Assembly: GCA_000165345.1 (NCBI GenBank)
Contig: CM000434.1
Span: 608,001 to 672,000, forward strand
DNA: 64,000 nt
Direction of reading: 5' to 3'
Part shown: positions 1 through 64,000 of the stretch, piece after piece
Layout of the letters: the number at the start of each line of letters is the position of its first letter
How positions within the stretch are numbered: the first letter of the stretch is position 1
Program-made: the position numbers and the translations under genes
The notes under the pieces: model-generated
Databases searched by the model: none
The model's input: only the letters and a program-made list of their open reading frames with translations
Told to the model about the DNA's origin: nothing

Positions 1-417
1 AGTTTCTAAAATATGGCCAGCTTCTTTTGGACTCCAAGCAAGAAACAGAGTCATATTTAAGTCAAAACAAATATCAGTAACTTCCAAAATAGCCGCATCA
101 ATCGCACCAGAAGGAGGAATATCCACCAGACATAATAAAATTCTGACTTTATAGTTCTTCTGCAAGGATTCGATCCTCTTCCTCAAATATTGGTTGTGAA
201 GCTTGTGATATTTTATGCTAATAAAAACCACAGCATCATACTTACCAACAAGAAAGTCTGGTACAATATTCTGAAAATCGTAAGGGACATTACACACATG
301 AGCAAGTATTGGATTTCCTCTTTGTCTAGTACTGGCTATTATCATTTCCCCTGCCTTGTCATCAAAAAACTTAGGCTGGGATTCCTTCTTTACAATATCT
401 TCTTCTTGGCTTGACAT
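1..417 (-). CDS. ERCC1: DNA excision repair protein ERCC1, N-terminal part; the gene runs off the left edge of the window. Start ATG on the minus strand at about 415-417.
   Basis: Minus-strand translation from the ATG (revcomp of cat at 415-417) gives MSSQEEDIVKKESQPKFFDDKAGEMIIASTRQRGNPILAHVCNVPYDFQNIVPDFLVGKYDAVVFISIKYHKLHNQYLRKRIESLQKNYKVRILLCLVDIPPSGAIDAAILEVTDICFDLNMTLFLAWSPKEAGHILE, with no stop before position 1. This follows the conserved ERCC1 central-domain pattern (RGNP...VPW/Y.F...PD[YF]..G....L[FY]LSL.YH.L.P.Y...R...L......R[VI]LL..VD......L.E........TL.LAWS.EEAG.YLE). It is not in the ORF track because it is truncated, and the listed 190..414 plus-strand ORF is antisense to it. 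Confidence 0.7.
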   Translation of the reverse strand, partial: MSSQEEDIVKKESQPKFFDDKAGEMIIASTRQRGNPILAHVCNVPYDFQNIVPDFLVGKYDAVVFISIKYHKLHNQYLRKRIESLQKNYKVRILLCLVDIPPSGAIDAAILEVTDICFDLNMTLFLAWSPKEAGHILET

Positions 418-706
418 GATTAAACTCTTCCAAATAAAATAGACCCTAAAAATGCTTTTGTCAGATTAACACAAGTTAAAAATGAATAACTGTCCAACAA
501 CCATATAGATATATATTTTCTAGACAAAGATATATAATTTTGCAAACTTTCGGTTCAGATTTTGCATGTAAAGTTTGCACTGACTACTTTTGAATTAAAG
601 AAGAAAATTGAAATATAATTGCAATCAACTTAATTTGCATTATAATTGTAAGCTCCTGCTAGAGAAGTTGTTTCTTCTTATTACTAATAGCAATTTTCTT
701 TAATAT

Positions 707-720
707 AAAAAAAAAAAAAA
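707..720. repeat. A14 homopolymer tract in the VAP-gene / ERCC1 divergent intergenic region
   Basis: Read directly: aaaaaaaaaaaaaa at 707-720. Confidence 0.6.
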
Positions 721-1175
721 GAAATTTAAAAACTATTATCTTTAACTGTGGGTAAATATTTACTTAATCATATTCAAAACCGCCAAAACTTTTGAATGTA
801 AAAGTTCCAATCGGATATTTCAGAAACTAGAGTAATTTTTCTCACTCTAATTTCTCCGGATTTTTTATTAAAAAGTTTTACAGGAAAAAAATATTTATTT
901 AATTGTTGCCCCTACATGTTTTGCTCGACAACTTTTTTACTGTACACAATTAAATGTCTCCAAGGCGCAAAAAGCCCTGGCCCAAATAAATTAAAATATA
1001 AGAAATCGACAGCGTGTACGTCTGGGTATCCTGGGTAAATAATTTTTAAATTATATTTATTGTACATCAAGCCACAATTAAATGTAAAGGACTCCCCCTC
1101 GCTTGAGAGTGTGATTGTACATTTAGAGGATTTTAACTGTTATATATACTTTGTGGAAATCATATACCTATAAGA

Positions 1176-1928
1176 ATGTCAATGGAAGGTGCAAAATTGG
1201 TGAGAGTGCATCCAGAAAAGGCTCTCGAGTTTCCGCTTGTGTTGTACAGCTCTGTGACAACTCCTCTTATTTTGGAGAATATTACATCTTCGACAGTAGC
1301 ATTTAAGATTAAGACTACAGCTCCAAGAGGTTATTTAGTACGTCCGAGCAGTGGGTTGATTCAAGCAGGCCAATCAAAGGAGATTCAGGTAATCCTGCAG
1401 CCTTTGCAATCAGTTGAACAAGCTTCTCCTTCTCACAGGTTCTTGATCCAAACTACAGCATGTGACAGTTCTGTTGAACAGCTTACTAAGGATTTCTGGC
1501 AGGACCTCAGCAAGGAACAACTCTTCGAACACAGATTATCAGTCATTTTTAAACAGGAAAACATGGGTGTGAATGAACCTCTCTCATCAAGCGCAGTTGG
1601 AACCTCGTCAAATGCATCTCAGGGAGTTCCAACATCTCTTATTTCTTCAGCAGCTGGATCTTCATCCAGTAATACTGCTCAGGCAGGTTCAATGGACTCA
1701 GAGTTTAAAAACAAATATGACGAGCTTGTTCAATATTGTCTGGCTTTAGAGAAGCAGAGCAATGAGCTTAAGGAGGAGGTGGTTTCTTTGAGAGAAAAAC
1801 TGGACAAATCTGAGTCTAAGCTCAAGTCCTCAAACCAGGGTAACATCGCACAAGGGTTTGAGTTCTGGCATATAATTGCTATGATTATTGTTGCAATTGT
1901 TGCCTTGAAACTAATCAACTACTTCTAA
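1176..1928 (+). CDS. VAP-type protein (VAMP-associated protein) with an N-terminal MSP (major sperm protein) domain, a coiled coil and a C-terminal transmembrane anchor
   Basis: ATG at 1176. The N-terminal 120 aa look like an MSP domain (VHPEKALEFP...TSSTVAFKIKTTAPRGYLVRPSSGLIQAGQSKEIQVILQP). A coiled-coil segment (ELKEEVVSLREKLDKSESKLK) is followed by a hydrophobic tail (FWHIIAMIIVAIVALKLINYF), i.e. VAP architecture. Confidence 0.75.
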   Translation: MSMEGAKLVRVHPEKALEFPLVLYSSVTTPLILENITSSTVAFKIKTTAPRGYLVRPSSGLIQAGQSKEIQVILQPLQSVEQASPSHRFLIQTTACDSSVEQLTKDFWQDLSKEQLFEHRLSVIFKQENMGVNEPLSSSAVGTSSNASQGVPTSLISSAAGSSSSNTAQAGSMDSEFKNKYDELVQYCLALEKQSNELKEEVVSLREKLDKSESKLKSSNQGNIAQGFEFWHIIAMIIVAIVALKLINYF

Positions 1929-2338
1929 TCAGTTTTTATATTAGTATACGGGGTCATTATGGGCTTCCTAATGTCAGTCTTAGTCAAATTATTAACTAGA
2001 ATCATCAAATATAGAATAGCTCATTTTGTCTAAATATTTATTTTAACCACATTAATATTTTGTTTTTTTTCTAATCTGCATTTTTTGATTCGATTGGCTT
2101 TTTACACGAGAATTCTAATCGAATTACCAAATTGAGTTTGTTCCAAGAAAATTTGATTTTTATTATTATTTCTAATTGAAAATTGGTTATAATAAATTTT
2201 ATGGAAAAATTTAAATTGAAAGTTTTTCAGTATTTTTGTCAGAAACCGCTGCCAAAAATAAATGGTCATATTTTTTGAATTTCTTTGAGCTTAACTGAGT
2301 ATTCAAAGAAAATATCAAAAGTTTGCAAATGTTAAATT

Positions 2339-5300
2339 ATGAAAAAAAAAGATGAAAAAGAGTTTGTTCCAAGCTGTGGGCATTGCCAAAACTATTTTCT
2401 TTACAAGAGAATAAGATCAATTATAGGAAAAGGTGAAAAGATAAATTTGACAAACTTATTTGAATTTAATTCATCTTCTAGCCAACCAAATGAATCTAAT
2501 CATAACATAGGAGGAAGACTTGTTTATACCAAAAATGGTAACTTTCTATTTCTCCAAGAGAATATTATGAATAAAAGTTCAAATCCAAGATTTGTTTTGA
2601 TACCATGCGAAATTTCTGGGAAATTTAGGTCAAACATAATGCTTAAATGTTGTGAGACAGAATTTTCATTTGTTTCTTGTTGGATAATCATAAGAAATTG
2701 GGCAATTGTGAAAATGAAGACTGGAGAGCCAAGTGCTCCTTTAAGAAGCATCCTGCTTAATAGGCATTTAAACCCCTCTAAGTTTCAGGACGAAAGTACA
2801 ACCTTTAAAGTCTTAAGAAAGAGGCTTTTATGTTTCAGTGCATCAACAGCTTTTTGGATACCATATACTTTTTCTAATGAAGAACATATAGTAAATGGGC
2901 TAAAGGGTATTCAAATTACAGGAATAATTACTCATATATCTACCGTGGTAATGCATAAGGGAAACAATAATATGAGCTCAACAAGTATGATAGTCAATGA
3001 TGAAAAAGCATCAATGATAAGTGGCTCTGAAACAAGTGACTCAGAAGAAATACAATTAAACTCACAGATTAATAAGTTTGGTATAGATGAGATTCTGAGA
3101 CCATCCGAAAATTCAGTGTGTGAATTAAGTTTTTCAATTGTAATAAAATCAATATCAAATAATCAAGAATTTGTAATTTTCTTCCCTGGAGTAAATCTCT
3201 CAATAAATAGATTTGTCCTGGAATGGAGGAATATTTACAGATTTGAAAATGTGATTGCAGGATCTGTATCAATTCATAACTTTGGAGAATCATCAAGAGA
3301 GAAAAAGTGTCTAATAGCTAATAAATGTACGTCAATAGTTGCAGAACCCGTAACTGAAGATATCTCAAGAACAATCTCCGAAACTCCTAAGTTAATTCAA
3401 ATTGAGAAAGTACTTGGATTTGGTGTATATGAAATAAAAACCGACAAAATACCTATTAAACTCTTTCTCCAAAATTCAAATATTCATGAGACATCATTAG
3501 GATGCTCAATTTCAAAAGGTTCAATTTTATGGGTTAGAAATTTTCGTGTAATTACCAAAGAATTTGGAGATCGTTCGCTTCCAATAGGGATTTCAATAGA
3601 ACCTTCATCTGACTGGGGACTAGAAAGACATTCTAAATTCGCATTAGAAAAAGTAACTGCCTTAAAAAAGACAATATGGGAAAACTTACCATTACATATT
3701 CAAACGATCGGTCACGAGTATTTGGAATTTAATGATTTTAATTCAGAAATCCATAACAATCCAGAGATTGTTTTCCATCATCCATGGGATATCAGAAACC
3801 TTTGCTATTTACATTATAGTCTTTATGTAGATTTGTTCAATTTAGTTAGAACTTCAGCAGATAAATCTCAAGTTCTTCCAATATTGCTAGTTCAGATTAT
3901 TTCAAACCAAAAAAGTGGCTCGCCAATTTCAGTTTCCAAGGATTTTGAAATCAAATATCCAGATGGGACAACAACTCCCCAAAATTCTTGCTCGCTCATT
4001 TGTAGTAACTGCTTGCATTTCCAAAATAATATTACTCATCCCAGCCAAACAGTTGAACTTAAATCAAAAGATTCACAACAGTGTCCAATATCTTGCACAG
4101 ATACATTGTTTGGACTCTGGAAAATTGCCTCGATTGAAGAATGGGTAGATTTGATTAAAAGCCTTGAAGTATCACAAAAACTTAGCTTAGGAAATTCATT
4201 TTCCTCTAATATTACTTTATATATTGAATATTTGTATTATATCAGAGGCGATGTCAGAAAACTACCTATATATCAAAAAAATCAAAAGAATGATAAAACT
4301 AGTGATGTCTCGAATAATGTTAATAGCCTCAGATGTTCGTTTATTGCAGAGGAAAGCTTTCCTGTATATATAGGTTCTTTTGGCCATTTTCTAGCTGAAG
4401 TTATCATGGAAAAGGCTTTTGAATCAAATGCTTGGATCTCAAATGTGTATTTCATCAAGACACCTTCCTTATATGACTCAAAAAATAACTATTATCCACT
4501 ATTTATTGATTGTAATTCAGAAGTAAATTTTTTATTCAATTCAAACTGCTCAAAATATTCTTTTGAAAAAAAATTTGTATTTATCAAGAAAGCAATGTTA
4601 AGATTATACAATCAAAGGATTTCGTTTTTTGTCAAAATTTCAGATATTGTATGTATTAATTTTGAAAATTGTTTCCTTAAACCTCCAATTTCACAAGGAA
4701 TTCTTTCAGGAAATCAAATAAGAGGAATTTTATTATTTATTTGCGATAAAGAAATTCAAAGCTCAGTTGAAGGATGCAAGCAGTATTTACATTGTCTCCC
4801 ATTTTTTAAAACATATTCAAAACTTTCTAAATTAGGAATTCAATTTGATAAGAATGAAATAATTGAATCTCAAATAGAAAAGTTTCAAGTACCTCCTAAT
4901 TGGTATTCATTCACAAGTGTTTCAAGGTTTGTGTTAATTCTAGATAGACCAATTTTACAAAATTCTGAAGTTTTGCTATCTGAAATTCAGGAAAAAGAAT
5001 TTTTTGAAGCCATTAATACATTTGATATTGAAAAGATTGAATATTTAATAATTAAAGAACTTGTTTTTCCATCCCAGTTTTCTTCAGATGCTATGAATTT
5101 TGACAAAACTAAATCATATATAGAAATAAAGCTATTGGGTAACAATAACGAATCTATATTATGGCCTGAATGCTTAAAATCCCCATTTTCCTATAAATTT
5201 GAAACCAATATTCAAGCTAATCAGGGTTCCTATACTGTATTTGATATTAAACATTGGACCGAATACTTATTTGAATGGCAGGTTCTTTCAAGGAGAAGTT

Positions 5301-7168
5301 CTATCATTTATAGATCCACAAAGGTTGCTAGGAATGAAATAATTAATTTTTTTACTAGCTTTTATCAGCAAATTTCTCTCGAATATGATAATGATTCAGA
5401 AATACAAATTTCTTTAGAAAGTGTAAAAATACTTGATATTATTCACTTCGTTGGACTCAATCCAAACAATAAGTATGGACGTTGGTCAATTATAAGAGTA
5501 ACTACAGATCTAAGTACTAAATTTAAGCCTGGAACTACAAATCTTCAGAGTATTTATTTGATTGCAGATCCTCCTTGGAACTCAGGATGGATTGACATTT
5601 GGTTCTCCGAGGAAGACGCTTTAACACATGATATTAAATTACTTCTCCCAGGGGAAACAGCATCTTTTACGAATATTAGAGTTGAAAAATTGGTCAATTC
5701 TTTCCCTCCTCTTTCTCCAGTTTCTGATATTATGATTTCTGTTTTAGATGAGTCTTTTGAATTTCCAGGACAAGATAAATCTATTTACTTTAATATGTAT
5801 GATCAATCTCAAACAAAATTGGAAAAGACAACATTTTCTGACTTTAATCAGGCTCAAACTGAAAGGAAAAAAACTGGAAACACTTTAAGTATTTTCAATA
5901 ATGGAGCAATTATCTTTAGAACATCAATTCAAAACGCAATGATCAAAAGAGATAAAGCTCAAATATATTCAAGTAGTCAAAATTTTAACAATCCTGGAAA
6001 AGATTTATTTTTTTCATATCTTTATTTTTCCCCCACCTCAATTTCAGATGTTGTCTCATATTATCATTTTGATCCAGGATATCAAGAATATATTCAGAAA
6101 GTCCATTGGAAAACATGTGATCCATGGATTGACAAATTTTTAATTTTGAATGGACCCAAAAAAATTGAAAAAGAACCTAATGACAACAAAAAGGATGAAT
6201 CTAACAAACTTGTAAATTCTTTCTCACAATCTAAAAACCTTAACAACTCTCATCAGATCTTTAATATTCATAAAATTCCAAATCCATATATTCTTGCCCC
6301 AGATGGAGCTCCAATTACTCGAAATTTTTTGTCTCTTATGAAAACCAATCATACATGTTTTATTGCCTTTAATAGAGCATACTGTATTGACACCGAAATA
6401 TCTACAGATATTTCTCAGATTAACTTTAATCCTAGTTTCAGCCCAATACTAAACTTTGATGAATTCAAAAGCATAGATCCAGATTTAGTGTTTTCGCTCA
6501 AAAGTTCAATATTGCATATTCAGAAAATCAGTTTAAGCTGGTTTTGTCTTAATTGTCTTCAGACAATTGTAGGAGACTCAGTTTGTCTTTGTGGAGTGGA
6601 TATTGGAAAATCATCTCTTTGGAAATCTCTTGCAATTTATTTAATTGGAGCTTTGGAGATAGAAACAACAGATTCAATGCCCAAGATACTTCCCTTTACC
6701 ATGTCAAACTGGAACGTGATCAAACTTCTTGCTTATGTAGATAAAATCGGTGATCAAGAGATAGAATCAAAAATCTTATACAATCGCATTATTGAACTTG
6801 CTGATATCATTTGGAATCACATGGAAGGTTTAAATAACTCTTTAGGAATTCAAACAATATACTCTTTTGGAAAAGCCCCAACAAATTGTGAATTTCTGAG
6901 TTCTATGGAAGATAATTCAGAAGAATGTAAGCCTGTTGGGATAATTGGACAAGTACAGTTGTTTGATAGAGATAAAGCTCTTAATATACCTACTGACCCT
7001 ATTTCTAATTTGGAAATGGAAGTATGTCTAAGATGTGTCCAATCTTCAAATAAAAATACGCTTTCATACATTTATTTACACGTAATTAGATGGAAGGTCA
7101 GAAACACCAAGTTAGAACTAGAAGAAAAACTCAAAAATATTAATTTTCAATTTGATCTTGAAATTTAG
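2339..7168 (+). CDS. Very large (1609 aa) hypothetical protein with no domain I can recognise
   Basis: A 4.8 kb uninterrupted ORF starting at ATG 2339. It is Cys-containing, Asn/Ser/Ile-rich and of low complexity, with no motifs recognisable by eye. Its TAG stop at 7166-7168 overlaps the stop of the convergent gene at 7165. Confidence 0.55.
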   Translation: MKKKDEKEFVPSCGHCQNYFLYKRIRSIIGKGEKINLTNLFEFNSSSSQPNESNHNIGGRLVYTKNGNFLFLQENIMNKSSNPRFVLIPCEISGKFRSNIMLKCCETEFSFVSCWIIIRNWAIVKMKTGEPSAPLRSILLNRHLNPSKFQDESTTFKVLRKRLLCFSASTAFWIPYTFSNEEHIVNGLKGIQITGIITHISTVVMHKGNNNMSSTSMIVNDEKASMISGSETSDSEEIQLNSQINKFGIDEILRPSENSVCELSFSIVIKSISNNQEFVIFFPGVNLSINRFVLEWRNIYRFENVIAGSVSIHNFGESSREKKCLIANKCTSIVAEPVTEDISRTISETPKLIQIEKVLGFGVYEIKTDKIPIKLFLQNSNIHETSLGCSISKGSILWVRNFRVITKEFGDRSLPIGISIEPSSDWGLERHSKFALEKVTALKKTIWENLPLHIQTIGHEYLEFNDFNSEIHNNPEIVFHHPWDIRNLCYLHYSLYVDLFNLVRTSADKSQVLPILLVQIISNQKSGSPISVSKDFEIKYPDGTTTPQNSCSLICSNCLHFQNNITHPSQTVELKSKDSQQCPISCTDTLFGLWKIASIEEWVDLIKSLEVSQKLSLGNSFSSNITLYIEYLYYIRGDVRKLPIYQKNQKNDKTSDVSNNVNSLRCSFIAEESFPVYIGSFGHFLAEVIMEKAFESNAWISNVYFIKTPSLYDSKNNYYPLFIDCNSEVNFLFNSNCSKYSFEKKFVFIKKAMLRLYNQRISFFVKISDIVCINFENCFLKPPISQGILSGNQIRGILLFICDKEIQSSVEGCKQYLHCLPFFKTYSKLSKLGIQFDKNEIIESQIEKFQVPPNWYSFTSVSRFVLILDRPILQNSEVLLSEIQEKEFFEAINTFDIEKIEYLIIKELVFPSQFSSDAMNFDKTKSYIEIKLLGNNNESILWPECLKSPFSYKFETNIQANQGSYTVFDIKHWTEYLFEWQVLSRRSSIIYRSTKVARNEIINFFTSFYQQISLEYDNDSEIQISLESVKILDIIHFVGLNPNNKYGRWSIIRVTTDLSTKFKPGTTNLQSIYLIADPPWNSGWIDIWFSEEDALTHDIKLLLPGETASFTNIRVEKLVNSFPPLSPVSDIMISVLDESFEFPGQDKSIYFNMYDQSQTKLEKTTFSDFNQAQTERKKTGNTLSIFNNGAIIFRTSIQNAMIKRDKAQIYSSSQNFNNPGKDLFFSYLYFSPTSISDVVSYYHFDPGYQEYIQKVHWKTCDPWIDKFLILNGPKKIEKEPNDNKKDESNKLVNSFSQSKNLNNSHQIFNIHKIPNPYILAPDGAPITRNFLSLMKTNHTCFIAFNRAYCIDTEISTDISQINFNPSFSPILNFDEFKSIDPDLVFSLKSSILHIQKISLSWFCLNCLQTIVGDSVCLCGVDIGKSSLWKSLAIYLIGALEIETTDSMPKILPFTMSNWNVIKLLAYVDKIGDQEIESKILYNRIIELADIIWNHMEGLNNSLGIQTIYSFGKAPTNCEFLSSMEDNSEECKPVGIIGQVQLFDRDKALNIPTDPISNLEMEVCLRCVQSSNKNTLSYIYLHVIRWKVRNTKLELEEKLKNINFQFDLEI

Positions 7169-8874
7169 TTAAGATACATTCTTTTGCTACTTCTTTTGCA
7201 AAGAACTAACTTAATAAGTAAAAGTATTAATATTATAAAAGATATTAATGCATAGAATAAAATTGAATAAATGCTTGAGCTCATCTGTAACTCTTGGTAG
7301 TAAATATAATTATTAGGAAAACCCATCTTTGTAAGCTTGTTAATTAATTGGATTGGGAATAGCTTTTTTATTGGAATATGAAATATTGAGGGTATAATAT
7401 TAAAACTTGAATTACCTGCAATACTAATTGTGTAATTCTTTTCTGGAACGAACAAGCGAATATATTTATATAAACTTGGATCAGAAAATATACCTGTAAT
7501 CATGAGGTAGAGCCCATATGATATTACTGATTTACTAGATTTATTTAAATTAAAGAGTTGGAACCTTGGTATAACTTCCATTAGTGTCGTTAAAAACGAC
7601 CCCATGAAGAATACTGCCACCATATGTGGTATAATCCAATATAAGTTGAACGAATTAGCAACAATGTCAATGATTGAGAACTTGGAAATGTTTGGAATTT
7701 CAAATATGAAATGTATTAATATCAAATTCAGCATGAAAAAGATCACAACAGAAATTGATGATAAACAAAGAATACTGATAGAGCTCATTCTACCAATTGG
7801 AGTTATAGAATCTATCTCAAACCTTTCCTTGAATTTTTTAGTGAGGCCAAATAGATTTTTATAAAGGATGGCAAATATAAGAGATCCAATTGCAGATCCA
7901 AGTAGGAAAACTACGCAATTTAATGTATAATAAGTCAAATTTAAACTTAACAGATATGCATCTGAACGATCTCCATTAAATCCCAAATCTTCATATCTTT
8001 CAAAAGAAAATGATGAAGTTATCTGATAGAAACTATATATTTCACTCACTATATTTGTGAATAATCCTACCAAAAATATCACAAAATAGATGATAATTAT
8101 TTTTATTTTGTCTTTGCTTTCATCACTATTATTTGAGATGCTGCTTTCCAATTTCTTGTAGTAGTAATTATCCTGAAGAACCATTTCAAGAGCTGAATTA
8201 TTATTTGAGCTCTTAAAGTCCTTATAAATAGAAATGACAAGTACAAGAGAAATTAATGTTGAAACTCCTCCAGTAAGAATCCAAATTATACGAGAATATG
8301 TTGTGACAACTTCATCATTTCCTTTTAGATAAACCATTGTAGAAACTGCAATAGATAAAAATGATCCAAAACTCTTGTAGCAAGATACTGCTCCAAATAA
8401 CTTGGCTGTTTCAGGGCTATTAAGTTTATAGTTTACAGAAATGACTTGTACTGATGGCTCCAATGCTCCATATGAAAAAGAAAGCAAATATCTACAGAGA
8501 ATCAAAGTAATGTACGAACTAGAAAATGGTTGTATCATAGATATCAAGCCACAAACCATAAATGATATACTTAAAACTATTTGTGGCTTCAAATAATTGC
8601 AAACTAGACTCCAAAACAAAAAGCCAATGCATCCAATAAGATGTTGGGAAAAAAGTATCCATTCTGAGTTCAAATAACCTGCTGATTTCCTCCAAATATA
8701 TCCAAATAAAAGCATATTTACAAATAACCTTTCGCTGAATCCTTGCAATAGACACATAAACAGTGTAAATTTGAATGAATGAGAAATTGGTCTAGATTTA
8801 GAGATGGTTACATTTTGACTTTCCTCGCTGTAGTCTGAAGTAAAATCACTAGAAGTTGTTTCTTCTCTAATCAT
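7165..8874 (-). CDS. Polytopic membrane protein, probably a 12-TM MFS-like or folate-biopterin-type transporter
   Basis: ATG is the revcomp of cat at 8872-8874. The 569 aa product has about 11-12 hydrophobic helices arranged 6 + central loop + 6 (e.g. LFMCLLQGF, IGCIGFLFWSLV, LSISFMVCGLISM, IWILTGGVSTLISLVLVI, IIIYFVIFLVGLF, CVVFLLGSAIGSLIFAIL, ISVVIFFMLNLILIHFIF, MVAVFFMGSFLTTL, SILFYALISFIILILLLI). The family assignment is inferred from topology only. Confidence 0.55.
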   Translation of the reverse strand: MIREETTSSDFTSDYSEESQNVTISKSRPISHSFKFTLFMCLLQGFSERLFVNMLLFGYIWRKSAGYLNSEWILFSQHLIGCIGFLFWSLVCNYLKPQIVLSISFMVCGLISMIQPFSSSYITLILCRYLLSFSYGALEPSVQVISVNYKLNSPETAKLFGAVSCYKSFGSFLSIAVSTMVYLKGNDEVVTTYSRIIWILTGGVSTLISLVLVISIYKDFKSSNNNSALEMVLQDNYYYKKLESSISNNSDESKDKIKIIIIYFVIFLVGLFTNIVSEIYSFYQITSSFSFERYEDLGFNGDRSDAYLLSLNLTYYTLNCVVFLLGSAIGSLIFAILYKNLFGLTKKFKERFEIDSITPIGRMSSISILCLSSISVVIFFMLNLILIHFIFEIPNISKFSIIDIVANSFNLYWIIPHMVAVFFMGSFLTTLMEVIPRFQLFNLNKSSKSVISYGLYLMITGIFSDPSLYKYIRLFVPEKNYTISIAGNSSFNIIPSIFHIPIKKLFPIQLINKLTKMGFPNNYIYYQELQMSSSIYSILFYALISFIILILLLIKLVLCKRSSKRMYLN

Positions 8875-9078
8875 TTTCTTATGGTTTATTTTGATTGACT
8901 TTAAGTCTTAATTTTTCATTTGAATTTTATTAAAGGAAAAACATGTATTTAATAGAGCCCGCCAATAATTTAAGATCCAATAACTTTGTCAAAAATTTCA
9001 AATTTGGAAATAATAATAATTTAACAGAAAGCCAAAACGTGAATTAAGCTTTTTAAATTACACACTGATTTCAATTCC

Positions 9079-9105
9079 TGAACTACAGAGAGTGTCCGTA
9101 GTTCA
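9079..9105. repeat. Short hairpin: 8-bp stem tgaactac / gtagttca with an 11-nt loop, lying between the DnaJ gene's 3' end and the transporter gene's start
   Basis: Read directly: 9079-9086 tgaactac, loop agagagtgtcc, 9098-9105 gtagttca (exact reverse complement). Confidence 0.4.
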
Positions 9106-9355
9106 AGTGAATGTATTCATTATTTTTGAAACATAGTGATATAACTTTGTCAAGTTTTTGTAAAAGCAGAAATACAAACATTAAGAAAAATTAAATTTGG
9201 CCACTTATTTATATGGCCAATTAATAAGTTAAATTTTTGGGATAATCCAAGATTCTTTGTATTCAATTTATAAAAATACAAGAAAATACATTTCTACTCA
9301 ATTTGTAATGAAAAAAGAGAATAAATCGAAACTAATGTACTTGTTTAAAGTATAA

Positions 9356-10177
9356 TTAACGATTTTGAGTTCTGCTTTGTCGGTGAGAACGAGTTCTATG
9401 AAGATTTCCAGTAGAAAGGGAAAAGCCATCGTTGAATTCTTGCGAGCTTCCTTGCCTTAGCATTCTATTTCTACTAGAACCTGAGGAATTGTCAGAGTTT
9501 CTGATAACCCTGTTTCCGCGTCCATCTTCTTCAATTTCTTGAACAGTCTCTCTAACAGTTCCATCTGCTAATCTTTCAGTAGTTTTAGTCCTAGTGATCA
9601 CTCTTCCATTTATAACACTTGTACTAGTAGAAACAGATTTTGAGACCCCTCCTTGGAATCCCATCCCAGAGCTGAATGAGGAAGATGAAAAGCTTTGCAT
9701 ATTTCCAAAACCTGAGCCTGATAGACCAAAATTACTAAATATTTGAGAATGTAAGTCGTCAAAAGGAGAAAGTCTACTCCCTCTTGATCTAGAAAACCCT
9801 CTACTACTTCTGGATGGCTCATTAAAGCCAGGAAATTCTCCGAAAGACGAAAATATGTCAAAAATATTGTTTGTACCAAAGAATTCTTCAAATATACGGC
9901 TGGCATGTCCCATACTAAAGTGACGATCAAATCCATGAAAATCAGATGAAAAGTCAGCAGAAACACCATCAGCTCCATAGGTATCATATCTATTCCTCTT
10001 TTCCGGATCAGAAAGAACTTCGTAAGCTTCTGCAATCTTTTTGAACATCTCCTCAGCTTCTTCTCTATTATCAGGGTTTTTATCAGGATGCCATTTTAAT
10101 GCTAATTTTCTATATGACTTCTTTATTTCACTAGTAGATGCATCCCTTTTAACTTCCAAAATTTCATAATAGTCCAT
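9356..10177 (-). CDS. DnaJ/Hsp40 co-chaperone of the DNAJB6/8 type: J domain, G/F-rich region and Ser-rich C-terminal region, no zinc finger
   Basis: J domain [37 protein letters not shown]...[14 protein letters not shown] with the HPD tripeptide. A G/F-rich stretch ([20 protein letters not shown]...[10 protein letters not shown]) follows, then an SSF/ST-rich region and a C-terminal [23 protein letters not shown] segment typical of DNAJB6-like proteins. Confidence 0.85.
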
Positions 10178-10341
10178 GATCTAAGGTTTTTAGATACTTA
10201 AGTGTTGTTGATAAATCCAAAAATTCATTAACCTAGAATGATTACTAAAAAATAAGGCGCTAAATTTTTCCCCCTTGCCATACCGGCAATAAAAAAGAAT
10301 AGGAAAAATTTGCCTAAATAAATTTGTGGGAATTAGAAATT

Positions 10342-13300
10342 ATGAATCCCATAAAAAATGAGTATTTAATTGAAGGCTATAGTGTTCCGTTTCCATATGA
10401 TGCTTATAAATGCCAAATTAATTATATGCAAAAGATTTTGTATTCACTTAAATACAAAAAACATGCACTTTTAGAAAGTCCTACAGGTACCGGTAAAACA
10501 TTATGTTTATTAGCATCTACCCTTGCATTTCAAAAGCATTTTCTGATTAGCCATGGGTCATTAAAGAAGCCTATTGAAAATACCAGTTCTGCTGGAGTTA
10601 TTAAATCAGAAGGAGGATCAATTGAATTGATGGGAGTCCCACGTACTGTTCTAGAAAACAACAAAGAGACAAAAATGGATATGCTTATCCCTAGAATAAT
10701 ATATTCTTCAAGGACGCACAGCCAACTTTCCCAAGTAATGCGTGAATTAAAATCTTCCGGAATTTCTGATGGCTTCACTATTGAGTTATTCGATACAGAC
10801 GCTGAAAATAAAGCGAAGATTGAAAAATCAACTTCAAAGAAACGTCCAGTTATTAAGGGTGGAAAGAAGCTTTTCAAAGCAACAATTTTGGGTTCAAGAG
10901 ACCAGCTATGTGTTCATCCTAAGATTTCCAAATTTAGAGGGAATGCATTGATAAAAAATTGCCGAAAAATAACCAAAGAGGGCAAATGCAAATATCATAA
11001 CAACTTAAAACAGGCAAACACTTCAGGGGTTGCTGCAGATATCCAAGATATAGAAGATCTTAAAAATATCGCATCATCTTCTGATTCGGGTTACTTTTGC
11101 CCTTTTTATGCAACTAGAGAAATTGAAAGCGTTTGTAATGTTGTTTTACTTCCTTATAACTATCTTTTAGATAGCATTACACGTCAGAACCTAAAAATTG
11201 ACTTAAATAATACTGTATTGATTTTGGATGAAGCTCACAATGTAGAATCTGTTTCAGAAGAGGCTTATTCATTTGATTTGAGAGATATTGATCTCGCTCT
11301 TTCTCAAAAAGCGATTCAGAATATTCTAGAGGCCACAAAGCTTGGGCTTTTGCAAGAAAAAGAATCTGATGAACAAGATTCAGAAGTAGATATTTCTTTT
11401 GATATTGAAGTGGCAGTTGCACTGGCAACTGGTATTCACTTACTTTCTAGAAATCTGAAGGAAATCCCATGTCCGGTTCCTACAAATAATAATGGTTCAA
11501 AGTTCAAGAGCTTCCCAAAAATGGGTGAAGTTCAAGGGACTACTTATCCAGGTTCTCATATTTACTCTTTGTTTGCTTCCTCTGGGTTCGGAATTGATAA
11601 TTTTCAAGCTATAGATGAATGCCTCACGAATATGATAAATTTTGGCCAAAACTTAGTTGGGCCTGGAGGCAATGTATCAAGCCAATTGGATGTAAATTCT
11701 ATTCAGATAAATGCAAGAATAGGCGCATTAGAAAGGTTTCAGAGATGCTTAAGACTAACATTCAATGAAACAGTAATGAAAAACCCTCAGTGGTTTAAAC
11801 TGTACATTCATTATGAGCCTGATAGTTACAAGGAAATTAATGGTTTTGATGAAAATGGAGGTCAGAATTCATTTGTAGACCCAGAAACTACAGATCAAGG
11901 ATTGAGCCTCTATCTTAGTTTTTGGTGTTTTAGCGCTGCTGCAGCACTTTCTTCTCTTGTGTCTGCAGGAGTAAGATCAATGATTATTACATCAGGTACT
12001 CTCTCTCCATTGGATACCTTGGCTCAGCAATTTAGCAGCTCAAATGTAACATTTGATGTGTTTCTTGAAAATGATCATGTTATAGATAGCGAGTCACAAC
12101 TTTGGGCTGCCACTTTAGAAAGAGGGAATTCAACTAATAATACACATTTAATTGGTTCATACGAAGCTAGAAACAATCCATCATACTTTTCTTCACTTGG
12201 AAGTGTAGTTTTCGATTGTGTTAAGCGAATTCCGGATGGGATTCTCTTATTCTTTGGATCCTATTCTTTAATGGATCAGGCTGTGAAACATTGGACAGAT
12301 CAGGGCCTAATTGAACGTATTAAGGCCTTTAAAAGTGTTTTCATTGAACCCAGAAATTCCTTTGAATTGGGTTCGGTTTTGGACTCATATATGGATTGCA
12401 TTAAGAAGGGAGCAGATTCTTCATCCCAGAATGATGGATATTTTAAAGACAAGAAAGCTAAAAGCGGCTTGTCAGATTTTGTCCTCAAATCCAAGAGGAT
12501 TTCTTCTTCAGGCTCACTACTTATTGCAGTATGTAGAGGGAAGGTTTCAGAAGGAATCAACTTTTCAGACAATGCTTGTAGAGGAGTAATCATTGCAGGA
12601 CTTCCATTCCCATCAATAGCAGATGCTAGGGTTTGTCTCAAAAAACAATATATGGATGAAAGCAAAATGGATGGACGTCAATGGTACAATCAACAGGCAA
12701 TTAGAGCTGTAAATCAAGCTATTGGCCGTGTTGTTCGCCATAGAAATGACTATGGAGCAATTATTCTTGCAGACAAACGCTTTAATCAACCAAACATTTA
12801 TACCAGGCTTTCAAAATGGATCAGAACTAATACAAAACATCTACCTCAATTAGATTCCAGACAGCTTGATAATATTTCAGATTTTTTTGAAAAGAAACTT
12901 TCTATTACTGTAAATGGCACTAATTGCCAGTCTTCAGAAGGCAATAATAACAAAGAAATCCCCACCAAAACTTTACCTAGTAATATTACAGGAAACAAAA
13001 CAACTTTGTACGGAAGAAATCCTTCTGTAGTTAGCTTCCCTAACTTGTCAAACGAAATTAATACATTGTTGAAACGGGTAGAGAATAAAAATACAACAAA
13101 GGAAGAATCTAAGGGAGAAGAGAATAATACTAATAACAAAATAATCATTCCAAAACCTTTCCCTGGCCTTATTTCCAAAGTTAGTGTACCTTGGAAGAGA
13201 GTAAAAACTTCTTCCCCTTGCTCAGAGTCTCGAAATTCAACACCATGGACATTTTCTTCAAATAAAAACGAAAGTAGTATTCATGAAAATCAAAAAAGGA

Positions 13301-13644
13301 CAAATTTCAATATTATTCCATTAGAAAAGATGAATTACCAAGAAATATTGAATAATTCAAAGAATATACTAAAAGAAGACGAGTTTAATCGTTTGAAGCC
13401 TTATATACAAAATTTGAGCCAAGTGAATTCCAACTCTTTAAGATCTATTGCTAATATTTTGTTTCCAAGCTATATAATGGATGAAAAGGAGTTAACTGAA
13501 AGAAAATCGTTGGCCCTAGAACTCTTAAAACTACTCTCGAATAAATATAGAGAAGAGTTTAGGACAATGATTGAGAAGATGACTTCAAACATCGATATGA
13601 TGAAAGATAAGGCTTTGGTTGATGCATTGGAAAGCGAATTATAG
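10342..13644 (+). CDS. Rad3/XPD-family Fe-S cluster DEAH-box DNA helicase (RTEL1/FANCJ/DDX11-like)
   Basis: The track start at 10324 is a TTG; the first ATG is at 10342 (MNPIKNEY...). Motif I is ESPTGTGKTLCLLASTLAF and motif II is LILDEAHNVES. Four cysteines between them (CVHP...NCRKITKEGKC...FCPFY) fit the Fe-S domain. An N-terminal F-P-[FY]-x-x-Y-x-x-Q motif is present, along with the C-terminal helicase motifs (GINFSDNACRGVIIAGLPFP, QAIGRVVRHRNDYGAIILADKRF). Confidence 0.85.
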   Translation: MNPIKNEYLIEGYSVPFPYDAYKCQINYMQKILYSLKYKKHALLESPTGTGKTLCLLASTLAFQKHFLISHGSLKKPIENTSSAGVIKSEGGSIELMGVPRTVLENNKETKMDMLIPRIIYSSRTHSQLSQVMRELKSSGISDGFTIELFDTDAENKAKIEKSTSKKRPVIKGGKKLFKATILGSRDQLCVHPKISKFRGNALIKNCRKITKEGKCKYHNNLKQANTSGVAADIQDIEDLKNIASSSDSGYFCPFYATREIESVCNVVLLPYNYLLDSITRQNLKIDLNNTVLILDEAHNVESVSEEAYSFDLRDIDLALSQKAIQNILEATKLGLLQEKESDEQDSEVDISFDIEVAVALATGIHLLSRNLKEIPCPVPTNNNGSKFKSFPKMGEVQGTTYPGSHIYSLFASSGFGIDNFQAIDECLTNMINFGQNLVGPGGNVSSQLDVNSIQINARIGALERFQRCLRLTFNETVMKNPQWFKLYIHYEPDSYKEINGFDENGGQNSFVDPETTDQGLSLYLSFWCFSAAAALSSLVSAGVRSMIITSGTLSPLDTLAQQFSSSNVTFDVFLENDHVIDSESQLWAATLERGNSTNNTHLIGSYEARNNPSYFSSLGSVVFDCVKRIPDGILLFFGSYSLMDQAVKHWTDQGLIERIKAFKSVFIEPRNSFELGSVLDSYMDCIKKGADSSSQNDGYFKDKKAKSGLSDFVLKSKRISSSGSLLIAVCRGKVSEGINFSDNACRGVIIAGLPFPSIADARVCLKKQYMDESKMDGRQWYNQQAIRAVNQAIGRVVRHRNDYGAIILADKRFNQPNIYTRLSKWIRTNTKHLPQLDSRQLDNISDFFEKKLSITVNGTNCQSSEGNNNKEIPTKTLPSNITGNKTTLYGRNPSVVSFPNLSNEINTLLKRVENKNTTKEESKGEENNTNNKIIIPKPFPGLISKVSVPWKRVKTSSPCSESRNSTPWTFSSNKNESSIHENQKRTNFNIIPLEKMNYQEILNNSKNILKEDEFNRLKPYIQNLSQVNSNSLRSIANILFPSYIMDEKELTERKSLALELLKLLSNKYREEFRTMIEKMTSNIDMMKDKALVDALESEL

Positions 13645-13668
13645 TATTATAATCGCTTTCCTTTGAAA

Positions 13669-15141
13669 TCACCAAATATAATTAAAGCTTTCTAATTGCT
13701 TCTTATTTAAGTTTAAATTATCAAAATTAATGTTTTGTTTTTCTGAATTAATGTATATTTTTCGTTGGTTTTTAGATTTCTTGTTATTTAAATCTTTTTT
13801 GTGATTTTGTTCGTTCTCCTCCCCATATAAATATGAACTAAGATCTGATGTATTTGACCAATGGATTGTATAGTGGCCATCTTCTGATGGCCACTTTTCC
13901 ATGTATTCTTGGGTTGCATAATACAATTTCCTCATTGTTTCTAATGCACTATATTGAGACATCTTTGATAATTCATTAGAGCTTTCTTTTTCTAATACCT
14001 GCTTTTCCATTGCATTCTCTGAAAAGGTATATCCATTTTCAATAATAGAATGGACTCCATAGCCATCATTCCCAGAGCTATAATCAGAATTATAACACTT
14101 AGTTTGGAAAATTTGGTTATTTTCGATATGGCTGGAGTCAAAGTATATATTATCTTCACTACTAGGTCCAGACTTACAAAGAATAGTCTGATTTAGCTCT
14201 TGATTATCATCGTACACAGTAAATCTGGCTCTTTTTCTGGCTCCCATGCCTCTATTTCCTGCTTCAATCTGATCTGTTTGACATTTGTTCAATTTACTCT
14301 TATTTCTAGCCTTTAACCAAAGCTGTTTTGCATACTCGTAAGCATCTTTTATTGAAGAATGCCTACTCAAAGCAACCCATCCGACGTATGAGTTGTGGTA
14401 CCTGACTCTATAACCAATTTGCCTTCTATCAAAGTATACCCCAGGAATTGATGGCATTAACTGGGCCTGAGTTTCAACCTCATTTAGTATGCTTCTCTTC
14501 CCATTCCTATCAACAGCAGTGAATTTATCCAATCCGGATGATCTTATTTGATGTTGATAACATTGTGAATGCACAATTCTTTGTCCATTATCCTGAATTA
14601 CTTCACCGAACATACTAAAATTATGATGAAAGTGAAAATTAGACAATGCTTTGTGCTGCGAATGATCAGATTTTAAACCACCAATTTCGTTGGTAAAAAC
14701 TTTAAGTTCACGGCAATCGTCTGATTCTTGACATCCTATGGAAAAAAGTTCTTCATGAATATTACTATCAGAAACTACACCACTCAAGCTTTCTGAGCCA
14801 ATAATCTCACCTATATTGCAGATTTTTGAGGATGAAAAGCTATCTCCTTGCAAAACATAATAAGGATTTAACTCCTTTAATCCCGATTTATCAATGCCAT
14901 CTCCGAATGAATGGTGACAATTAACAATATTTTCACCTTTACAATTCGGTATTTCACATTCGGCCTGATTGATTACTGTATTTGTTGATTCCTCAAATTC
15001 CTTGTTATTTGGAATGATAATTTCAGTTTCCTTTCCAGTTTTCTCTTCAATGACCAAATCCTTTCCTCCATTGAATTCTAATTGCAGATCTGGACAGTTG
15101 TTATATTTTTCAAGAAATGAGTTTTCTGAAGCTAATAACAT
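13669..15141 (-). CDS. ApiAP2 transcription factor with a single AP2 DNA-binding domain
   Basis: ATG is the revcomp of cat at 15139-15141. There is a clear AP2/ERF-type domain, SGLDKFTAVDRNGKRSILNEVETQAQLMPSIPGVYFDRRQIGYRVRYHNSYVGWVALSRHSSIKDAYEYAKQLWLKAR (three strands plus a helix, with the conserved YRVR..N and AYE.A motifs). The rest of the protein is low complexity. Confidence 0.8.
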   Translation of the reverse strand: MLLASENSFLEKYNNCPDLQLEFNGGKDLVIEEKTGKETEIIIPNNKEFEESTNTVINQAECEIPNCKGENIVNCHHSFGDGIDKSGLKELNPYYVLQGDSFSSSKICNIGEIIGSESLSGVVSDSNIHEELFSIGCQESDDCRELKVFTNEIGGLKSDHSQHKALSNFHFHHNFSMFGEVIQDNGQRIVHSQCYQHQIRSSGLDKFTAVDRNGKRSILNEVETQAQLMPSIPGVYFDRRQIGYRVRYHNSYVGWVALSRHSSIKDAYEYAKQLWLKARNKSKLNKCQTDQIEAGNRGMGARKRARFTVYDDNQELNQTILCKSGPSSEDNIYFDSSHIENNQIFQTKCYNSDYSSGNDGYGVHSIIENGYTFSENAMEKQVLEKESSNELSKMSQYSALETMRKLYYATQEYMEKWPSEDGHYTIHWSNTSDLSSYLYGEENEQNHKKDLNNKKSKNQRKIYINSEKQNINFDNLNLNKKQLESFNYIW

Positions 15142-15523
15142 CAGTGAGAAAAATAGAATTTTTTCTTGGAACTGGAGTTTCCTGCAAAAATCTTTGCAAA
15201 TTTGACATTACTTTTCATTTATGCACTTTTTTGTCATCTGGTGACAGAACCCACACATTGATTTACATAAAACATAAAATATAAATATTAAAAACAAAAA
15301 AACTCAAGATTCATCAAGACTAATGAAATACATTAATTAACATAAAATAATTACAAAAAATCAACAATAAATAAATTTCTGACTTCTTACTCATTACTTT
15401 AGTAGTCAAGACTTTTTTTTTCAAAAATAGTTTGCATGTATAGCCCGCCAAATGTATTAAAAAAAAATGAATTTTACTAGAATAATAGTATTAAATAAAT
15501 TCGAAGAAATTTTCGTTAGGTAA

Positions 15524-18271
15524 TTAGGAAATTGCAAAAAATAGATCAATAGGCTCGCCCATGTTGGCACAATGTTTGGATAATTCTGTATGATCGCTGA
15601 GTAATTGATCAGAAAATGAGGAAGCAATGTCAGGAAGTTCCACAAAGTCTTGATATTGAGCTGATGTAATAATTGAAAAAACACTAGATGAATCATGCAT
15701 ATTATTTCCAAGTCTAGGGGTTTCTGTTAAGTTTTGTGACTCTATTAGACTCTCTCCATTATCATCTACTAAACCGTCTCTAGAGATATTTGAGTCGTTG
15801 TGACTATCACAGCCATGAATAAGTTTTTCTTCTGAACAGCTTCTAATTCCAGCCTCTCTTGAAATATGTTCTTCATCATCTATTTGCCCCTCTTCCACAA
15901 TTCTTAATGGTGAATTGCAATGGAAAGACATGGATAAATGTTGTAAAGGAGATATCGAATTTAGTACAACATCCAAATTCTTGTGAAAAGGATCCAAATG
16001 ATCAGTATCTCTTTCTGAAATTGTGTTGTTACCTTCAAGAGCCTTAAGTAGAGCTTGTAGTTCGCTTGAATACATTAGAAGATGCTGTTGGATTGCCAAA
16101 TATAAAGCTTTATGGTATAATATTGTCCTTTTAGAATTAATTACTTCTGAAGTTTGTTTTTTGTTTAAAATGTCCGAATTCGTTTCTTTACAGTTATACA
16201 ATCGATCTGAAGACTCCTCTAAACGAGAATTTTCTACATTTTTTTGTATATTCAGATATTCTTGTACTACAGATGATTTGACAATCAGTTTAGTGACTCC
16301 TGGAATATTTCCATCCAACCAGCTTACATATAACCTGTTTAGACTTTCTATAGGAATTGATCTGACTAGATCCCAAATAAAGTTTGAGGAATATCCTTGA
16401 CTTGATGCTTGCTCAAATTCCATACCAAGCTCAAGTTCCAATTCTTCAATCGATTCATCTTGAGATCTTTCGCTGAACTTTTCATTTGTAATTATGGAGC
16501 TGTTATTCTCGCCTTCTTCTGATAAAAACATTCTTTTTCGTGGGAATTCATGCTCCTCCTCCTCAAAGAAGATCTGCTTTGGTTTTGATTTTGGCCTTCC
16601 TCTTCCCCTACTCTTCTTAGTACTTTTACAAAAAATTGAACCTTGATTTAGTGCTTGCATTTCTGCTGCTGAGTCATTGCATTCGCTGGAGCTTGAACTA
16701 CGAACACAATCTACATTATTTATTCCTGAATTATCAATACAACCATCATCTTCGATGAAATCTCGCTTTTGAAGATTCAAATCTTCCAACACTTGATTTG
16801 AGTTTATTTGTAAGTTTTCTTCATTCATATTTCTCTCAGTATTATTTGTAAGCAGTGAAACCTCTGGAACCGGGTTTTTTTTTAAAGCTCTTTCCTCAAA
16901 GCCATGTATTTTTGGAGTTATATATTCAAATTGTCCATTGGACTTTTTCCCTCTATATCTCCACTTTTTAATATGGCTTTCTATATCCAATGTTGATACC
17001 CACAACAAACTCCCTAAAGGATATCCTGCATCCAAGTATTCTTCTGGGCACATCTCCATACACCAAACCTTTAAGAGCCTTTTTATTGATTTTAATTTGT
17101 TCATTGATTTTAGCTGGTAATAAAAGTCCATCAGCCTTTGAGGATTGCTACTTCTTGCTCTTGGATCCAAGTGGTATGGTGGATCTACTACAAACATAAA
17201 TAATAATACCTTCATAAACACGGGGCCCATGATATTCTTTTGTCTGTGGTGATTCAAAACATCAACTTTATGACAACCATTCAGTTGAAGCTTCTTATCA
17301 AAGAAATAGTATTTCCCTCCTCCTCCACTCTTTAATGCTCGTTTTTCAGTACAAAATGCTAAAAACCCAGAATTTTGCTTTGAAACACAATTTACAAAGT
17401 AGTTCTCAAACTCTTCTATATTCTTCTCTTTCCCTAAATCGTCGATACTTTGTACTATTGGAATTGGGCACCTATTTGGAGCATCCCTCACTATTTTGAA
17501 GATCTCTATCACGCTAGGAACAAGCTTTAAGTAACATGTTCGACTTTTTGTAAACTCAAGCATTAGATTTGTCTTTAGAATATCTAGATACTCATTGTCC
17601 ATATATCTAGAGATATCTTTCGGCTCAGATGTTCCCTCTGAACGCATCTCTTTAAAGACAGTATCTGTAACATTGTATATTGAAACAGAAGATGTACTAC
17701 TTGAGTAGTTTGAAATCTGTCTATTCAAATTGATTTTTTCACTTGGAAAATTCGAGCAGCATTGTGTCTGAATGTTTGATATTTCTTGATTCCTTTCGTT
17801 TGCCTTATTTTCACTATCCAATAGAAACTTTGAACTAATTATTTGACCTTGCATTTCTTGACAACCGATCTTTTCTTCACTTTGAAACATATCATCAGCA
17901 TTATTATTATAGAAATTATAGCTAAAGATCCCATTTCTATCATTACTATGCGAAAGATCATCATCATGAATTATATTCTCTGACCATCCTAGCATTCCAA
18001 TACTATTGTTTATCAAGCAAGGAATATTCTCAGAAATTACCTTTTCTTCTTCTGAATTTCCTTCAGTACAAATAAGGTTTCTTCCCTCTTTTACCTTGTT
18101 ATATATAGAATTGGGTATCATCCTCTTATTACTATTTAATAAGGGAGAGCTTACCTCATGTAAAGACGCCGGAGAAAGTGTTGAGGGTGTCATTGGAGCC
18201 TTGTTCTGTCCATCATCATGCCAAAACAAGAATGGTGTTTTTCTAATATATTCTTCACTGTTGTTAATCAT
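15524..18271 (-). CDS. Large nuclear-type protein with an AT-hook (KKSRGRGRPKSKPK) and a divergent MT-A70-like (METTL3/METTL14-family) methyltransferase signature
   Basis: The track start at 18280 is a TTG; the first ATG is the revcomp of cat at 18269-18271 (MINNSEEY...). The AT-hook GRGRP core maps to about 16592-16606. Around 16940-17190 the protein reads FMFVVDPPYHLD...(56 aa)...SLLWVSTLDIESHIKKWRYRG. That resembles MT-A70 motif IV ([DE]PP[WL]) followed by F[LI]WV[TS]...L..WGYR[RE], as seen in METTL3/METTL14. The match is short and the downstream WVKTN motif is not recognisable, hence the modest confidence. Confidence 0.5.
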   Translation of the reverse strand: MINNSEEYIRKTPFLFWHDDGQNKAPMTPSTLSPASLHEVSSPLLNSNKRMIPNSIYNKVKEGRNLICTEGNSEEEKVISENIPCLINNSIGMLGWSENIIHDDDLSHSNDRNGIFSYNFYNNNADDMFQSEEKIGCQEMQGQIISSKFLLDSENKANERNQEISNIQTQCCSNFPSEKINLNRQISNYSSSTSSVSIYNVTDTVFKEMRSEGTSEPKDISRYMDNEYLDILKTNLMLEFTKSRTCYLKLVPSVIEIFKIVRDAPNRCPIPIVQSIDDLGKEKNIEEFENYFVNCVSKQNSGFLAFCTEKRALKSGGGGKYYFFDKKLQLNGCHKVDVLNHHRQKNIMGPVFMKVLLFMFVVDPPYHLDPRARSSNPQRLMDFYYQLKSMNKLKSIKRLLKVWCMEMCPEEYLDAGYPLGSLLWVSTLDIESHIKKWRYRGKKSNGQFEYITPKIHGFEERALKKNPVPEVSLLTNNTERNMNEENLQINSNQVLEDLNLQKRDFIEDDGCIDNSGINNVDCVRSSSSSECNDSAAEMQALNQGSIFCKSTKKSRGRGRPKSKPKQIFFEEEEHEFPRKRMFLSEEGENNSSIITNEKFSERSQDESIEELELELGMEFEQASSQGYSSNFIWDLVRSIPIESLNRLYVSWLDGNIPGVTKLIVKSSVVQEYLNIQKNVENSRLEESSDRLYNCKETNSDILNKKQTSEVINSKRTILYHKALYLAIQQHLLMYSSELQALLKALEGNNTISERDTDHLDPFHKNLDVVLNSISPLQHLSMSFHCNSPLRIVEEGQIDDEEHISREAGIRSCSEEKLIHGCDSHNDSNISRDGLVDDNGESLIESQNLTETPRLGNNMHDSSSVFSIITSAQYQDFVELPDIASSFSDQLLSDHTELSKHCANMGEPIDLFFAIS

Positions 18272-18344
18272 ATCCGGCAATTATTGCTCAATTGCCTATT
18301 TATTGGAAATAAACAAGTACTTGGATGCCTGTGTAATATATAAT

Positions 18345-18390
18345 ATATCTATAATTAATATATCTATGAATATATATATTAATTATAGAT
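18345..18390. repeat. Perfect 19-bp inverted repeat (atatctataattaatatat / atatattaattatagatat) with an 8-bp spacer, about 75 bp upstream of the ATG of the AT-hook/MT-A70-like gene
   Basis: Read directly from the sequence: 18345-18363 is the exact reverse complement of 18372-18390, and the spacer is ctatgaat. A second short palindrome (agataactt ... aagttatct) lies at about 18425-18451. Confidence 0.6.
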
Positions 18391-19931
18391 ATCAGCTTTA
18401 ATTAGTCAGCTTTATCACCCTTTAGAGATAACTTCTCATCTAAAGTTATCTAGTTTTATGGTTGATTAGTTTGACCTTTAATTATTAATTCAGCTATATT
18501 GTAGAACGCTCCAATTGATTTCATTCCACACATCAAACTATTACAGCGCTTCAGTAAGGCTCATATGACTGTGTTTAACATAAGTAACGCACTATTTAGT
18601 GCCTAATTACCCCCACAACACGACATAGTTTTATTATTAATGCAAATCAATAGGTAAGCATAGAGAATTCAGATTAGACTTATGTTTACTGTCCAACCAA
18701 TATCCAGAGTTTGCACCAATATTTCCCGGTATATTTTCCAGGTTCAACTATTGGAATATTTTAGAACAGTAGTACTACTATTTAACATTACAATGTTTTG
18801 CTATATATTGGAGGTCTACTAGTTTTTAAACAAAAGTGTTTGCCCCATTTAATTCCACTATATACTCCAAAATACTATTTAGTTTTCTGGAGCTCCATGA
18901 TATTATCGATGAGATAATAAATGGGAGATATATCTGGGAACTGAATAGAATATAATTTATAGTCTAATATTAAAAAATTCCAAATTACACCATTCATTTT
19001 TCCAATTACTCCAGATAAATTCTCCAAAATTATTATTAATGTTCCTAAACACGTCTGAAGTGACATAATTAAAGGTTAAAACGTGCATTCTGGAGTACAG
19101 TGGACACAGACTAGACATATTTTAAGACAAAAATGCATCCCAGCACAAAGCTTGCAATAAGCGCCTGCATTTTAAAGTTCAAGTTTGTTGTAATCCCTCG
19201 AAGAAATAATACTCCAGAACTATAATTTATTGGGAGAATTGCGTTTGCAGTACTTATTCTTACTCTGTATCTTATTACTTTCTTATACAAAGTGTCTCAA
19301 ATTATAGGCCTTAAAATATAAGCGGTCTGAATCTGACACAGAATGAACTGGGTTGCATTTTGAAATAAAAAAAAAATTCTATGATTAAAAAATAGTATAG
19401 TAATTTATGTGTTGTTAGGTAAAATGTTTCTAGTGAGAATTGAATGAATTCACGGAGAAATATGGTATTTTGGGCATTTCGAGAGTTAATCTCCGAGCTC
19501 GTCTTATTGTATGAATAAGGAGAACAAAGGCAATGAGAGAAAGTCAGCATAATGGGAACCTGTCATAGTATTTTTTCTAGAAAACAAGTAAAAATTTGAC
19601 GATATATGGACAAGTTATCGTGAAATTCAAGGTATACCTAACAAAAACAAAAAGTTTAAAGATCTACAAGGTGCAACCACCTTTTTTCACAAAAGAAAAA
19701 CCCTAAAATACGCTTCCTGCGGAACTAATAGTATCTATGTATGTGTGACTAAATTCGCTTTTTTATTATCGTTACTCAAACTCAAATCGTAGAAAGTTCG
19801 GATTTAACATAGGAAATTTGCTACTCTCTTTCTTCTCTTAGAATATGTCTACGTCTCTAGTATTTATCTAGGCTGGCATGGCGGGGTCCCGGGAAATAAA
19901 GATAAATTGTAAATGATAAAAAAAGGAAAAA

Positions 19932-20909
19932 TTAGAGTTCGTCAGAAGCAGAGCTAATCTCGTTATCAGGTTTTTTATTTTCATTTTTAATTATTTTTCC
20001 AAGCTTGAGCTTGAAAATGATGACCTCGTTAGGGCCAATAAGTTCTCCTGCGCCCTGTTCGCCGTAGGCTAGGTCATAAGGAGCGAAAAGAATGACTTCT
20101 TGTCCTTCAGTCATCATAGTTAGGGCTTCTATCCAAGCAGGGATTAACTGCGAGATTTGGAGCTTTGAGGGCTCTTCCCCCCTATTATATGATGAATCAA
20201 ATTCAATACCTCCAAGAGTTTTCCCTCTATAAAACACTTCAACCTCATCTTCTGGCTTAGGTTTCTCTTGTCCAGTACCTTCTTTGACCACGATGTATTG
20301 TAGTCCTGAACTAGTAGTAATAACGCCTTTTCTATCCTTATTCTTAGCGATAAATTCGTCTGATCTCTTTTTTAACAGACTTTTTTTGGATTCCCTGTTT
20401 TCTGGATATTCTTGCTCCGTCCATAATTCCGACTTGTCCTTGCATGACTTGGTCCCCAAACAAATTCTGGAAATTTCTTGATCAAAGCTCAATTTACTTG
20501 TTGAGATTAATTCTAGCTCAGGCTCCCAGGTACTTAGATTTGATCTGCATGCGCTAATGAAATCCTCTATAGTAAACTCGAGAGAGTTATCAGCTAAAGG
20601 TTGCCAAATATGGTTGGAGCATGCAACATGACTTTCCAAGAAATTTGAAACCACTATATCTGTAAAGCCCTTAGGAGGTTGCGAGCTTTTATAAATGCTT
20701 AGCTTCTTGGAAATATATTCCTTTAAGGCGAAGGTGATTAGCTGGCAAGACTCGCACATTAAAGTTCTTTGAACCTGCGGGACGGTGCCAGGGATAAAGT
20801 CAGTCAGTCGCTTTACTTCGAACTCATCGCCAGTCCACTCGAGTCTAGAACATAGTGAGATCGTGCTAACAAAGGAGAGGAACAAAATAACTTTTAGAAA
20901 CAATTTCAT
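19932..20909 (-). CDS. Secretory-pathway FKBP-type peptidyl-prolyl cis-trans isomerase with an N-terminal signal peptide, a Cys-containing N-domain of unknown function and a C-terminal SDEL ER-retention motif
   Basis: ATG is the revcomp of cat at 20907-20909. The signal peptide is MKLFLKVILFLSFVSTISLC. The FKBP domain is GVITTSSGLQYIVVKEGTGQEKPKPEDEVEVFYRGKTLGGIEFDSSY...IPAWIEALTMMTEGQEVILFAPYDLAYGEQGAG...IIFKLKL. The protein ends ...SSASDEL*. Confidence 0.85.
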   Translation of the reverse strand: MKLFLKVILFLSFVSTISLCSRLEWTGDEFEVKRLTDFIPGTVPQVQRTLMCESCQLITFALKEYISKKLSIYKSSQPPKGFTDIVVSNFLESHVACSNHIWQPLADNSLEFTIEDFISACRSNLSTWEPELELISTSKLSFDQEISRICLGTKSCKDKSELWTEQEYPENRESKKSLLKKRSDEFIAKNKDRKGVITTSSGLQYIVVKEGTGQEKPKPEDEVEVFYRGKTLGGIEFDSSYNRGEEPSKLQISQLIPAWIEALTMMTEGQEVILFAPYDLAYGEQGAGELIGPNEVIIFKLKLGKIIKNENKKPDNEISSASDEL

Positions 20910-21180
20910 TTTTTTTTCAAATTACCAAACTAATTAATTATCTAGTGTGGCGGGCTACTCATAGCTTCTTTTTCCCCCCCCTAAAAAAATGGGGAAACCT
21001 TTTCGCGAGAAAAGTCCTAAATTAAGGAAAAGTAAGTTAAAATATAGAACAATTAGACTCAATTAATGGAGATTAATGTTTTAATTAATTTGTTTCAAGT
21101 AATCCGTATATATATACATATATATATTTTTAAATTATAAACACAATTTTTTATTATTAGTGTAACCAGAGAATTTTTTT

Positions 21181-21343
21181 TTTGCATGCGCTGAAAAGCA
21201 AATAAAAAGTAGCACTGCCAACACTTCACACAAATCCAAAATTAAATATTGGAAAATAAAATTAAGAAAAAAATTCAATTTGTTTAATTTTTTATATTGT
21301 TTGTCAATAAATTTGCAAATTTGTGTAATTGCATGCGCCAATG
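21181..21343. promoter_or_regulatory. Bidirectional promoter region carrying two TGCATGCGC (G-box/ApiAP2-like) elements, between the divergent FKBP (minus) and nucleotidyltransferase (plus) genes
   Basis: tttgcatgcgc at 21181-21191 and ttgcatgcgccaatg at 21329-21343, both read directly. The second one also contains CCAAT. The divergent ATGs are at 20909 and 21650. Confidence 0.45.
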
Positions 21344-21649
21344 ATAATACTGTAAATTCAAAGTTTAGCTAACTATTTTATTTACATAAGAATAAAGCAT
21401 TTAAGGAGATTGTGTGATAGAGGCAGTAAATAAAGTTAAAGGCCCAGTTAGATTTCCAAGGGAACAAAATAAGTTTTATAATACATTTTTTTAAAAATAC
21501 ATTCTACAAGTTGAGTATTTATGCTCGCTTTGAAATACATGCTCGCTTGAAAGAGGACACGCCCACCAAACTCTGAGCGCAGAATTTAATTTTTTGGGAA
21601 ATTCTCATATAATGCTAAGTTGGTAAATTTGAGGGGAAAATAGCAAATT

Positions 21650-24223
21650 ATGAAAACAGCTTCAGCTTCTTCTTCAGGAAGAAGGGTGGAGTACGAAGCA
21701 AAGGAAGTTAACGCGTCAGGTAATTCAAAGAAAGGTGAGCAAGTGGGATATAATAATGGAATTCAAGAGACAAAGTTCTCTAATAAGAAATCTAGTAATA
21801 ATTTGCCAAATAGGAAATTAAAGCTCGACCATTGCGTTTTAAACGGGCCAGAAAATCATTCGTCGATTGAAATTTGTAAAGATATCCATGAATCGAATTC
21901 AAATTGTAGCATTAATTCAGAATCTGCTCCAAAGAGTAACCCAAAGAGGGTGTTTGAAATGATTGACCGAACATTAAATACTCTATTAGAAAAAATAGTT
22001 CCAAGCGCAAAGAAGAAAAAGGAGAAGATGATAATTTTACAATGTGTAGAGCTTTTGGTGAGAGAAACATTTGGCGATTCAGCAAAGCTGTTCCTCACAG
22101 GATCAGCAGCAGCAGAAGTTGACTCAGAAATGAGTGATGTTGATTTAGTCGTATTCACTCCATTAGATTCAAGGCTTGCTTTAACGAAAATAGCAAGTCA
22201 ATTCAAAAGTATTAAGAAGAAGCATAAGGAGGATTGTTTGAGGTGTAGAAAGCACAGTGGACACCAGAAATTCAAAGCTGATACTGACCTCAGCTCAGAA
22301 TGTATAGAAGGACATTTATGCGAAATGGAAGTTAATGTGATTGCAACAGCAAAAGTTCCAGTAATGATGATAAAAAGTAGATATTCAAAGTTTAAGACAG
22401 AATGCGACGTATCTGTAAATATGTATACTTCTTTAATGCATTCCATACTATTTCAGTGTGTGCTTTATTCGTATCCAGAGCTCCAGCCAGTTTTAAGGTT
22501 GTTAAAGTATTGGCTACATATTAGGAGACTCCCAGTTGCTAAAGATGGCGGCCTTCCATGTATAGTTTGGCTTCTTCTTGCAATTGTTCACTGCAGTGTT
22601 AACGGAAATAAGTCTTCAAGGTCCCAAAGAGAGCATCTGGAAAGTATATGTATTCCAGCTAAACATATACTTTTGAGCTTACAAGTTCACTCTTCTGGAA
22701 CTAGTTTTCAAAGTACAGAATTTGGATCTCCTTTAAACTCATTCCAGAATGGATCAATCAGTACTTGTGAGTACCATGATTGTGACTCTAGAACATTTGA
22801 TACTGAACTGGGCAATCCTTCGAGCATTCCAAATTTCAAAATGGATATTCTAACTCACAATCGACAAATTGAAAGAAACAGGTATTTAAGTCATTCTAAT
22901 TCGAACAATATTAACTCAAAAGTTCCAGATACTATTGATTTTGGTGAAACTGGAACTACATTTATGGCTCTTGTTTCATTCTTCACCTCACTTTGGAACC
23001 GAAGCTCTCTCACCTGCAGTGTTTCAGTTATTAATAAGAATGTTCAACCTAAAGATGTTAAAACTGTTTCACAAATTATATTCAACAATGGTGGAATATG
23101 GGATGAAATATTAACTCTTGACGATCCCTCTGCTTCGTTAGTAAGACAACTTGAGCTATTAAAGTGCGAGCTAGATGATTTTGGCTTCAAGAACAACTTG
23201 CTTGCGCAAATATTCGATCCAGAAGATCCTAATAAACTCGAAAAAGAACATTTCTATTTTGAATCAAAGGAGGCTGAGAAAAGACACGAGTTGGAAATTA
23301 GTCTAGCCAGCATCCTACCACCAAGTGATTGCTTGATGGTTTCTAACCTTGCTGCAAGAATTACTTGTGGTACCTGGTTAGTCTATTTGTACGAGCTTAA
23401 AAGATGCCACAATATTTTGGAAACTTACTTACAACAAATCGCAATTTCTACGAATGAAGTCAGCGAACAAGAGTTAGTTAATGAACTTTTTCATCCAGTA
23501 AACGATGAGATATACCGAATTCCAGCAAAATTGTCAACAAAAACTCCCGTATGCATGTATCCGTGTATGGATTTAGACCTCATTATTGAAAACAATATCA
23601 TCGCTTTGGTCCAAGTTCCATATTTTGAGCAAAACCACAAATTCTGTTTGGTACTCATATATGGCCACTTAGTTATTATGAGAATTGAAAATATCTGTGT
23701 AGATTGGGAGGGAGGATGGTGGAGCAAAGAGTTCCTCAGTAGAAGAGATGTAAGGTCAGTGCTTCATGGGTCTCTCTTCTCTCCTATCCCCCTTTCATTC
23801 AGTCATCTAGGAAATGGGGGGTCAGCCTGCTGCATCCTGCAGCCATTAGATTCTAGAACTATTAATTGTTTACCAAAAAATGACCAAAGTGACTTCAATT
23901 CAAAGGACATAGTAATTGACGAAATTATGGTTAACCCTGCCGTATTCATCACTCTTCTAAATGATGTTGAATGGTATTCAGTTGATGATATGAATGGGTT
24001 CTACATTATGCCCGTTAAAGAATATTACAGATTCCTCGATATGGAGTCCATTGCAAAGGAATCCCCATATTGGCATGAGAATTACTTTGGAAAAAATAAT
24101 TATTTGCAGCCACATGTTCCAAGTTGTAGATATTGTAAAAAAACTTCAAATTCTACTGGTATGGAAAAGATCCTCCAGTACAAAAACCAATTTTGGGCAA
24201 TTAAGAGAAAGAGTATCTCGTAA
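21650..24223 (+). CDS. Pol-beta-superfamily nucleotidyltransferase of the Cid1/GLD-2/TENT type (non-canonical poly(A) polymerase or terminal uridylyltransferase-like)
   Basis: ATG at 21650. The NTase motif is LTGSAAAEVDSEMSDVDLVVF (G-S...D-x-D). A downstream PAP-associated-like helix, LRLLKYWLHIRRLPVAKDGGLPCIVWLLLAIVH, follows. There are long unrelated N- and C-terminal extensions. Confidence 0.65.
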   Translation: MKTASASSSGRRVEYEAKEVNASGNSKKGEQVGYNNGIQETKFSNKKSSNNLPNRKLKLDHCVLNGPENHSSIEICKDIHESNSNCSINSESAPKSNPKRVFEMIDRTLNTLLEKIVPSAKKKKEKMIILQCVELLVRETFGDSAKLFLTGSAAAEVDSEMSDVDLVVFTPLDSRLALTKIASQFKSIKKKHKEDCLRCRKHSGHQKFKADTDLSSECIEGHLCEMEVNVIATAKVPVMMIKSRYSKFKTECDVSVNMYTSLMHSILFQCVLYSYPELQPVLRLLKYWLHIRRLPVAKDGGLPCIVWLLLAIVHCSVNGNKSSRSQREHLESICIPAKHILLSLQVHSSGTSFQSTEFGSPLNSFQNGSISTCEYHDCDSRTFDTELGNPSSIPNFKMDILTHNRQIERNRYLSHSNSNNINSKVPDTIDFGETGTTFMALVSFFTSLWNRSSLTCSVSVINKNVQPKDVKTVSQIIFNNGGIWDEILTLDDPSASLVRQLELLKCELDDFGFKNNLLAQIFDPEDPNKLEKEHFYFESKEAEKRHELEISLASILPPSDCLMVSNLAARITCGTWLVYLYELKRCHNILETYLQQIAISTNEVSEQELVNELFHPVNDEIYRIPAKLSTKTPVCMYPCMDLDLIIENNIIALVQVPYFEQNHKFCLVLIYGHLVIMRIENICVDWEGGWWSKEFLSRRDVRSVLHGSLFSPIPLSFSHLGNGGSACCILQPLDSRTINCLPKNDQSDFNSKDIVIDEIMVNPAVFITLLNDVEWYSVDDMNGFYIMPVKEYYRFLDMESIAKESPYWHENYFGKNNYLQPHVPSCRYCKKTSNSTGMEKILQYKNQFWAIKRKSIS

Positions 24224-24654
24224 TGATACATAACCTGATAAAATGTTTGTAAATTCAATTTTTGTTTTTATATTTAAAGTAAAACATGTTTCCAATGGGA
24301 GCAGGGAGTGATGCATAGCTTAAGATAAATAAAAGCCATATTTCATTTAAAACAGTCCATTCAGGCTATGATAAATTAAGTTCTCCGAAATTCCAAAATG
24401 ATAATTTCCGATAAAACAACAAACTATTCAATTAAGAACAATTTACTCCTAAAGCGAGATCACTCAAATGAAGAAATTCAAGATTATATCATATAGTCTA
24501 ATAGAATGTAAAATATAGTTTAGAGTTGCTCCTAATTTAAACTTTACGTTAATAAACAACTTTTGAACCTTAAACCATGTTTCAATAGGATGCTTGCAAT
24601 TCATTGAGCATCTTTTATAATAGAAAATGAGCAAAGTACGGCAGACTTAATTAT

Positions 24655-26205
24655 TTACCTATATGTTCTTGGTAGTGGGGTCTTTAGATCGTCATCTGTT
24701 AAATGGTGGTTACTGTCAATTTCCTTAAATTCTGGTTTTACTGTATGACGATAATAATCTAATTCTTTCAAATTAAAGTCCGTTTCTTCAAGGCCAGTAA
24801 ATTGACGAAGTTGTTTCCTTGCAACTGTTGCTTGGAACTTCCAGTTATTAGGAATACTAGTATTTGACTCATTAATCTTTCTAATAGAGCTCATTCCTGA
24901 AATAGTTGATTTACAGTTCAATATCGGAGAATTCTCCTCCGAATTCTTAAAATTTTCTTTAGAACCCTCTAGCGTACCGAATGATTGTCTTCCCAAGTGT
25001 GCTAAACTATTCATTGATAGGAAACCGCGCAACTTGGGAAGTTTTTGAGGTTGCATGCGTGCATGCAGTTCTGGTTTTTGGTCAGTATGCTGGCTTTGCG
25101 CTTCTCTGGGTTCAGAGTCCTGCTTTTTTAATTGCTCAAAAAATGCAAGAGAAGAATTATCATGGTTTTCCTGCGTTCGGTTATTATTCAATATATTAGA
25201 TTTTGAAATAGAGGAAGTTGTATCTGATTTAGACCAATTTGAATTACCTTCTTTCTTTTCAGAAAGAAGCATAGAGTCTAGGACGCCTCTGAGTTGGGCC
25301 TTTTTACTTTCTGAACGCATTTGTGTTGCAAATTTTGGAGTCTTAGGAACAGTAGTATTTCTCCTTGGAATACCGTATTTACTTCCAACTACTTCTTTAG
25401 TTACATTCATTTCTGTAGTGATTGTATCTAAAGATGGGTCGCTATTACTCAAATTAAATTTCTTTATAGATTCCAAGATAGTTTTAATACGCCTATCTTC
25501 ACTAAACTCCTTATTTTTTGTTGAAACTTCCTCATTAAATTTATCTTTCAAACTTCCTAATTTCTCATATAGTTCTTTGGATTTGCTTGCTGCTCTAGCA
25601 TCCGTTGCGAAGCTAAAAGGCTTGGGAACTGTTGTAGCCTTCGAAAAAGTGCTTACCCTTGATTCTGCACCAATAGATGACGTGGATCTGGCTGACATTG
25701 GAGCAGCGGGAATTCTTCCATTGTAAAGCTGATGTAAATTCAGACCTAGTTCAGCTTTGTAAATATTGGAACCCGAAGATGAAGATCTATTATGTTTTAG
25801 CCTTTGCTCTGCTCTTTCAGAAGTTGCAAATTCAAACCCCTTTGGTGTTGTGACATTTGTTCGAGAAGCCCTGCTTGAGTTGGAGAAGCTTCTAGGTTGC
25901 TTTTCTAAGCCAATCTCTTGATTCACGTCTGGTTTTGTATTATTTTTGCCCAAATGTGATAGAGTGGAGCTTCTGTTAATTCTTATTGAAGTTCTTAATG
26001 ATCTACAAGAAGGAAGCTGAACTGAAAGCCTTTTTTGTACTTCTGATTGCTGCCCATTTACTGATCTTGTACTTGTTAATCCTTTGCTGATACTTGAGTT
26101 ATTTATCTCACTCTTTGGAGTCAAGCCAGTAGATATGCAGCTTAAAGATAAAGAATCCAGCCTTAAATGGCTTGGAATCGCCAGCTTCTTCGTGCGTTCG
26201 CTCAT
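24655..26205 (-). CDS. Ser-rich low-complexity protein carrying three TPX2-type motifs (TVPKPFSFATDARA-like); putative microtubule-associated protein
   Basis: ATG is the revcomp of cat at 26203-26205. The three copies are TPKGFEFATSERAEQR (aa ~120-135), TVPKPFSFATDARAASK (aa ~192-208) and TVPKTPKFATQMRSESK (aa ~285-300). They match the TPX2/WVD2 signature (T)VP.PF.F.T(D/E).RA and map to about 25315-25850. Confidence 0.5.
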   Translation of the reverse strand: MSERTKKLAIPSHLRLDSLSLSCISTGLTPKSEINNSSISKGLTSTRSVNGQQSEVQKRLSVQLPSCRSLRTSIRINRSSTLSHLGKNNTKPDVNQEIGLEKQPRSFSNSSRASRTNVTTPKGFEFATSERAEQRLKHNRSSSSGSNIYKAELGLNLHQLYNGRIPAAPMSARSTSSIGAESRVSTFSKATTVPKPFSFATDARAASKSKELYEKLGSLKDKFNEEVSTKNKEFSEDRRIKTILESIKKFNLSNSDPSLDTITTEMNVTKEVVGSKYGIPRRNTTVPKTPKFATQMRSESKKAQLRGVLDSMLLSEKKEGNSNWSKSDTTSSISKSNILNNNRTQENHDNSSLAFFEQLKKQDSEPREAQSQHTDQKPELHARMQPQKLPKLRGFLSMNSLAHLGRQSFGTLEGSKENFKNSEENSPILNCKSTISGMSSIRKINESNTSIPNNWKFQATVARKQLRQFTGLEETDFNLKELDYYRHTVKPEFKEIDSNHHLTDDDLKTPLPRTYR

Positions 26206-26805
26206 ATATTCATTATATTACCAGATTCACCCATTAAATAAGGTTCAAATATTTCTTGTTATCTTTTTTCTGCTTTATGAAGATCTTCGATCGATCCTTA
26301 TTAAACATGCAAAACCCTTCCTAACATGAAATCAAGTGGGGTCATTGTGCCGCTCAATAATCCCACCCCACAAAAAATTTAGTGCCAGACCTTTGCTATT
26401 TCAAGGAAATGAAAATTTTAAGTTAAGCAGGTAGAGTATACTGCTAAACCCGCTAATTTTTTAAAGTCATTTAACAATAGCTGGAAGCTCAGTTTCCTAA
26501 CCTGAACTTTCTAAGTTAGCTTGAAATCTTCCTAATATCTACCCTCTATGACCCTAATTCGTTAAAGAAATTGATTCTAATATTACTCGAATGAGAATTT
26601 TGAAAACGAGATACTTATAATCTGATCTAAATCTTCTAATTAAAAGATAAAAAATAAGTTTCAATACTTTGTCTAATTTAATTATTTGTTTGTTGTGAAA
26701 AAAATCTAACTTTCAGGAAAGTAGATATATAAAAATAACGGAAATTTTATGTTAGCTTCTGCCAATTCCGAAGAGCAGACGGAAATGACTGTTCTGGATG
26801 AACGT

Positions 26806-28071
26806 TTATCGGATGTTTGGAACAACTGCATATCCAAAGACTTGTCTTCCTGGAGGTGGCTGCATAGGTGGTTGGTTTTGAGGAATAATTGGAGCTCTGC
26901 TATTATATGGCGGATTTTGAGGGGCATTCGGTGTGCCAGGAGGTGGGATGAGTGGCATATTTCCATGATTCCTGTTTGCACCGGTAGCTCCGCAGAAGCA
27001 AAAACCTCCAATAATGCAACTAATTATAAGGATAATAACAATGACTGAGATAGTCAATGGGCCGATGAATGAATTCTTATTATCTGATCCATTGTAGTTT
27101 TTATTCATGTACTCAAAATCGCCATTATCTCTAGTTTGAGGGGGCATTTGAGGAGCTTGAGGTGGAACCTGAGGTGGAACTTGAGGTGGGCCTTGAGTAG
27201 GGAATCTAGGAATCTGAGGTGGTGTAACATAACCAGGATGCCCAGGCATTTGTGGTACTTGCATTGGAGCATATAATGGCGCAATACTTGGCTGTGCAAT
27301 AATAACAGGTTGGATGTGCCTATTAACAACTTCAACTCGTTTAAGTTTATTAGCCTTGCTATCTTTGTTTTTTCTAACTTTTTTCTGATGATGACTAACA
27401 ACCTTATACTCCTCTCTTTCTCCGCTTTTATTAATAATATAATATCTCTTCCCAATCTCGCTTCTCCTAGCATTTCTATCTTTAGTGCATTTAACTCTAT
27501 TCTTTTTCGACTCGTTGATAATTATAACTCTGCAATCTCCAGTCTTACTTGAATGGTTATGCTTAGAGCAAGAACATGATTCCGAAGTCTTTGAATTTTT
27601 ATCGCTTGATGCCCTTGTATCAGCATTATTCACAAATAAAGTGTTTTCACTCAATTTCAATGTTTCTGTATCCAAAGAAGCTGATACCTTTTGCTCTGAA
27701 TCAATTTTAGTAGCTGGCTCCTCAATTGTTGTATTCCTGGGAATATCGCTAGAGTATATAACACTACTTGATGGAACAAAGCCTAATACGTCTTCATTCC
27801 CTGTTGGAGAATCAGTATATGGATCCTTAATACTATCAGAATCAACTTTACTTTTGGCAGTCTCTTCAATGGGAGAAGGATATTCCGCGTTCATCATGCT
27901 AATTAGTGTACTAATACTAATTCCTGCTTGTTTTGCTTCATCTTCAAGCTCACTAAGGGTAATATTATGTTTTTTACAAAATTGTAAAATTTCTTCTCCG
28001 CTACAGAATAAAAAAATACTTTGAAATAGCCCCAAAAAAATAAACGGCAGTAAAGCCCTCAACGATACCAT
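26806..28071 (-). CDS. Type I membrane protein: signal peptide, extracellular Ser/Thr-rich domain, one TM helix and a proline-rich cytoplasmic tail with PPQ repeats and PPxY-like motifs
   Basis: ATG is the revcomp of cat at 28069-28071. The signal peptide is MVSLRALLPFIFLGLFQSIFLFCSG. Proline repeats read PPQIPRFPTQGPPQVPPQVPPQAPQMPPQ. The TM helix is IGPLTISVIVIILIISCIIGGFCFC. The tail reads PPPGTPNAPQNPPYNSRAPIIPQNQPPMQPPPG. Confidence 0.6.
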   Translation of the reverse strand: MVSLRALLPFIFLGLFQSIFLFCSGEEILQFCKKHNITLSELEDEAKQAGISISTLISMMNAEYPSPIEETAKSKVDSDSIKDPYTDSPTGNEDVLGFVPSSSVIYSSDIPRNTTIEEPATKIDSEQKVSASLDTETLKLSENTLFVNNADTRASSDKNSKTSESCSCSKHNHSSKTGDCRVIIINESKKNRVKCTKDRNARRSEIGKRYYIINKSGEREEYKVVSHHQKKVRKNKDSKANKLKRVEVVNRHIQPVIIAQPSIAPLYAPMQVPQMPGHPGYVTPPQIPRFPTQGPPQVPPQVPPQAPQMPPQTRDNGDFEYMNKNYNGSDNKNSFIGPLTISVIVIILIISCIIGGFCFCGATGANRNHGNMPLIPPPGTPNAPQNPPYNSRAPIIPQNQPPMQPPPGRQVFGYAVVPNIR

Positions 28072-28198
28072 CGTTCAAACTGTTATACACTTATTTCGAA
28101 CGAAAATAGCTCAAATTTGTCGAAATTTTATTACAAAGTCGAATTTTATAGATACCTCTTAGATTTAACCTTTTATCCAGGTAAAATTCGACTAATAC

Positions 28199-28234
28199 AT
28201 ATGGCGCCATTATAGCAAATGTGGCGCCGCCAAT
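28199..28234. promoter_or_regulatory. Tandem E2F-like GGCGCC boxes (tggcgccat ... tggcgccgccaat) in the divergent promoter between two membrane-protein genes
   Basis: 28201-28233 atggcgccattatagcaaatgtggcgccgccaattaatgg, read directly. It sits about 130 bp upstream of the minus-strand ATG at 28071. Confidence 0.5.
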
Positions 28235-28839
28235 TAATGGATTATTTTCTTTCTATTTCATGATTTTGTAGCTTTTGCTATACAATGCTTAAGTACTATT
28301 CATGTTGGTCTAGCTAAGTTAGCTTTGTAGTTAATACCACTCAGAGATTTCTTTCATCATTTGCTTTAAAGACTCTGGTGTGGTTTATTATTAATTACTT
28401 TATGAGTATATAATGTAATTTTGGGCGATTGCACGCCTCAAATAATGTATGATCAAATAAACTGAAATCCTGAAAGCTATGAGTTATCTTCCCTACAAAA
28501 CTTCTAAACTTTACTGGAACTATTGCTTTAGAGCTTCAAAACATGGGGGCTCACCAAACTACTAAAGCTTTTTAAATTCACATAATTTATTTCATAAGAT
28601 TGGTATTTCTTTCTTAAACAATGGAATATATAACTAAAATAACCTTTAAGTGAGTATGTGAACGATTTTTTCTTTACGAGTTTTTTTCTGGTGTGAATGT
28701 AGAATTAAATTTGTATCTACACACAAAAGTCATTTAATTCTATGTATATTTAAGAGGCAGCTTGAGTTAAAATTGGAATAACCAAAATCCAAAATTTGTA
28801 AATTTTAATTGGAATGAGTAAATCATATAGAGCTGTGAA

Positions 28840-29613
28840 ATGAGATTAGAAGTACTATTTGCATTAATTCTTCTGATCTTTAATATTAATTATTCGCAAG
28901 GTTTAGGATTGAGAAGAAACTATAATAGCTATTCCGAAAGTGCATACACTGATATTAAAAGCAGTGAAGCAAAAGACTCTGATTCTGATTACTCCGATGT
29001 TAAAGATTCATCTGAGATCCTAAACAAATCCATTCCTTTAAACAAATCTGAAAAGTCTAACTATACATCTCAAGTAGAATCAGAAGATGAAGACGATGAG
29101 CCAGAGGCATTATCAAATAAAGTCAAAAGTGACAAACATTTTAGTGAAAAGGATGATGGTGAGGACGATTACAATTCCAATATTGAAAGCTCTGAAATTG
29201 AAAGCTCTCGGAATCACTCCCAGAGCAAAAAGATCAGCAAAGAAGAAGTGAATATGCCTCAGGTACAGTATATGGCTAGGCAACAAAGATTCAACCTTGC
29301 AAGTACTGTTAATCCTCCATCCGACGTTTCGAACATAAACTATGTATTCCTTTCTCCAGCAGCTCAAAGACGAATTGATAGAAAAATTTCAAAACTGCAA
29401 AAAGGAGGAAGATATCAAGGGTCAATGAGAGAAACTAAAGCTATTGGAGAGTGGCAGAAACGTTATTATAGCAGACCTGAAACAGAATATAGCGAAGCCA
29501 TGAGTTCAAATCAAGGAAACAACTCAATTTTCATGTGGGTAATCCTGGGGTTTATAGTCCTTCTATTAACGTTGATTTGTATATGTGGAATGCGCTTTAT
29601 AACTAAAGAATGA
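28840..29613 (+). CDS. Acidic Ser-rich type I membrane protein (signal peptide plus C-terminal TM); mucin-like secreted or surface protein candidate
   Basis: ATG at 28840. The signal peptide is MRLEVLFALILLIFNINYSQG. The middle of the protein is acidic and Ser/Asp/Glu-rich. The C-terminal TM is IFMWVILGFIVLLLTLICICGM, followed by a short tail RFITKE. Confidence 0.55.
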   Translation: MRLEVLFALILLIFNINYSQGLGLRRNYNSYSESAYTDIKSSEAKDSDSDYSDVKDSSEILNKSIPLNKSEKSNYTSQVESEDEDDEPEALSNKVKSDKHFSEKDDGEDDYNSNIESSEIESSRNHSQSKKISKEEVNMPQVQYMARQQRFNLASTVNPPSDVSNINYVFLSPAAQRRIDRKISKLQKGGRYQGSMRETKAIGEWQKRYYSRPETEYSEAMSSNQGNNSIFMWVILGFIVLLLTLICICGMRFITKE

Positions 29614-29959
29614 TATTCTGGAACCTCAGAATGAAAATCATAGCATACAGTAACAAAAACATAGGTGCACAACTATTGATTAAGCAATAGTTACAATTAG
29701 AAAGGTTTAACTCCAATCAAATTATCAAGTAGTTCGGGATTTGAGGTTTTAGTTTAATTAAATATTAAATTTGAGAATTCTTCGAAAATTTAAACCAGCC
29801 ATGCTGAATACTTGTCAATTTTTTGCAAAAAAAAGATCTTAGTGCATCTGCGTCTCAAATTCCAGGCTTAAATTTGGCGGCATGCCTTGGGCCCCCTCAC
29901 CTTAGAGAATTAAATAGGTTCTTTGTGAAAAAGTTTTGTTACTAGGCCTTAAGAATAAT

Positions 29960-30952
29960 ATGGCTAACCCAGTCCGAGGAAATCGTGATCCACGAAGGTC
30001 TCTCTTGATTAGGTCTTTGAGGTTTGATACGCCTACCTCTCTGGTGAGGAGAGAGTTTGAGCGATTCGGAGCTATCCGAGACGTTTATCTACCGTTGGAT
30101 TACAGATCGAGAAGGCCAAGAGGATTTGGGTTTGTCGAGTATGTGGAAGAGGAGGATGCCAGGGCTGCTTTAGAAAAGATGGATGGTGCTACCTTGGATG
30201 GGGTAACAATAAATGTAACTTTTGCTCAGGAAGGAAGAAAGTCACCAGAGTCTATGAGACATAGAGAGTATGAATCGTTCCATGGGAATGGAGGTAGACA
30301 CTTATCTGGCCATAGATATGGGCCTCACAACCATTACAAATCAGATCCATATAGGCGTTATCCTTCTCCAAGAGACTACAGAGAAGGGTCACGTTCATAC
30401 GGTGGCAATAGGCATCCACCGTATCGTTCAAGGTCTAGATCACCACCTCCTTCTAGGGGGTATGAAAGATATAAGGAACAGTATAATTATCGTCGGGATG
30501 AAGATTTTAGACGGGAAGATTATCCACGCTCACATAATATAAGAGGTAGAAGTTATTCTAACGGAAATGAAGGAGGCAACTACAGATCTGAGATTTATGA
30601 AAGAAACTATCCACAAAGAGATTCTGCACGAAGTTACAGCCGAGGTAGAAGCAGAAGTCGAAGTGGGAGTATAGGTAGAAGTAGGAGCAGAAGTAGGAGC
30701 AGAGACCGTATCCGTAGTAGAAGCAGAAGCATGAGTGAATTTGGAAGCCGAAATGTAAGTTGTAGTGTGAGTAGGAACAGAAGCACAAGTCTTAACCAAT
30801 CATCTTGCGAAAATCCTGAAAGAGGTAGAAACAATCATAGAAAGATTGAGACTCCTCAAAATGAGTCCAACTTTTTTCAAAAAGAATTTATGAATGAACA
30901 TAATGAAAAGAATTATGATAGATCCGACTCTGACCGCCAAATGTCAAACTAA
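29960..30952 (+). CDS. SR-family splicing factor (single N-terminal RRM plus an Arg/Ser-rich RS domain; SRSF2/SC35-like)
   Basis: The track start at 29936 is a TTG; the first ATG is at 29960 (MANPVRGNRD...). The RRM is SLLIRSLRFDTPTSLVRREFERFGAIRDVYLPLDYRSRRPRGFGFVEYVEEEDARAALEKMDGATLDGVTINVTFA (RNP-1 RGFGFVEY). The RS domain is RSRSRSPPPSRGY...RGRSRSRSGSIGRSRSRSRSRDRIRSRSRSMS, encoded by imperfect tandem aga-agc/agt repeats at about 30640-30740. An E2F-like tttggcggcatgcc element lies at 29873-29886, upstream. Confidence 0.8.
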   Translation: MANPVRGNRDPRRSLLIRSLRFDTPTSLVRREFERFGAIRDVYLPLDYRSRRPRGFGFVEYVEEEDARAALEKMDGATLDGVTINVTFAQEGRKSPESMRHREYESFHGNGGRHLSGHRYGPHNHYKSDPYRRYPSPRDYREGSRSYGGNRHPPYRSRSRSPPPSRGYERYKEQYNYRRDEDFRREDYPRSHNIRGRSYSNGNEGGNYRSEIYERNYPQRDSARSYSRGRSRSRSGSIGRSRSRSRSRDRIRSRSRSMSEFGSRNVSCSVSRNRSTSLNQSSCENPERGRNNHRKIETPQNESNFFQKEFMNEHNEKNYDRSDSDRQMSN

Positions 30953-32013
30953 TTGGGAACAACGGGAACTTGACAAACAGAAAAACGAAGAATCCCCGAT
31001 TCCTAGCAAATAGTTTTATGAGAAATTTTTGGAAGAAGCAGTTGTAGATCTGAGAAAACGAACTAAAACAGAAGCAGAGTGATCGATGAGTCACGGCTGG
31101 TGGTGAACTTAATACATTTCAACTACCAGTAGTTTTGGACCAAAATACGAAACTGTATATGGGTTCAAATAAGGCTCTTAATAGATTTTTGTTTTCTTTA
31201 TTGTGCAAACGTTTCTTTGGTACACTTATAATGCTCACACTAACTCATTTAAGTTGAATTCGTTTGAATGGATGTCATCTTAATGATGTTTTTTTAAGAA
31301 AAGAAGACTTAATTAATCGAAATACTAGTATACACATTTTAAAATAAATTAAATTAAAAAAAAGCTTAAACTCTCAATAATTAAACTAAACAGATAAGTG
31401 AATTTAGATGTTTAAATGAGTTATGGACACAATAGTCAATCATGCTCCAACCCTGTTCACAATGTTCAGACTTTTGCCAAGAAACATAAAGCCTTTTCTC
31501 CAACTTAAATTGAAATATTAGCCTTTGACTTTAGGGCATTGCATGTACTCCCCCTGTTTGCTTGCGTGAGCTTTTAAGCATTCTATTGAAAAATATTTAA
31601 ATATCAAGAATTCACTGATGTAGCCAGGAACCCCCTAGTTTTCCACATCTTTGACTCTGTATGCCCCCAGTAGCCTTATATGGAGAGCACTAAAGAAAAC
31701 ACTGAGAAATCTTCTCAGCAACTTACTTTCCACAAGTCGGACTTACTTGGACACATCTGCACCAAAAATTTTCTTCCGCCTCTGAATTCACATTGCTTGC
31801 TATATTTGAGTTTGAAGACCCTAGTCAATGATATTGTAAGTTTATATTAAGTCGAAGTTAGCTTTCGACCATTTAAACATGATATTCAGTTGGCTAATGA
31901 TTTAAGATTCCATTTTACGGGTTTTTTGTCTCCAACCTATCTCCTTATTACCACTGTCAATGTCATTTTTCCTGTTTCTTGTCGTTTTCTTTGTCATATG
32001 AATCTTTTTTGCC

Positions 32014-32023
32014 TGGCGCCTAT
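32014..32023. promoter_or_regulatory. E2F-like box (ctggcgccta) about 95 bp upstream of the OTU gene ATG
   Basis: Read directly at 32014-32023. Confidence 0.35.
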
Positions 32024-32115
32024 ATGGAAAGTTCACCCGCCTTATTTCTTTTTATGTCGAAAGAAGCAGAATTGTCAAAAGGAAATGTTGTAATGAGAAA
32101 AACTAGAAACAGCAG

Positions 32116-33315
32116 ATGAGAGAGGAATGCTTGCTTCCATATGAAGTGAGAGTGAAAAATATTGAAGGAGATGGTAACTGTTTGTTTAGGTCTATAGGAA
32201 GCCAGCTTTACGGGGAGAGTGAACACCATGAAATAATTAGATCTGCCTGCATGGATTACGTAGATTTAAACAAGGAATCATTTTCTGGATTTGTACATGA
32301 ATATTCTTCAATTGAAAAATATATTCAAGAGAAGAGAAAACTGGGGGTCTGGGCTGATAATATTGAAGTTCAAGCACTAAGTGACCTGTATCGTATTCCA
32401 ATATATATATTTGAAAAGGTCAGAAATAGTAAACTGAATGCTAGCTTATTAGAGAAGCATAGACTAGAAGGCTTTTCTGGTACTATGTCAGAAAATATTT
32501 TCTATGAGAACAAGGAATTTGTTTATAAGTTACTTTGTAAGATAGAGCCAAGGCATTCAAGTTTCCTTGACCAGATTAAGAATTATTATTCAAATAGTAG
32601 GCCAATTCGATTGCTTTATTACAATGACTTACATTATGACTCTTTATTTTATAGAAGAGAGCATCAAACCCCAATAATTAACAAGGATATTGGAATAATT
32701 GAGGCTGAGAGCATTAAGAACCTTAAAGTTTACAGAGCCATTGCAAAACAAAAAGAAAAAAGTAGTAAGTTTCCTGTTAGAGGCTCTAAAATAAAAACCG
32801 ACCAGGTCGGTCATTTTAATCATACATCATATGCACTACTAAGGAAGAAGGCAATTAAAAAGTTCCCTGTTAATTATGGATCTAGCAGTGAAAGTGACAA
32901 CTATGTCGCAAAATCGCCATTTTTCCTATCCGTTAAGAATAAATACCGAGACGAACCCGAATCATTTTTCGAGGGGAATTACCTAGATAAAATCTCTGAG
33001 GGTGAAACTCATTTTGAAAAGCTTCACCCCAAGAGCAAAGAGCCACATAGCAAGTTTATATCTGGGCCCAAATCATTTTCCGAAAGGGCAATAGGAAAGC
33101 CCGCCTGTGTTTCAAAAATTAAGTCATTAAATAATACTCATTTGGGAGTAGTTGATAGATACGCCAGGGATGTTCAACTCTCTTCTCATCAAAAGGAATT
33201 TAAAAAGCTGTTGATTAACGATTCACCTCGATTGTCTTCAACCCCAAATCCAAGAAAAAAGTGTGTTGCAATATATTGTCCACAAATTTTGAAACAAAGT
33301 GCGTTTAGAAATTAA
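32116..33315 (+). CDS. OTU-domain cysteine protease (deubiquitinase, OTUD5-like)
   Basis: ATG at 32116. The OTU catalytic core is DGNCLFRSIGSQLYGESEHHEIIRSACMDYV...KYIQEKRKLGVWADNIEVQALSDLYRIPIYIFE: the Cys box DGNCLFR, the conserved W-[AG]-[DG]-x-[IV]E[VIM]QA, and a downstream His region (YYNDLHYDS). Confidence 0.8.
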   Translation: MREECLLPYEVRVKNIEGDGNCLFRSIGSQLYGESEHHEIIRSACMDYVDLNKESFSGFVHEYSSIEKYIQEKRKLGVWADNIEVQALSDLYRIPIYIFEKVRNSKLNASLLEKHRLEGFSGTMSENIFYENKEFVYKLLCKIEPRHSSFLDQIKNYYSNSRPIRLLYYNDLHYDSLFYRREHQTPIINKDIGIIEAESIKNLKVYRAIAKQKEKSSKFPVRGSKIKTDQVGHFNHTSYALLRKKAIKKFPVNYGSSSESDNYVAKSPFFLSVKNKYRDEPESFFEGNYLDKISEGETHFEKLHPKSKEPHSKFISGPKSFSERAIGKPACVSKIKSLNNTHLGVVDRYARDVQLSSHQKEFKKLLINDSPRLSSTPNPRKKCVAIYCPQILKQSAFRN

Positions 33316-33323
33316 ATTTAAAT

Positions 33324-34409
33324 ATGGACAGTAGAACTTGGTTTGAAGGAGTTTCTGACTGTTCCAAAAAAATAATTGAAGCTTTAAAAAGTGATAATCA
33401 CTTGTATGGGAGAGATTCTAATCATTTTGCAAAAGAAGGTTTATCGATATTTTATAGTTATGACTTATGCTCGAGTTCTTGCTCAGTTCCAACTGTAGTT
33501 ACAGAATCAAACACTTTATCATCTGAAACAAAAGATAACAGAATGCTATTCTCTTCAGTAGATGAGGAGACTCTATTGCTTCTTCAAGAAGCATTAAAAT
33601 ACCATTATTCTGGAGGAGAAGGAACTTTCATTAATTTGGGAACCCCAGTTAATGAGATAAATGGGCTAAATTCAGCTCATAAGATAGTGCATAGCCCTGA
33701 AATTACGGTTCCTAGTGATGATAAAGAAACAAAGGTTAATACCGAAACTGAAGAAGATATTTTTGAAGGTGTTGGGAGCATTTTTGACCATAAAGAGCAT
33801 AAAAGAACACGAACTAGATCTCTAGAAAGATCTTTAACTCCAGATTTAGATGAGTTTATTGAGAATGTTTACGATTTTAAAGAAGAAGCATTGCATAACA
33901 CTAATGTTCAATCGTCTATTCAATCTCAAGTGATACAAACTAGAAAAGATCAAAATTCTGCTCAAAGAAGCTTCGGATTAGCTTCTAGGACGAAAAATAG
34001 AAAGAGAAATATTGACTACTCATTGTTGTCAAGAAAAGGTCCTATGAGTGCTCCTGATAAGAGCTTTGAAAGCCTTAAACTTCCTCAATTTGAAGATTCT
34101 TCTTCTTCTTATGCAGAATGTTACCTAGAAGTTGACGGTGTATCACATTACGAAACTCATCATGAGGAGTTAGAATCTTCAAGTATTAGATCTCAAAACA
34201 AAGAGATGGAAGATTCATCTTCGGCTCGTGATAAATCAAAAAGAAATATCGATAAATACAAACAAAGGAGGAAAGATAAATCTGTTCATCAGGAATGGAA
34301 GTCTATCCAAAAAATTATGAACAAGCAAAATTTTAGGTCTCTTGAAACTTTTAAGAGTTTAATTAGTGATAACAATGGTTCAATTAAGAATAATTTTGGG
34401 CAAATATAA
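33324..34409 (+). CDS. Hypothetical Ser/Glu/Lys-rich protein (361 aa) that starts only 8 bp after the OTU gene's stop on the same strand
   Basis: ATG at 33324. It is in a different reading frame from the OTU ORF and has no recognisable domain. It is an open frame with gene-like composition. Confidence 0.45.
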   Translation: MDSRTWFEGVSDCSKKIIEALKSDNHLYGRDSNHFAKEGLSIFYSYDLCSSSCSVPTVVTESNTLSSETKDNRMLFSSVDEETLLLLQEALKYHYSGGEGTFINLGTPVNEINGLNSAHKIVHSPEITVPSDDKETKVNTETEEDIFEGVGSIFDHKEHKRTRTRSLERSLTPDLDEFIENVYDFKEEALHNTNVQSSIQSQVIQTRKDQNSAQRSFGLASRTKNRKRNIDYSLLSRKGPMSAPDKSFESLKLPQFEDSSSSYAECYLEVDGVSHYETHHEELESSSIRSQNKEMEDSSSARDKSKRNIDKYKQRRKDKSVHQEWKSIQKIMNKQNFRSLETFKSLISDNNGSIKNNFGQI

Positions 34410-34492
34410 ATTTAGAGGGGTAGGGAGTTGTAATTTATAAATAACAGAAAGGTATAACTAACAAGATTATCAACACCATTTGATTTTTCTAA

Positions 34493-35956
34493 TTAATTGG
34501 TTGTCCTAGTTAGCTCAAGCTTGCTCCTCAGTTCTTCATTTTCTTTCCTCAGAATTTCCAATTTACGAACAGAAACGTCTAATAAGCTAACTAAAACAGC
34601 GTTTTGTTCCTCACTTTTCTCCAACTCATCCATTAGATATTCAATCTTCTCCCTATCACCTCCTGCTTTAAGCTTATCTTTAATTCCTTGCAGAATTTTC
34701 CTGCGAATTAGGCTATCTAGACCTGTCTTGAACTCTTCTATAGACTGATCTGCCTTTTTAGGCTCTTGATCCTCCGCTAAAGACTGTGGTTTCCGGGTTT
34801 CTGAAGATTTTTGAACCAAGGCTCCAATATCAGATAAAGCAATAGAATGCGAGCTACTGCAAACAACTTGAACAATATTCTTGTTTTGTAAGATTGGGTG
34901 TTTAGAAGGCATATTTGGATGTATTCCTTGAATTCCATGTCCAATATTTTTTGTCATACCCCAAGTATATATATCTCCAACATCGGAAAGAGCTACTGAA
35001 TGGGAATTACCGCATGAGATATCCACAATAAACGCTTTTTCGAGGTTAGAAAGTCTTTTTGGGGACAAAAAGTCGTGTTCTGGACCATTAAAAATGTGGC
35101 CAAGTCTTCCTCCTTGTCCCCAAGTATATACCTTGCCACACTTTGTGACAGCAGCTGAGTGTTGACTTCCTAAAGAAACCTTTGTTATCTGAATATCTTC
35201 CAAAGGTCCTTCTAATAGTCTTGGAATCAAAACGTCGTCAGTTGACCCAAAGCCAAGCTTTCCAAAAGCCCCTCCTCCGAACATATATAACTTTCCAGTA
35301 ACAAGCAAAATTGCTGTGTGATGTCCTCCACATGATATCTCTTTAATTGGAAGCCCTGCCAAACTTTCTATAAGCTTTGGAGTAAATATATCTTGAGTAT
35401 CTCCATGGCCTAATCGTCCTTGGAGCCCCAGACCCCAAGTTAATGCCTTTTTATCATCAGTTAAACACCCTGTATGGTAACTTCCGCATGAAACCTGTAT
35501 TACTTTCTCTCCTTCCAAAGCTTTAACTTTCATTGGTTGGGAGACTACATTATTTGAAATACTTAACTCAAATTGTCCATGCCCAAGCTTGCCATTTTTA
35601 CTACAACCCCAAGTATAAAGCTCACCATTACTCAAGATTGCTGCTGTATGTCTATCGGAGCAAGCAACTTGAATAACATTTTTAAGACTTAGATTTACTC
35701 TAGGTACCAAACAATCCTCTAAATTACCAAAACCTAGTTGGCCGCATCCTCCATATCCCCATAGGATTAAATCACCAGAATTTGTTATTGCTGCTGAGTA
35801 ATTTGACCCACAGCTTACCTTTGATATGCTGCTTAGATGTCTAAGTCCATCAACTAGATGTGGCCCGGGACTTACTTCCTCGCCTTTAGAACCATGCTGT
35901 CCATATTCGGTTGAACCCCACACCACTACTCCAGATTTTGATAAATTCTGTCCCAT
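34493..35956 (-). CDS. RCC1-repeat (beta-propeller) protein with an N-terminal myristoylation-type MGxxxS motif and a C-terminal coiled coil
   Basis: ATG is the revcomp of cat at 35954-35956. The N-terminus is MGQNLSKS. There are at least six RCC1-like blades (WGSTEYGQHG, WGYGGCGQLG, WGCSKNGKLGHG, WGLGLQGRLGHG, FGGGAFGKLGFG, WGQGGRLGH). The C-terminal EKSEEQNAVLVSLLDVSVRKLEILRKENEELRSKLE segment is coiled coil. Confidence 0.8.
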   Translation of the reverse strand: MGQNLSKSGVVVWGSTEYGQHGSKGEEVSPGPHLVDGLRHLSSISKVSCGSNYSAAITNSGDLILWGYGGCGQLGFGNLEDCLVPRVNLSLKNVIQVACSDRHTAAILSNGELYTWGCSKNGKLGHGQFELSISNNVVSQPMKVKALEGEKVIQVSCGSYHTGCLTDDKKALTWGLGLQGRLGHGDTQDIFTPKLIESLAGLPIKEISCGGHHTAILLVTGKLYMFGGGAFGKLGFGSTDDVLIPRLLEGPLEDIQITKVSLGSQHSAAVTKCGKVYTWGQGGRLGHIFNGPEHDFLSPKRLSNLEKAFIVDISCGNSHSVALSDVGDIYTWGMTKNIGHGIQGIHPNMPSKHPILQNKNIVQVVCSSSHSIALSDIGALVQKSSETRKPQSLAEDQEPKKADQSIEEFKTGLDSLIRRKILQGIKDKLKAGGDREKIEYLMDELEKSEEQNAVLVSLLDVSVRKLEILRKENEELRSKLELTRTTN

Positions 35957-36412
35957 CCTCGAATTTTAGTCAAACACAGGTATTAGTTTTCAAATTCACA
36001 ATATTATCTGAATTCAATAGCCGATGAACAATTTCCGATTATTTCTTGTTCTAAAAATTATATATTTAAATTTCACTTTGAAGTTCTTACTTTATTAGAA
36101 ATTGATATTCATGAGCAAATTGAAGTAGGTTAAGAATTTTTAGCTCGAGGGCTTTAGACTATTTCATCGATATTAACAAATAGAAATTCCTTTACTAGAA
36201 ATGTCAATGTTTTCTAATTTGCAGTATTTAATGTTGAATTTTTTTTGATCTTTTGTGCGCTAAAATTCATTTACATTTTTTACTGTGAGTGCCTCATTTC
36301 TTAGAGAACAGAGAAATAAAAGAATAAGATTTTGCTCTTGAAGAATTTTGATTAGAAATGAATTATCTCTAAAAGTTGTTCAACTCCAGATCTTGTTTAC
36401 GAGAAAATCAAA

Positions 36413-38611
36413 ATGTACGAAATTGAAAGTCACTTTTTTGAAAATAAACTACAAAGCTGGTTCTCTAAAACTTGTATTTCTAACTTCCCAGAAATTCAAA
36501 AACTCATTCTAGAATTTTTATTCAGCTTTAAAACATCCCAAAAACTTTCTTTAGTTAATAAAGAAGGTCTTTCCTTCTACAGAAGTATCCAAAAGGCAAC
36601 TTTGGGATGCATTAAGGAACTGAATACGCTTGAACACCAAACATGGATGAACTCAAACCCAGATTTGTGGCTATCTTGGTTATTAATGGGCAGAAATAAT
36701 TCTAAAGAGAACGATACTTCAACTCTTATTCCATTGGATCCGAGAATTGTCATGAGGATTTTGTTTAACTTTAGGAAGCTTTATCCTGTAAGCTATAAAA
36801 CCAGAATTATCAAAGACACTAATGGGGAACCATTTTTAAATGTTGAACTTTCAGCTATTTCTCTTGGAAATCTGGAAAATGATCTTGAAGACCCAAAAAA
36901 ACCTTTCTCCTCTATATATGACATGTTTTCTTCTAAAAGAATGGTTTTTGGTGTTGACTTGGTATATGGACAAAGAATTTACCAATTTGACTCTGAAAGA
37001 GACTCTGGAAGTGGAGAAATTATAATTAGTGTTCAACCTGAACATATTTTTGATGTTTTATCTCATAAAGAATTCTCTGAACACCTTTACTCAACCCTAT
37101 TAGGACTTGAAAGAAAATTTTGTTTAGGAGACTGGTCAGGTTACTTTAGTAATAATGCAGGGAAGGAAATGTATGGAAAATTCATGAAATCAGTTTTACT
37201 CCCTCTGAAGACTTTTGAGAAAACTTGTAGAAGGCCAACCTTTCCCTTTGTTTCCATTCTTGCTACTTCACATTTATGTAAAGGAAGAGAAGCTGGACGA
37301 GGATCCGAAAATATCAAATCTTCACTTTACGAATCTTCTATAGATCTTCTGGAAGAGATGTCTCACCAAGTTCTGGATGACTCTAGCTGTAGTAGGATGG
37401 TTGAGGATGCTATATTATACAAGTCTCCATCTTTTGCATTCTTTTTAAGCTCCTCCTGTCTAACAGAAAGTACATTCCAGCTCATTATTGACTCTGTTTC
37501 TCAGAAAGAAAAAAGTTTCTTTCTTGGTAAAAATTTGGAGCCTCTGGAAGAGCTTTATGAGACAAATCAATTGGATCTGGTTTGGGAGAATTTTGATGAG
37601 AATTCTCCTCTATTTAAAAATAGTTACAAAAGTAAGCATAGGCCACCATGGAGAACTTCTATTGATAATATTATCAATGCAATGCAAGAAAAGCAATCCC
37701 AAATCATTTCCCAGCAACCTTCCATTGCCTTCAATCATCAGACACTTAGAAATGATGCTGGACATATTAGTAGAGTAAACAGGCCCTCTTTTAGCTATTC
37801 TAACGAAAATTCAAGCACCGAAAGAAACTTCGAACATGATGATAACGATGAAGATAGAACTTATCTTGATGAAGGAAACTCTTTTGATATTTCTCCAAGT
37901 TCAGAACAAAACCATGTGGAAAGTCCAAGTCTTGTTGCTTCTGGGTTTGTCATGGGAGTTAGATGTCTTCCTGCATCTACAGCTATCACTTCTTTAGGAT
38001 CAATTATTGGAAATGGAAATCCAGGTCGTTCTGGTTCAATTAATAGAGTTAGAGGAACGAATTTGTTGGGAAATCAAAGTCAAAGATTATCCATTCCTCG
38101 TTCTGATATAACTGGGAGATTAAGTTCGTGTCCTACATTTAGTTCAATTGCGACAAGTTGGGGTACTCCAGTTCCCATCACTAGAACAATCCCAATTGAT
38201 GATATTCTTGGAAGAAGAAGAGAATCAATTCATAGTACTCTGGATCCAGAAAAAAACGATCAGAATGAACTAATTCTCAGTGAGATTAGAGTTAAATATA
38301 ATTTGGATAGTGATGAGGACGAGGTTCAAAATGGAAAGAATCTTATTAATGGCAAAGATAAGGATGAAGAATCGGAGAATTTTAAAGATAAGCAAAAATT
38401 AGATATTTATCATTTAGAGGAAAAAAGTAATAGCGAACTTGAACAGGCTTTAATTGAAGAAGAAGTTTTGGGATCATTTACTAATATGCAAATCAAAGAC
38501 TCTGATGCATCAATTCTTGCAAAGGAAACCCTAAAATCCTGGAAATATGTCAATTATGACTTTGATGAAGAATTGGAAATGGAGTCGGAGGAATATGAAA
38601 ATGAGGAGTAA
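36413..38611 (+). CDS. Hypothetical protein (732 aa) with an acidic C-terminus
   Basis: ATG at 36413. It is a long open frame with no recognisable domain. The C-terminal 100 aa are Asp/Glu-rich. Confidence 0.5.
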   Translation: MYEIESHFFENKLQSWFSKTCISNFPEIQKLILEFLFSFKTSQKLSLVNKEGLSFYRSIQKATLGCIKELNTLEHQTWMNSNPDLWLSWLLMGRNNSKENDTSTLIPLDPRIVMRILFNFRKLYPVSYKTRIIKDTNGEPFLNVELSAISLGNLENDLEDPKKPFSSIYDMFSSKRMVFGVDLVYGQRIYQFDSERDSGSGEIIISVQPEHIFDVLSHKEFSEHLYSTLLGLERKFCLGDWSGYFSNNAGKEMYGKFMKSVLLPLKTFEKTCRRPTFPFVSILATSHLCKGREAGRGSENIKSSLYESSIDLLEEMSHQVLDDSSCSRMVEDAILYKSPSFAFFLSSSCLTESTFQLIIDSVSQKEKSFFLGKNLEPLEELYETNQLDLVWENFDENSPLFKNSYKSKHRPPWRTSIDNIINAMQEKQSQIISQQPSIAFNHQTLRNDAGHISRVNRPSFSYSNENSSTERNFEHDDNDEDRTYLDEGNSFDISPSSEQNHVESPSLVASGFVMGVRCLPASTAITSLGSIIGNGNPGRSGSINRVRGTNLLGNQSQRLSIPRSDITGRLSSCPTFSSIATSWGTPVPITRTIPIDDILGRRRESIHSTLDPEKNDQNELILSEIRVKYNLDSDEDEVQNGKNLINGKDKDEESENFKDKQKLDIYHLEEKSNSELEQALIEEEVLGSFTNMQIKDSDASILAKETLKSWKYVNYDFDEELEMESEEYENEE

Positions 38612-38744
38612 ATATTTCAATTCAAGAAACAGGTTAAAGAACTTATTATATTACAATTCATTATCATAAGACTTTTTTTAATGCATTATGTAATTTTCCT
38701 TTTCTAATTGGAAATATTACTCGAACAACAAATTATTTAAATGT

Positions 38745-41018
38745 CTAAGCCTTTACTAGGGAGGACTTTCCTCCTCCTCCTTGGATTCCTTTAACAATAT
38801 TAGGAGGAGCTAATTTAGCAAAAATAGGCTTTAGTTTGGAGATATTTTCAATAGTTTTGGTTAATGAGTTACATTGCATTAGTAACTTTGTATACTTTGT
38901 TTTTGCATTGATTAGTGATCTTTCAAGCTGTTCAATTCTTTCTTCCTTCCTCAACAACCTTCTCTCATTTAGTTGACTTTGTGATTTTAGGTTTGAATTC
39001 TGTTCAACCATCTTTTGGTAAAGCTTTCCAAGTTGTTCCATATTTGTATCTAGTTGAGACATTCTTTCAAGCATACTTTTAGTATCTTGGTCATTAATAT
39101 CTAACTTTTTAGCACCTTTATTGCTTTCCTTTAATTGGAGCTCTAAATTAGCAATTCTAGCAACATTATCTTCAATAGTTTCTAATAATGCTTTATGTTC
39201 AGAGCTCCAAGCTGCATCTTCTTTTGGGTCTGTATTGCTTCTAATTGCAAGTAAGTATTCTCTAAGTTGTTGTATTTCACTAGAAAGACTTTGAAAAGCT
39301 TTGTTAGATTCATTTTCCTTTTCTTCATTTCTTCTTTGTGACTCCTCTGACTTATATTCTTCAATTCTGGCTTCTAAGTCGTGAATATGAATCTGTGATT
39401 GCTCAAGTTCTCCTATTAAAGACTTATTTTTGAGTTGAAGATGTTCAACAGTTTCGGCTTGGTCCTGCTGTTGATATTTTGTTTGACTTAACTCTTGGAT
39501 TAAATCGGAAAGTTTGATATTCAAATTTTCCTTTTCTTCAGACATTAACTTGAGATTATTTTCTTTTTCTGAAATCTCTTGCTTTAATTGAGTAATCTTT
39601 TCGCTGTTTTCTTTAAGTTGTTGTTTGGCTTCCTCCAACTCATCCAATTCATCATTATCTAAAGTTCTCATATTTAAAGTGGTCTTTTCAGATCCAGGAA
39701 TGATTCCTTCCTGAAGCTCTTTCCTTTCTCCAATATTCAAAGAAGAATTAAGTATAATACTACCTCCTTTATCTCCAGATGGTTTATTTTCAGGAAGTTC
39801 ACCTCCAAGCTTTTTAACTAACTCTTCGAGAGTTTGAATATAATTGTTTCTCTCTGCCAATTTTCTTTGTGCTGAGTTAAGAAGAACTTGTAATTGTTCA
39901 ACAGAGTATTGTTGGTTGACTTTAGGAGCATTCTTAACCATTTTAGCTCTGATTCCAAATCTTAAAGTACCAATAGTCTCAGATTCATTTACAATACTTG
40001 GAGAACAAGTAACAATTAAAGCTGTAAGAGAGTTCCCACCAAGGGAATTCTGAAGAATTCTTGTTAATTTCGAATCACGATAAGGAATAAAGTTTTTTGT
40101 ATTATCTGTTAGAGCATTGATAACATTTCCCAAGCAACTTAAAGATTTGTTAATGGTTTTAGCTTCATCCAAAGTTAATCCTTCTGCTCCAGTTTTACTA
40201 ATTTTTTCCGATCCTGCAAGATCAACAAGGAAAAGTTTTCCAACTTTAATACTAGAATCAAATACATTCTTTTGCTGAAGTTGTAACATAAAAATCAAAT
40301 GAGATCTTGACGAATATGAATTCATATTTGTAGATGCCACAGCTCTATGCTTATGTCCAAGAGCCATTAACTCAAAAACTTCCTCTGGAGAAGTCACAAA
40401 GTATTCACTTAAGTCCTTTACGTAAATACCATGTATCTTATCTTCATGTATTCTCAGATTACTTTTTGTCCCACTTGTGTCTAATAGATCTCTAATTCTT
40501 TCCATATAAACCTCGCAAATAGAAACTTTTAGTTGAAACTCAATATGTTCCTCAGCATTACTAATGGTTTCAAATACATCATGAACCATACGAGGAATAA
40601 CTCCCATCTTCTCATTGTCTCCAATTATACCTTCCATTGTAAATGTCTTACCACTAGAAGTCTGTCCATAAGCTAAAACTGTTCCATTAATACCTTTAAA
40701 TAGTTGATCTACAATTGGTTTTGCAGCAGTCTTATAAACATAACTTTGATTAGTATCCATAGGAAAAATATGATCTAAATAGAAAGTCCTTTCTTTTGTT
40801 TCACTATCACTTTTTGATTCTGATGAGCTAATCTCTATACATTGTTCAGATCTCACATTTACACACAGCAAGCCATTTCCATGGGTCTTTTCTGCTTCAT
40901 TTGGAGGTCTAACTCTGCAATATACATGGACTCCAGAACCTGAACCATGCTCATTACCTGTTGTTCCTGAAGTTCCGGATACATTTTCTATATTTCCTAA
41001 ATTCTCGTTTTCTCCCAT
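38745..41018 (-). CDS. N-terminal-motor kinesin (kinesin-1-like heavy chain) with a long coiled-coil stalk
   Basis: The track start at 41039 is a TTG; the ATG is the revcomp of cat at 41016-41018 (MGENEN...). Motor motifs present are the P-loop GQTSSGKTFTM, switch I SSRSHLIF and switch II LVDLAGSEK, plus the neck/coiled coil. The tail has a kinesin-1-like PIFAKLAPP motif. An E2F-like gtggcggg lies at about 41367-41374, upstream. Confidence 0.9.
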   Translation of the reverse strand: MGENENLGNIENVSGTSGTTGNEHGSGSGVHVYCRVRPPNEAEKTHGNGLLCVNVRSEQCIEISSSESKSDSETKERTFYLDHIFPMDTNQSYVYKTAAKPIVDQLFKGINGTVLAYGQTSSGKTFTMEGIIGDNEKMGVIPRMVHDVFETISNAEEHIEFQLKVSICEVYMERIRDLLDTSGTKSNLRIHEDKIHGIYVKDLSEYFVTSPEEVFELMALGHKHRAVASTNMNSYSSRSHLIFMLQLQQKNVFDSSIKVGKLFLVDLAGSEKISKTGAEGLTLDEAKTINKSLSCLGNVINALTDNTKNFIPYRDSKLTRILQNSLGGNSLTALIVTCSPSIVNESETIGTLRFGIRAKMVKNAPKVNQQYSVEQLQVLLNSAQRKLAERNNYIQTLEELVKKLGGELPENKPSGDKGGSIILNSSLNIGERKELQEGIIPGSEKTTLNMRTLDNDELDELEEAKQQLKENSEKITQLKQEISEKENNLKLMSEEKENLNIKLSDLIQELSQTKYQQQDQAETVEHLQLKNKSLIGELEQSQIHIHDLEARIEEYKSEESQRRNEEKENESNKAFQSLSSEIQQLREYLLAIRSNTDPKEDAAWSSEHKALLETIEDNVARIANLELQLKESNKGAKKLDINDQDTKSMLERMSQLDTNMEQLGKLYQKMVEQNSNLKSQSQLNERRLLRKEERIEQLERSLINAKTKYTKLLMQCNSLTKTIENISKLKPIFAKLAPPNIVKGIQGGGGKSSLVKA

Positions 41019-41585
41019 AATGCTACTACAATTCTTCAATGAGGAGGTAGCCTTTGATTTTATAGAAATAATTAATATAGCCCAGTTGTTTTTTGAGGTG
41101 GCTCTCTAATAATACTTTACAGAGTTTCTAGGTAAGTTCCCCTTAAAACACTGTTCAGTCAAACTTTACCTCCTATTATCCGAACCTTTAAAACATTGGC
41201 CAAACCTATTATTTTTCCTACTTTCCTCCTTTGAAATCCTAACCTTTTTTTTTCCTAATAAAATAAATCTTTATTTTCTAACATTCATGTAAAACTTGAC
41301 TTTCGGCTACATGCCGTCCAAGTGTGATTAAAATTCAGAATTCAACCTACACACCCTCAATTTACATTGTGGCGGGAAATTTGTTAATAAAAAAAAAAAT
41401 TGTGAATTTCTAATTAATGAAAAAAATAAAATAAATTTAGATGTAATGAATGAGGAAATAGTAAACAATTGTAAATTTAGAATCACTTAACAATTACATA
41501 CTTTTATAATCCAAATTCAAAGGGATTACTAGCTTTAAACACAAAACACTAATCGACTTATTTGAAAAGGAATTACAAAAATGAA

Positions 41586-41950
41586 TCAGATTCCGAGTTT
41601 GTCTGCAATAATGAGTAGGTCTATTGCTTGCGAATCCTCAATCTGAAATTCCCGTGGCTCTTTCTGTTTAGATGAATATTGATGTTTGTACTCTAAATAC
41701 TCAATAACCTTCTTCATTTGACTTGAGTTAATGTAGTTAAATTTCATGCTTCCCGCTTCAAATAACTCATCTTTAATATTAGTAATATATTCAGCCAAGA
41801 CTGGTTTTAGTTGAAATTTCACGCCATCCACACTATAATATAAAGGTAATTAGTTTGAACTTCTTTTTAATTGAGATTGTAACATTCATAATACAACCTA
41901 ACTTACCAAATCAAGTCCAAATATCTCTCTTTTGCTGAGTTCTCAGACAT
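41586..41950 (-). CDS. ELOC: Elongin C (Skp1/BTB-fold subunit), two exons: 41907..41950 and 41586..41832, with a 74-bp intron at 41833..41906
   Basis: Only the 3' exon is in the ORF track. The minus-strand ATG is at 41948-41950. The donor is TTGATTTG|GTAAGT and the acceptor TATTATAG|TGTGGATGGC. The spliced product is MSENSAKERYLDLICVDGVKFQLKPVLAEYITNIKDELFEAGSMKFNYINSSQMKKVIEYLEYKHQYSSKQKEPREFQIEDSQAIDLLIIADKLGI. This follows the Elongin C pattern (Y[VL]KLISSDGHEF.V.RE.A..S.TIK.ML...... and ..EIPEF.I.PE.ALELL.AANFLD). Confidence 0.65.
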
Positions 41951-42357
41951 GTTGAGCTTTTTCTGTTTCTGAGATAAGATTTGTCCAACAATCCCAGCTA
42001 CAATTAATAATCCCACAACATGACTCTTTATTAATTTAGGCGGGAAGGTGAGATTTTTTTTTTTCAGTTTTGATTTAATAAATTTTTGATTTCGAAACGG
42101 GAATAAATAATTATTTTAAATATTTTCTATTTAGATTGTTATGGAATGATAAAATTCTTAATAATTGACATATTAATTTTGAATATTTATTTTATAGTTT
42201 CCATCTTTCTGAAACTTCAAATTTCAACATAAAATCTACAGATTGCAAATACAACTTTCTGTGTGATTATTTTCTTATAAAAATGTTATAATTCCTTCAA
42301 TTATCTCTTTTATTACCCTTTTTCTTTCTTAATAACAAAAAAAATTAGTGCATAATT

Positions 42358-42368
42358 TTTGGCGCCAA
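42358..42368. promoter_or_regulatory. E2F-like box TTTGGCGCCAA about 85 bp upstream of the SRP14 ATG
   Basis: tttttggcgccaact at 42356-42370, read directly. Confidence 0.45.
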
Positions 42369-42451
42369 CTCAAAAATGACTAAGGAGGAAATTCGAAAAA
42401 TATTATTAGGGCCGAAACTAAGAAAAATATAAATAAGAATTATATGGCAAA

Positions 42452-42834
42452 ATGAAAGAGTTTGATGTGAGTGGGTTCATTAATGAATTGAACTCAATTC
42501 TCAGAGATGAGAAGAATAAGAAACCTGTAAGGATCACAATAAAGAGATGTAAGTTGTTAACATTTTTAGCTTTAAGCGATAAAGTTAACTTATAAATTCA
42601 TTTATCACTTTAGATTATCCTGAAATTAAGGGATGCAAGAAAAAACGCAAAGCAATTGAGGAGGAAAAGACCAAGGATAACACGGATAAACATTATCACT
42701 TGGTTAGGGCAACAGATGGAAAAAAGAGGAAGTCGAGAGTCGTAATAAAGAATGAAAAAGACTCAAATACACTTGTCTCTGAACTTAGCAAAAGTTTAGT
42801 TAAAGCTGATATCCAAAAAAAGGTTAGAAAATAA
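42452..42834 (+). CDS. SRP14: Signal recognition particle 14 kDa subunit (SRP14), two exons: 42452..42548 and 42614..42834, with a 65-bp intron
   Basis: Not in the ORF track. ATG at 42452 (an upstream ATG at 42444 hits a stop immediately). The donor is AAGAGAT|GTAAGTTG and the acceptor CACTTTAG|ATTATCC. The spliced product is MKEFDVSGFINELNSILRDEKNKKPVRITIKRYYPEIKGCKKKRKAIEEEKTKDNTDKHYHLVRATDGKKRKSRVVIKNEKDSNTLVSELSKSLVKADIQKKVRK. It matches the SRP14 signature F[LI].EL..L.......V.IT.K+Y... and the LLRATDGKKKIST motif. Confidence 0.7.
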
Positions 42835-42883
42835 ATACAAAGCATTAACCGTTTGGAGATTCTACCAATGCTAGTCAACCTAA

Positions 42884-43960
42884 TCACTTGTTAATTTCAC
42901 TGTTTAAATGAGAAGCAATAATAGTTTCAAAGTGATCTCTGGCATGTTCTATATTATATAAGGCAGATGCAGAGGTTACGCCTAATTTAACATTAATTAG
43001 ATGATATTTTATAGTAACTTGGTTATTTATTAACTTACTTTTATCGTTGATTACTACTAATATATATGAATTTTGAGTGAATCTTTTGATTATACTAGAG
43101 AAATTAGGGGTTTCCAAGTTTATACCAACAAAATTGGTCTGTGACTTTGCGCAAGTTAGCTTAAATTGCTTACAAATATTGGAAATTCTTTCAAAACGTG
43201 ATCTGTGATGCTTTGAATCTAAAGTATTCGAATTCTCAGCATGGGAAATCACAAGAAATGTAGACTTCTCGAAGAGAACTAATTCCACAGCATTACAAGA
43301 TTCCGCTAAAATCTTGAGATTTTTCTCCAAGAGTCCTACATTTGGTATCAATGCATATACAATTTCGCTCCAAGCTGCAAAAAGAGTTTCATCCCAAATC
43401 GTTGTTGGAAAAACTCTGTAATTCATGTTAGATGCAACCCTTCCTATTTCTCTTTCATAATAGTTTATAGCAGATTCCCTCTCTATTGCTGAAAGCTTAT
43501 CCATCTTGTGAACTAAACAAAATAAATGGGATTTAGGTGAAAGAAGCTTCAAATTCTCCACTGTGCTTTTAAAATAAGCAAAATCTTGTTCAATGTCTTT
43601 TGTTGCGTGCTTGGAAGAGTAGTCCTTTCGAACTTCTAATACATAAATTAATACTTCTGTGCTTCTAAATATATGTTCTCTTTGACTCTCAAAATAATTC
43701 TCCATAAAAATATCCTAAAAAACAGCTAATAAGAAAAACTACCTTGTAATTAATCTTCAAAAACTTACTTGGCCTCCACAATCCCAAAGACTTAACACCA
43801 TATTCCCAAAGAACCTTAAGTGTGAATGCTCTATATTATTTGTTGCTGTTAATCTACTTGTATCTTTTGGAAGATAATTCGCAAAGATTATACTCCTCAT
43901 AGAAGTTTTACCTGCTCCTGCTCGTCCCATTAACAATACTTTCTTTCTATCGGAGTTCAT
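42884..43960 (-). CDS. Rag-family small GTPase (RagA/B / Gtr1-like), two exons: 43769..43960 and 42884..43714, with a 54-bp intron at 43715..43768
   Basis: The track start at 43966 is a GTG; the ATG is the revcomp of cat at 43958-43960 ([26 protein letters not shown]...). Exon 1 ends ...LWDCGGQ|GTAAGT. The acceptor TTTTTTAG|GATATTTTTATGGAGAATTATTTT gives ...[31 protein letters not shown]...CLVHKMD...WDETL. The G1 box, the DxxGQ G3 box and the HKMD G4 box are all present. The second half is a RagA-type roadblock domain. Confidence 0.85.
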
Positions 43961-44231
43961 TTTCACTAATTTTTATTTACACATTTCCCCATGTACCTTA
44001 AATATATGGCAAGAAAAGGCGCCAAAGTTCTCATAAGGAGTCATAAGTCAATAGCAATATTAAAATGTAAACGAAGTCCTAATTTATTAAGGAGAGTAAA
44101 TTACAGTTTAATGATACTCTTGATTTATTTAATAGGAAAAAGTATCTGGTCTATTACTTGAAGCTATATCTTGGGGAATCAATAGATCAAAAGAAGGTAA
44201 GAATTATTAGATTTGCCATATATAAGTCAAA

Positions 44232-46880
44232 ATGATTCAAATTCCCGAAAAAACTCAGAAAGACTCTTCAATTTATGGCTTAATTGGTGAATTTGACTTT
44301 TTTGGGGCCTCTGATTCAGATTTTGGAGAGCTTGTCCACACTATTGTTGACCAAATTGGAGGAGAAAATACCAATAATGAAAAGTTGTTTGATGTATTAA
44401 AGAAGAAATTAACCATTCTAGATAATGGGACATTAAACTTGTTTGCTCCTACTAAGTCTTCAAAGCCAGATATTAAGGATATTGTTCTACCCGATGAATC
44501 ATATTTTGACTGTAAGTCAAGTCTGAAGAAAGAGTTGAAAAGTATTTGCCAAAATGCTCAAATAGATTCACAGATTTTTCATTCAAAAGATCTTTCCATT
44601 TTAAGGTTTGTCTTTTCCTATCATAAGTTTTTTAACCCTCAAAATGAGACTAGATATCCCCAAGATTATGATTTTTATGTTATTAAGCATCCCAATACTG
44701 ACTTTAATGGATGCAGGACTTTTGCTATCAAGAAGAAACATGGAAAATCCTCTAAACAGGATGAATCTGATAATGAACAACAACTTATTCCAATTAGTTA
44801 TGTGTCATCTGTTGACAATATTACTACAAAATGGGAAAAGGCAGGAAAAAGGATTATTAACTTAATGCAAGCTATTGTTAACATTGTTCCTAGTGATATT
44901 AAGTTATTTATTACTACTATGCAGGATATTTATCCAATAGCTTTTAGAAATTCTTTGGATTCTTATATTTTGTACTCAAAGCTATTATTTCATGGAATTA
45001 AACTAATTCCTTCAACAATGAGTATTTTACTCAGATTTCTCATTAATAAACTCATCTCTTTAGAGTCTGAGATTCATTCCAAAAATCCAAATAACTATAC
45101 TAAAGAAAGGTTCGAAAAATGGAGACAAGAAGAACTTCAGACAGTTGCAATTAAGATCAGGAGAGGAGAATATGCAGACATTAACTCTGCAAAGTCTTAT
45201 ATACAAGATTTGGATGGTCTAAAAGCTCAATTTTCTCAAAGGTTTACAGAGGAAGATATTGATAGAAATGCTCAGGTTATTGATAATGTTATGAAAGGAC
45301 TATTTGATTTTATTTCTGAAGTATATGAAAATGGTTTCCAATATACTAAAATCTTTGTAAACTCTACTGAAACTTCATATTCTACTCAAACCAAAAACTT
45401 GAAAGTTCCCAGCAATGTTTCAAATATTCTCTCAAGTAGTGATTTGGAATCTTCTGCAGTAGAAGATATTGTTGTTTCAGGATATGGAAAGAAAGAGGAG
45501 TTGTTATACAAACAATTTGTTGATCTTGAAAGCACAATTTTGAATATATTTGAAACTCAAATTCTTGCAATAGAAAGTTGTCAATTCGTTAATTATATTC
45601 CTATATATTTGGTTTGTCATTGCGATTCTTGGTGCGAGAAATTCCTTCAAATTATCTTTAAGAAGTTGTTCAATCCCCATGAGACACTTATCATCAGAGA
45701 ATCCTCAGTAGATTACATTGTATTCTTTGTAACAAACTACCAAATAGTTTGCAACTTTAAATTTTACACACCTTGTATTAAATATTTAATGCAGTTTCTT
45801 CACGACTTTGTTGCTCATTGGAGTATTGAAAAATCTGATCAGAACTTAAGCTCCCAAGAAATTCTTCATTCAAATAAAAGATCAGGATTTAAAAGAAGTT
45901 TTGGAGGTGATTCTCAGAAACATTCACATCTTACTTTAAGAAATTTGTTCGGTTTATATTGTCATGTTGTATTTTCTCTTTGTAAATTTGTTTCAGTTAT
46001 AATAAATGCCATTTTAAGCGAAAATATCCAAGATAGTTCTTTTGAAGATTTATGCTTTCTCATTGACTCTTTACTAAACATGAACCGAGGTTTTATTCCA
46101 TTTATATTATGTGGAGATTTATCTCCAATTAATAATATAGACCCAAGTACTCTTACAATTTTTCTAAAATCTGTTATAATACTGATTTACAAGGTGATTT
46201 CTATTCAAAAGGAGAAATTAAGCATCTCAAAATATTATGGTGCTATTAAGCTTATTTCTGAACTCTTGAATTCCAATAGTAACAAGGAGATAGTTAAAGT
46301 TGAATCAAAGTTATTCTTAGATAAATTATGGCTATGGCATTCTGGAAAATACGTAAACAAATTCAAAACTTCCAACTCTAATTTAATAGAAGACCAAGAT
46401 ATTTCATGCCATATTTTAGAGCTCCTAAAGATGATAGAAGATGAAATGGAAATTCATTCTGAAGAAGAGCCAGAACCTCCAAATCAAGAAATCGATATCC
46501 CAGAAAAAAAATATGGTGAAATGGAGTCATCTATTCTTCCAGAACAATCCCTTTGGGAGTATGTATGGGGAGATGTTCCAGTTTCACATGAAGAATTGGA
46601 ACAAGAGCTTTATGTGACAAAAAACAAAATGTATAAAGAAGATTTGGACAAACAGCTCGACTACTCAAGGGAAGAGTTGAATGGACAAGATGAGGACAAA
46701 GAACCCAAAAGAGGCCTATGCTCAAAGAAACCAAGTTCTTCAGGAATGTCATTATTAGACACTCTTTTATCCTCGGATGCTTTCAAACGTGGAGAAGCTA
46801 TTCTACATAGTTATCAACGAAAACATTCCCCTTCAGGGAAAAAGATGAATAAATTTTCTAGGAAATCTAGGCTATTTTAG
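44232..46880 (+). CDS. Hypothetical protein (882 aa), probably alpha-helical (HEAT/ARM-like); no function assigned
   Basis: ATG at 44232. It is a long open frame whose C-terminal part is acidic and coiled-coil-like. I could not place it in a family by eye. Confidence 0.5.
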   Translation: MIQIPEKTQKDSSIYGLIGEFDFFGASDSDFGELVHTIVDQIGGENTNNEKLFDVLKKKLTILDNGTLNLFAPTKSSKPDIKDIVLPDESYFDCKSSLKKELKSICQNAQIDSQIFHSKDLSILRFVFSYHKFFNPQNETRYPQDYDFYVIKHPNTDFNGCRTFAIKKKHGKSSKQDESDNEQQLIPISYVSSVDNITTKWEKAGKRIINLMQAIVNIVPSDIKLFITTMQDIYPIAFRNSLDSYILYSKLLFHGIKLIPSTMSILLRFLINKLISLESEIHSKNPNNYTKERFEKWRQEELQTVAIKIRRGEYADINSAKSYIQDLDGLKAQFSQRFTEEDIDRNAQVIDNVMKGLFDFISEVYENGFQYTKIFVNSTETSYSTQTKNLKVPSNVSNILSSSDLESSAVEDIVVSGYGKKEELLYKQFVDLESTILNIFETQILAIESCQFVNYIPIYLVCHCDSWCEKFLQIIFKKLFNPHETLIIRESSVDYIVFFVTNYQIVCNFKFYTPCIKYLMQFLHDFVAHWSIEKSDQNLSSQEILHSNKRSGFKRSFGGDSQKHSHLTLRNLFGLYCHVVFSLCKFVSVIINAILSENIQDSSFEDLCFLIDSLLNMNRGFIPFILCGDLSPINNIDPSTLTIFLKSVIILIYKVISIQKEKLSISKYYGAIKLISELLNSNSNKEIVKVESKLFLDKLWLWHSGKYVNKFKTSNSNLIEDQDISCHILELLKMIEDEMEIHSEEEPEPPNQEIDIPEKKYGEMESSILPEQSLWEYVWGDVPVSHEELEQELYVTKNKMYKEDLDKQLDYSREELNGQDEDKEPKRGLCSKKPSSSGMSLLDTLLSSDAFKRGEAILHSYQRKHSPSGKKMNKFSRKSRLF

Positions 46881-46979
46881 ATAAAATAATATGACTAATT
46901 CTATATATTTGTTGTTAATATTTGTAAGTTGGAATATTTTTTTATTTTCTTAATTTTTAATGTGTGAATTAAATTTTAA

Positions 46980-46990
46980 TTTGGCGCCAT
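46980..46990. promoter_or_regulatory. E2F-like box TTTGGCGCCAT about 50 bp upstream of the METTL13-like gene ATG
   Basis: Read directly at 46980-46990. Confidence 0.45.
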
Positions 46991-47035
46991 TTGTCAAACC
47001 AATAATTATTATTATTCTTAGGAAATTATTAGGAA

Positions 47036-49129
47036 ATGGAGCTACTACCAAATTCAGTGGAAGATTTTACAAGTAGTGAATACTGGAGTGAGTTCTTTAA
47101 GAAGTATGGAGGCGAAAGCAACCGAGCATTTGAATGGTATGGAGACTTTGAGGTTCTGAGGGACCTTTTGATACAATCTTTACGTAATAGTGGCAGGTCA
47201 GAACTAGACAATAAGAGGATTTTGCATGTAGGATGTGGAAATTCCACTCTTCCAGCTAAATTGTATGATGAAGGTTTTACAGATATTACAAACATTGACT
47301 TTTCAAGTCAGATTATTGAGTTAATGAGAGAAAAAAATAAGTCCAGGGAAGGATTAAAATGGGTTTGTATGGATATTGAGAAGGACTTTGGTGATTACGT
47401 TGAGAAGGCGGAAAATTTGGGAAAATTTGATACGATTATAGACAAAGGGTTTTTGGATGCTTATTTATCAGACAGTACATCTGAGAATGGACTTTCTTCA
47501 AGAAAAAAATCAACTGATTTTTTGAATTCATCCATTAATCTTTTAGCTCCAAATGGAAGGTATATTTTGATTACTCTAGGCCAGGAGTATGTAGCTAAAG
47601 CTTTAACTATGGGGTTATATAATAAAGGTCTTGAGGTTATTGTTGAGCCTTTAGTTGGAATTAAAGATTCAAAGTTTCTTCCATATTATATTGAGATTAT
47701 CAATAAAAGTGATTTTCAGAATTTTGAGAAGTCATTTTTTAGATTCAGAGGATCTGGGACTGAGGAAATTTGTAGTGCTGAAGGTCAGTGTATTTGGACT
47801 TTAGCAAAAAGACTTAAGGAGCTTTCTGCTATGTTTTGGAATAACAAATATATTGGTGATTTTATGCCAGGAGAAATAAAGGAATACCAGCTTAATATAA
47901 AGGAATCCAAGAATAGCCTTTTTATCACTGTATATGATACAATGAGCAAAGAAAAGAAAAGAAAGCTTACAGTAGGTCTTCTCGTACCTTTAGGAGAGGA
48001 GCAGGATTGGCTTTATTCTACAAGAAAGGGGTTTGAAGAAATCTGTAGTCAAGCCAAGTGTAAGAGATTAATTGTGATTTCAAGATTCTATTCAGATTCA
48101 GAGGAAGCTTTGAAAGTAAGTGAACAGGAAATCCTGGATGAAATTTCGAATAATATCTCTCCTTTAGCTTTAAAAGGTTCTAACAGATTTCCTATTCTAA
48201 CTGTAGGCGGAGACAAGAATCTAGACAAAAAATGTATTTATAGCTGTGATTCAAAGTACTCTAAGGAAATACTTGTTTATGATATTCAAGAGTCTGGTAT
48301 TGAGAAGAGACAAATGATTTTCAGGTCAAGCCCAAGACTTATTCAGTCTGAAGTAGTAATTCGAAGAAATGATTCGAAAACAATTGAAATTGACTATTTA
48401 AGTGGGTTTTCAAATTATTATGTAGGAGTTATATTGGTTTCAAGTCTTATTTTGGATACTAAAAATCAAGACAAAACGAGAAACGCTCTCATTTTAGGCT
48501 TAGGAGGAGGAATCTTAGCTTCAATATTGAGAAAGTTTTATTCAAAGCCTAAACTCCATATTTCTGCAGTTGAAATTGATGAGAATGTAATGAATGTAGC
48601 GAAAAATTACTTTGGATTTTCTGAAAGTGAAACCAAAGTTATTATTGGAGATGCACTGGACTATGTTAATAACAATTATTTAGAGATTAAAGACTCTCTG
48701 GATTATATTATTGTAGATATTAACTCTGGAAATGTGAATGATTCTCTTATGTGTCCAGGAGTAGAGTTTCTTTCTAAAGGGTTTATAGAGAAGCTAATTG
48801 TTTCTTTAACAAAAGATGGTTGTATTGTTTATAACGTTTCATGCAGAGACTCTAATAGAAGAGAAGAGCTTTTTAATGAATTTAGAGATTTGTTGAATAA
48901 AATGGAAGAGAAAACTAATTCCAAAAGAATGATTCTTCAGGCAGTGGAGACAGGAGATGATGAGATTAATGAACTATGGATAATCAAAAGAGAAACAAAT
49001 GATAATATTGAAAAAGTTAGAAACTTTATAATAGAAAATGAATTATTTATAGGTAGTCAGGAAAATACATCTTTAGAGACATATGATAAAAAGGATCTCT
49101 GGATTAAGAGGTTCTCAAATCTTAAGTAG
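47036..49129 (+). CDS. METTL13 (eEF1A-KNMT)-like protein with two methyltransferase domains: an N-terminal class I SAM-MTase and a C-terminal spermidine-synthase-like MTase
   Basis: ATG at 47036. The N-terminus MELLPNSVEDFTSSEYWSEFFKKY...AFEWYGDFEVLRDLL...ILHVGCGNSTLPAKLYDEGFTDITNIDFS closely follows METTL13's N-terminal domain (W..FF......FEWYG.....L......LV.GCGNS.L...LYD.G...I.NID.S). The C-terminal half carries a second motif I, ALILGLGGGILASIL, and motif II, IIVDINSG. Confidence 0.75.
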   Translation: MELLPNSVEDFTSSEYWSEFFKKYGGESNRAFEWYGDFEVLRDLLIQSLRNSGRSELDNKRILHVGCGNSTLPAKLYDEGFTDITNIDFSSQIIELMREKNKSREGLKWVCMDIEKDFGDYVEKAENLGKFDTIIDKGFLDAYLSDSTSENGLSSRKKSTDFLNSSINLLAPNGRYILITLGQEYVAKALTMGLYNKGLEVIVEPLVGIKDSKFLPYYIEIINKSDFQNFEKSFFRFRGSGTEEICSAEGQCIWTLAKRLKELSAMFWNNKYIGDFMPGEIKEYQLNIKESKNSLFITVYDTMSKEKKRKLTVGLLVPLGEEQDWLYSTRKGFEEICSQAKCKRLIVISRFYSDSEEALKVSEQEILDEISNNISPLALKGSNRFPILTVGGDKNLDKKCIYSCDSKYSKEILVYDIQESGIEKRQMIFRSSPRLIQSEVVIRRNDSKTIEIDYLSGFSNYYVGVILVSSLILDTKNQDKTRNALILGLGGGILASILRKFYSKPKLHISAVEIDENVMNVAKNYFGFSESETKVIIGDALDYVNNNYLEIKDSLDYIIVDINSGNVNDSLMCPGVEFLSKGFIEKLIVSLTKDGCIVYNVSCRDSNRREELFNEFRDLLNKMEEKTNSKRMILQAVETGDDEINELWIIKRETNDNIEKVRNFIIENELFIGSQENTSLETYDKKDLWIKRFSNLK

Positions 49130-49148
49130 ATAGGAGTCAGAATTTGAC

Positions 49149-49799
49149 TCATTGTTTACTGCTTGATAAGTATAATTGAATATGATATATTTTTCTCTGT
49201 TCATCCCAATATGTTTGAGTTCTTTGCTTAATTAGCTCTATATTTGGAATTCTTATTCCAATAGTATTATAAGGTTCAGCTCCCACAAATAAGTATTGGT
49301 ATTTCGGGTTAGGTTTTTCAACCTTTTGTTCCCAACAAGACATGATTCTGTAACCAGGAATATGATCCTCAAGAATTTCTTGGAAATAGAATTTGCAATA
49401 TACACAGTTAGTACCAGTTGACCCTTCTCTATGCTTGGAGACTTTATATTTTGGTTGTCCTATCCTTGGAGCTCTTGGCTTAGCTTGCTCTGGATTTTCA
49501 GCCTGAGGTTTCACAACAGCCTTCAAATTTTTCTCTTTGGATGCTCTATATGCCAGATTTGTTTGGTGTTTCCTTCCTTGAGTATGAGACAAATATGATC
49601 CCTCATTTGTGTGAATTGTAGAACAAAGTCTGCATTCAACTTGTCCAAGGTGGTTCTTCATATAGTAAGGATCCTTAGAAAGATCTATGGACTCTAGAGC
49701 AAGCCTCCTAAGTCTCTCTCTCCTCTCAATTGCAATATCCTGGGAGCTCGCCAGAGCTCCACTACCCGTTTTGTGGCCTCCTCTGTTTTCATAGTCCAT
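49149..49799 (-). CDS. SF3A2: Splicing factor 3A subunit 2 (SF3a66/Prp11), with a matrin-type C2H2 zinc finger
   Basis: The product MDYENRGGHKTGSGALASSQDIAIERRERLRRLALESIDLSKDPYYMKNHLGQVECRLCSTIHTNEGSYLSHTQGRKHQTNLAYRA... carries the conserved SF3A2 N-terminus and the CxxC...H...H U1-type finger. The conserved C-terminal core runs to ...VEKPNPKYQYL. By my own count the ATG falls 1 nt from the track's boundary, so I kept the track coordinates. Confidence 0.85.
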   Translation of the reverse strand: MDYENRGGHKTGSGALASSQDIAIERRERLRRLALESIDLSKDPYYMKNHLGQVECRLCSTIHTNEGSYLSHTQGRKHQTNLAYRASKEKNLKAVVKPQAENPEQAKPRAPRIGQPKYKVSKHREGSTGTNCVYCKFYFQEILEDHIPGYRIMSCWEQKVEKPNPKYQYLFVGAEPYNTIGIRIPNIELIKQRTQTYWDEQRKIYHIQLYLSSSKQ

Positions 49800-49848
49800 T
49801 TTCTCTTTTAAGTAGAGTCATTTTCTATTAGTTTTTTTTCACAGCACC

Positions 49849-49870
49849 TTGGCGCCAATTGCGCCAAAAT
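49849..49870. promoter_or_regulatory. Double E2F-like element cTTGGCGCCAATTGCGCCAAAA, 50-70 bp upstream of the SF3A2 ATG (minus strand)
   Basis: Read directly at 49849-49870. Confidence 0.5.
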
Positions 49871-50092
49871 AATATGCAAGTTCACGAGCATGAATTTGCT
49901 GAAATAAAAGGAAGAAAAAAAATGGTTGAAAAATGAATACATATTCATCTGTTTAGGTTAATATACAATAATCAAGGTCTTAATTAGGGTAACTCTGAAA
50001 GTTGTACTTATTCAATTTTTGGAGTTTTGTAAATTAGATTACTATTTTTAGATTTAGGAAAGCTTGGTCAGCTATTACTTAATCAAGAAAAT

Positions 50093-51521
50093 ATGGTCAG
50101 AGTTCAGTTGTTTTACAATTCCTCATGGGAACGAGTCTTTTTTTACAGTGATGAGCAAGAAAACCTTTTTGATAATGAGCAGAAGTGGGTATTTAGAGAA
50201 ATGAAACCATTAGAAGAAAATTTGGACTGGCATACAATCGAGTTGGAAACAAAAAGGTATGTTGTTTTTTGAAGAATAGGTCTGAAAAGTTAACTTTCTA
50301 CTATTTAGAGCTTTTTTGGAGTTTGTTTTGTGTAATACTGAGAAAACAGAATGGGACAATCCTCCTAGTTCATATGGTAGAAAAAATTACTTTATTAGTA
50401 TCAAAGATGCAGAGAGGGAGTCAGGAAAAGATGCCAAAAAAGGTCTAAAATTTTGTCTAAAGGATGGAAACTTAAGCCATATAGTTTCAAGACCTCCAAT
50501 TGCAATTGTAACAGACTTGGATGGAACTTTGATAGGACATGACGAGTATTTGAAGATGTTCAATGAGATTTGGATTAGACAGCATATGTTCAATAATTCC
50601 AAATTAATCTACTCAACTGGTAGGAACCTCAAAGATTTCCTCCTTGCAGCAAAGCAATTCAATCTTCTTAGACCTGACTATGCAATTTGCGGGGTAGGAA
50701 CAGAAATATATGAATTTCCAAATAAAGAAATGAATCTTGAGACATTTTGTCAAAGGTTATCCAATACTATAGGAAGGAATGTAACAAAAGAGGAATTATT
50801 TTCCTTGTTGAGATTCCAGGACATGGGGGAGCGTGTTGAAACCAAGGAGGGAGACGAGGAGAAAGTGACCAAAGATGTGAATCCCATGTTCCCAAGATGG
50901 TGCAAAAGCAGGTTATTTGCTTGGCCTGTGGATAAGTGGTTGGAAATCATAAGAAAAACATTCAACAGAGATGAATTGAAAAAAGAAATTCAAGAAAATC
51001 TGAACAAGATCGGTCTAGAATATTACATTAATGGAAACAACTTTCATGATCCATTTCGTCTATCAGTATCCATCAAAACAGAATATGCTTTGAAAGTGTA
51101 TGAGGAAATACAAATAAACAAAAAAAGCTATAGGTTCGCCATTAGCGGACAAGGAGCATGGAAATATTTAGATGTGCTTCCTGATAAAGGTGGAAAGCAC
51201 TTATCTATAATATTTCTCCAAGATGAGATTCTAGGAAATTCTATCCCTTTGGAAAGGTTTCTGGTATGCGGAGACTCTGGAAATGACGCTCATATGTTTA
51301 CAATCGAGACATGCAAAAACTGTTGTGTCGGAAATGCTCAACAGGATCTCAAGGATTTCTTATTAGGAGGTTGCCTAGTGAACAGTGATGAGCCTGAGTC
51401 AAGAAAAGTCTTGAGTAGCCAGAGTGAGCTCCTATGTAGAATTATGGCTTGCCAGAATCTGAAGCCTCCAAAAAAAGTAAGTTTTACTCCAAAAATGTCA
51501 TTTTGTATTTCACTCAATTGA
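50093..51521 (+). CDS. HAD-superfamily phosphatase of the sucrose-6F-phosphate phosphohydrolase (SPP/S6PP) family, two exons: 50093..50256 and 50309..51521, with a 52-bp intron
   Basis: The track ORF begins at a TTG (50316) and has no ATG before the HAD motif I, so a 5' exon is required. ATG at 50093 ... AAAAAG|GTATGT; acceptor CTATTTAG|AGC, in frame (..ETKR|AFLEFVLC..). HAD motif I is IAIVTDLDGTLIGHD, motif II is IYSTGRNLKDF...AICGVGTEIYEF (it follows plant SPP [VF]STGRS........K....P.I.I.SVGTEI), and motif IV is GDSGNDAHMF. Confidence 0.65.
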
Positions 51522-51785
51522 ATCTGAACTTGATTAGGTTTTCATTTCTATGTTGCCAAATGCTGGCGGAATTATTCAAGCATTAATACATAATGATTTT
51601 ATCACCTATAATATCGACAGTCCAAGCAGTTGATTAGACTTTGGTTAAGTCGGAAACTTGGGTAGCTTTAAAGCCAGATACAGGTCCCGATTCGAATGAG
51701 GGGCCCAAGAAGACGGGGGATCGGAAATATTGAGTATATCTCTGATACTCAACTCCTTTCAAATGATAAGTATATCAGACACTCA

Positions 51786-51832
51786 GCTATCTTTCTTTCT
51801 CTTTATCTCTCTCTTTCTTTTCTCTATAATAG
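51786..51832. repeat. Polypyrimidine (CT-rich) tract in a convergent 3' intergenic region
   Basis: ctatctttctttctctttatctctctctttcttttctct, read directly. Confidence 0.5.
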
Positions 51833-51940
51833 TTGAAATCCTTCCTATCATTACATCCAATATATTCTAAACGGCTACTATCCGAATATGGGAATAGATA
51901 GCTAATAATTCGCTACCGAGTCTCATATATAAGGCAAAGA

Positions 51941-52723
51941 CTAATAGAAAACTTGGTCTCTTCCAATTGGTAGTTGGGAGTCGTACTTAACCATCTTGAA
52001 GTTTCTTTCTTCTTCGTTAATTTCTTTTACGAGCTGTCTTTTAAGGATATTTGTTGAGTCAATTGGGATTGACATAGAGTTTTCTTGATTATCCACAAAT
52101 GATTCGCAAATCAAGGGAATGTTGGATCTAAAAGAAATAGGGAATACTTCTTTAAAGTGTTCATTATTTGAAGAGTCATTGAGATGGTTGCGCCCAAATT
52201 TCTCAATAAAACTATTACAATTGCCACCTTTGTGTAAGAGATCATCACTCTTTTCTAAATTAATGCCTGAACTATTCTTGAAACTTCGATCGAGATCACT
52301 CATATCTACCTCAGAGTCAGAAGTTCCATCATCGTCTTCATCTTCAGTTAAAAAGCTTCCTTCACTTGTGGATTCGCAGTCATCATAATAGGTCCAAGAC
52401 GCACCTCCAATAGCTTCATTCTGTGTAGAGACGGGGTTTGGAGAGGTTACAATAATGTAACTAGATGATCTATTATGAATTTGAGATATAGAAAGGTTTT
52501 CTTGGGAATTTTCATAAGGAATTACTAATAGATCTTCGGTTCTAGTTTGTATTGGCGGAAGCTCGTCAACAATTCTAACATCACAAATATCCAGGATTGT
52601 AGAGAGAGATAGATTAGAAAGTGAGGATATATCATACTTTTCCGATCCAAGGGATTCATTAATTAGAATAATTGACTGCTTTATCTCCTCCAATACTTGG
52701 TTGATTACAGGTTCCGATTCCAT
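51941..52723 (-). CDS. Hypothetical acidic protein (260 aa)
   Basis: ATG is the revcomp of cat at 52721-52723. The product is Asp/Glu/Ser-rich with no recognisable domain. Confidence 0.4.
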   Translation of the reverse strand: MESEPVINQVLEEIKQSIILINESLGSEKYDISSLSNLSLSTILDICDVRIVDELPPIQTRTEDLLVIPYENSQENLSISQIHNRSSSYIIVTSPNPVSTQNEAIGGASWTYYDDCESTSEGSFLTEDEDDDGTSDSEVDMSDLDRSFKNSSGINLEKSDDLLHKGGNCNSFIEKFGRNHLNDSSNNEHFKEVFPISFRSNIPLICESFVDNQENSMSIPIDSTNILKRQLVKEINEEERNFKMVKYDSQLPIGRDQVFY

Positions 52724-53432
52724 GATTCTTCCTTAATAAATAAACACGTTTTTCGAACGCATACAATTCAAGTTAGGCCACTGATTGTATATTAATTGTT
52801 ATTTTAGGCTACTTGGTTCAACTTTTATCATACACGTTTGAATAAGTTAGTCTTCTACTCTACATATTAAAATTGGCTACTACTTTGCGTTTGGTAATTT
52901 TATGCCATCTTTCCTGCGGGCCAGAAATTAATAGAAAATACCCTCTAATAACTTTGGCAGTAAAATAACAAAAATTAAACTTTTGCCCCTCCTTGCCGGA
53001 TTATTGGTTAGATTTGTTAATTTATATATTTTTTTTTAATAATTTTTTGATTATTAGTTGTAAAACAGATTTTTTGAAGCAAGGATATTATTACTTTTTG
53101 TTAAGTTTTGATTAGAATAGGCCTTCCATAAAATTGGCTGTAAATAAGGCAGTTGGAAGCTCTAAATAGAAATTTAATTTCCAAGACTATAAGATAATGT
53201 GATTTTGAATGACCTTTCTGAATTTCACGTAATAGATTGCTTTTTTTATTAAAAAAACTTCAACAAATAAATTGAACATTCTCTGCCGCCAAATTCAACC
53301 ATTAATTATTGAAAAATATTCAAATTTGAATAAATCTCATATTTTTGCGATTTTTTGCAAACAAAACCACATAATTTTAACATTCTGCTCTGACCTTCAT
53401 CTTTGTCCACAAATTTTAGCATGTTTTAGTGG

Positions 53433-53518
53433 CATATACCGGTGTTTTGACATTCAGGCGTTTCCCGCCTAAATTCGTATGTAAATTGGCCGCTAGCATG
53501 AAAAAAGCATGTAAAACA
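53433..53518. promoter_or_regulatory. Composite upstream element: CATATACCGGTGTTTT (ACCGGT core) followed by a GCATGTAAA box, 25-110 bp upstream of the coiled-coil gene ATG (53542)
   Basis: catataccggtgtttt at 53433-53448 and gcatgtaaaac at 53508-53518, read directly. The same 15-mer occurs reverse-complemented at 62241-62255. Confidence 0.45.
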
Positions 53519-53541
53519 ATGTGGGTACATGCAAAAAAAAC

Positions 53542-55635
53542 ATGGAAATTAAGAAAATAACACAAATGCAGCAGGATGAGATTTTTCAAGAGAATTTGGA
53601 ACTATTTTTAAGGAACTGTGAGTTGAATAGAGAGGTGGGATGGAGGGAGGTTGAAAACACGGATTTACTAGTCCGTTTGAATGATTATAAAGAGAATCAG
53701 AAGAGTTTGGAGCTTTTTATAAAGAAGCTAAAAGAAGATGAGATTGACTCATGCTTAGGAGAAATTTCGGCAAAAAGTCAGCTTAAAGAGTCTCAGAAGA
53801 TAGTGAGAAGCTTGGAAAAATACAACGAATATTTAAAGGCTATGCTACGTAAGTATATGAATGCTGGTTGCCACATAAATAAAATTTTGAATGGGGAAAA
53901 GATAACTTCGGAAGGATCATTAGAAAATGAATCTGAGGACGAATTCAGAGAGAATTTGAAGAAATGTCTGAACATACTGGAACTGCTTTCGATGGATATT
54001 GAGGAGCAAGTCAAGTATAAGGACAAGTACAAAGCATTGAAGACAGAAAACAAAGATTTAAAAGGTAGAATTGAGAAGTTGACTAGGGTTAAGCCAAGCA
54101 AAAAGGTGAGAATGGAGGTTTCTCTGACAATAATTGAACCATTTGAGTTTGATAAAGAATTAATCAAAGATACCCAAATAGTTGAGGATGTTTTTGAGCA
54201 GATAAAAAACGACCCTGTGGATAAAAGTCTGGAGGAAGAAGATATTGATAACAAAGAAATTGATATTAGTTATGAAGTTGAATGTTTGAATTACCTAATA
54301 AAACAACATAAGAAGGAAAATTTCGAGCTTAAGCAAAAAATTTTCGAGTATGAATTCAAAGATAACAAACTTGACGTGGAAGCACTAATAGAGTCAAAAC
54401 TTATGGATAAGCAAAGGGAACTAGATGAGTTGGAAGAAGAGTACTCAAATTGGGTAATTAGACTTCAGGGAGAGAATTCTGAGCTAAGAAAAGTAATTGA
54501 AATCCAAGAAAAGAAACAATCAGAATTTATTGATAACTTTACCAAAAAAAGCCAAGAGAAAGCAAAAGAAATGCAAAATATGCAGTTAAAGTTGGTAGAG
54601 AATTACGAGGAGAGGCTTAGAGAAAAGAATGAAGAGTTGAGGAAGCTAAGAGGAGAAAATATACAAGGAGAAAAGGATAGTATAGAAATAGAGTCTCTAA
54701 ACAAAATAATTAAGAGTCTCGAGGAAAAATTAGTTTCTATTTCCAGTGAGAGGCATCGTTTATCATTAGAACTTGAAAAAACAGCTAAAGATCTCAAAGA
54801 TACCGATAAGAGACTAGTTTTGAGTGAAGAAGAAATAAAGAAAAGAGAAAAAGAATTTGATTCTCTAAAAGCTGAGCAGGAAAAAATCCTTGAAGAATAT
54901 TACCATGAAAAGAAGTTGCACCAGAAGTTCGAACAAGATGCTCACTCACTAAAAAAGGAGCTCGATAATGTACTCAGTGATATGTACAAGAATCAAAAGA
55001 AAACTAGATCTGGAATTGTTGGCGATTCCATTGATAGCGACAAAATTTCTTCGATTGAAGCTGTTATTAAGCATTGCAAAGAACTTGAAGGTAAAGTTGA
55101 AGAATTAGGTTGCGAATTAGATCAACTTAAAAGTGGGAAATCTGTCACTTATACAAATTCAAGTCATAATAATGCAGAAATTGAAACTCTATTTGATCAG
55201 GTACAAAGCCTCAGGAAAGAACGTGAACAACTTAAAAAAGACATTAGGCAGAGAGATTGGGCCAAAGTCGAAGTTGAAATTCTTCATAAGCGTATTACCG
55301 AGGAAATTGATCAACTCAAGAGGGATAACACTCGACTAATGCTTGAAAATCTCAGATTAAGAGATTCTGGCGGAATCCAGATTTCTCAAAGGCAGAATTT
55401 CTTGAATTCAAACAATGAAAATATTCAAGCCAATAGTACGAGATCATCCATTTCGGGTGACAAGCAGGAATTACTAAATAAAGGCACTGAGACGAACCCT
55501 TCAAATCTTGAAGAAACTAATCATAATAATTCAAACGTTTCTGTTTCTAGAAACAGTATTCAATCTATACTTAATCTAAAGGCTCCTAGAAGGCCTAGTT
55601 TACTAGTTCAACAAAGGAACTACTCCGAAAAATAG
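53542..55635 (+). CDS. Long coiled-coil protein (Glu/Lys-rich, ~700 aa)
   Basis: The track start at 53521 is a GTG; the first ATG is at 53542 (MEIKKITQMQQDE...). The product has extensive heptad-like E/K/L-rich sequence throughout (e.g. LEEEYSNWVIRLQGENSELRKVIEIQEKKQSEF). Confidence 0.55.
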   Translation: MEIKKITQMQQDEIFQENLELFLRNCELNREVGWREVENTDLLVRLNDYKENQKSLELFIKKLKEDEIDSCLGEISAKSQLKESQKIVRSLEKYNEYLKAMLRKYMNAGCHINKILNGEKITSEGSLENESEDEFRENLKKCLNILELLSMDIEEQVKYKDKYKALKTENKDLKGRIEKLTRVKPSKKVRMEVSLTIIEPFEFDKELIKDTQIVEDVFEQIKNDPVDKSLEEEDIDNKEIDISYEVECLNYLIKQHKKENFELKQKIFEYEFKDNKLDVEALIESKLMDKQRELDELEEEYSNWVIRLQGENSELRKVIEIQEKKQSEFIDNFTKKSQEKAKEMQNMQLKLVENYEERLREKNEELRKLRGENIQGEKDSIEIESLNKIIKSLEEKLVSISSERHRLSLELEKTAKDLKDTDKRLVLSEEEIKKREKEFDSLKAEQEKILEEYYHEKKLHQKFEQDAHSLKKELDNVLSDMYKNQKKTRSGIVGDSIDSDKISSIEAVIKHCKELEGKVEELGCELDQLKSGKSVTYTNSSHNNAEIETLFDQVQSLRKEREQLKKDIRQRDWAKVEVEILHKRITEEIDQLKRDNTRLMLENLRLRDSGGIQISQRQNFLNSNNENIQANSTRSSISGDKQELLNKGTETNPSNLEETNHNNSNVSVSRNSIQSILNLKAPRRPSLLVQQRNYSEK

Positions 55636-56060
55636 TCAATAATGTACTGTCAAATATAGTTCATCCTCCAAAAATAAGTAATTTCAGACAAATTATGTTA
55701 AATCCCTAAATCTACATTTATCTAAGAAATATAATTAGTGAATATTAATTTATTAATTTATAATCTTTATGGTTTAGAGAATCTTGCAAATATTTCGCGC
55801 CATTTCCTTTTAATGTTTAAAAAATAAATATTTTGAAATTATTTAACTCAATTGTTCATTAAAAATCAAACTCTTACAAGAATTAAGGTAAGAAGAGCTA
55901 AACAATTATAAATATCTGTTTTAATTACTAGAAACTTTAATTGATATTTGAAAGCTCCATATCCAAAAAAGAAAAGTTGAATGCAAGATCTAAAAAAAAG
56001 CCAAAGCAAGTAAATTAGTGTTATAAACTATTCTAGGTGCTTTCTTAAAGATAGCTCTTA

Positions 56061-56813
56061 ATGGAGATAATCAGAAATATAATTAACATATATCTTAAAA
56101 AGTTCTTGCAGCTTGAGGATCTTAAGTGGGACATCAACCAAGGACTACAAGTTGACCATGTTAGGGCAAACTCACAGAGTATCAATAAACAATTCGAAGA
56201 AAAAGGTATTCCCATTCAAATATATAATGGAACTTTAGATTCAATAAAGATTACTTACTCTCCTACAAACGGAACATTTCAAATACATATAAAAGAAATT
56301 AATGCTCAAATCAAGCCTAGGGTACTTTCTACTGTCGGAAAAAAGATCCAGCAAGGAATTGTTAACATTATTCTGGATGAGGACCCCATTGAATTTATTG
56401 ATTCCTACTCATACATCAGAGATCTACCCATATCATACCTAGAACAAGCAAGTAAAAAATCAGAATCATCTATTGCTGATCCCGACCTTATTCCAGACCC
56501 TCCCAGGTTTCCCACTGCTGCCTTGAAAATCAAACAACATACAGATTACCCGCCCAAATATTACCCGCCACTTCATTTTAGTATTTATAAGCCAAAAGTT
56601 ACAAAGATGCCTGCAACATCAACACCACTCATATTTCAAAATCGTTGCCAGGAGCATCATCTACCATCTAGTCCACTGGTGTATGGGCCAAGGAATCAAA
56701 GTGTTCCTATTTTACAGGATTTCCACAGCCAGTTTCAGCCCAGTTATATAACAAATAATAACTGCGAAAATGGACATGTTAGAGCACTTAGGGAAAGCGG
56801 TTTTTGCATATAG
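56061..56813 (+). CDS. Hypothetical protein (250 aa) with a Pro-rich C-terminal half
   Basis: ATG at 56061. The N-terminal ~90 aa (MEIIRNIINIYLKKFLQLEDLKWDINQGLQVDHVRANSQSINKQFEEKGIPIQIYNGTLDSIKITYSP) show an amphipathic pattern weakly like chorein-N-type N-termini. The C-terminus is Pro/Tyr-rich. Confidence 0.4.
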   Translation: MEIIRNIINIYLKKFLQLEDLKWDINQGLQVDHVRANSQSINKQFEEKGIPIQIYNGTLDSIKITYSPTNGTFQIHIKEINAQIKPRVLSTVGKKIQQGIVNIILDEDPIEFIDSYSYIRDLPISYLEQASKKSESSIADPDLIPDPPRFPTAALKIKQHTDYPPKYYPPLHFSIYKPKVTKMPATSTPLIFQNRCQEHHLPSSPLVYGPRNQSVPILQDFHSQFQPSYITNNNCENGHVRALRESGFCI

Positions 56814-56858
56814 ATTAGAGGAAATAGCTTAGCTATCGTTACTACTATCAATGTCATT

Positions 56859-57881
56859 TTACTTTCTATTGCTTCTCGAATTCCTCAACTTGTTTTTTGA
56901 GGCAGTTCTATTTTTGTTTGCACTAATGAAAGTTTTGTTTAAAAGTGTTGAAAGCTCCTTATCTTGTTGATTTATTTGGTCTATTATAAATCCTGTGTTT
57001 GTAATAACATCTTCAGTATTCTCTGATACATCGTATTCCCCTGAGTAATATTCTTCATCTGACAATGAATCTTCTCCCATGTTTAGAGAGTTATCAACTA
57101 TCCCAATACCAGAGAACGAGTCTAACTCATTCTTGTACATTCTATTACAAAGTTTCGGGTACTCTAAAGGTTTATAAAGTTCCTCAATCTGATTTAACCA
57201 ATCTTTTGCTCTTTCTGATTTTAGATTTAAATCCTTAGAGCTTTCGTTACCTGAAATGGCTTTCCCCAGAGTCCTACCATCACTTGGGATCTTGATCCTC
57301 TCAGCTGTCCTGTTAATACCAAAAAATGAATTCTTTCTTGAAGGTAAGCCTCTATTAAAAGAATGCCTTCCATTTCTTGCATCAAAACTCATGGAAAGCC
57401 TACTTTCTTTCAAGTCAAATTCATTCAAACCTCTCAAATTTAACCTGTTCTTTTTTTCGAATCTACTATTTTCATTATTAAAGTAGCAATCATTCTGAAA
57501 TAATTCGTTTATCTCAATCTCAACCTGTCTTGAAACTGCCAAATCTACTTGTCTACACTTACTTTTTAAACTATCTCCTTTTAACCTGTCAATTTCGCTC
57601 CTCATCAGCTCATTATGTTCTAATGTATTACTGTATAGCTGGTATGTTTCTAGAAGCTTTTTTCTTAAATTATTTACTTCATATCTTAACTGTCTTCTTA
57701 GCTTTAACTCAGTCTTATGTTCTAATTCTACTTGTCTCAATTTTCTCTCGAGGAATCCAACAGTTTGTGCTTCCCTCTCCTTAGTCTCTAAATGTCTCTT
57801 TTCCAAATCATTCAACTTCACCTCTAACCGACTTTTGAGAATAAAGTCCTTCTCATTGATTAGTCCAGAATTATCCTCCAT
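56859..57881 (-). CDS. Hypothetical coiled-coil protein
   Basis: The track start at 57899 is a TTG; the first ATG is the revcomp of cat at 57879-57881 (MEDNSGLINEKD...). The N-terminal 130 aa are coiled coil (LEVKLNDLEKRHLETKEREAQTVGFLERKLRQVELEHKTELKLRRQLRYEVNNLRKKLLE). Confidence 0.45.
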   Translation of the reverse strand: MEDNSGLINEKDFILKSRLEVKLNDLEKRHLETKEREAQTVGFLERKLRQVELEHKTELKLRRQLRYEVNNLRKKLLETYQLYSNTLEHNELMRSEIDRLKGDSLKSKCRQVDLAVSRQVEIEINELFQNDCYFNNENSRFEKKNRLNLRGLNEFDLKESRLSMSFDARNGRHSFNRGLPSRKNSFFGINRTAERIKIPSDGRTLGKAISGNESSKDLNLKSERAKDWLNQIEELYKPLEYPKLCNRMYKNELDSFSGIGIVDNSLNMGEDSLSDEEYYSGEYDVSENTEDVITNTGFIIDQINQQDKELSTLLNKTFISANKNRTASKNKLRNSRSNRK

Positions 57882-58094
57882 TAATAAGCTTTTGATCAAT
57901 TCAAACTACCCTACATTAACTTAAACATTAAGTAATATTAAATACTAAGTTTAAACCCAAATAATTGCTCTCACTTTATTCCTCGATTTGTAAACAATTT
58001 TAAATCTTTTTTTTAAATTTTTTTAATTTTTAATATTTTCTTTTTCCTCAATTAGATTAAATCTTTGTAATATAATAAATATGCTTACTTGCGT

Positions 58095-58105
58095 GGCGCC
58101 AAAAG
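58095..58105. promoter_or_regulatory. E2F-like box TGGCGCCAAAA in a divergent promoter (about 140 bp upstream of the 58244 ATG)
   Basis: gcgtggcgccaaaag at 58091-58105, read directly. Confidence 0.45.
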
Positions 58106-58243
58106 ATTCCCATTTGCATGCTTTTTAAAAAAAGCCCTCAAATATTCAAGAAAAAAGAAAATCTGAAAGATTCGTCTGACACAGATAAATATGTTTTTAA
58201 ATAAAATCTGAAACTTCAGATGGTAATTAAATCTTTTGTTTAA

Positions 58244-59464
58244 ATGAGTCACATTAGGCCAGTAATTAAATTAAAAGGAATAGAACCAATATGGAAGAAT
58301 TCAACAGATATTCTCTCATTTGAAGAAACTTCTATCATACAAAAGTCTCTCAAGCATATGTCTAATGAAATTAAAGAGCTAAAAGAATGTAAACAAAGTT
58401 TATCTTATTTAGAAGTTGTTGATATTTATAAAAGATTTGGTGATCTTATAAACTGTTTTGTTACTCATTTTGACTTTAATAGAGTAAAGATATTTTCTCA
58501 AAGGAGAAGCATTGCAAAGTACTCCTACCATATATTGATATGTATTATCAATATTATTGAAGATAAGTCATTTCAGCTTGATAAAGAAAGTTTAGTAAAA
58601 AGTTGTCAGATATGTTTGAATTATTACTTTCCATCAAAGGCAATCAAACAAATGGAATCCAACTCAAATAAATCAGAATTCGATCTAAATAGCAGTTCTC
58701 AGAGGTTTGATTTAAATAGAAGTCAGGATTTATGTAGTACTCCTCCTAGAAGTTCCGTATCTATGGATATTTCAAACTGTCTTCCCAACCCAAGTCCATT
58801 TAATTTATCTTTAATATCACCAGGATCTTCAAGTATTTCAATTTACCAACAACCTATTACAAGATATAACTCTTCAGAAAATTGTCTCTCTGAATATACA
58901 AATTTACATATCCAACATAATCAAGAAGAACCTTTTAGCTGTGAATCAGAGTTTTTCCCAAATGAATTTCAGTTGCCAATGCCAATTGAGGAAGCAAAAA
59001 GAAGACTCAGAGAAAAGCTATTGAGGAAGGAAATATCTGATATGAAGAAACAAAAAAATAAGGAGCTTGACTACCAATCCGACTATAGCAATTTAAGCTC
59101 TCCTTTAAAAAGTAAATCTCTCTTACATTCTTGGGGAAGCGAGCAAAGCGATAAGTCTGAATTACATATTGAAGATCTTGCTGGTGCATCAAGTGAAAAT
59201 CCATACAAAAGCAATAAAGTTGTCAATATCAAACATAATCTACAAACCCAATCAGACTTTTGGGAATCTACAAAAGTTGCTGCTCAATTAGCTGAAACAT
59301 TACCCGAACCTCACAGGACTCGTAGAATCAGAAAAGAAATCTATCAACAAAGTATAGAAAGATCTGTTGAACTTTTAAAGAGCTTAGGGATTTGTAGGAA
59401 CTTCAGACCATCAGTCCTTACAAAGACGATGATACATACTGTAGAATGTATAATAGATTACTGA
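58244..59464 (+). CDS. Hypothetical protein (406 aa)
   Basis: ATG at 58244. No recognisable domain. The C-terminus is basic (EPHRTRRIRKEIYQQSIERSVELLKSL). Confidence 0.45.
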   Translation: MSHIRPVIKLKGIEPIWKNSTDILSFEETSIIQKSLKHMSNEIKELKECKQSLSYLEVVDIYKRFGDLINCFVTHFDFNRVKIFSQRRSIAKYSYHILICIINIIEDKSFQLDKESLVKSCQICLNYYFPSKAIKQMESNSNKSEFDLNSSSQRFDLNRSQDLCSTPPRSSVSMDISNCLPNPSPFNLSLISPGSSSISIYQQPITRYNSSENCLSEYTNLHIQHNQEEPFSCESEFFPNEFQLPMPIEEAKRRLREKLLRKEISDMKKQKNKELDYQSDYSNLSSPLKSKSLLHSWGSEQSDKSELHIEDLAGASSENPYKSNKVVNIKHNLQTQSDFWESTKVAAQLAETLPEPHRTRRIRKEIYQQSIERSVELLKSLGICRNFRPSVLTKTMIHTVECIIDY

Positions 59465-59511
59465 TATTTAGAATGACGGATTCTATTTTCTATATACTAA
59501 TATCTAAATTC

Positions 59512-60835
59512 TTAATATAATGCTAAATACTTACTTTCTATATTTTGTTTTAAAATAATATCGGGAGGAAGTCTTTTAATTACTTTTAATATATAGTTTG
59601 TGATTCCCAGATAAGTAAACCAATGTTTGAATTTCTTAATCTGTTCAAATTTGAATTTTAATTCATCTTCACTGAGTGAGTTTAAAATATCGAATAAATC
59701 TTCAATCTGAGAGATATGGATAACTATTCCAAGTCTCTCCATTAAATTCCCATATGGAATCCAATTTACATCGTCCCAAATATATATTGGAATAGTTCCT
59801 AATTGAACTGATTCATATAGTCGAAAAGAAGTTCTTCCGAACCCTCTAGGACATAAATGAAAAGTTGAACGTTGAATTACTTGTTTGAACTGATCTCCTT
59901 GATAGTGAATAAATTGGTTTGTTACATTTTCTAAAACCTTAAAGGGGGTAATTTTATCCAACATTTCATCAGTCACATTATAATATGAAAAAGTCTCAAA
60001 TAATTTTTTCCTAACAGGGAAGTGTTTTTTAACAATAGTTGAAGATACCCAAATATCCTTTTTTGCTTTAAGTCCTTCATATTGAAGTTCGCCTTTAATT
60101 AATGGTATAGGAACTTGTTTAAATCCAGTGGTTGCTCCTCCAGCATTGAATACTATTAGATTTGACATGGACATAAATTTCAATTTAGACTTTTTAAATC
60201 CTTCTGCATCCTATATTGAGTTAGAGTTATAAAAATGATTGAATATTTGGAATAATACCAAATATTTTAAAGCTTACCTGTAGTACAGTAAAATACATTG
60301 TTTCATTTTTAAGTGAATTTAATACATCCTGAGCTTCTTTTTTCCATTCTTTCTTTAAATCAAGCTCAACCTTATTTCTATGAATTGAAGTCCAAAATAT
60401 TGGGATGTAAACTGGAGGAATAGGTTCAGATTCATTACATACTTTGATTTGTTTTGTTGAATACTGTGTAATCCAATTGCAAAAGACTCCATCTTCTATC
60501 CATGGTCCCATATATCCTGAATAGTTTGTATTTAGTCTAGGCCTTAAATTTTTGGTTAGGTTGAAAATTCGGATTTGTTCATCACTTAAACATATTTCTG
60601 TGGTATTATCTCTATTTTGTTTTGTTATATTTTGCAAGTTTATTTGATCCAAATTTCCATCAAAATTCAAATTGCAGTCCAAATAGTCAAACTGAGGATA
60701 GTTTTCCAGGAAGAAACTCCTTGGATTATTATTGCTAGGAAATTCTTGGATGTACAGGTAAATTATTATTCCACCGGTAATTATTAGCATGCATGCAAAT
60801 TCTAATAAAATTAGAAAATTGCATGACAATTTCAT
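59512..60835 (-). CDS. Exostosin-like glycosyltransferase (GT47 family, type II membrane topology), two exons: 60278..60835 and 59512..60210, with a 67-bp intron at 60211..60277
   Basis: ATG is the revcomp of cat at 60833-60835. The signal-anchor is MKLSCNFLILLEFACMLIITGGIIIYLYI. The donor is CTACAG|GTAAGC and the acceptor AATATAG|GATGCAGAAGG, in frame (...YFTVLQ|DAEGFKKSKLKFMSMSNLIVFNAGG...). The downstream exon carries the exostosin/GT47 C-terminal signature STFHLCPRGFGRTSFRLYESVQLGTIPIYIWDD. The ORF track splits this gene into two ORFs, the second starting with a TTG. Confidence 0.7.
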
Positions 60836-61350
60836 TTTCTAATATTTTTTGGAAGAAAAAAATGATTTTTTTTTTAAGAAAAAAAAAAATTTAAATCTTT
60901 TTAGGAAAAATAATATCTCTTGCCACTGTCACTTTTATAACCTTTTCAGTATAATTTTATTCCTTTCTGAATCAATATTTAACTCAAACACTCTTTTCTT
61001 GAAGTTTAGAAATATCATCTACACTTTGTTCAATTACTCTTATTTTTCAAAAATATTATTTCTATATTCTAGAAATACTTCCAGTTCAATGCTTTAAAAT
61101 ATTTTGTTTCTTTTGAAATATTTTTTTTTAATTAAATTAATTTTTGTATTACGTGTCATATTATGATACCTTTTAGTAACGCGTACATGTAATCTTTAAA
61201 TATTATTTTTTCGAATTAATGTGGACGCCCCCAATTAATAAGGAAAAAAAAAATAAAATAAAAAAAATTTTAAAAAAATTTTAAATAAATAAAATTTAAT
61301 ATTTTAAAAATTCTACAAATTAATAGTGTTTGTGAAAGAATACTATTGAA

Positions 61351-62110
61351 ATGCAAAGCCAAGAAATGAGACCTTTGGAAACTTCATCAGAAAGATCTGG
61401 CGAGGTTGTGGGTAAGTTAAATTCCGTGCATACGTATGTGGGGTTAAAATAATTTACAAAAATCTCAGAAAATTCAACTAAAGCAATGGAAGTAAAATTA
61501 GAGGAGAACTCTGAGCCAATGACTCCGAACTATGTTGTTTTCTTAAGAGAACTATTTGTGGGAATGATTGGGGTGCATGCACTATATATTTTTGTAAATT
61601 TCATATTCAGGAACTACCCTGGTTCATTATTATCTCTATTACTGTAAGTTTAATAATATTAAGACATTTAATAATAAAATATTTATACTTTTTTTTAGTA
61701 CAATTTCTGCAATTTATACCCATTTTGACAGAAGAGTTGCGACTTATTCATTAAATACAGGTATAGAACTTCTATTGGGAATTACAATAGGATTGTCAGG
61801 TAAGTTATTTGGTTATTTTTAGTTAAAAATAGATTATTTATATTAATTTATCTTAACTTATAGTTTACTCTCCAGTCCAAGGTTTCGAAAAGTATTTTAA
61901 CGATTCAAACTTAAAGGTGAGTTAGGAAAAAGGATTTGAGTTTTTTTTTTAAAGAATTTCTAATTAAACTATTAATTTTAATCTATTTTACAGAGAGTAA
62001 CTCTTCCTCAACTTGTTTATTGTGCTTTATTTGCATTAATTTCCATTATTTTGGCACGTTTTGAGTACAAATTCAACCAGAAGAGAATAATTAATTCAAA
62101 AAGAACATGA
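61351..62110 (+). CDS. Small polytopic membrane protein encoded by a five-exon gene (approximate exons 61351..61411, 61469..61643, 61699..61799, 61864..61916, 61994..62110)
   Basis: Not in the ORF track. The donors are GTAAGT, GTAAGT, GTAAGT and GTGAGT, and the acceptors are poly-T plus AG, all read from the sequence. The spliced frame is continuous: MQSQEMRPLETSSERSGEVVENSTKAMEVKLEENSEPMTPNYVVFLRELFVGMIGVHALYIFVNFIFRNYPGSLLSLLLTISAIYTHFDRRVATYSLNTGIELLLGITIGLSVYSPVQGFEKYFNDSNLKRVTLPQLVYCALFALISIILARFEYKFNQKRIINSKRT*, with about 4 hydrophobic helices. The family is unknown. The start could instead be the ATG in exon 2 (MEVKLEE...). Confidence 0.4.
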
Positions 62111-62220
62111 AATTATTTAAAACATCTTTTTTAATTTGTTTATTTAATTTTAATAAAAAAAATGGAAGAAGTCAATTGAATAAGTATTTAGTACGTGGAA
62201 GCTTGTTTATGTTACATGAC

Positions 62221-62255
62221 TTGCATGTAAAATTGCATGTAAACACCGGTATATG
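62221..62255. promoter_or_regulatory. Composite upstream element: two TGCATGTAAA boxes followed by AAACACCGGTATATG, the reverse complement of the 15-mer at 53433
   Basis: ttgcatgtaaaattgcatgtaaacaccggtatatg at 62221-62255, read directly. It lies about 140 bp upstream of the 62394 ATG and about 110 bp downstream of the small 5-exon gene. Confidence 0.45.
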
Positions 62256-62393
62256 AGTTTATTTACTAAATATTGACTAGTTATTAAGGATGATTAATTA
62301 ATTCTATAATTTCTTGAATAAAACATATATATATAATTTTTTTTTTGGAATAAAATTAGTTATTAGATTAGAATTGAATCTAAGTATTCGAGT

Positions 62394-63659
62394 ATGAACC
62401 TACATAATGATTTAACAAGTGGTAAAGCAGTAAAGTTCCAATTACTTGCCTTTGGATTGTCAATATTAATATTCATGGGAGGAACTTTTTATATGTTAAT
62501 AAATTCAAGCAGAAACCTTGAGAATGGAAAACAGAGAATTTTTCTCGAGTTAGAAGAGAAAGATATAACAAATCAAAAAAGCTTGGACGAATTAGATAAG
62601 CTAAATGACTCGATGCTCAGAATTTCACTTAAGTTGTCAGAAAGCAAAGATATGTTTGATACCATTGGTGCTTCAATTAATAAAATTGCCAAATATGTGG
62701 AAGCAAATGAAAAGAATATGACAGCAAAAGAATTTATTATTAAAGAAGAGTCAAAGAATGGCTTTGTTTTGGATTCAGTGTTGTTTCCATGTAAATATAG
62801 TTTTGATGGCCCGATATATATATTACTTACTACTACCCCAAAAAGAATTGATAACTTGGGTAAGTATTTGGACTTATTACATAAACAGACTTATGGGATT
62901 AAGGAAGTGATTTTATCCATTCCATACATTTTTGAAAGGACAGGAGAAGAGTATCCACCAATTCCAGGTTATTTGCAAGATAAAAATAGATTTCCTTTAC
63001 TGAGAATTTTAAGGGGAAAAGACTACGGTCCAGCAACAAAATTTCTATTACCAATAGAGATTGGGAATATTCCAGAAGATTCAGGACTGGTAATATTGGA
63101 TGATGATACAAGATATTCAAGACATCTAGTTTGCGATTATATTTATATACACGAAAAATTTCCAGAAGCAGCTTTAGGTAGAAGAGGACAGGCTTTTCAC
63201 GATAAATGCGATCCAACATATAGAACAGATAGAACTCACAGAGTAAGTCACGATCAAAAGAGTGCAAATTTTGTTATTAGAAGCGTAGATCTCCTGAGTG
63301 GAGTTGGAACATATTTTATTCAAAAAAAGTTCATTAGTAAGGATATTTTAACTCTAAAGAATAATTGTCCTACAGAAACTATCAATCATATGTTCTTTAC
63401 TGATGATATTTTGATTTCAGGTTATCTTGCATACAAGAACATTTCAAGGATTGCATTTTCAGATGAGCTTTCAATAGAAGATTTGAATCGACCATATTTG
63501 TTAGGATCTGGTCCTGGAGCTCTTTGGGATATTAATAAGGAAACCTTTCATAATGACAATAGTACAGCAGCATTTGGTTTATATTGGGGATGTAGGAACA
63601 AAGATACAATAGTAAGCAAGCATGGAGAGATACTTTGTAGGTGGAGAAACGAAGTTTGA
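62394..63659 (+). CDS. Type II membrane protein with a DDD (DxD-like) motif; putative Golgi/ER glycosyltransferase-like protein
   Basis: ATG at 62394. The N-terminal signal-anchor is VKFQLLAFGLSILIFMGGTFYMLI, followed by a coiled stem. The globular domain includes YILLTTTPKRIDNLGKYLDLL...GLVILDDDTRYSRH (a Rossmann-like beta-strand start plus DDD). The family is not assignable by eye. Confidence 0.45.
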   Translation: MNLHNDLTSGKAVKFQLLAFGLSILIFMGGTFYMLINSSRNLENGKQRIFLELEEKDITNQKSLDELDKLNDSMLRISLKLSESKDMFDTIGASINKIAKYVEANEKNMTAKEFIIKEESKNGFVLDSVLFPCKYSFDGPIYILLTTTPKRIDNLGKYLDLLHKQTYGIKEVILSIPYIFERTGEEYPPIPGYLQDKNRFPLLRILRGKDYGPATKFLLPIEIGNIPEDSGLVILDDDTRYSRHLVCDYIYIHEKFPEAALGRRGQAFHDKCDPTYRTDRTHRVSHDQKSANFVIRSVDLLSGVGTYFIQKKFISKDILTLKNNCPTETINHMFFTDDILISGYLAYKNISRIAFSDELSIEDLNRPYLLGSGPGALWDINKETFHNDNSTAAFGLYWGCRNKDTIVSKHGEILCRWRNEV

Positions 63660-63819
63660 TGTATTCCAGATCAAATAAACATCAATTTAAGTCTGAAGAA
63701 TCGTAATGCCTTTATTTTTTTTTTTTTAATAGCTTTAAGGGAATACTTTTAAATTAAAAAGTAATTTCTTGATTCATTAAAGAACTGATAATTGTGTTAA
63801 TGATAAAAAAAATGGAAGG

Positions 63820-64000
63820 TCATTCTTGGTCATTTAAAATCTCGATCTCAGCCTCATTCTCAGATAAGTTGGAATCTTCAACTATATCATCTTCTTCATC
63901 GAAATCAATACTATCTTCCTCGTCATCATCATCATCTTCCAAGTACATAACTTTTGATGTTGAAGCTCTAGAAGGTCTTTTTCTTTTTGACCTATTATTT
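63820..64000 (-). CDS. 3' end of a minus-strand gene running off the right edge (acidic C-terminus)
   Basis: The minus-strand frame reads ...NRSKRKRPSRASTSKVMYLEDDDDDEEDSIDFDEEDDIVEDSNLSENEAEIEILNDQE*, with the TGA stop at 63820-63822. The start lies outside the window. Confidence 0.4.
   Translation of the reverse strand, partial: NNRSKRKRPSRASTSKVMYLEDDDDDEEDSIDFDEEDDIVEDSNLSENEAEIEILNDQE

Follow-up and report, generated by a model that had tools for sequence, protein, structure and literature searches.

TPX2-type loops in the Cryptosporidium parvum protein cgd6_2710, a candidate microtubule or spindle factor

Profile comparisons show that aa ~60–320 of C. parvum cgd6_2710, for which databases offer only the name ‘hypothetical protein’, are homologous to canonical TPX2, a protein central to microtubule nucleation and Aurora scaffolding in animals and plants, and they support cgd6_2710 as a candidate microtubule or spindle factor. 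The reading we consider probable is that cgd6_2710 is a reduced, highly divergent TPX2 relative, acting as a loop-based microtubule stabiliser/nucleator mainly for post-fertilisation spindles. The homology signal consists of short repeated loops, in which TPX2 orthology and membership of the wider TPX2-repeat superfamily would look alike. The TPX2 identity of this protein is already published, and the present analysis confirms a known assignment: Zeeshan et al. 2023 list Q5CX31/cgd6_2710 under ‘TPX2 (spindle)’ in their Supplementary Data 1, and their phyletic profiling shows loss of TPX2 in the Plasmodium/Toxoplasma lineage, with cgd6_2710 as the C. parvum copy (PMC10499817).

Loops and genus-wide conservation

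Within the window (the whole 64,000-nucleotide stretch of DNA analysed, in whose numbering all positions are given), the ORF at 24655..26205 on the minus strand is complete from ATG to stop and encodes 516 aa plus stop. It corresponds to the intronless C. parvum gene cgd6_2710 (UniProt Q5CX31), its product being 100% identical over the full length to the C. parvum Iowa II protein (CAD98560.1/EAK89909.1). An earlier, sequence-only reading of this DNA had described the protein outside its motifs as Ser/Thr/Asn-rich and disordered, and this holds: the composition is S 14.9%, T 7.9% and N 7.4%, and most of the chain is predicted to be disordered (pLDDT <50 at 392/516 residues in the AF2 model). 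The model as a whole averages a pLDDT of 44 without forming a globular domain, and its helices begin at or after the loops.

The same reading had reported three motifs at ~75–90 aa spacing in nt ~25315–25850. All three are present in the ORF, with spacings of 73 aa (1 to 2) and 93 aa (2 to 3). Motif 1 (TTPKGFEFATSER, aa 119–131) extends to VTTPKGFEFATSERAEQR (aa 118–135, 25801..25854, minus strand) and motif 2 (TVPKPFSFATDAR, aa 192–204) to ATTVPKPFSFATDARA (aa 190–205, 25591..25638, minus strand); both are TPX2 loops of the ridge type, T.P.PF.[FL].T..R, with cores TTPKGFEF and TVPKPFSF respectively. Motif 3 (TVPKTPKFATQMR, aa 285–297; extended form TTVPKTPKFATQMRSESKKAQ, aa 284–304, 25294..25356, minus strand) is a loop of the second class, LT.PK[ST]P.[FL].T..R, with core TVPKTPKF, and continues into a predicted helix (aa 292–318). 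The single regular expression proposed for all three motifs, [TS]VP.PF.[FL].T[DE].RA, is strictly matched by motif 2 but not by motifs 1 and 3.

Motif 2, the best of the ridge-type loops, compares with the human TPX2 ridge 300-GCTIVKPFNLSQ-311, and F124 in motif 1 and F197 in motif 2, both invariant in 12 species, are the equivalents of human TPX2 F307. After motif 2 comes a long predicted helix (aa 203–253, 25447..25599, minus strand; pLDDT 70–84), the counterpart of the charged helix after each TPX2 loop; it includes the invariant pair F223–N224. In total, AF2 predicts a helix after at least two of the cgd6_2710 loops. Upstream of motif 1 lies a probable degenerate ‘loop 0’, QLPSCRSLRTSIRINR (aa 63–78, 25972..26019, minus strand), placed by both hhalign and the PF12214 model (in ortholog P0008) on the first LT.P..P.L.T..R loop, its score alone being within the null range of the canonical TPX2 position-specific scoring matrix (PSSM).

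Recurrence of the motifs is not a product of chance. At least three copies of the minimal core F.?AT..R, a pattern chosen post hoc after the motifs had been seen, occurred in 0/200,000 composition-preserving shuffles. On a ridge-loop PSSM derived from 222 loops of 69 canonical TPX2s, with no Cryptosporidium input, motif 2 scored 31.9 bits and motif 1 scored 26.3 bits, compared with a maximum of 16.9 bits in 2,000 shuffles; on a class-2 PSSM derived from 146 canonical TPX2 loops, motif 3 scored 21.1 bits, the shuffles reaching 16.9 at most. Motifs 1–3 are kept in 12 Cryptosporidium species, standing as conserved islands (majority residue in 0.83–0.89 of sequences) between linkers that diverge (0.43–0.68), with no variation at their Phe, Thr, Pro and Arg positions.

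Other elements of the protein are also invariant across the genus. These comprise an N-terminal box, LAIPSHLRLDSLSLSCISTGLTPKSE (aa 8–33, 26107..26184, minus strand); a box not explained by TPX2 homology, LPKLRGFLSMNSLAHLGRQS (aa 389–408, 24982..25041, minus strand); and a predicted helical ‘motif 4’, SIPNNWKFQATVARKQL (aa 450–466, 24808..24858, minus strand; pLDDT 72–75), the core of which, IPNNWKFQATVAR (aa 452–463), carries a one-residue insertion relative to a TPX2 loop. The likeness of motif 4 to a fourth TPX2 loop is one seen by eye and finds no statistical support (hhalign E=0.3–0.4, PSSM −16.7 bits), although it may be a diverged TPX2 loop. The N-terminal box was considered as a canonical Aurora-binding box and rejected from its sequence, hhalign of aa 1–59 against the TPX2 alignment giving E=0.27 and the box pattern being found in 0/12 orthologs; it could be a candidate docking site. 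Motif 2 and F223–N224, 26 residues downstream, have an attractive spacing for a ridge and wedge module like that of human F307 and F334/H335, but hhalign favours TPX2 repeats further along and P.A.....F..TP.R, the signature of the wedge, is missing, which leaves such a module as speculation.

Profile-level homology to TPX2

A profile of the 12 Cryptosporidium orthologs, searched with hmmsearch against 1.84 billion representative proteins, matched only three proteins outside the genus at E≤1e-3, namely P0017 (3.4e-7), P0018 (8.1e-6) and P0019 (4.2e-4), each of them in 4–9 stretches. P0018 has the database name ‘Targeting protein for Xklp2 homolog’ of Andalucia godoyi, and both P0017 and P0018 pass the curated cutoffs for PF06886 (50.6 and 51.7 bits, cutoff 25) and PF12214 (40 and 66.6 bits, cutoff 29.5). 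Profile–profile alignment by hhalign of the Cryptosporidium orthologs against 20 diverse canonical TPX2s gave 95% probability (E=4.1e-8, score 72), with a mild selection bias arising from P0018, which was both a match of the Cryptosporidium profile and the seed of the canonical set; the other 19 were picked without reference to Cryptosporidium. The alignment spans 223 colinear columns, comprising four successive loops and the helix in aa 60–320. Controls consisting of the reversed profile and 20 column-shuffled profiles scored 11–20 (E=0.21–0.97), and aa 186–262 alone, containing motif 2 and its helix, reached E=1.4e-7 against TPX2. In the reciprocal direction, an HMM of canonical TPX2s only (filters off, Z=3900) matched 1/189 ORFs in the window, cgd6_2710 (E=6.7e-9), with three domains located at motifs 1–3, and matched all 11 orthologs too. 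The proposal that the motifs are of TPX2 type is upheld by the forward profile search, the controlled profile–profile alignment and the reciprocal HMM, in agreement with the published assignment.

The choice of PF06886 as the matching Pfam family, in contrast, did not survive: this model gave no match to the C. parvum protein at E≤10 and only a single match among the 12 orthologs (8.7 bits, E=2.2, cutoff 25). The related model is PF12214 (TPX2_importin/central domain), the top Pfam match of the motif-bearing segment (16.5 bits, E=0.011), which also matched 8/12 orthologs weakly at the same position (best 19.6 bits); it falls below its cutoff of 29.5, and across the 12 orthologs every Pfam model stayed short of its curated threshold. 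A direct Pfam scan of the full-length C. parvum protein, a procedure insensitive to short loops within biased sequence, gave no TPX2-family match. The sequence-only reading was to be abandoned if a PF06886 match was lacking and the motifs were also lost in orthologs; the match is indeed lacking but the motifs are conserved, and, both being needed, the reading is therefore not refuted on those terms. Scanning against NCBIfam gave 0 matches, as expected for a eukaryotic protein; a PDB sequence search with the protein gave none, and a PDB search with the motif-region profile gave chance coiled-coil matches only. Searching a word index with the motif-region alignment recovered 0 matches, Cryptosporidium orthologs included, which reflects a limitation of the index and is not evidence.

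That all Pfam thresholds were missed, and that each motif is only ~13 aa long, would fit a disordered protein confined to the genus and unrelated to TPX2, in which short linear motifs such as importin-binding or phospho-regulated TP sites arose by convergence, the resemblance then reflecting neither shared ancestry nor microtubule binding. The protein’s own OrthoMCL group, OG5_195462, in the conservation table of Tandel et al. (PMC6877471) suggests, without showing, that orthology pipelines find no clear relatives, and the human TPX2 ridge and wedge overlap an importin-alpha site (PMC5679754), so that loops of this kind can serve other partners. Convergence is nevertheless very unlikely, given the colinear match of four loops and a helix at E=4e-8 with clean shuffled controls, a forward search yielding TPX2s only among 1.84 billion proteins, a reciprocal match specific to cgd6_2710 in the window, and the presence of loops from two canonical classes, with the helix expected after each.

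Descent from another branch of the TPX2-repeat superfamily, the centriole inner-scaffold proteins of FAM161A/UPF0564 type, would account for ridge-like PF loops, which FAM161A possesses along with TPX2 homology over >200 residues (PMC7551519). The FAM161 model PF10595, however, gave 0 matches across the 12 orthologs at E≤10, and the significant external matches all bear PF06886 and PF12214. Canonical centrioles are not known from Cryptosporidium. Male gametes of the genus also lack flagella (PMC6877471), and we regard a FAM161-type origin as extremely improbable.

Homology to TPX2 does not extend to every module of that protein. The Aurora-A box (Y.F.AP.F.DF ... WF; PF09041 in vertebrates) was found in 36/69 canonical TPX2s compared with 0/12 Cryptosporidium proteins; FKA±PxP loops (F[KRHQ]A.P), of which canonical TPX2s have a mean of 3.17, numbered 0 in all 12 orthologs; and hhalign aligned nothing in cgd6_2710 with the C-terminal TPX2 domain. 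As several parts of a full TPX2 are missing, ‘TPX2-like’ is the safer label.

Expression and proposed role

In human TPX2, a pocket of tubulin accommodates F307, and the substitutions F307A and F307E weaken microtubule binding (PMC5679754); the ridge is one case of a repeated PF loop followed by a charged helix (PMC7551519). The part of TPX2 left in cgd6_2710 would be the central repeats only (aa ~60–320), comprising one degenerate and three well-preserved loops. By analogy with the cryo-EM structure of human TPX2 on microtubules, a ridge-type loop would run along the protofilament crest, with F124 and F197 entering a hydrophobic pocket where dimers meet longitudinally (alpha V435/Y262/W346 and beta R401 in the mammalian structure). 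With flexible linkers of 70–90 aa between them, the loops could contact multiple tubulin dimers simultaneously, and such contacts would stabilise the lattice and favour microtubule nucleation or stabilisation. Showing no canonical Aurora-binding box, C-terminal PF06886 domain or FKAxP loops, the protein is probably a microtubule stabiliser/nucleator rather than an animal-type Aurora-activating, kinesin-targeting scaffold.

We found no experimental study of cgd6_2710 in the literature, where mRNA levels alone are reported. For asexual stages, in-vitro females and in-vivo females, transcript abundance (log2 CPM) was 5.69, 9.40 and 5.31 respectively, placing unfertilised macrogametes ~13-fold above asexual stages, and genes for meiosis, chromosome segregation and the cytoskeleton are among those that females express preferentially (PMC6877471). 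The mRNA would accordingly appear to be stockpiled in unfertilised macrogametes beside meiotic and chromosome-segregation genes, which suggests that the main job of the protein is probably to assemble intranuclear spindles after fertilisation, during meiosis and sporogony, and that it contributes at a lower level to merogony. The in-vivo ‘female’ pool, in which the transcript is low, contains post-fertilisation stages, and the timing of expression therefore backs a meiotic role only indirectly.

An expression peak in non-dividing unfertilised macrogametes, not in dividing asexual stages, is also what might be seen if this member of the TPX2-repeat family had no spindle role and instead decorated and stabilised non-mitotic microtubules, such as the small number of long cortical ones in zoites, or structures of the macrogamete or zygote, as plant WVD2/WDL and TPX2-like proteins would suggest. 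Both the Aurora box and the C-terminal PF06886 domain, which in vertebrate TPX2 bears the kinesin-binding end (PMC5679754), are missing from cgd6_2710, and TPX2-type loops are known in non-spindle microtubule-associated proteins (MAPs) such as FAM161A (PMC7551519). Many meiosis and segregation transcripts are, however, present in macrogametes, made before they are needed (PMC6877471); it is the central region of genuine TPX2 that aligns colinearly with cgd6_2710, and the significant matches outside the genus are full TPX2s only; and the published phylogenetic profile files cgd6_2710 as TPX2 (PMC10499817). On balance a non-spindle function seems unlikely, and a TPX2 relative serving mainly post-fertilisation spindles is the reading we retain.

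A more elaborate form of this reading, which we put forward tentatively and think rather doubtful, is that of a stripped-down TPX2 made of almost nothing but tubulin-gripping loops, the canonical modules for Aurora and kinesin having been lost. The N-terminal IPSHLRLDSLSL...TGLTPKSE and the C-terminal boxes would then have replaced them as docking sites peculiar to the lineage, one possible partner being the single Aurora kinase cgd2_3190, and the protein would be loaded into macrogametes for acentriolar intranuclear meiotic spindles. If this is true, cgd6_2710 would be a spindle factor specific to Cryptosporidium among the medically important apicomplexans, TPX2 having been lost entirely from Plasmodium and Toxoplasma, and would serve as a minimal model from nature for how TPX2 functions. 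A kinesin encoded nearby was considered as a TPX2 partner (kinesin-5 or kinesin-12) and set aside, its motor being closest to kinesin-1.

A real but reduced TPX2 relative would provide a concrete starting point for asking how the intranuclear spindles of Cryptosporidium are built, a process whose imaging has only just begun (10.1101/2025.09.30.679541). It would also offer structure-function work a naturally minimal TPX2, in which ridge loops are kept and the Aurora, FKAxP and C-terminal modules are not. The bias of expression towards macrogametes directs attention to meiosis and sporogony, a stage that in-vitro culture does not reach. The practical value is modest: the protein deserves a better name than its present one, and is a reasonable candidate for tagging.

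Comparison with known systems

Canonical TPX2 (human, Xenopus, Arabidopsis and Andalucia; PF12214 plus PF06886) and cgd6_2710 are alike in having both loop classes, a helix after the loop and an otherwise disordered chain, and in the invariance of the Phe equivalent to human F307. They differ in size, cgd6_2710 having 516 aa and 3–4 loops whereas canonical TPX2 has about 700–800 aa and about 8–9 repeats, and in modules, the Cryptosporidium protein being without a detectable Aurora-binding box (YxFxAPxFxDF...WF), PF06886 domain or FKA±PxP loops. The wedge helix of TPX2, P.A.....F[HQ]..TP.R[FY], is not recognisable in cgd6_2710, which has instead four genus-specific invariant boxes not present in TPX2.

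Plant WVD2/WDL and TPXL proteins resemble cgd6_2710 in being short, largely disordered MAPs with an incomplete set of TPX2 repeat elements, and the Aurora-binding region is likewise missing from some of them. The defining feature of the WVD2/WDL proteins is the PF06886 ‘KLEEK’ domain; this domain is undetectable in cgd6_2710, which retains the central loops of PF12214 type. Plant WVD2/WDL and TPX2-like proteins act on cortical microtubule arrays. FAM161A (UPF0564, PF10595) shares with cgd6_2710 ridge-like PF loops about 70–90 residues apart and is likewise a remote homolog of TPX2, detected by profile–profile methods only, but it is a protein of the centriole and cilium, structures that are missing or reduced in Cryptosporidium.

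P0019 (347 aa, from environmental or SRA assemblies) is without similarity to the Cryptosporidium-specific boxes, but resembles cgd6_2710 in being ‘minimal’, an Asn/Ser-rich protein with little beyond its TPX2 loops, of which it has at least five (LTEPKPFxFxTExR), nearer to the canonical consensus than those of cgd6_2710.

Conserved TPX2-like loops in a disordered protein

The window is AT-rich (GC approximately 33%), with intronless ORFs tightly packed. The minus-strand ORF at 24655–26205 encodes 516 aa with 100% full-length identity to the C. parvum Iowa II ‘hypothetical protein’ CAD98560.1/EAK89909.1 (UniProt Q5CX31), for which a published table gives the gene identifier cgd6_2710 (PMC10499817); public sequence databases name it only as hypothetical or uncharacterised. 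The sequence-only reading had described three TPX2-type motifs in an otherwise disordered protein, and all three were found at the nucleotide positions quoted: motif 1 (TTPKGFEFATSER, aa 119–131), motif 2 (TVPKPFSFATDAR, aa 192–204) and motif 3 (TVPKTPKFATQMR, aa 285–297), spaced by 73 and 93 residues. Disorder of the remainder was likewise borne out: composition is Ser/Thr/Asn-rich (S 14.9%), and AlphaFold2, run on a 12-sequence ortholog alignment, gave a mean pLDDT of 44, with 392/516 residues below 50 and helices 203–253 (pLDDT 70–84), 292–318 and 453–470 as the only confident elements.

Three occurrences of the minimal core F.?AT..R, a pattern picked after the motifs had been seen, were recovered in 0/200,000 composition-preserving shuffles; because this choice was post hoc, PSSMs were also made, solely from 69 canonical TPX2 proteins and with 2,000 shuffles as the null. 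A ridge-type PSSM (consensus k.lTePePFhL.tdeR, 222 loops) scored 31.9 bits at motif 2 and 26.3 bits at motif 1 (best shuffle 16.9), and a class 2 PSSM (consensus LT.PkSP.L.tk.R, 146 loops) scored 21.1 bits at motif 3 (best shuffle 16.9). Motifs 1–3 were all kept in 12/12 Cryptosporidium species, among which ortholog identity falls as low as 34–35% (gastric species). Positions T, P, F, T and R were invariant, and the majority-residue share was 0.83–0.89 in motifs versus 0.43–0.68 in linkers. The C. tyzzeri ortholog (P0015, TRY51275.1) shares a 90% identity cluster with its C. parvum and C. hominis counterparts, yet is annotated at 564 aa instead of 516 aa, probably because the start codon was annotated differently. 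A fourth look-alike element, IPNNWKFQATVAR, was not supported as a TPX2 loop by hhalign or PSSM, though it is genus-invariant and predicted to be helical.

Profile-level homology to TPX2

The check proposed from sequence, a match to the C-terminal TPX2 domain PF06886, failed: the C. parvum protein had no match at E≤10, and one ortholog only was matched, at E=2.2. PF12214, the TPX2 central/‘importin’ domain, gave weak matches in 8/12 orthologs (best 19.6 bits, E=0.0012), always covering the motif 1 stretch and, in the longer ones, extending to motif 2; it was also the top match of the C. parvum protein once the scan was confined to the segment bearing the motifs (16.5 bits, E=0.011). As every score was lower than the Pfam cutoff of 29.5 bits, the protein formally falls outside the family.

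A HMMER search with a 12-ortholog profile, run against 1.84 billion representative proteins, matched exactly three proteins outside Cryptosporidium at E≤1e-3, each over 4–9 stretches. Two (E=3.4e-7 and 8.1e-6) score above Pfam's curated thresholds for PF06886 as well as PF12214, and one carries the annotation of TPX2 homolog, from the jakobid Andalucia godoyi. Apart from the Cryptosporidium sequences, the search brought up no apicomplexan protein. From the canonical set (n=69; plants, vertebrates, a ciliate, chytrids, Thecamonas, Plasmodiophora and others), 20 diverse TPX2s were aligned and compared by hhalign with the Cryptosporidium alignment, giving 95% probability and E=4.1e-8 over 223 columns, against scores of 11–20 (E=0.21–0.97) for the control profiles (one reversed, 20 with columns shuffled). 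The match was colinear, with the degenerate QLPSCRSLRTSIR (aa 63–75) and then motifs 1, 2 and 3 falling on successive TPX2 loops, and motif 2 with its helix reached E=1.4e-7 by themselves. Reciprocally, an HMM of canonical TPX2s excluding Cryptosporidium sequences (filters off, proteome-sized search space) matched cgd6_2710 alone among 189 window ORFs (E=6.7e-9), its three domains sitting on motifs 1–3, and also matched 11/11 orthologs. At the level of sequence, profile methods thus settle homology to TPX2; the TPX2-type character proposed for the motifs is supported by way of the central PF12214-type loops, and not by PF06886.

Expression and genomic neighbours

In other eukaryotes, TPX2 release lies downstream of the Ran GEF RCC1. 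A 487-aa RCC1-repeat protein (34493–35956, minus strand; PF00415 272 bits, RCC1-like domain 282 bits), cgd6_2770 by gene order, lies approximately 8 kb from cgd6_2710, a linkage that in a eukaryote is probably coincidental. The adjoining 421-aa ORF (26806–28071, minus strand) is without a Pfam match; with its hydrophobic N-terminus, a tract rich in Pro and Gln (PPQVPPQVPPQAPQMPPQ) and a hydrophobic stretch close to the C-terminus, it resembles a secreted or membrane protein.

In sorted-cell RNA-seq (Tandel et al. 2019, PMC6877471), mean log2 CPM for cgd6_2710 was 5.69 in asexual stages in vitro, 9.40 in unfertilised females in vitro and 5.31 in females in vivo, the in-vitro female level being approximately 13-fold above asexual. 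Genes for meiotic recombination, chromosome segregation, cell division and the cytoskeleton are preferentially expressed in females according to the authors, who also show that fertilisation and meiosis take place in vivo only (PMC6877471). As indirect evidence, this pattern agrees with stockpiling of the factor for meiosis and sporogony after fertilisation, but a non-spindle role in the macrogamete would account for it equally well.

The upstream neighbour, an 857-aa non-canonical poly(A) polymerase/TUTase-like nucleotidyltransferase (21650–24223, plus strand; PF22600 47 bits; cgd6_2700 by gene order), is strongly female-enriched in the same study (approximately 5.3 asexual versus 9.9 in females in vitro and in vivo). 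A 764-aa kinesin (38745–41039, minus strand; N-terminal motor domain PF00225, 370 bits; cgd6_2790 by gene order) shares a sheet with cgd6_2710 in the co-expressed-gene clusters of Tandel 2019 (suppl. file 5) and is, like it, macrogamete-high (approximately 7.3, then 11.6, then 8.8 log2 CPM). With a motor nearest kinesin-1 (357 bits) rather than kinesin-5 (243) or KIF15 (238), it does not suggest itself as a TPX2 partner.

A reduced TPX2-like protein and its putative microtubule contacts

Several canonical modules were missing. The N-terminal 59 residues showed no hhalign match to the Aurora-binding box of TPX2 (E=0.27), and the Aurora-box pattern, present in 36/69 canonical TPX2s, was found in 0/12 Cryptosporidium sequences; no part of cgd6_2710 aligned by hhalign with the C-terminal PF06886 domain; and FKAxP loops, averaging 3.2 per canonical TPX2, occurred in none of the orthologs. 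Four invariant boxes, at aa 8–33 (LAIPSHLRLDSLSLSCISTGLTPKSE), 389–408 (LPKLRGFLSMNSLAHLGRQS), 450–466 (SIPNNWKFQATVARKQL) and the C-terminal 508–516 (KTPLPRTYR), are common to 12/12 species without counterpart in canonical TPX2, and are candidate lineage-specific partner-binding sites. On these comparisons, cgd6_2710 is not a full canonical TPX2; the most fitting description is a reduced TPX2-like protein whose homology is to the central repeat region of TPX2.

Cryo-EM of microtubule-bound human TPX2 at 3.3 Å shows ‘ridge’ residues 300–311 running along the protofilament crest and F307 entering a pocket spanning the longitudinal inter-dimer interface; F307A and F307E strongly lower binding (PMC5679754). 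According to Levine, a ‘PF’ loop recurs along TPX2 and the ridge (GCTIVKPFNLSQ) is one instance of it; each TPX2 repeat comprises this loop, a charged helix (approximately 25 aa) and an FKA±PxP loop (PMC7551519). The ridge loop is matched by motif 2 (TTVPKPFSFATD) and motif 1 (TTPKGFEFATS), and AlphaFold2 predicts helices after at least motifs 2 and 3, from which we infer by homology that F124 and F197 would dock into tubulin inter-dimer pockets. Joined by flexible linkers of 70–90 residues, several such loops could then bridge several tubulin dimers, and such bridging may stabilise or nucleate microtubules.

The gene-level assignment is already known: Supplementary Data 1 of Zeeshan et al. 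2023 (Nat Commun 14:5652, PMC10499817) enters ‘Q5CX31 / cgd6_2710’ under ‘TPX2 (spindle)’ for C. parvum and scores TPX2 absent in P. berghei, P. falciparum and T. gondii, so that it stands published as a bioinformatic supplementary-table entry. Neither an experimental characterisation nor a main-text mention of cgd6_2710 was found in the literature searched, and a recent C. parvum mitosis preprint mentions neither TPX2 nor Aurora. New here are the independent statistical confirmation of homology, its placement in central PF12214-type loops rather than PF06886, the inventory of absent modules and the tie to macrogamete-biased expression. Of modest interest and unsurprising to a specialist, cgd6_2710 may be regarded as a naturally minimal TPX2 and a sensible candidate for tagging. 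Outside the window, an unnamed 347-aa Asn-rich protein from Logan/ENA assemblies (P0019), matched by the Cryptosporidium profile at E=4.2e-4, is built almost entirely of LTEPKPFxFxTExR loops, at least five in number, a second ‘loops-only’ TPX2-like protein beside cgd6_2710.

Follow-up and report, generated by a model that had tools for sequence, protein, structure and literature searches.

Two head-to-tail genes at a tight junction: the OTU deubiquitinase gene of Cryptosporidium parvum and its downstream neighbour are separate, conserved and probably co-transcribed

When one open reading frame stops only a few nucleotides before the next one begins on the same strand, does the junction lie within a single broken gene or between two genes? 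The question arises in a stretch of 64,000 nt of Cryptosporidium parvum chromosome 6 (the window), where the ORF of an OTU deubiquitinase, CpOTU, is followed after 8 nt by a second long ORF, cgd6_2760 (Table 1). A first-pass annotation, made from the sequence alone, regarded the pair as possibly one gene split by a frameshift and offered a sequencing or assembly indel, a programmed frameshift or two co-transcribed genes as candidate explanations. Public gene models are divided on the same point. Two genes are annotated in C. parvum (IOWA-ATCC; KAL5368149/50), C. hominis (TU502, CHM), C. tyzzeri and C. meleagridis (cmbei), and the deposited fused models, of 739, 731, 750 and 706 aa, come from C. 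hominis, C. meleagridis UKMEL1, C. canis and C. felis; the 739-aa model bears the homology-derived name 'OTU domain-containing protein 5-A'. Here we compare the junction across nine Cryptosporidium species and conclude that the best explanation overall, to which we assign a probability of about 0.8, is a pair of independent head-to-tail genes transcribed as a dicistronic mRNA.

Table 1. Features of the CpOTU/cgd6_2760 locus, with positions given in the coordinates of the window
Feature	Position	Strand	Description
Palindromic E2F-type site GGCGCC (within TGGCGCC)	32015-32020	.	~100 nt 5′ of the OTU ATG
CpOTU (cgd6_2750)	32116-33315	+	ORF, 399 aa
CpOTU catalytic core	residues ~1-182	+	the remaining ~217 aa form a C-terminal extension
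CpOTU conserved C-terminal tail	33262-33312	+	CVAIYCPQILKQSAFRN; stretch cut out as 'intron' in fused models
CpOTU stop codon, genuine	33313-33315	+	TAA
Stop-start spacer, 8 nt	33316-33323	+	ATTTAAAT
cgd6_2760 (CPATCC_002813)	33324-34409	+	ATG ORF, 361 aa, hypothetical protein
cgd6_2760 N-terminal peptide	from ATG 33324	+	MDSRTWFEGVSDCSK

Rechecking the coordinates showed that the geometry had been described exactly: the stop, the ATG, the 8-nt gap and the shared strand are all in place, and the two ORFs are offset by +2 (33324-32116 = 1208 = 2 mod 3). The frame of cgd6_2760 is closed on its 5′ side by a TAG at 33306-33308, and the two frames are thus jointly open over only 4 nt (33309-33312). 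Tandem ORFs of 150 aa or more leave 12 gaps in the window (8, 52, 155, 346 ... nt), of which this one is the smallest; since it also measures 6 to 13 nt in seven species, the short gap is not a chance feature. We further agree with the first-pass annotation that so short a spacer cannot accommodate a promoter or a terminator.

The upstream gene encodes a 399-aa OTUD5-like OTU deubiquitinase. The CpOTU translation contains the Pfam OTU domain PF02338 (E 8.7e-17) with the catalytic motifs GDGNCLFRS (Cys motif DGNCLF) and LHYDSL (His motif), and is 100% identical to the NCBI entry 'cysteine protease [C. parvum Iowa II]'; the gene id cgd6_2750 is taken from PMC6107107. Human OTUD5 is the closest solved structure (PDB match, E 4.8e-19), and the initial OTUD5-like assignment is therefore correct for the catalytic core. 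The accompanying proposal, that the downstream ORF would supply a missing C-terminal tail, fails because the 399-aa protein already has an extension of its own. According to reviews that relay Ju et al. 2014, recombinant CpOTU carrying this 217-aa extension is an active DUB and the extension is needed for activity. Between species, the core has a dN/dS of 0.03-0.14 and the extension one of 0.13-0.34. The protein ends in ...QSAFRN, and a C-V-A-I-x-C motif in the tail is found in all nine Cryptosporidium species. In the last 16 OTU codons, variable columns among five species number 1, 1 and 9 at codon positions one, two and three; because the variation is almost confined to third positions, these codons are evidently translated up to the stop.

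The OTU ORF ends at the homologous position in nine of nine species. Its stop codon is TAA, TAA, TGA, TAG, TAG, TAG and TAA in the seven species with a short gap; C. bovis and C. ryanae both use TGA. The gap itself measures 6, 8, 13, 79 or 83 nt: five species, C. parvum among them, have 8 nt with ATTTAA invariant within the spacer, C. canis has 13 nt and C. felis 6 nt. Not every species keeps the stop and the start close together, the gaps of C. bovis and C. ryanae being ~80 nt long. The frame relation varies too, with an offset of +2 in the five 8-nt species and C. bovis, +1 in C. canis and C. ryanae and 0 in C. felis, where two in-frame stops lie between the ORFs (TAA CTG TAA). Synonymous sites are better conserved beside the junction, where 6 of 11 are invariant; elsewhere the figure is 31 of 210 (Fisher p = 0.004, for a window picked post hoc), a difference that speaks in favour of co-transcription. 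Asking whether the orthologue is one long ORF, as the first-pass annotation had advised, thus returned two ORFs with an intervening stop in every species, and its headline, one gene that a frameshift has split, is refuted. A stop that is kept while all three stop codons are used, a gap and a frame relation that vary over nine species, third-position variation that reaches the OTU stop, and a downstream ATG and N-terminus conserved under purifying selection together show that CpOTU and cgd6_2760 are two distinct, conserved genes and that the stop and the start between them are real.

This comparison also bears on the explanations that would join the two ORFs into one product. An indel in this C. 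parvum assembly could have split a single ORF, and one extra A in the AAA run at 33309-33311 would indeed fuse the frames. However, the 2294-nt stretch of the two ORFs is identical between the window and an independent C. parvum assembly. Contigs of different assemblies encode the identical products, 5 of them the 399-aa and 6 the 361-aa protein, and the same two products are found in three assemblies of C. hominis and in five or more of C. parvum. With the stop found in nine species under differing stop codons and offsets, the comparative data already refute an indel, whose probability we put at practically nil. Fusion during translation, by programmed ribosomal frameshifting or stop-codon readthrough, would accord with how close the ORFs lie and with their offset of +2 (equivalent to -1) in C. 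parvum and its four nearest relatives, but the 4-nt zone in which slippage could take place (sequence there GCG TTT AGA AAT TAA) holds no X XXY YYZ heptamer. Nor is there a stable RNA structure where a stimulatory one would lie, 5-9 nt downstream: 33290-33420 folds with -19.9 kcal/mol, and shuffled sequences average -19.5 (z = -0.13). The offset is not conserved in C. canis or in C. felis with its two stops, and a conserved AUG in good context would be needless. We consider frameshifting or readthrough extremely improbable, and neither it nor the indel is supported as a candidate.

A short intron at the junction would yield a single gene, as in the fused models of 706-750 aa, or an alternatively spliced fused isoform alongside the two proteins. 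The first-pass annotation had reported that no GT..AG combination restores a continuous frame; this was wrong, as we enumerated 136 such pairs shorter than 500 nt, including 33261-33334 (74 nt) and 33303-33331 (29 nt), with 33265-33308 (44 nt) besides. Yet frame-restoring pairs by themselves are no evidence of an intron, because many are expected by chance wherever two long open frames adjoin. The four public fused models speak for an intron in that they exist for four species, but they invoke four different ones (74, 44, 34 and 123 nt). The donors of fused-model and candidate introns are GTGTGT, GTTGCA, GTTTAG and GTTCTC, none of them the GTAAGT with which 84% of Cryptosporidium introns begin (PMC2483917). 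The interior of the supposed intron moreover evolves as OTU-frame coding sequence, as the third-position bias described above indicates. All seven short-gap species have the GT and AG that the 44-nt type needs, but these belong to Val (GTN) and Arg (AGA) codons, and in C. canis and C. felis splicing there would run into a premature stop, 5 aa and 11 aa on, respectively; in three of the seven the 74-nt type has lost its GT or AG. Among the candidate types, no homologous intron functional in all of these seven species was found. An intron across the junction would also not require a conserved stop and ATG, yet both are conserved. A junction intron is thus very improbable in our judgement, and the fused 706-750-aa models are prediction artefacts.

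The second of the two genes, cgd6_2760, encodes a Cryptosporidium-specific hypothetical protein with its own conserved start at ATG 33324. Conservation begins at M-D, the N-terminus MD.RTWFEGVSD being conserved, and the start stands in the context ttaaatATGg, and eight of the nine species share this A at -3 and G at +4. A dN/dS of 0.23-0.35 indicates purifying selection. Homologues turned up only in Cryptosporidium, both in an exhaustive profile search and in a search with a wider profile, and C. muris, C. andersoni and C. baileyi yielded no orthologue. The protein is predicted to be largely disordered with short conserved motifs; its AlphaFold model is of low confidence (mean pLDDT 43, pTM 0.16), sequence searches of the PDB gave no match, and Pfam returned only SLX9 and RED_C matches, all below threshold. 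A relationship to the spliceosomal protein RED/IK was considered and set aside: RED_N (PF07808) is absent, and RED_C (PF07807) stays below threshold, with E 0.14-3.6 in four of eight orthologues, each time at the C-terminal REWKSIQKIM helix. An hhalign comparison with a RED sequence validated with Pfam gave 55% probability over just 26 columns. This sequence resemblance may serve as a lead only and is insufficient for membership.

How, then, would the second gene be transcribed? Because 8 nt are too short for a promoter or a terminator, the polymerase must reach cgd6_2760 through the OTU gene. Upstream of CpOTU lies the only GGCGC between 28228 and 42361. It is part of a palindromic E2F-type site, which five species share at -98 to -104 alongside a conserved CCCGCC block and which is probably the promoter element of the two-gene unit. 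No E2F-type site was found in the C. parvum OTU coding sequence, nor near the second ATG in the five species. Many C. parvum genes have no E2F site, and its absence before cgd6_2760 therefore carries little weight. A synonymous-site scan of the last 60 OTU codons found no embedded conserved element (1 of 27 sites invariant), a freedom of synonymous change that tells neither for nor against an internal promoter. Most species have no poly(A) signal A[AG]TAAA close to the OTU stop, but the downstream stop is equally without one, which makes its absence uninformative.

Expression of this kind has precedent in the same organism. Xiao et al. 2025 (PMC11761812; bioRxiv 10.1101/2025.01.17.633476) describe 201 polycistronic transcripts in C. 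parvum, mostly dicistronic and covering ~10.7% of its genes. Their polycistrons typically carry one peak of open chromatin and one E2F motif, at the 5′ end, although E2F motifs also occur in many internal spacers; two thirds of the dicistrons are out of frame, and their ORFs have Kozak-like starts (PMC11761812). At 132 of the 201 polycistronic loci both polycistronic reads and internal downstream monocistronic reads are present, and in C. parvum sporozoites the downstream monocistrons are usually scarcer than the polycistronic reads and lack open chromatin of their own (PMC11761812). By this analogy and from the features of the locus, CpOTU and cgd6_2760 are probably co-transcribed, and two co-transcribed genes is the one candidate of the first-pass annotation that survives, in keeping with the nine-species data, the E2F site and the published polycistrons. 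A single dicistronic mRNA would start from the conserved E2F-site promoter, and a shorter monocistronic mRNA would probably arise in addition from a start inside the 3′ coding region of OTU.

The two genes might nevertheless form no functional dicistron. The second protein would then be made only from a start site of its own inside the OTU coding region, and the OTU mRNA would end within or beyond cgd6_2760, so that the transcripts overlap and yet are separate, in a compact genome. Cap-dependent scanning would suffice for the second ORF and no special mechanism would be called for, internal downstream monocistronic reads occur at most polycistronic loci, and in C. bovis and C. ryanae the long spacer precedes the gene. 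On the other side stand the lack of a conserved nucleotide-level element in the last 60 OTU codons, the missing E2F-type site before cgd6_2760, and the usually lower abundance of sporozoite downstream monocistrons without their own open chromatin (PMC11761812). We regard this reading, an exclusive internal start with overlapping but separate transcripts, as unlikely, though by no means far-fetched.

Ribosomes terminate at the OTU stop, and the second protein is made from its own conserved AUG 8 nt downstream. Translation of cgd6_2760 could proceed from the shorter mRNA or by reinitiation after the OTU stop. Leaky scanning to the second start is implausible because the OTU ORF of 399 codons contains 15 internal ATGs, and reinitiation after an ORF of this length is normally very inefficient in eukaryotes; thus a purely dicistronic route to the second protein has no known mechanism. 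Xiao et al. state the mechanism of second-ORF translation in Cryptosporidium dicistrons as unknown (PMC11761812). One proposal is that the 6-13 nt junction, conserved in the intestinal Cryptosporidium clade, represents translational coupling by reinitiation at the next AUG without a calicivirus-type TURBS, an idea that we hold to be doubtful. If true, such a coupling junction would tie the synthesis of a disordered Cryptosporidium-specific protein to that of a deubiquitinase. In six of the nine species an uORF terminates within an AUGA that overlaps the OTU start, and this could be a further stop-start junction at the locus.

For a specialist the result is mostly ordinary and unsurprising. It nevertheless settles a database conflict: the fused OTU proteins of 739, 731, 750 and 706 aa are artefacts and CpOTU has 399 aa, a length that matters to drug-target users and to orthology tables. 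It also shows that a frame-restoring GT..AG between neighbouring ORFs is not intron evidence. With its spacer of promoterless length and its conserved arrangement, the pair offers an uncomplicated candidate case of the polycistronic expression newly described in C. parvum and a good test locus for the translation of second ORFs in Cryptosporidium dicistrons.

Several known phenomena resemble the pair in part. Like gene-model fusion artefacts, it consists of adjacent same-strand ORFs in a compact genome that have been joined by invented short introns; such artefacts are no biological system and account for the database conflict, not for the locus itself. Termination-reinitiation of the TURBS type is exemplified by calicivirus VP1/VP2 and by the UAAUG of influenza B M1/BM2. 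These systems share with the pair a long upstream ORF, a stop a few nucleotides from the next AUG and a spacing conserved among relatives. The pair differs in that its stop and start do not overlap, that its gap widens to ~80 nt in C. bovis and C. ryanae, and that it involves a nuclear cellular gene known here from sequence. A motif search found TURBS motif 1 (UGGGA; TGGGA in DNA), defined as complementary to 18S rRNA helix 26, absent within 150 nt 5′ of the OTU stop in all nine species. In green algae, Gallaher et al. reportedly described in 2021 non-trans-spliced, capped and polyadenylated nuclear mRNAs with two conserved ORFs whose synteny is kept across species. Two conserved ORFs and cross-species synteny of the pair are equally seen at CpOTU/cgd6_2760, whereas the algal dicistrons are thought to use leaky scanning past a short upstream ORF in weak context, unlike the long, ATG-rich CpOTU ORF. 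The closest likeness in organism is to the polycistrons of Xiao et al. (PMC11761812), among which an 8-nt spacer would be very short; the conservation of a 6-13 nt spacer over seven species is a feature that the paper apparently does not treat. Shared with them are same-strand, out-of-frame ORFs of unrelated function with Kozak-like starts, a single E2F-type motif 5′ of the first gene only and a spacer too short for a promoter, which make the pair a candidate member of this group.

The junction between the OTU deubiquitinase gene (CpOTU) and the ORF that follows it has exactly the geometry described in the first-pass annotation, with a stop TAA at 33313-33315 and an ATG at 33324, offset by +2. 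A TAG at 33306-33308 closes the downstream frame, leaving just 4 nt where both frames are open at once. For the ORFs in the window that reach 150 aa, neighbours in tandem are separated by 8, 52, 155, 346, 382 nt and onward; convergent neighbours lie close together, and no divergent gap is shorter than 164 nt. Because the other tandem and the divergent gaps are larger, 8 nt is an outlier among gaps required to hold a promoter. One convergent pair overlaps by 4 nt at the 3′ ends (7165-7168), and the 3′ UTRs from its two strands necessarily overlap; other convergent pairs are spaced 19-47 nt apart. GC content (~30-37 %) and long, intron-free ORFs are as expected for a compact genome.

Coordinates of features at the OTU locus and elsewhere in the window
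Feature	Position	Strand	Detail
OTU gene (cgd6_2750)	32116-33315	+	399 aa
Downstream ORF (cgd6_2760)	33324-34409	+	361 aa
Spacer ATTTAAAT	33316-33323	+	between OTU stop and downstream ATG
E2F-type palindrome TGGCGCC	32014-32020		~100 nt upstream of OTU ATG; conserved in five species
CCCGCC block			~80 nt upstream of OTU ATG; conserved in five species
E2F-type core GGCGC, examples	28203-28228, 32015-32020, 42361-42366, 44018-44023, 49851-49865
Upstream ORF	32054-32119		21 codons
Modelled intron, C. hominis OLQ16415.1 and PPA63497.1	33261-33334		74 nt, at the corresponding window position; 739 aa, "OTU domain-containing protein 5-A"
Modelled intron, C. meleagridis UKMEL1 POM84591.1	33265-33308		44 nt, at the corresponding window position; 731 aa
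Modelled intron, C. canis KAJ1613321.1			34 nt; 750 aa
Modelled intron, C. felis KAF7457068.1			123 nt; 706 aa
Fused-model introns in fetched loci	L007 4158-4191; L008 4076-4198; L003 5150-5193
Convergent ORFs	2339-7168; 7165-8874	+; -
ORF pair, possibly one exostosin-like gene	60835-60227; 60174-59512	-	202 aa; 220 aa; 52 nt apart

The locus was retrieved from eight further species or assemblies, giving nine for comparison. The gene order RRM protein, OTU, downstream ORF, RCC1 protein (opposite strand) and long ORF is kept at all of them. On this comparative evidence the OTU stop is a functional terminator, neither an indel artefact nor a frameshift site, because it is retained while using all three stop codons and because the gap and frame offset after it vary.

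The OTU/downstream junction in nine species or assemblies
Source	OTU (aa)	Stop	Gap (nt)	Offset
C. parvum	399	TAA	8	+2
C. meleagridis	399	TAA	8	+2
Chipmunk genotype I	400	TGA	8	+2
Logan SRR31860986	405	TAG	8	+2
Logan SRR18693150	403	TAG	8	+2
C. canis	403	TAG	13	+1
C. felis	387	TAA	6	0; second in-frame TAA within spacer
C. bovis	474	TGA	83	+2
C. ryanae	479	TGA	79	+1

In Logan SRR31860986, a Cryptosporidium relative (locus L002, OTU CDS 609-1826), the OTU gene has a GC content of 47 %; the other sources range from 33 to 35 %. Compared with C. parvum its synonymous sites have reached saturation, yet the spacer is still exactly 8 nt long and the TTTAGAAAT-stop-ATTTAA context is preserved.

Both ORFs behave as coding sequence. 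Columns that vary in the alignment of the final 16 OTU codons (xKCVAIYCP and KQxxFRN) number 1/1/9 at codon positions 1/2/3, so the OTU frame is translated right up to its stop; the C-V-A-I-x-C motif of this tail occurs in 9/9 species. The downstream ORF has a dN/dS of 0.23-0.35, comparable to the OTU C-terminal extension (0.13-0.34). Its amino-acid conservation starts at Met-Asp, with an in-frame stop 0-6 codons 5′ of the ATG in every species. By these measures it is a real gene starting at 33324.

The headline proposal of the first-pass annotation, a single gene split by a frameshift, is refuted by the stop, gap and frame comparison together with these coding tests; its suggested ortholog comparison returns a working two-ORF model in 9/9 species, not one long ORF. 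An assembly indel fares no better, since 2294/2294 nt agree with an independent C. parvum assembly and stop codon, gap and offset vary across species. The OTU core is indeed OTUD5-like, as had been proposed, but the downstream ORF is not needed to supply a missing tail: CpOTU already bears ~217 residues past the core, and their deletion abolishes recombinant activity according to reviews of Ju et al. 2014. The 399-aa product is therefore complete and active. Programmed frameshifting and readthrough were rejected: there is no slippery heptamer within the 4-nt zone, no RNA structure 3′ of the junction (z = -0.13) and no constant offset, and in C. felis two in-frame stops intervene.

Contrary to the first-pass annotation, GT..AG pairs that restore the frame do exist, and public models use them to fuse the two ORFs (deposited proteins P0017, P0025, P0026 and P0027). 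The four models use four different introns, 0/4 with a GTAAGT donor; Cryptosporidium introns start with GTAAGT in 84 % of cases and have a median length of 61 nt (PMC2483917). When homologous sites of the 44-nt and 74-nt types were checked in seven species, the GT and AG of the former were retained only as Val and Arg codons, splicing there left only 5 aa (C. canis) or 11 aa (C. felis) before a stop, and the latter had lost GT or AG in 3/7. We thus reject the fused models as artefacts. Separate genes are annotated in C. parvum (IOWA-ATCC and KAL5368149/50), C. hominis (TU502 and CHM), C. tyzzeri and C. meleagridis (cmbei), and the conflict between public annotations at this locus is resolved. 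The fused entries had made 90 % protein-database clustering merge the unrelated 399-aa and 361-aa proteins, concealing the C. parvum downstream protein from homology search. The outcome is opposite for the minus-strand pair at 59512-60835, which looks like one exostosin-like gene with a ~48-nt intron: the stop codon falls within its junction sequence GTATTATT...CAATATAG, the 202-aa ORF has no Pfam match and the similarity of the 220-aa ORF to Exostosin_GT47 is confined to the C-terminal end of the profile (positions 203-292 of 293, E 4.7e-9).

The OTU ORF matches NCBI "cysteine protease [Cryptosporidium parvum Iowa II]" at 100 % identity. Cluster look-up gave CAD98564.1, EAZ51523.1 and QOY41157.1 (CPATCC_002812) for OTU, listed as cgd6_2750 in a review table, and CAD98565.1, EAK89912.1 and QOY41158.1 (CPATCC_002813, "hypothetical protein") for the downstream ORF, which the orthologue ids cmbei_6002760 and CHM_6g2760 place at cgd6_2760. 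No homologues of the downstream protein were detected outside Cryptosporidium; inside, they occur in the intestinal clade and in C. bovis, C. xiaoi and C. ryanae. Most of the protein is predicted disordered (pLDDT 43), with conserved motifs ETLLLLQE, EDIFxGVG, RSLERSxTPDLDxF, IDYSLxSR, SYAECYLEVDG and REWKSIQKIM. Below-threshold RED_C matches in its C-terminal helix and an hhalign alignment of 26 columns with a RED sequence offer only a lead towards a possible RED relationship. Conserved adjacency is the only evidence found for a functional link with OTU.

As the first-pass annotation had noted, 8 nt cannot hold a promoter, and transcription of the second gene must therefore come through OTU. 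No GGCGC, the E2F-type core, occurs between 32020 and 42361. The whole window holds 26 against 8.5 expected (0/100 shuffles reach 26), mostly palindromic GGCGCC; a motif count of this kind agrees with reports that E2F sites dominate promoters in Cryptosporidium. At the second AUG, 8/9 species have A at -3 and G at +4. Invariant synonymous sites are 6/11 next to the junction versus 31/210 elsewhere (p = 0.004, post hoc), and the OTU start region is comparably conserved (7/22). From the spacer, the E2F-site pattern and these junction features we consider a dicistronic mRNA carrying both ORFs likely, with a probability of about 0.6. Leaky scanning to the second ORF is implausible because OTU contains 15 internal ATGs. 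The TURBS motif is absent, and true termination-reinitiation at the junction seems improbable. Transcripts from an additional internal start are a plausible main template for translating the second ORF. Upstream of OTU, ORFs whose TGA overlaps the OTU start codon (AUGA) are present in 6/9 species (here and at fetched loci L001, L002, L003, L004 and L009); they and a conserved block GTCAAAAGGAAATG at ~-45 may represent a regulatory uORF or 5′ UTR element.

Of the proposed pair of co-transcribed genes, the two genes are thus established by comparison and coding tests, and co-transcription is the best-supported reading. Xiao et al. described 201 polycistronic transcripts in C. parvum spanning 423 genes (10.7 %), mostly dicistrons, two thirds out of frame and frequently accompanied by internal monocistronic transcripts (PMC11761812). 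The OTU pair, a candidate known here from sequence, matches this description. The type of arrangement is already known, and this pair is a new and well-conserved example of it.

Follow-up and report, generated by a model that had tools for sequence, protein, structure and literature searches.

Here, we report that a gene of Cryptosporidium parvum, located at positions 50093 to 51633 on the forward strand of a 64,000-nucleotide window (the whole stretch of DNA analysed, presumably part of chromosome 6; AT-rich, with 33% GC), is predicted to encode a two-domain protein in which a CBM25-type starch-binding module is fused to an S6PP-type HAD-IIB phosphatase domain. On balance, the protein is probably tethered to amylopectin and its substrate is probably a glucan-linked or glucan-derived phosphoester, not sucrose-6F-phosphate; we infer from the sequence that it binds starch, works as a phosphatase and has such a substrate. 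The exon that lies upstream of the evident open reading frame is what turns a "sucrose-phosphatase-like" enzyme into a predicted starch-binding phosphatase of alveolates that store cytosolic starch. A first-pass annotation of the same DNA had described the genome as apicomplexan-like, which agrees with its source, and a search of the 64-kb window for tRNAs and Rfam families came out empty.

The gene has three exons, all on the forward strand. Exon 1 (50093–50256, 164 nt) starts at ATG 50093 and codes for amino acids 1–54 plus two nucleotides of codon 55; exon 2 (50309–51476, 1168 nt) holds the remainder of the CBM25 module together with the HAD core and cap; and exon 3 (51538–51633, 96 nt including the TGA at 51631–51633) codes for a C-terminal helix, VFISMLPNAGGIIQALIHNDF... 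Intron 1 (50257–50308, 52 bp, GTATGT...TTTAG, phase 2) has its donor AAAAAG/GTATGT at 50256/50257 and its acceptor CTATTTAG/A at 50308/50309, and its GC content is 27%, against 37% in exon 2. Retaining it would bring a stop codon into frame at 50270–50272; excising it places ATG 50093 in frame with the open reading frame at 50316–51521, a 401-amino acid frame which opens at TTG and, as had been remarked before, has no in-frame ATG ahead of the DLDGTL motif. Intron 2 (51477–51537, 61 bp) reads GTAAGT...GATTAG. The spliced three-exon product is 475 amino acids long and matches three C. parvum proteins, QOY41168.1, WRK32888.1 and KAL5368159.1, end to end at 100% identity; the first of them was deposited as "sucrose-phosphatase-like HAD hydrolase". 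The upstream exon and 52-bp intron agree exactly with the first-pass annotation; its description of the exon as "missed" holds for the ORF track, where the exon has no place, but not for the current GenBank models, in which it is present. Its end of the gene at 51521 has to be given up, because the 3' intron was overlooked and exon 3 runs to 51633.

Comparative evidence supports both predicted introns. In Cryptosporidium muris, the orthologue (locus L001) has exons at 643–800, 909–2070 and 2139–2228, and the introns between them (801–908 and 2071–2138) interrupt the coding sequence at the same codon positions and in the same phase as in C. parvum. Cryptosporidium felis DNA has the same exon 3, 'VFISSMPNAGGIIQALTHYGF...', placed after a 45-bp intron, GTAAGT...CTAG (L002, 2875–2919), at the position of intron 2, and the deposited 451-amino acid model of that species reads through this intron. 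Gregarine and dinoflagellate orthologues, which are derived from transcriptomes, are collinear over both junctions, and exon 3 is kept in C. felis, C. muris, gregarines and dinoflagellates alike. By alignment, the exon 3 helix 'NAGGIIQALIHNDF' pairs with 'SHAGAILEAIAHFDF' at the C-terminus of Synechocystis sucrose-phosphatase (SPP); in the AlphaFold 2 (AF2) model, this region has pLDDT values of 93–98 over amino acids 431–460 and a helix at 452–462.

Several other models of this gene are public. Splicing intron 1 while reading through intron 2 gives 458 amino acids, and KAL3127633.1 and WKS78395.1, both 458 amino acids long, correspond by length to the model with only the 5' intron spliced. 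A model of 321 amino acids exists for C. parvum (CAD98573.1) and for Cryptosporidium hominis (XP_666542.1); judged from its length, it begins with the first ATG past motif I and so is without the nucleophile. XP_627632.1 is a partial model of 411 amino acids, and another public model is the bare 401-amino acid ORF.

The N-terminal part of the protein, amino acids 1–113 (50093–50483, split by intron 1), is a predicted CBM25-type starch-binding module, and exon 1 codes for most of it by profile comparison, namely the first five CBM25 strands with Y8, W12, Y18, W32 and W46. Residues 1–113 are kept in every full-length orthologue. A 30-sequence alignment of this region (A2) has Y8, W12, W32, W46, D71, N81, Y82 and G108 invariant; in the larger count of 47 sequences, W46 is tryptophan in 38. 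Compared with the PDB, the profile of these 30 N-termini matched 2c3v, the CBM25 of Bacillus halodurans G-6 amylase, at E=8.5e-9, the Paenibacillus beta/alpha-amylase CBM25 pair 2laa/2lab at ~3e-6 and Amy13K of Eubacterium rectale (6b15) at 6e-5. Run against 1.8 billion representatives, it found 336 proteins at E<=1e-3, and the strongest of those outside the family were GH31 alpha-glucosidases and GH13 amylases with several Pfam CBM_25 repeats. Another homologue search with alignment A2 returned a single 66-amino acid fragment. The C. parvum N-terminus on its own had no CBM match in Pfam, only chance matches to Poxvirus_B22R_N and RimM, and when single orthologue N-termini were used, four of seven matched CBM_25 or CBM53 at 18–26 bits, just short of the Pfam thresholds; for CBM_25 (PF03423), the scores were 18–23 bits and the cutoff is 27.3. 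Such sub-threshold scores of single sequences would explain why the precomputed annotation holds PF08282 and PF05116 only; the proposed CBM25 membership is based on the family profile together with the predicted structure.

The ligand positions point in the same direction. Maltotetraose is bound in BhCBM25 by W34, W74, H26, N76 and D81 (PMC4625611), and these align with W32, W70, Y18, N72 and N81 of the parasite protein. W32 is found in all 42 orthologues in which the position is present, W70 in 46 of 47, N72 in 41 of 47 and N81 in 47 of 47, while the Y18 position is His in 33 orthologues and Tyr in five. On this alignment, the family keeps all five predicted ligand positions or changes them conservatively. 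The structural model agrees with a CBM25 fold, as it contains the beta-sandwich, the aromatic platform and the polar ligand residues.

The catalytic part is a predicted S6PP-type HAD-IIB phosphatase domain (amino acids 117–467, 50493–51606, split by intron 2), recognized by PF05116, Foldseek and the AF2 model. HAD-IIB phosphatases have the motifs DxDxT, S/T, K and GDxxxD and, between the second and third of these, a C2B alpha/beta cap. All four motifs and the cap are found here, so that the sequence falls within HAD subfamily IIB, and the match is far past chance level for the predicted motifs. Motif I, D124-L-D126-G-T128 (50514–50528), would provide the nucleophile and the general acid/base and aligns with D9/D11 of SPP; motif II is S157-T158-G159-R160-N161 (50613–50627), with T158/G159 equivalent to SPP T41/G42 and N161 in place of Ser44; the motif III lysine, K351 (51195–51197), corresponds to SPP Lys163 by alignment; and motif IV, G376-D-S-G-N-D381 (51270–51287), would hold the Mg2+ ligands. 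Motifs I, II and IV, like GVGTEI at amino acids 183–188, are present as the first-pass annotation had described them. D124, D126, T128, K351 and G376–D381, the last including the remaining catalytic residues D377 and D381, are invariant in 47 of 47 orthologues, and T158 is Thr in 39 and Ser in seven of the 47. This near-invariance of the catalytic residues makes the protein look like an active Mg2+-dependent phosphatase. An enlarged apicomplexan insert of the C2B cap, at about amino acids 191–262, is visible in the model.

Within HAD-IIB, the closest family is S6PP. PF05116 matches amino acids 119–404 with 129.6 bits (E=2e-37, cutoff 20.3), ~78 bits ahead of the Hydrolase_3/Cof family PF08282 (51.2 bits), and among NCBIfam models TIGR01485 (SPP_plant-cyano) scores best, with TIGR01484 also matching. 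Synechocystis SPP, 1s2o, is the top solved structure both by sequence (E=5.5e-11) and in a Foldseek search with the full-length AF2 model (pLDDT 91.1, pTM 0.92), where it was found at E=3.2e-14 and TMt 0.77 and Cof-type enzymes at ~1e-9. The first-pass annotation had proposed this family and had named generic Cof-type best matches as the outcome that would speak against it; in Pfam and in Foldseek alike, S6PP is ahead.

Cryptosporidium oocysts and sporozoites have amylopectin as their energy reserve, and starch mobilisation in plants and Toxoplasma is under the control of reversible glucan phosphorylation. Apicomplexan amylopectin is located in the cytosol (PMC2064834), and the present protein is expected to be cytosolic as well, since there is no N-terminal extension ahead of strand 1. 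According to a recent proteome paper, C. parvum expresses an R1/glucan water dikinase (GWD) (PMC13599311), and dedicated searches reported no laforin or SEX4-type glucan phosphatases in Cryptosporidium (PMC2064834, PMC2714694). With GWD but neither laforin nor SEX4, Cryptosporidium appears to lack a glucan phosphatase, and the protein could be the missing one. In the mechanism we propose, the CBM25 platform (W32, W70 and Y18, plus N72 and N81) would dock the protein on the alpha-1,4-glucan helices of the amylopectin granule, and the capped HAD domain would split a phosphomonoester via an Asp124 phospho-enzyme intermediate; the substrate may be glucan-bound phosphate put in by the parasite R1/glucan water dikinase, or phospho-malto-oligosaccharides freed during amylopectin breakdown. 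SPP has yielded crystals with maltose, trehalose and cellobiose, and the glucose part of its substrate sits buried in the cleft (PMC11046441). The linker between the two domains is only ~5 residues long and the pTM of the full-length model (0.92) implies a fixed CBM-HAD arrangement; for such a rigid starch-binding fusion, an amylopectin-associated phosphatase is the simplest reading. An amylopectin link had been one of three suggested by the first-pass annotation, and the CBM25 module in exon 1 favours it; the same is not true of trehalose or mannitol.

We have considered whether the protein could be a genuine sucrose-6F-phosphate phosphatase (EC 3.1.3.24) which ends sucrose synthesis and came from the plastid endosymbiont. 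The best-matching models and structure are indeed those of SPP, and the nearest relatives outside the family are, among the matches listed, cyanobacterial and plant SPPs. The TIGR01485 score, however, is 100.1 bits and thus below the equivalog cutoff of 183.65, which places the protein outside the SPP equivalog. In a profile search, family members scored at least 224 bits and the next cyanobacterial or plant SPPs at most 172 bits among the matches listed, a gap of 50 bits. The position of SPP Ser44 (Arabidopsis Ser54), most commonly Ser in canonical SPPs (67%), is Asn in 44 of 47 family members (N161 here), and a Ser-to-Ala change at this residue of Arabidopsis SPP2 was tested as what probably makes SPP1 inactive (PMC5113954). 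The cap also departs from the conserved motif: the canonical pattern Q..Q.P.K.S becomes G...HDP.R.S, which is a conservation pattern only, the canonical columns Q/Q/K/W become N-or-x/H/R/F, and the family conserves G297, H301, D302, R305 and F273, together with a family-specific W252 in the cap insert. A starch-binding module is found in none of the canonical SPPs among the matches listed, and the carbohydrate-pathway abbreviation list of the C. parvum proteome paper names no sucrose enzyme (PMC13599311). We regard a true SPP as improbable, and the earlier remark that the substrate need not be sucrose-6-phosphate is right. Still less probable is a generic Cof-type HAD-IIB sugar phosphatase in which the N-terminal beta-sandwich is a structural appendage without glucan binding: Hydrolase_3 and Cof models do match, and the C. 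parvum N-terminus alone is without a CBM match in Pfam, but S6PP leads by the ~78 bits given above, 1s2o precedes the Cof structures by five orders of magnitude, and the N-terminal profile, with its five of five ligand positions, finds true CBM_25 proteins.

A different objection concerns the size of the substrate. C2B-capped HAD phosphatases usually take small soluble substrates, not polymers, which makes direct action on granule-bound phosphate mechanistically uncertain. The substrate might be a soluble small sugar phosphate that has nothing to do with glucan phosphate (another hexosyl-sugar phosphate, glucose-6-phosphate or a compatible-solute precursor), with the CBM25 module localising the enzyme or sensing starch, for which the CBM48 of AMPK beta is a model of starch-status sensing by a CBM. 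The full C2B cap with its large insert is typical of small-molecule HAD phosphatases, and the strong conservation of the cap motifs within the family hints at a single small ligand of defined kind. Disaccharide phosphates are what the S6PP family acts on, with the glucose moiety buried in the cleft (PMC11046441). On the other hand, CBM and HAD are joined tightly and rigidly, and the named apicomplexan and dinoflagellate members strictly inherit both domains together, which suggests a glucan that takes part in the reaction and is more than an address; there is no evident candidate for a soluble substrate or a partner synthase. We consider a small soluble substrate a possibility of some weight, though an unlikely one. 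A catalytically dead starch-binding scaffold, i.e., a pseudophosphatase, is a formal possibility for CBM-bearing proteins that has no specific support here, and it is barely credible given that all 47 orthologues keep every one of the catalytic HAD residues checked.

The CBM25-S6PP fusion that underlies the amylopectin-tethered reading is not confined to C. parvum. Among the matches listed, it is common to Cryptosporidium, gregarines (Blabericola, Protomagalhaensia, Selenidium), Eimeria/Cyclospora and dinoflagellates (Polarella, Symbiodinium, Effrenium, Amphidinium), and none of the named members comes from Plasmodium, piroplasms or the Sarcocystidae (Toxoplasma, Neospora). Toxoplasma stores amylopectin, and the lack of a named orthologue from it among the matches listed is an observation that counts against our main reading. 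The presence of the fusion in both apicomplexans and dinoflagellates indicates that it is at least as old as their common ancestor. In a neighbor-joining tree of the HAD domain with 200 bootstraps, the apicomplexan sequences are monophyletic (96%), all CBM-bearing sequences group together weakly (59%), and the SPPs of plants and Closterium form a group at 99%; the CBM-bearing clade falls within neither plants nor cyanobacteria and has no resolved sister. The tree neither favours nor speaks against the endosymbiont-derived or horizontally transferred origin which had been suggested earlier; this gene is absent from the Huang 2004 list of transferred C. parvum genes.

Public databases already contain the gene, with its S6PP-like name and the correct 475-amino acid model. 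Our literature search turned up no paper that connects Cryptosporidium or apicomplexans with sucrose-phosphatase, or a HAD phosphatase with CBM25 or any other CBM; the CBM25 module and the starch-linked reading appear to be undescribed so far. The protein is a concrete candidate for the glucan-phosphatase gap of Cryptosporidium, and a parasite-specific target could follow from it, as no human orthologue is present among the matches listed. If our reading is true, the range of the HAD superfamily would extend to polymer-associated substrates. We put forward only tentatively the wider proposal that these proteins form a third, HAD-based class of alpha-glucan/phospho-malto-oligosaccharide phosphatases, of an origin separate from the cysteine-based laforin and SEX4/LSF2, which may carry out the dephosphorylation of the GWD cycle in Cryptosporidium, gregarines, eimeriid coccidia and dinoflagellates. 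Laforin has been reported in Eimeria (PMC2714694), where the CBM25-S6PP protein also occurs, and the latter is therefore not simply a laforin replacement.

Compared with known systems, the protein combines parts that are familiar from elsewhere. With Synechocystis SPP (slr0953, 1S2O), it has in common the HAD-IIB core and alpha/beta cap fold, all four HAD motifs, the GVGTEIY hinge motif and the C-terminal AGGI..A helix; it differs in the added N-terminal CBM25 and in the ~70-amino acid cap insert with W252, and, unlike plant SPP, it is without the S6PP_C domain. The N-terminal module has clear profile and structural similarity to bacterial CBM25 (2C3V, 2LAA/2LAB) and to the CBM53 of plant and algal starch synthase III, and it shares with bacterial CBM25 the two-tryptophan platform and the polar ligand residues. 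In contrast to the bacterial modules, it is a single intracellular copy with a helix insertion at amino acids 86–99 and Tyr for His26, and in contrast to CBM25/CBM53 systems in general, it is carried by a phosphatase and not by a glycoside hydrolase or glucosyltransferase. [quoted passage not shown] The parasite enzyme has no DSP domain with the Cx5R motif, its catalytic domain being HAD, and for this reason it would be at most a functional analogue of laforin, SEX4 and LSF2, not a member of their group: it is predicted to be an Asp-based, capped HAD enzyme where they are Cys-based dual-specificity phosphatases, and its carbohydrate-binding module is of family 25, not 20 or 48.

The order of the genes surrounding the CBM25-S6PP gene is kept between C. 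parvum (window 44232-52723) and C. felis, in the DNA that carries the orthologous locus (JABXOJ010000033.1; L002). The order runs from a METTL13-like double methyltransferase (47036-49129) through the minus-strand gene SF3A2/Prp11 (49149-49799) and the CBM25-S6PP gene itself to a minus-strand gene (51941-52723) whose 255-260-aa product has no Pfam match, with RRN3 (44232-46880) lying upstream of these genes. There is no carbohydrate-related gene among these neighbours.

The 451-aa orthologue deposited for C. felis (P0007) is a model in which the 3' intron, i.e., the one preceding exon 3, is read through. This intron is conserved in C. felis as 45 bp at 2875-2919 of JABXOJ010000033.1, followed by exon 3 at 2920-3030, which encodes 'VFISSMPNAGGIIQALTHYGF...'. 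To judge from length, the same 3'-intron read-through affects two 458-aa models in GenBank, KAL3127633.1 from C. hominis and WKS78395.1 from Cryptosporidium sp. 43IA8.

Besides CBM25-S6PP, a further gene of the window has a 5' exon that is absent from the ORF track, namely that of a Gtr1/RagA GTPase on the minus strand (42884-43960, ORF plus upstream exon). The ORF matching the Pfam profile of this GTPase (42884-43705) aligns only from position 62 onward; the P-loop is found within the peptide of the upstream exon (43960-43769), which includes the stretch ...WDCGGQ. Splicing out the 54-bp intron between them (43768-43715, GTAAGT...TTTTAG) joins the exon and the ORF in frame and yields a 340-aa protein.

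In the apicomplexan members of the CBM25-bearing S6PP family, the cap domain carries a large insert, whereas the dinoflagellate members and canonical sucrose-phosphatases are without it. In the C. parvum protein it spans about aa 191-262 (window 50663-50878), is predicted by the AlphaFold model to form three helices (198-209, 215-227 and 238-243), and has its end marked by W252, which is conserved throughout the family. This insert may make the substrate cleft larger or act as its gate.

In some dinoflagellate entries (P0050 and P0140; e.g., Effrenium voratum), the CBM25-S6PP unit is preceded by Pumilio (PUF) repeats, an arrangement that could be a genuine fusion or a merged gene model. A set of proteins of about 690 aa (P0066, P0069, P0074, P0079 and others) is mostly metagenomic, with one NCBI entry named Rhodothermales; here the S6PP domain is N-terminal and fused to amylo-alpha-1,6-glucosidase-like or neutral-invertase-like domains (PF06202, PF12899). 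It is unusual for a sucrose-phosphatase to be paired with an invertase-type hydrolase in one protein.

Follow-up and report, generated by a model that had tools for sequence, protein, structure and literature searches.

The 64-kb window analyzed here (the whole stretch of DNA under study, from Cryptosporidium parvum chromosome 6) contains an exact 15-mer, CATATACCGGTGTTT, at 53433-53447 on the plus strand and its exact reverse complement, AAACACCGGTATATG, at 62241-62255, and these are its only two matches in the window even with two mismatches allowed. The copies (sites 1 and 2) lie upstream of plus-strand ATGs at 53542 and 62394, the whole 15-mers standing 95-109 bp and 139-153 bp before the respective ATG, and the likeness between the two places ends at the 15-mer, with unrelated flanks beyond it. 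The coordinates, identity and promoter position of this inverted pair were all as originally described. The elements of the two promoters, with the genes that they precede, are the following.

53418-53427, plus strand: GCATG-type box AGCATGTTTT, 9 nt upstream of the site 1 core; moderate identity, 0.73
53433-53447, plus strand: site 1 15-mer CATATACCGGTGTTT; core ATACCGGT at 53436-53443, 99-106 bp 5' of the cgd6_2860 ATG at 53542
53461-53469, plus strand: E2F-like box TTTCCCGCC (reverse complement GGCGGGAAA), matching the published E2F-like motif TTTGGCGGGAAV
53507-53538, plus strand: proximal cluster GCATGTAAAACAATGTGGGTACATGCAAAAAA, with a GCATGTAAA box, a G-box-like ATGTGGG and TACATGCA (TGCATGTA on the minus strand)
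53542-55635, plus strand: cgd6_2860, coiled-coil protein, downstream of site 1
62191-62198, plus strand: GTACGTGG box with an ACGT core, upstream of the site 2 TGCATG boxes; identity 0.975 in 5 species
62222-62231 and 62234-62243, plus strand: two tandem TGCATGTAAA boxes, the second overlapping the 15-mer by 3 bases; species identity 0.90 and 1.00
62241-62255, minus strand: site 2 15-mer (AAACACCGGTATATG on the plus strand); core ACCGGTAT at 62245-62252, 142-149 bp 5' of the cgd6_2920 ATG
62273-62312, plus strand: AT-rich block TTGACTAGTTATTAAGGATGATTAATTAATTCTATAATTT, nearly invariant, downstream of the motif cluster and ahead of the ATG
62394-63659, plus strand: cgd6_2920, glycosyltransferase-like membrane protein, downstream of site 2

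Both downstream genes are on the 'Female specific' list. Expression of cgd6_2860 (ID from a cluster look-up and accession order; log2 about 5.0) falls with differentiation inhibitors and rises with an inducer, and the gene and cgd7_5050, an AP2-F target, fall together in expression cluster 102. The other gene, cgd6_2920 (ID from accession order, EAK89917 to EAK89924; log2 about 4.0), belongs, with its neighbor cgd6_2900, to the spatial-proteome 'oocyst wall' set. Its spacer measures 283 bp, because an annotated spliced gene fills about 61351-62110.

The boxes that accompany the 15-mers are in part familiar. GCATGTAAA occurs four times in the window, always in non-coding DNA (at 564, 53507-53515, 62223-62231 and 62235-62243), and is thus present near both sites as had been claimed, although the copy near site 1 lies one base from the 53508-53516 first given for it. 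TGCATGTA, at 62222-62229 and 62234-62241 on the plus strand and at 53526-53533 on the minus strand, matches TGCATG(T/C)(G/A) exactly, in the promoters of the 'Female specific' genes cgd6_2860 and cgd6_2920. TGCATG(T/C)(G/A) is the macrogamont promoter motif and matches the array motif of the AP2 factors cgd2_3490 and cgd1_3520 (Hasan 2024, PMC11078545); it is also called AP2_1 (TGCATGCA) (Hasan 2024, PMC11078545; Oberstaller 2013/2014). Judged by their sequence, the TGCATGTAAA boxes are this already published motif, and AP2 binding here is putative. At site 1 the E2F-like box is 100% identical throughout the intestinal clade, with CGCC invariant in 7 of 7 species, and AATGTGGGTACATGCAAAAAA within the proximal cluster reaches an identity of 0.905 over all six other species, with the gastric-clade C. 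serpentis among them and C. xiaoi as well (top 0.4% of windows). The AT-rich block at site 2 holds TGATTAATTAATTC, which is 100% identical and in the top 0.3% of windows, and a mini-uORF, ATGATTAATTAA, at 62290-62301; the block may be core promoter or 5' leader.

Recurrence of the 15-mer was originally held to be too unlikely for chance, and this argument fails. Had the word been fixed in advance, 0.03 matches would be expected, but it was picked out post hoc, and 37 canonical 15-mers occur at least twice in the window against 33.3±7.8 in dinucleotide-preserving shuffles. Repeated 15-mers with at least six G/C bases number five words (three events) where 2.07 would be expected, and 82% of shuffles contain one or more. 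Given that the word was chosen after the fact and that repeats are at chance level, the repeat alone is not beyond chance, and the meaning of the 15-mer rests on other tests, not on its recurrence. These figures (37 against 33±8, with GC-containing repeats expected about twice per window) are what speaks for pure coincidence, that is, for unrelated AT-rich promoters sharing a functionless word, as does the conservation of the whole 15-mers, which is unremarkable in that 26-33% of windows are equally good.

What speaks against coincidence is the behavior of the core in an independent set of 64 promoter fragments (22,295 nt, truncated) from 65 co-regulated macrogamont genes (Hasan 2024), in which counts from the transcribed sequences reproduce text-search counts exactly. 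ACCGGT occurs there 11 times against 0.56±0.73 expected, the highest count among 1000 dinucleotide shuffles being 4. The half-site ATACCGG/CCGGTAT is seen 24 times, where such shuffles give 0.41±0.65. Among 8192 7-mers in the 64 fragments ATACCGG ranks second, at 52-fold, with GCATGCA alone above it, and among 8-mers ATACCGGT ranks third, at 118-fold. The full palindrome, ATACCGGTAT, accounts for 5 of 17 independent half-sites, against 5.5% by chance (p=0.0017). Half-sites also cluster with the neighboring boxes: the nearest GCATG is a median of 14.5 nt away, where random positions give 58.5 nt (p=4e-4), and the nearest ATGTGG 26 nt, where they give 72 nt (p=0.002). Enrichment of ACCGGT, part of the check proposed at the outset, is thus strong within this macrogamont set. 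The cgd6_3730 promoter, TGCATGTAAATACCGGTTTATG, is almost identical in arrangement to site 2, and TACGTGT, which bears on the ACGT-core box GTACGTGG of site 2, is enriched in macrogamont promoters (8 against 0.61 expected).

The link to female genes has several strands. ACCGGT is found in 5 of 7 oocyst-wall promoters and in 6 of 56 others (p=0.001), and the AP2-F-dependent genes cgd7_1730, cgd7_300, cgd7_5050 and cgd8_4290 have half-sites as well. The sites of cgd8_1700 and cgd8_1720 have similar flanks and are probably one event. Three of the four half-sites in the window lie upstream of female-specific genes, the third being the following.

18726-18732, plus strand: half-site CCGGTAT (context TTTCCCGGTATATTTTCC), about 450 bp upstream of cgd6_2680, a minus-strand gene at 15524-18280

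This gene, whose ID was assigned by position, is on the 'Female specific' list. Half-site density is 0.76/kb in the female set against 0.09/kb in the non-female non-coding DNA of the window (p=0.006), a control of only 11.3 kb, too small to separate female specificity rigorously from a preference for promoters at large. Further, half-sites are carried by 17 of the 64 truncated fragments, only about one quarter, and the element is therefore not the sole female determinant.

Conservation provides a further line of evidence. The site 2 core, ACCGGTAT, is 100% identical in five other intestinal-clade species (six with C. parvum), an identity of 1.00 that is equaled or exceeded by 5.7% of 8-nt windows, and the bases around it vary (C, A or T before; TATG, GT, TA or TC after), with C. 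felis having the full palindrome ATACCGGTAT. The corresponding identity at site 1 is 0.91 (equaled or exceeded by 16% of 8-nt windows), and here C. ubiquitum and C. canis retain the core, which is changed in C. meleagridis (ATATCGGT) and C. felis (AACGGGTAT). In C. serpentis, CCGGTAT is kept 114 bp upstream of the cgd6_2920 orthologue, though the flanks are no longer alignable; in C. xiaoi, the element is absent from both orthologous promoters. Across four orthologous 21-kb loci, intergenic half-sites occur only at the two orthologous promoters. The core thus appears better conserved in orthologous promoters than the neutral background would predict, albeit not strictly at site 1. Taken with an enrichment of some 20- to 50-fold in an independent female set, a rank of second or third among k-mers and the clustering with AP2 boxes, this makes pure coincidence extremely improbable as an account of the pair, and for the core it is effectively refuted.

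These comparisons also suggest that function resides in a core of 8-10 bp, (T)ATACCGGT(AT), rather than in the 15-mer. The 15-mer flanks drift among species and exact identity is limited to the C. parvum lineage. That identity exceeds the length of the conserved core, and all eight flanking positions would match only about 7 times in 10,000 for two independent instances (a hand estimate from site frequencies), which would favor a dispersed repeat, a mobile-element remnant, or recent copying from one promoter to the other by duplication or gene conversion. Such an origin is nonetheless the least credible of the explanations considered. The element's flanks are unrelated across all 20 sites, about 17 loci besides the window pair among them; the window pair likewise has unlike flanks and, at up to two mismatches, no third copy in the window. 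Sites 1 and 2 share only 11 bases in C. ubiquitum and 9 in C. canis, and drift within the C. parvum lineage therefore produced the 15-mer identity, most simply as a shared core whose AT-rich flanks would have come to coincide by chance. At these sites, accordingly, nothing points to the dispersed repeat that had been named as a way for the module reading to fail.

Where the element lies bears on the level at which it acts. Female Cryptosporidium is documented to store mRNAs and to repress their translation, and the window sites are only 100-150 nt from the ATGs, so that an RNA-level element might be envisaged, one that sits in the 5' leaders of female or maternal transcripts and serves translational repression, storage or stability. 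It is very unlikely. The Hasan 2024 promoter sequences had annotated 5'UTRs trimmed off, and the motif therefore lies upstream of annotated transcript starts in that set, often by 200-450 nt; one site serves the bidirectional promoter cgd8_4290/4300. The motif is moreover palindromic and used in both orientations (plus at site 1, minus at site 2), and the only significant motif reported for a female RNA-binding protein is CAMCAACAR, in coding sequence. Rfam returned no family at gathering score in the window and none at E<=1 in 52600-53560.

In light of these results, the 15-mers are probably, and with good confidence, two instances of a short palindromic promoter element within the macrogamont (female-stage) promoter code. 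The consensus would be T-ATACCGG-T/c-A-T, with ATACCGGTAT as the full form and ATACCGG as the minimal half-site, placed in either orientation 100-450 bp before the coding sequence or the annotated 5'UTR begins. It would usually stand within 10-40 bp of TGCATG(T/C)(G/A) boxes, for which cgd2_3490, AP2-F and similar AP2 factors are the presumed binders, and of CATGTGG(A/G) boxes, which are G-box-like and resemble the motif of cgd8_810. Most likely, a sequence-specific protein recognizes the element on double-stranded DNA, and given the palindromic site and the excess of full palindromes, that protein is probably dimeric. In concert with the female AP2 factors, it may activate part of the female gene set, above all the genes of oocyst-wall, wall-forming-body and crystalloid-body proteins. 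Protein binding, dimer state and activation rather than repression are what we infer here. Enrichment and conservation establish constraint and not the sign of an effect, and a repressor or boundary factor that silences female genes in asexual or male stages could be the binder instead: a male-specific or asexual factor could equally recognize the element, and female fate has been suggested as a default programme, which fits repression elsewhere. Tight clustering with boxes for female-expressed AP2 factors is, however, more typical of a cooperative activator module, and no repressor of such specificity is known, so that a negative role is unlikely. The original proposal of a composite cis-regulatory module that co-regulates a stage-specific gene subset and is read by an ApiAP2 or other stage-specific factor is supported by the female-specific genes, the macrogamont enrichment, the AP2-box clustering and the conservation. 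On sequence grounds this composite female-stage promoter module appears to be real, with one known component and one apparently undescribed.

Cryptosporidium transmission depends wholly on female gametes making the oocyst wall, and reviews from 2025 and 2026 record no known female commitment factor and confine parasite motifs to AP2-type, E2F, G-box, GAGA and CAAT. The published analysis of the 65 genes gave the top motif only and leaves a comparably strong ACCGGT-type word unmentioned. A second strongly enriched and conserved female-promoter word with an oocyst-wall bias is thus a concrete handle on the problem of female commitment, usable as bait for its factor, as a target for reporter mutation, and as a genome-wide predictor of oocyst-wall and wall-forming-body genes.

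The TGCATGTA(AA) boxes of the window match AP2_1 exactly and lie upstream of female-specific genes as published, whereas the core, ATACCGGT(AT), lacks GCATG and is a separate top-ranked word, adjacent to these boxes and not part of them. Comparison with ApiAP2 motifs, also proposed at the outset, therefore succeeds for the TGCATG boxes, which fit the cgd2_3490/cgd1_3520 motif, and not for ACCGGT, which is unlike every listed array motif of C. parvum AP2 proteins (TGCAT, CACACA/GTGTGT, G-box, GCGTGCA, AAAA), and a non-AP2 factor is consequently at least as likely a binder. The AP2 protein encoded at 13669-15141, originally suggested for this role, is cgd6_2670 (AP2-M), which is male-specific with an array motif of only AAAA, and is an unlikely candidate. 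In plants, the AP2/ERF DRE/CRT element, TACCGACAT, is read by an AP2-type domain. The ACCGGT-type word has TACCG in common with it, so that recognition by an ApiAP2 domain is conceivable in principle, although DRE/CRT differs in its 3' half and is non-palindromic.

Relative to the catalogues of C. parvum upstream motifs (25 motifs in Oberstaller 2013; Table 3 of a 2025 review), the element is of the same kind, a short upstream word of co-expressed genes, and further boxes of sites 1 and 2 belong to families in those catalogues (E2F-like TTTGGCGGGAAV, G-box-like DTGTGGGG, and Motif 9, YTTACAT, the reverse complement of ATGTAAR). CCGG is in none of the motifs of those two catalogues, the earlier of which was drawn from whole-culture time courses and predates sorted female transcriptomes. 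The element is unnamed in the searchable literature, motif catalogues and reviews, a scope that leaves aside the single-cell atlas (Walzer 2024, Nature), and is apparently undescribed. The searchable literature likewise yielded no experiment on a protein that binds it or on the effect of its mutation. The closest likeness lies farther afield, among oomycete promoter motifs, which include ATACCGGTAT (Plasmopara halstedii streme-5) and GTACCGGTA (Phytophthora motif-9). The former is the identical 10-nt palindrome, also upstream of hundreds of co-expressed genes and described as a novel inverted repeat without a known binder, and it differs in belonging to stramenopiles rather than alveolates and to effectors and proteases; the main text of the Phytophthora binding-specificity paper contains no CCGGT or ACCGG words. 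The resemblance may be coincidental. A bolder and rather doubtful proposal is that ATACCGGTAT might be the site of a non-AP2 dimeric factor driving the oocyst-wall and wall-forming-body wave in female Cryptosporidium, the missing regulator of the female programme; since the same palindrome is an oomycete promoter motif, factor and motif might then form an ancient pair of stramenopile-alveolate age.

The exact inverted 15-mer of the original prediction is present as described, CATATACCGGTGTTT lying at 53433-53447 (+) and its reverse complement at 62241-62255, with no third copy in the window at up to two mismatches. The argument that a GC-containing 15-mer is too unlikely to recur by chance fails as a post-hoc test: 37 canonical 15-mers are present at least twice in the window, against 33.3±7.8 in dinucleotide-preserving shuffles, and repeats with at least six G/C are expected 2.07 times, one or more arising in 82% of shuffles. 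Given that 15-mer repeats are at chance level, the repeat alone proves nothing and other evidence is needed. Origin from a repeat or mobile element is excluded by the unrelated flanks. Both copies do lie some 100-150 bp 5' of plus-strand ATGs, site 1 upstream of cgd6_2860 and site 2 upstream of cgd6_2920. Gene identities were taken from cluster look-ups and GenBank accession order (EAK89917 to EAK89924), as follows.

13669-15141, minus strand: cgd6_2670, AP2-M
51941-52723, minus strand: cgd6_2850
53542-55635, plus strand: cgd6_2860, coiled-coil protein
56061-56813, plus strand: cgd6_2870
59512-60835, minus strand: cgd6_2900 and cgd6_2910, a single exostosin-like gene divided in the old annotation
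62394-63659, plus strand: cgd6_2920, glycosyltransferase-like

Assignment of the glycosyltransferase-like gene to cgd6_2910 was rejected, accession order making cgd6_2910 the N-terminal exostosin fragment and cgd6_2920 the gene in question; proteins identical to its 421-aa product occur on the Cryptosporidium parvum chromosome 6 records BX526834.1, CP029785.1 and CP141123.1. An annotated spliced gene (167-168 aa) occupies approximately 61351-62110, and the site 2 spacer is therefore 283 bp. Among neighbouring proteins the exostosin GT47 domain is the sole Pfam match at E<=0.01, and cgd6_2920 has none at that threshold; the AP2-M reading frame likewise has no Pfam AP2 match at E<=0.01 and is treated in the literature as an AP2 protein. 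Newer assemblies annotate the two exostosin GT47 halves as one gene of 418 aa, and consequently the 52-nt cgd6_2900 "promoter" of the published 65-gene analysis is intragenic. The true promoter of this gene (60836-61350) contains TACGTGT, TACATGTAA and AATGTGGAC boxes and lacks the CCGG core.

The proposal that the two sites mark a co-regulated gene subset is borne out by expression. Both cgd6_2860 and cgd6_2920, together with cgd6_2900 and cgd6_2910, are classed as "Female specific" (log2 approximately 4-5) in the supplementary table of Hasan et al. 2024 (PMC11078545), in which cgd6_2860 also falls with differentiation inhibitors and rises with an inducer. The spatial-proteome classification used in the AP2-F study places cgd6_2900 and cgd6_2920 in the "oocyst wall" class, and an older time-course clustering puts cgd6_2860 in cluster 102 beside the AP2-F target cgd7_5050, and cgd6_2910 in cluster 103 beside CCp1 and CCP2.

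The TGCATGTAAA boxes near the sites are an already published element. TGCATG(T/C)(G/A) is the most enriched motif in the promoters of 65 co-regulated macrogamont genes and has been equated with the array motif of the AP2 factors cgd2_3490 and cgd1_3520 (Hasan et al. 2024, PMC11078545). Both boxes at 62222-62243 are exact matches to it, and so is TGCATGTA at 53526-53533 (-). The predicted GCATGTAAA element does stand beside both sites, at 53507, 62223 and 62235, although the first had been placed one base off, at 53508; its only other window copy is at 564, and all four are non-coding. Site 1 further carries ATGTGGG, fitting the G-box-like family that is the motif of the female AP2 factor cgd8_810, and TTTCCCGCC, fitting the catalogued E2F-like family. 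The latter, at 53461-53469, is an invariant E2F-like box inside a female-specific promoter, E2F/DP factors having been described as regulators of asexual stages; TTCCCGCC or GGCGCC is also found in several other macrogamont promoters. Just 5' of the cgd6_2860 ATG, conservation of AATGTGGGTACATGCAAAAAA (53518-53538) extends to C. serpentis and C. xiaoi. In macrogamont promoters the related word CATGTGGA(C/T)A ranks third among enriched families (CATGTGGA 17 against 0.23; ATGTGGAC 14 against 0.16), is not reported by Hasan 2024, and, with AATGTGGGTACATGCAAAAAA, may be a site of cgd8_810. At site 2 an ACGT-core box, GTACGTGG (62191-62198), is conserved, and TACGTGT occurs eight times in macrogamont promoters against 0.61 expected, which suggests a bZIP-type input into the same promoters.

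The evidence for the ACCGGT core itself comes from the macrogamont promoters. The S6 file of Hasan et al. limits the promoters of the 65 genes to approximately their first 390 nt; 64 sequences were transcribed (22,295 nt, 24.6% G+C), and the text-search counts (ACCGGT 11, ATACCGGT 9, ACCGGTAT 7, CCGGTAT 12, ATACCGG 12) were reproduced exactly. In 1000 dinucleotide shuffles ACCGGT reached 0.56±0.73, with a maximum of 4, against the 11 observed, and the half-site (ATACCGG or CCGGTAT), observed 24 times in 17 of the 64 fragments, reached 0.41±0.65. When all words are ranked without preselection against a first-order Markov expectation, the half-site comes second among 7-mers (52-fold), after GCATGCA alone, and ATACCGGT takes third place among 8-mers (118-fold). 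The consensus of 20 aligned sites is tttT-a-T-ATACCGG-t-A-T, the base 3' of ATACCGG being T in 11 and C in six. The full palindrome ATACCGGTAT accounts for five of 17 independent half-sites, where 5.5% would be expected by chance (p=0.0017). The ACCGGT core is thus a strongly enriched motif, distinct from the GCATG boxes.

The predicted composite module is likewise supported. The median distance from half-site to nearest GCATG is 14.5 nt, compared with 58.5 nt when positions are drawn at random from the same promoters (p=4e-4); for the nearest ATGTGG it is 26 nt, compared with 72 nt (p=0.002). Individual promoters show similar layouts: cgd6_3730 has TGCATGTAAATACCGGTTTATG, nearly the same arrangement as site 2; cgd7_5130 has GCATGTGGACACCGGTATATAG, with 12 contiguous bases in common with the 15-mer; and the bidirectional cgd8_4290/4300 promoter has TATACCGGTATTACATACATGCA. 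ACCGGT is present in five of seven oocyst-wall-class promoters (cgd3_1540, cgd5_3073, COWP8 (cgd6_200), cgd6_3730 and cgd6_4440) and in six of 56 others (Fisher p=0.001), and half-sites also accompany the AP2-F-dependent genes cgd7_1730, cgd7_300, cgd7_5050 and cgd8_4290. Half-site density is 0.76/kb in the female set against 0.09/kb in a small control, 11.3 kb of non-coding, non-female DNA from the window (p=0.006). All four half-sites of the window are non-coding, and three of them precede female-specific genes (cgd6_2680, cgd6_2860, cgd6_2920); the remaining one is in the divergent cgd6_2650/cgd6_2660 promoter, cgd6_2650 being asexual-specific. The two outside the 15-mer copies, CCCGGTATAT at 18726-18732 upstream of cgd6_2680 and CATACCGGC at 10280-10286 in the divergent promoter, were considered as extended relatives of the 15-mer and rejected, having no extended similarity.

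Conservation was assessed at the syntenic loci of C. meleagridis, C. ubiquitum, C. canis, C. felis, C. xiaoi, C. serpentis and one more species. At site 2, each of the five other intestinal-clade sequences carries an identical ACCGGTAT, a level that only 5.7% of 8-nt windows match; the preceding base is C, A or T, the following bases drift, and the C. felis copy is the full palindrome. At site 1, C. ubiquitum and C. canis retain ATACCGGT, C. meleagridis has ATATCGGT instead, and the C. felis sequence has diverged; mean core identity is 0.91, a value at least matched by 16% of windows. The whole 15-mer, at an identity of approximately 0.82, is not unusual (26-33% of windows are as good), and the bases common to the two sites number 15 in C. 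parvum only, 11 in C. ubiquitum and nine in C. canis. Consequently the functional unit is the core, and identity beyond it is a lineage-specific coincidence. Across four intestinal-clade 21-kb loci, intergenic half-sites occur solely at the two orthologous promoters. In C. serpentis, CCGGTAT lies 114 bp 5' of the cgd6_2920 orthologue, within flanks that are no longer alignable; CTATACCGGCATAG, at 8990-8996 of the same locus (L011), stands 155 bp 5' of the exostosin orthologue, at a position where C. parvum lacks the CCGG core, which suggests motif turnover among neighbouring female-specific promoters.

Two further blocks are conserved. Between the site 2 motif cluster and the cgd6_2920 ATG, a near-invariant AT-rich block (62273-62312) includes TGATTAATTAATTC, 100% identical in six species and in the top 0.3% of windows, and a three-codon uORF, ATGATTAATTAA (62290-62301); it may be core promoter, part of the 5' leader or the site of another factor. 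Directly 5' of cgd6_2850 (minus-strand ATG at 52723), a block of approximately 285 bp (52724-53010) is about 90% identical among four species of the intestinal clade, and its alignment with C. felis is good too. The block holds no ORF of at least 50 aa, its consensus RNA fold lacks covariation support, and Rfam gave no match in the whole window or in 52600-53560; GCCCCTCCTTGCCGG within it resembles TTCCCCCTTGCCATACCGGC at 10264-10285.

As to mechanism, we favour a reading drawn from sequence in which the element would be recognised on double-stranded DNA by a dimeric protein, which would act together with female AP2 factors, activation and repression being both compatible. This is preferred to action of the element at the RNA level because the element is palindromic, occurs in both orientations, lies in promoter sequence from which Hasan et al. 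trimmed the annotated 5'UTRs, and includes one bidirectional-promoter site. Among ApiAP2 array motifs, one matches the TGCATG boxes; CCGG occurs in no C. parvum AP2 motif that is listed. AP2-M (13669-15141), proposed as a binder, is a poor candidate, being male-specific with an array motif of only AAAA, and no female-specific DNA-binding Myb is catalogued. Candidate binders are the early-female zinc-finger protein cgd4_1360, the bZIP cgd6_740 (expression cluster 102), or an unrecognised specificity of a female AP2 factor.

The ACCGGT element is best read as a stage-specific promoter motif, and its bearing on how the female and oocyst-wall programme is controlled gives it real interest for the field. 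Of the module's two halves, the GCATG boxes have been described before. ACCGGT does not figure in the 25-motif catalogue, the ApiAP2 study, the reviews of gene regulation (2025) and of female biology (2026), Tandel 2019 or the main text of Hasan 2024. Nor do CCGG-type words occur in Oberstaller 2013/2014, Campbell 2010, the polycistron/ATAC and F-RBP preprints or the Toxoplasma sexual atlas; a full-text search for the motif words with Cryptosporidium, its coverage excluding Walzer 2024, returned no parasite paper. ATACCGGTAT is identical to a promoter motif of the oomycete Plasmopara halstedii, and a Phytophthora motif, GTACCGGTA, has also been reported, both described without a binding factor; neither the Phytophthora binding-specificity study nor Seidl 2012 names a binder for the oomycete motif. 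The likeness may be coincidence, or it may reflect an old factor-motif pair.
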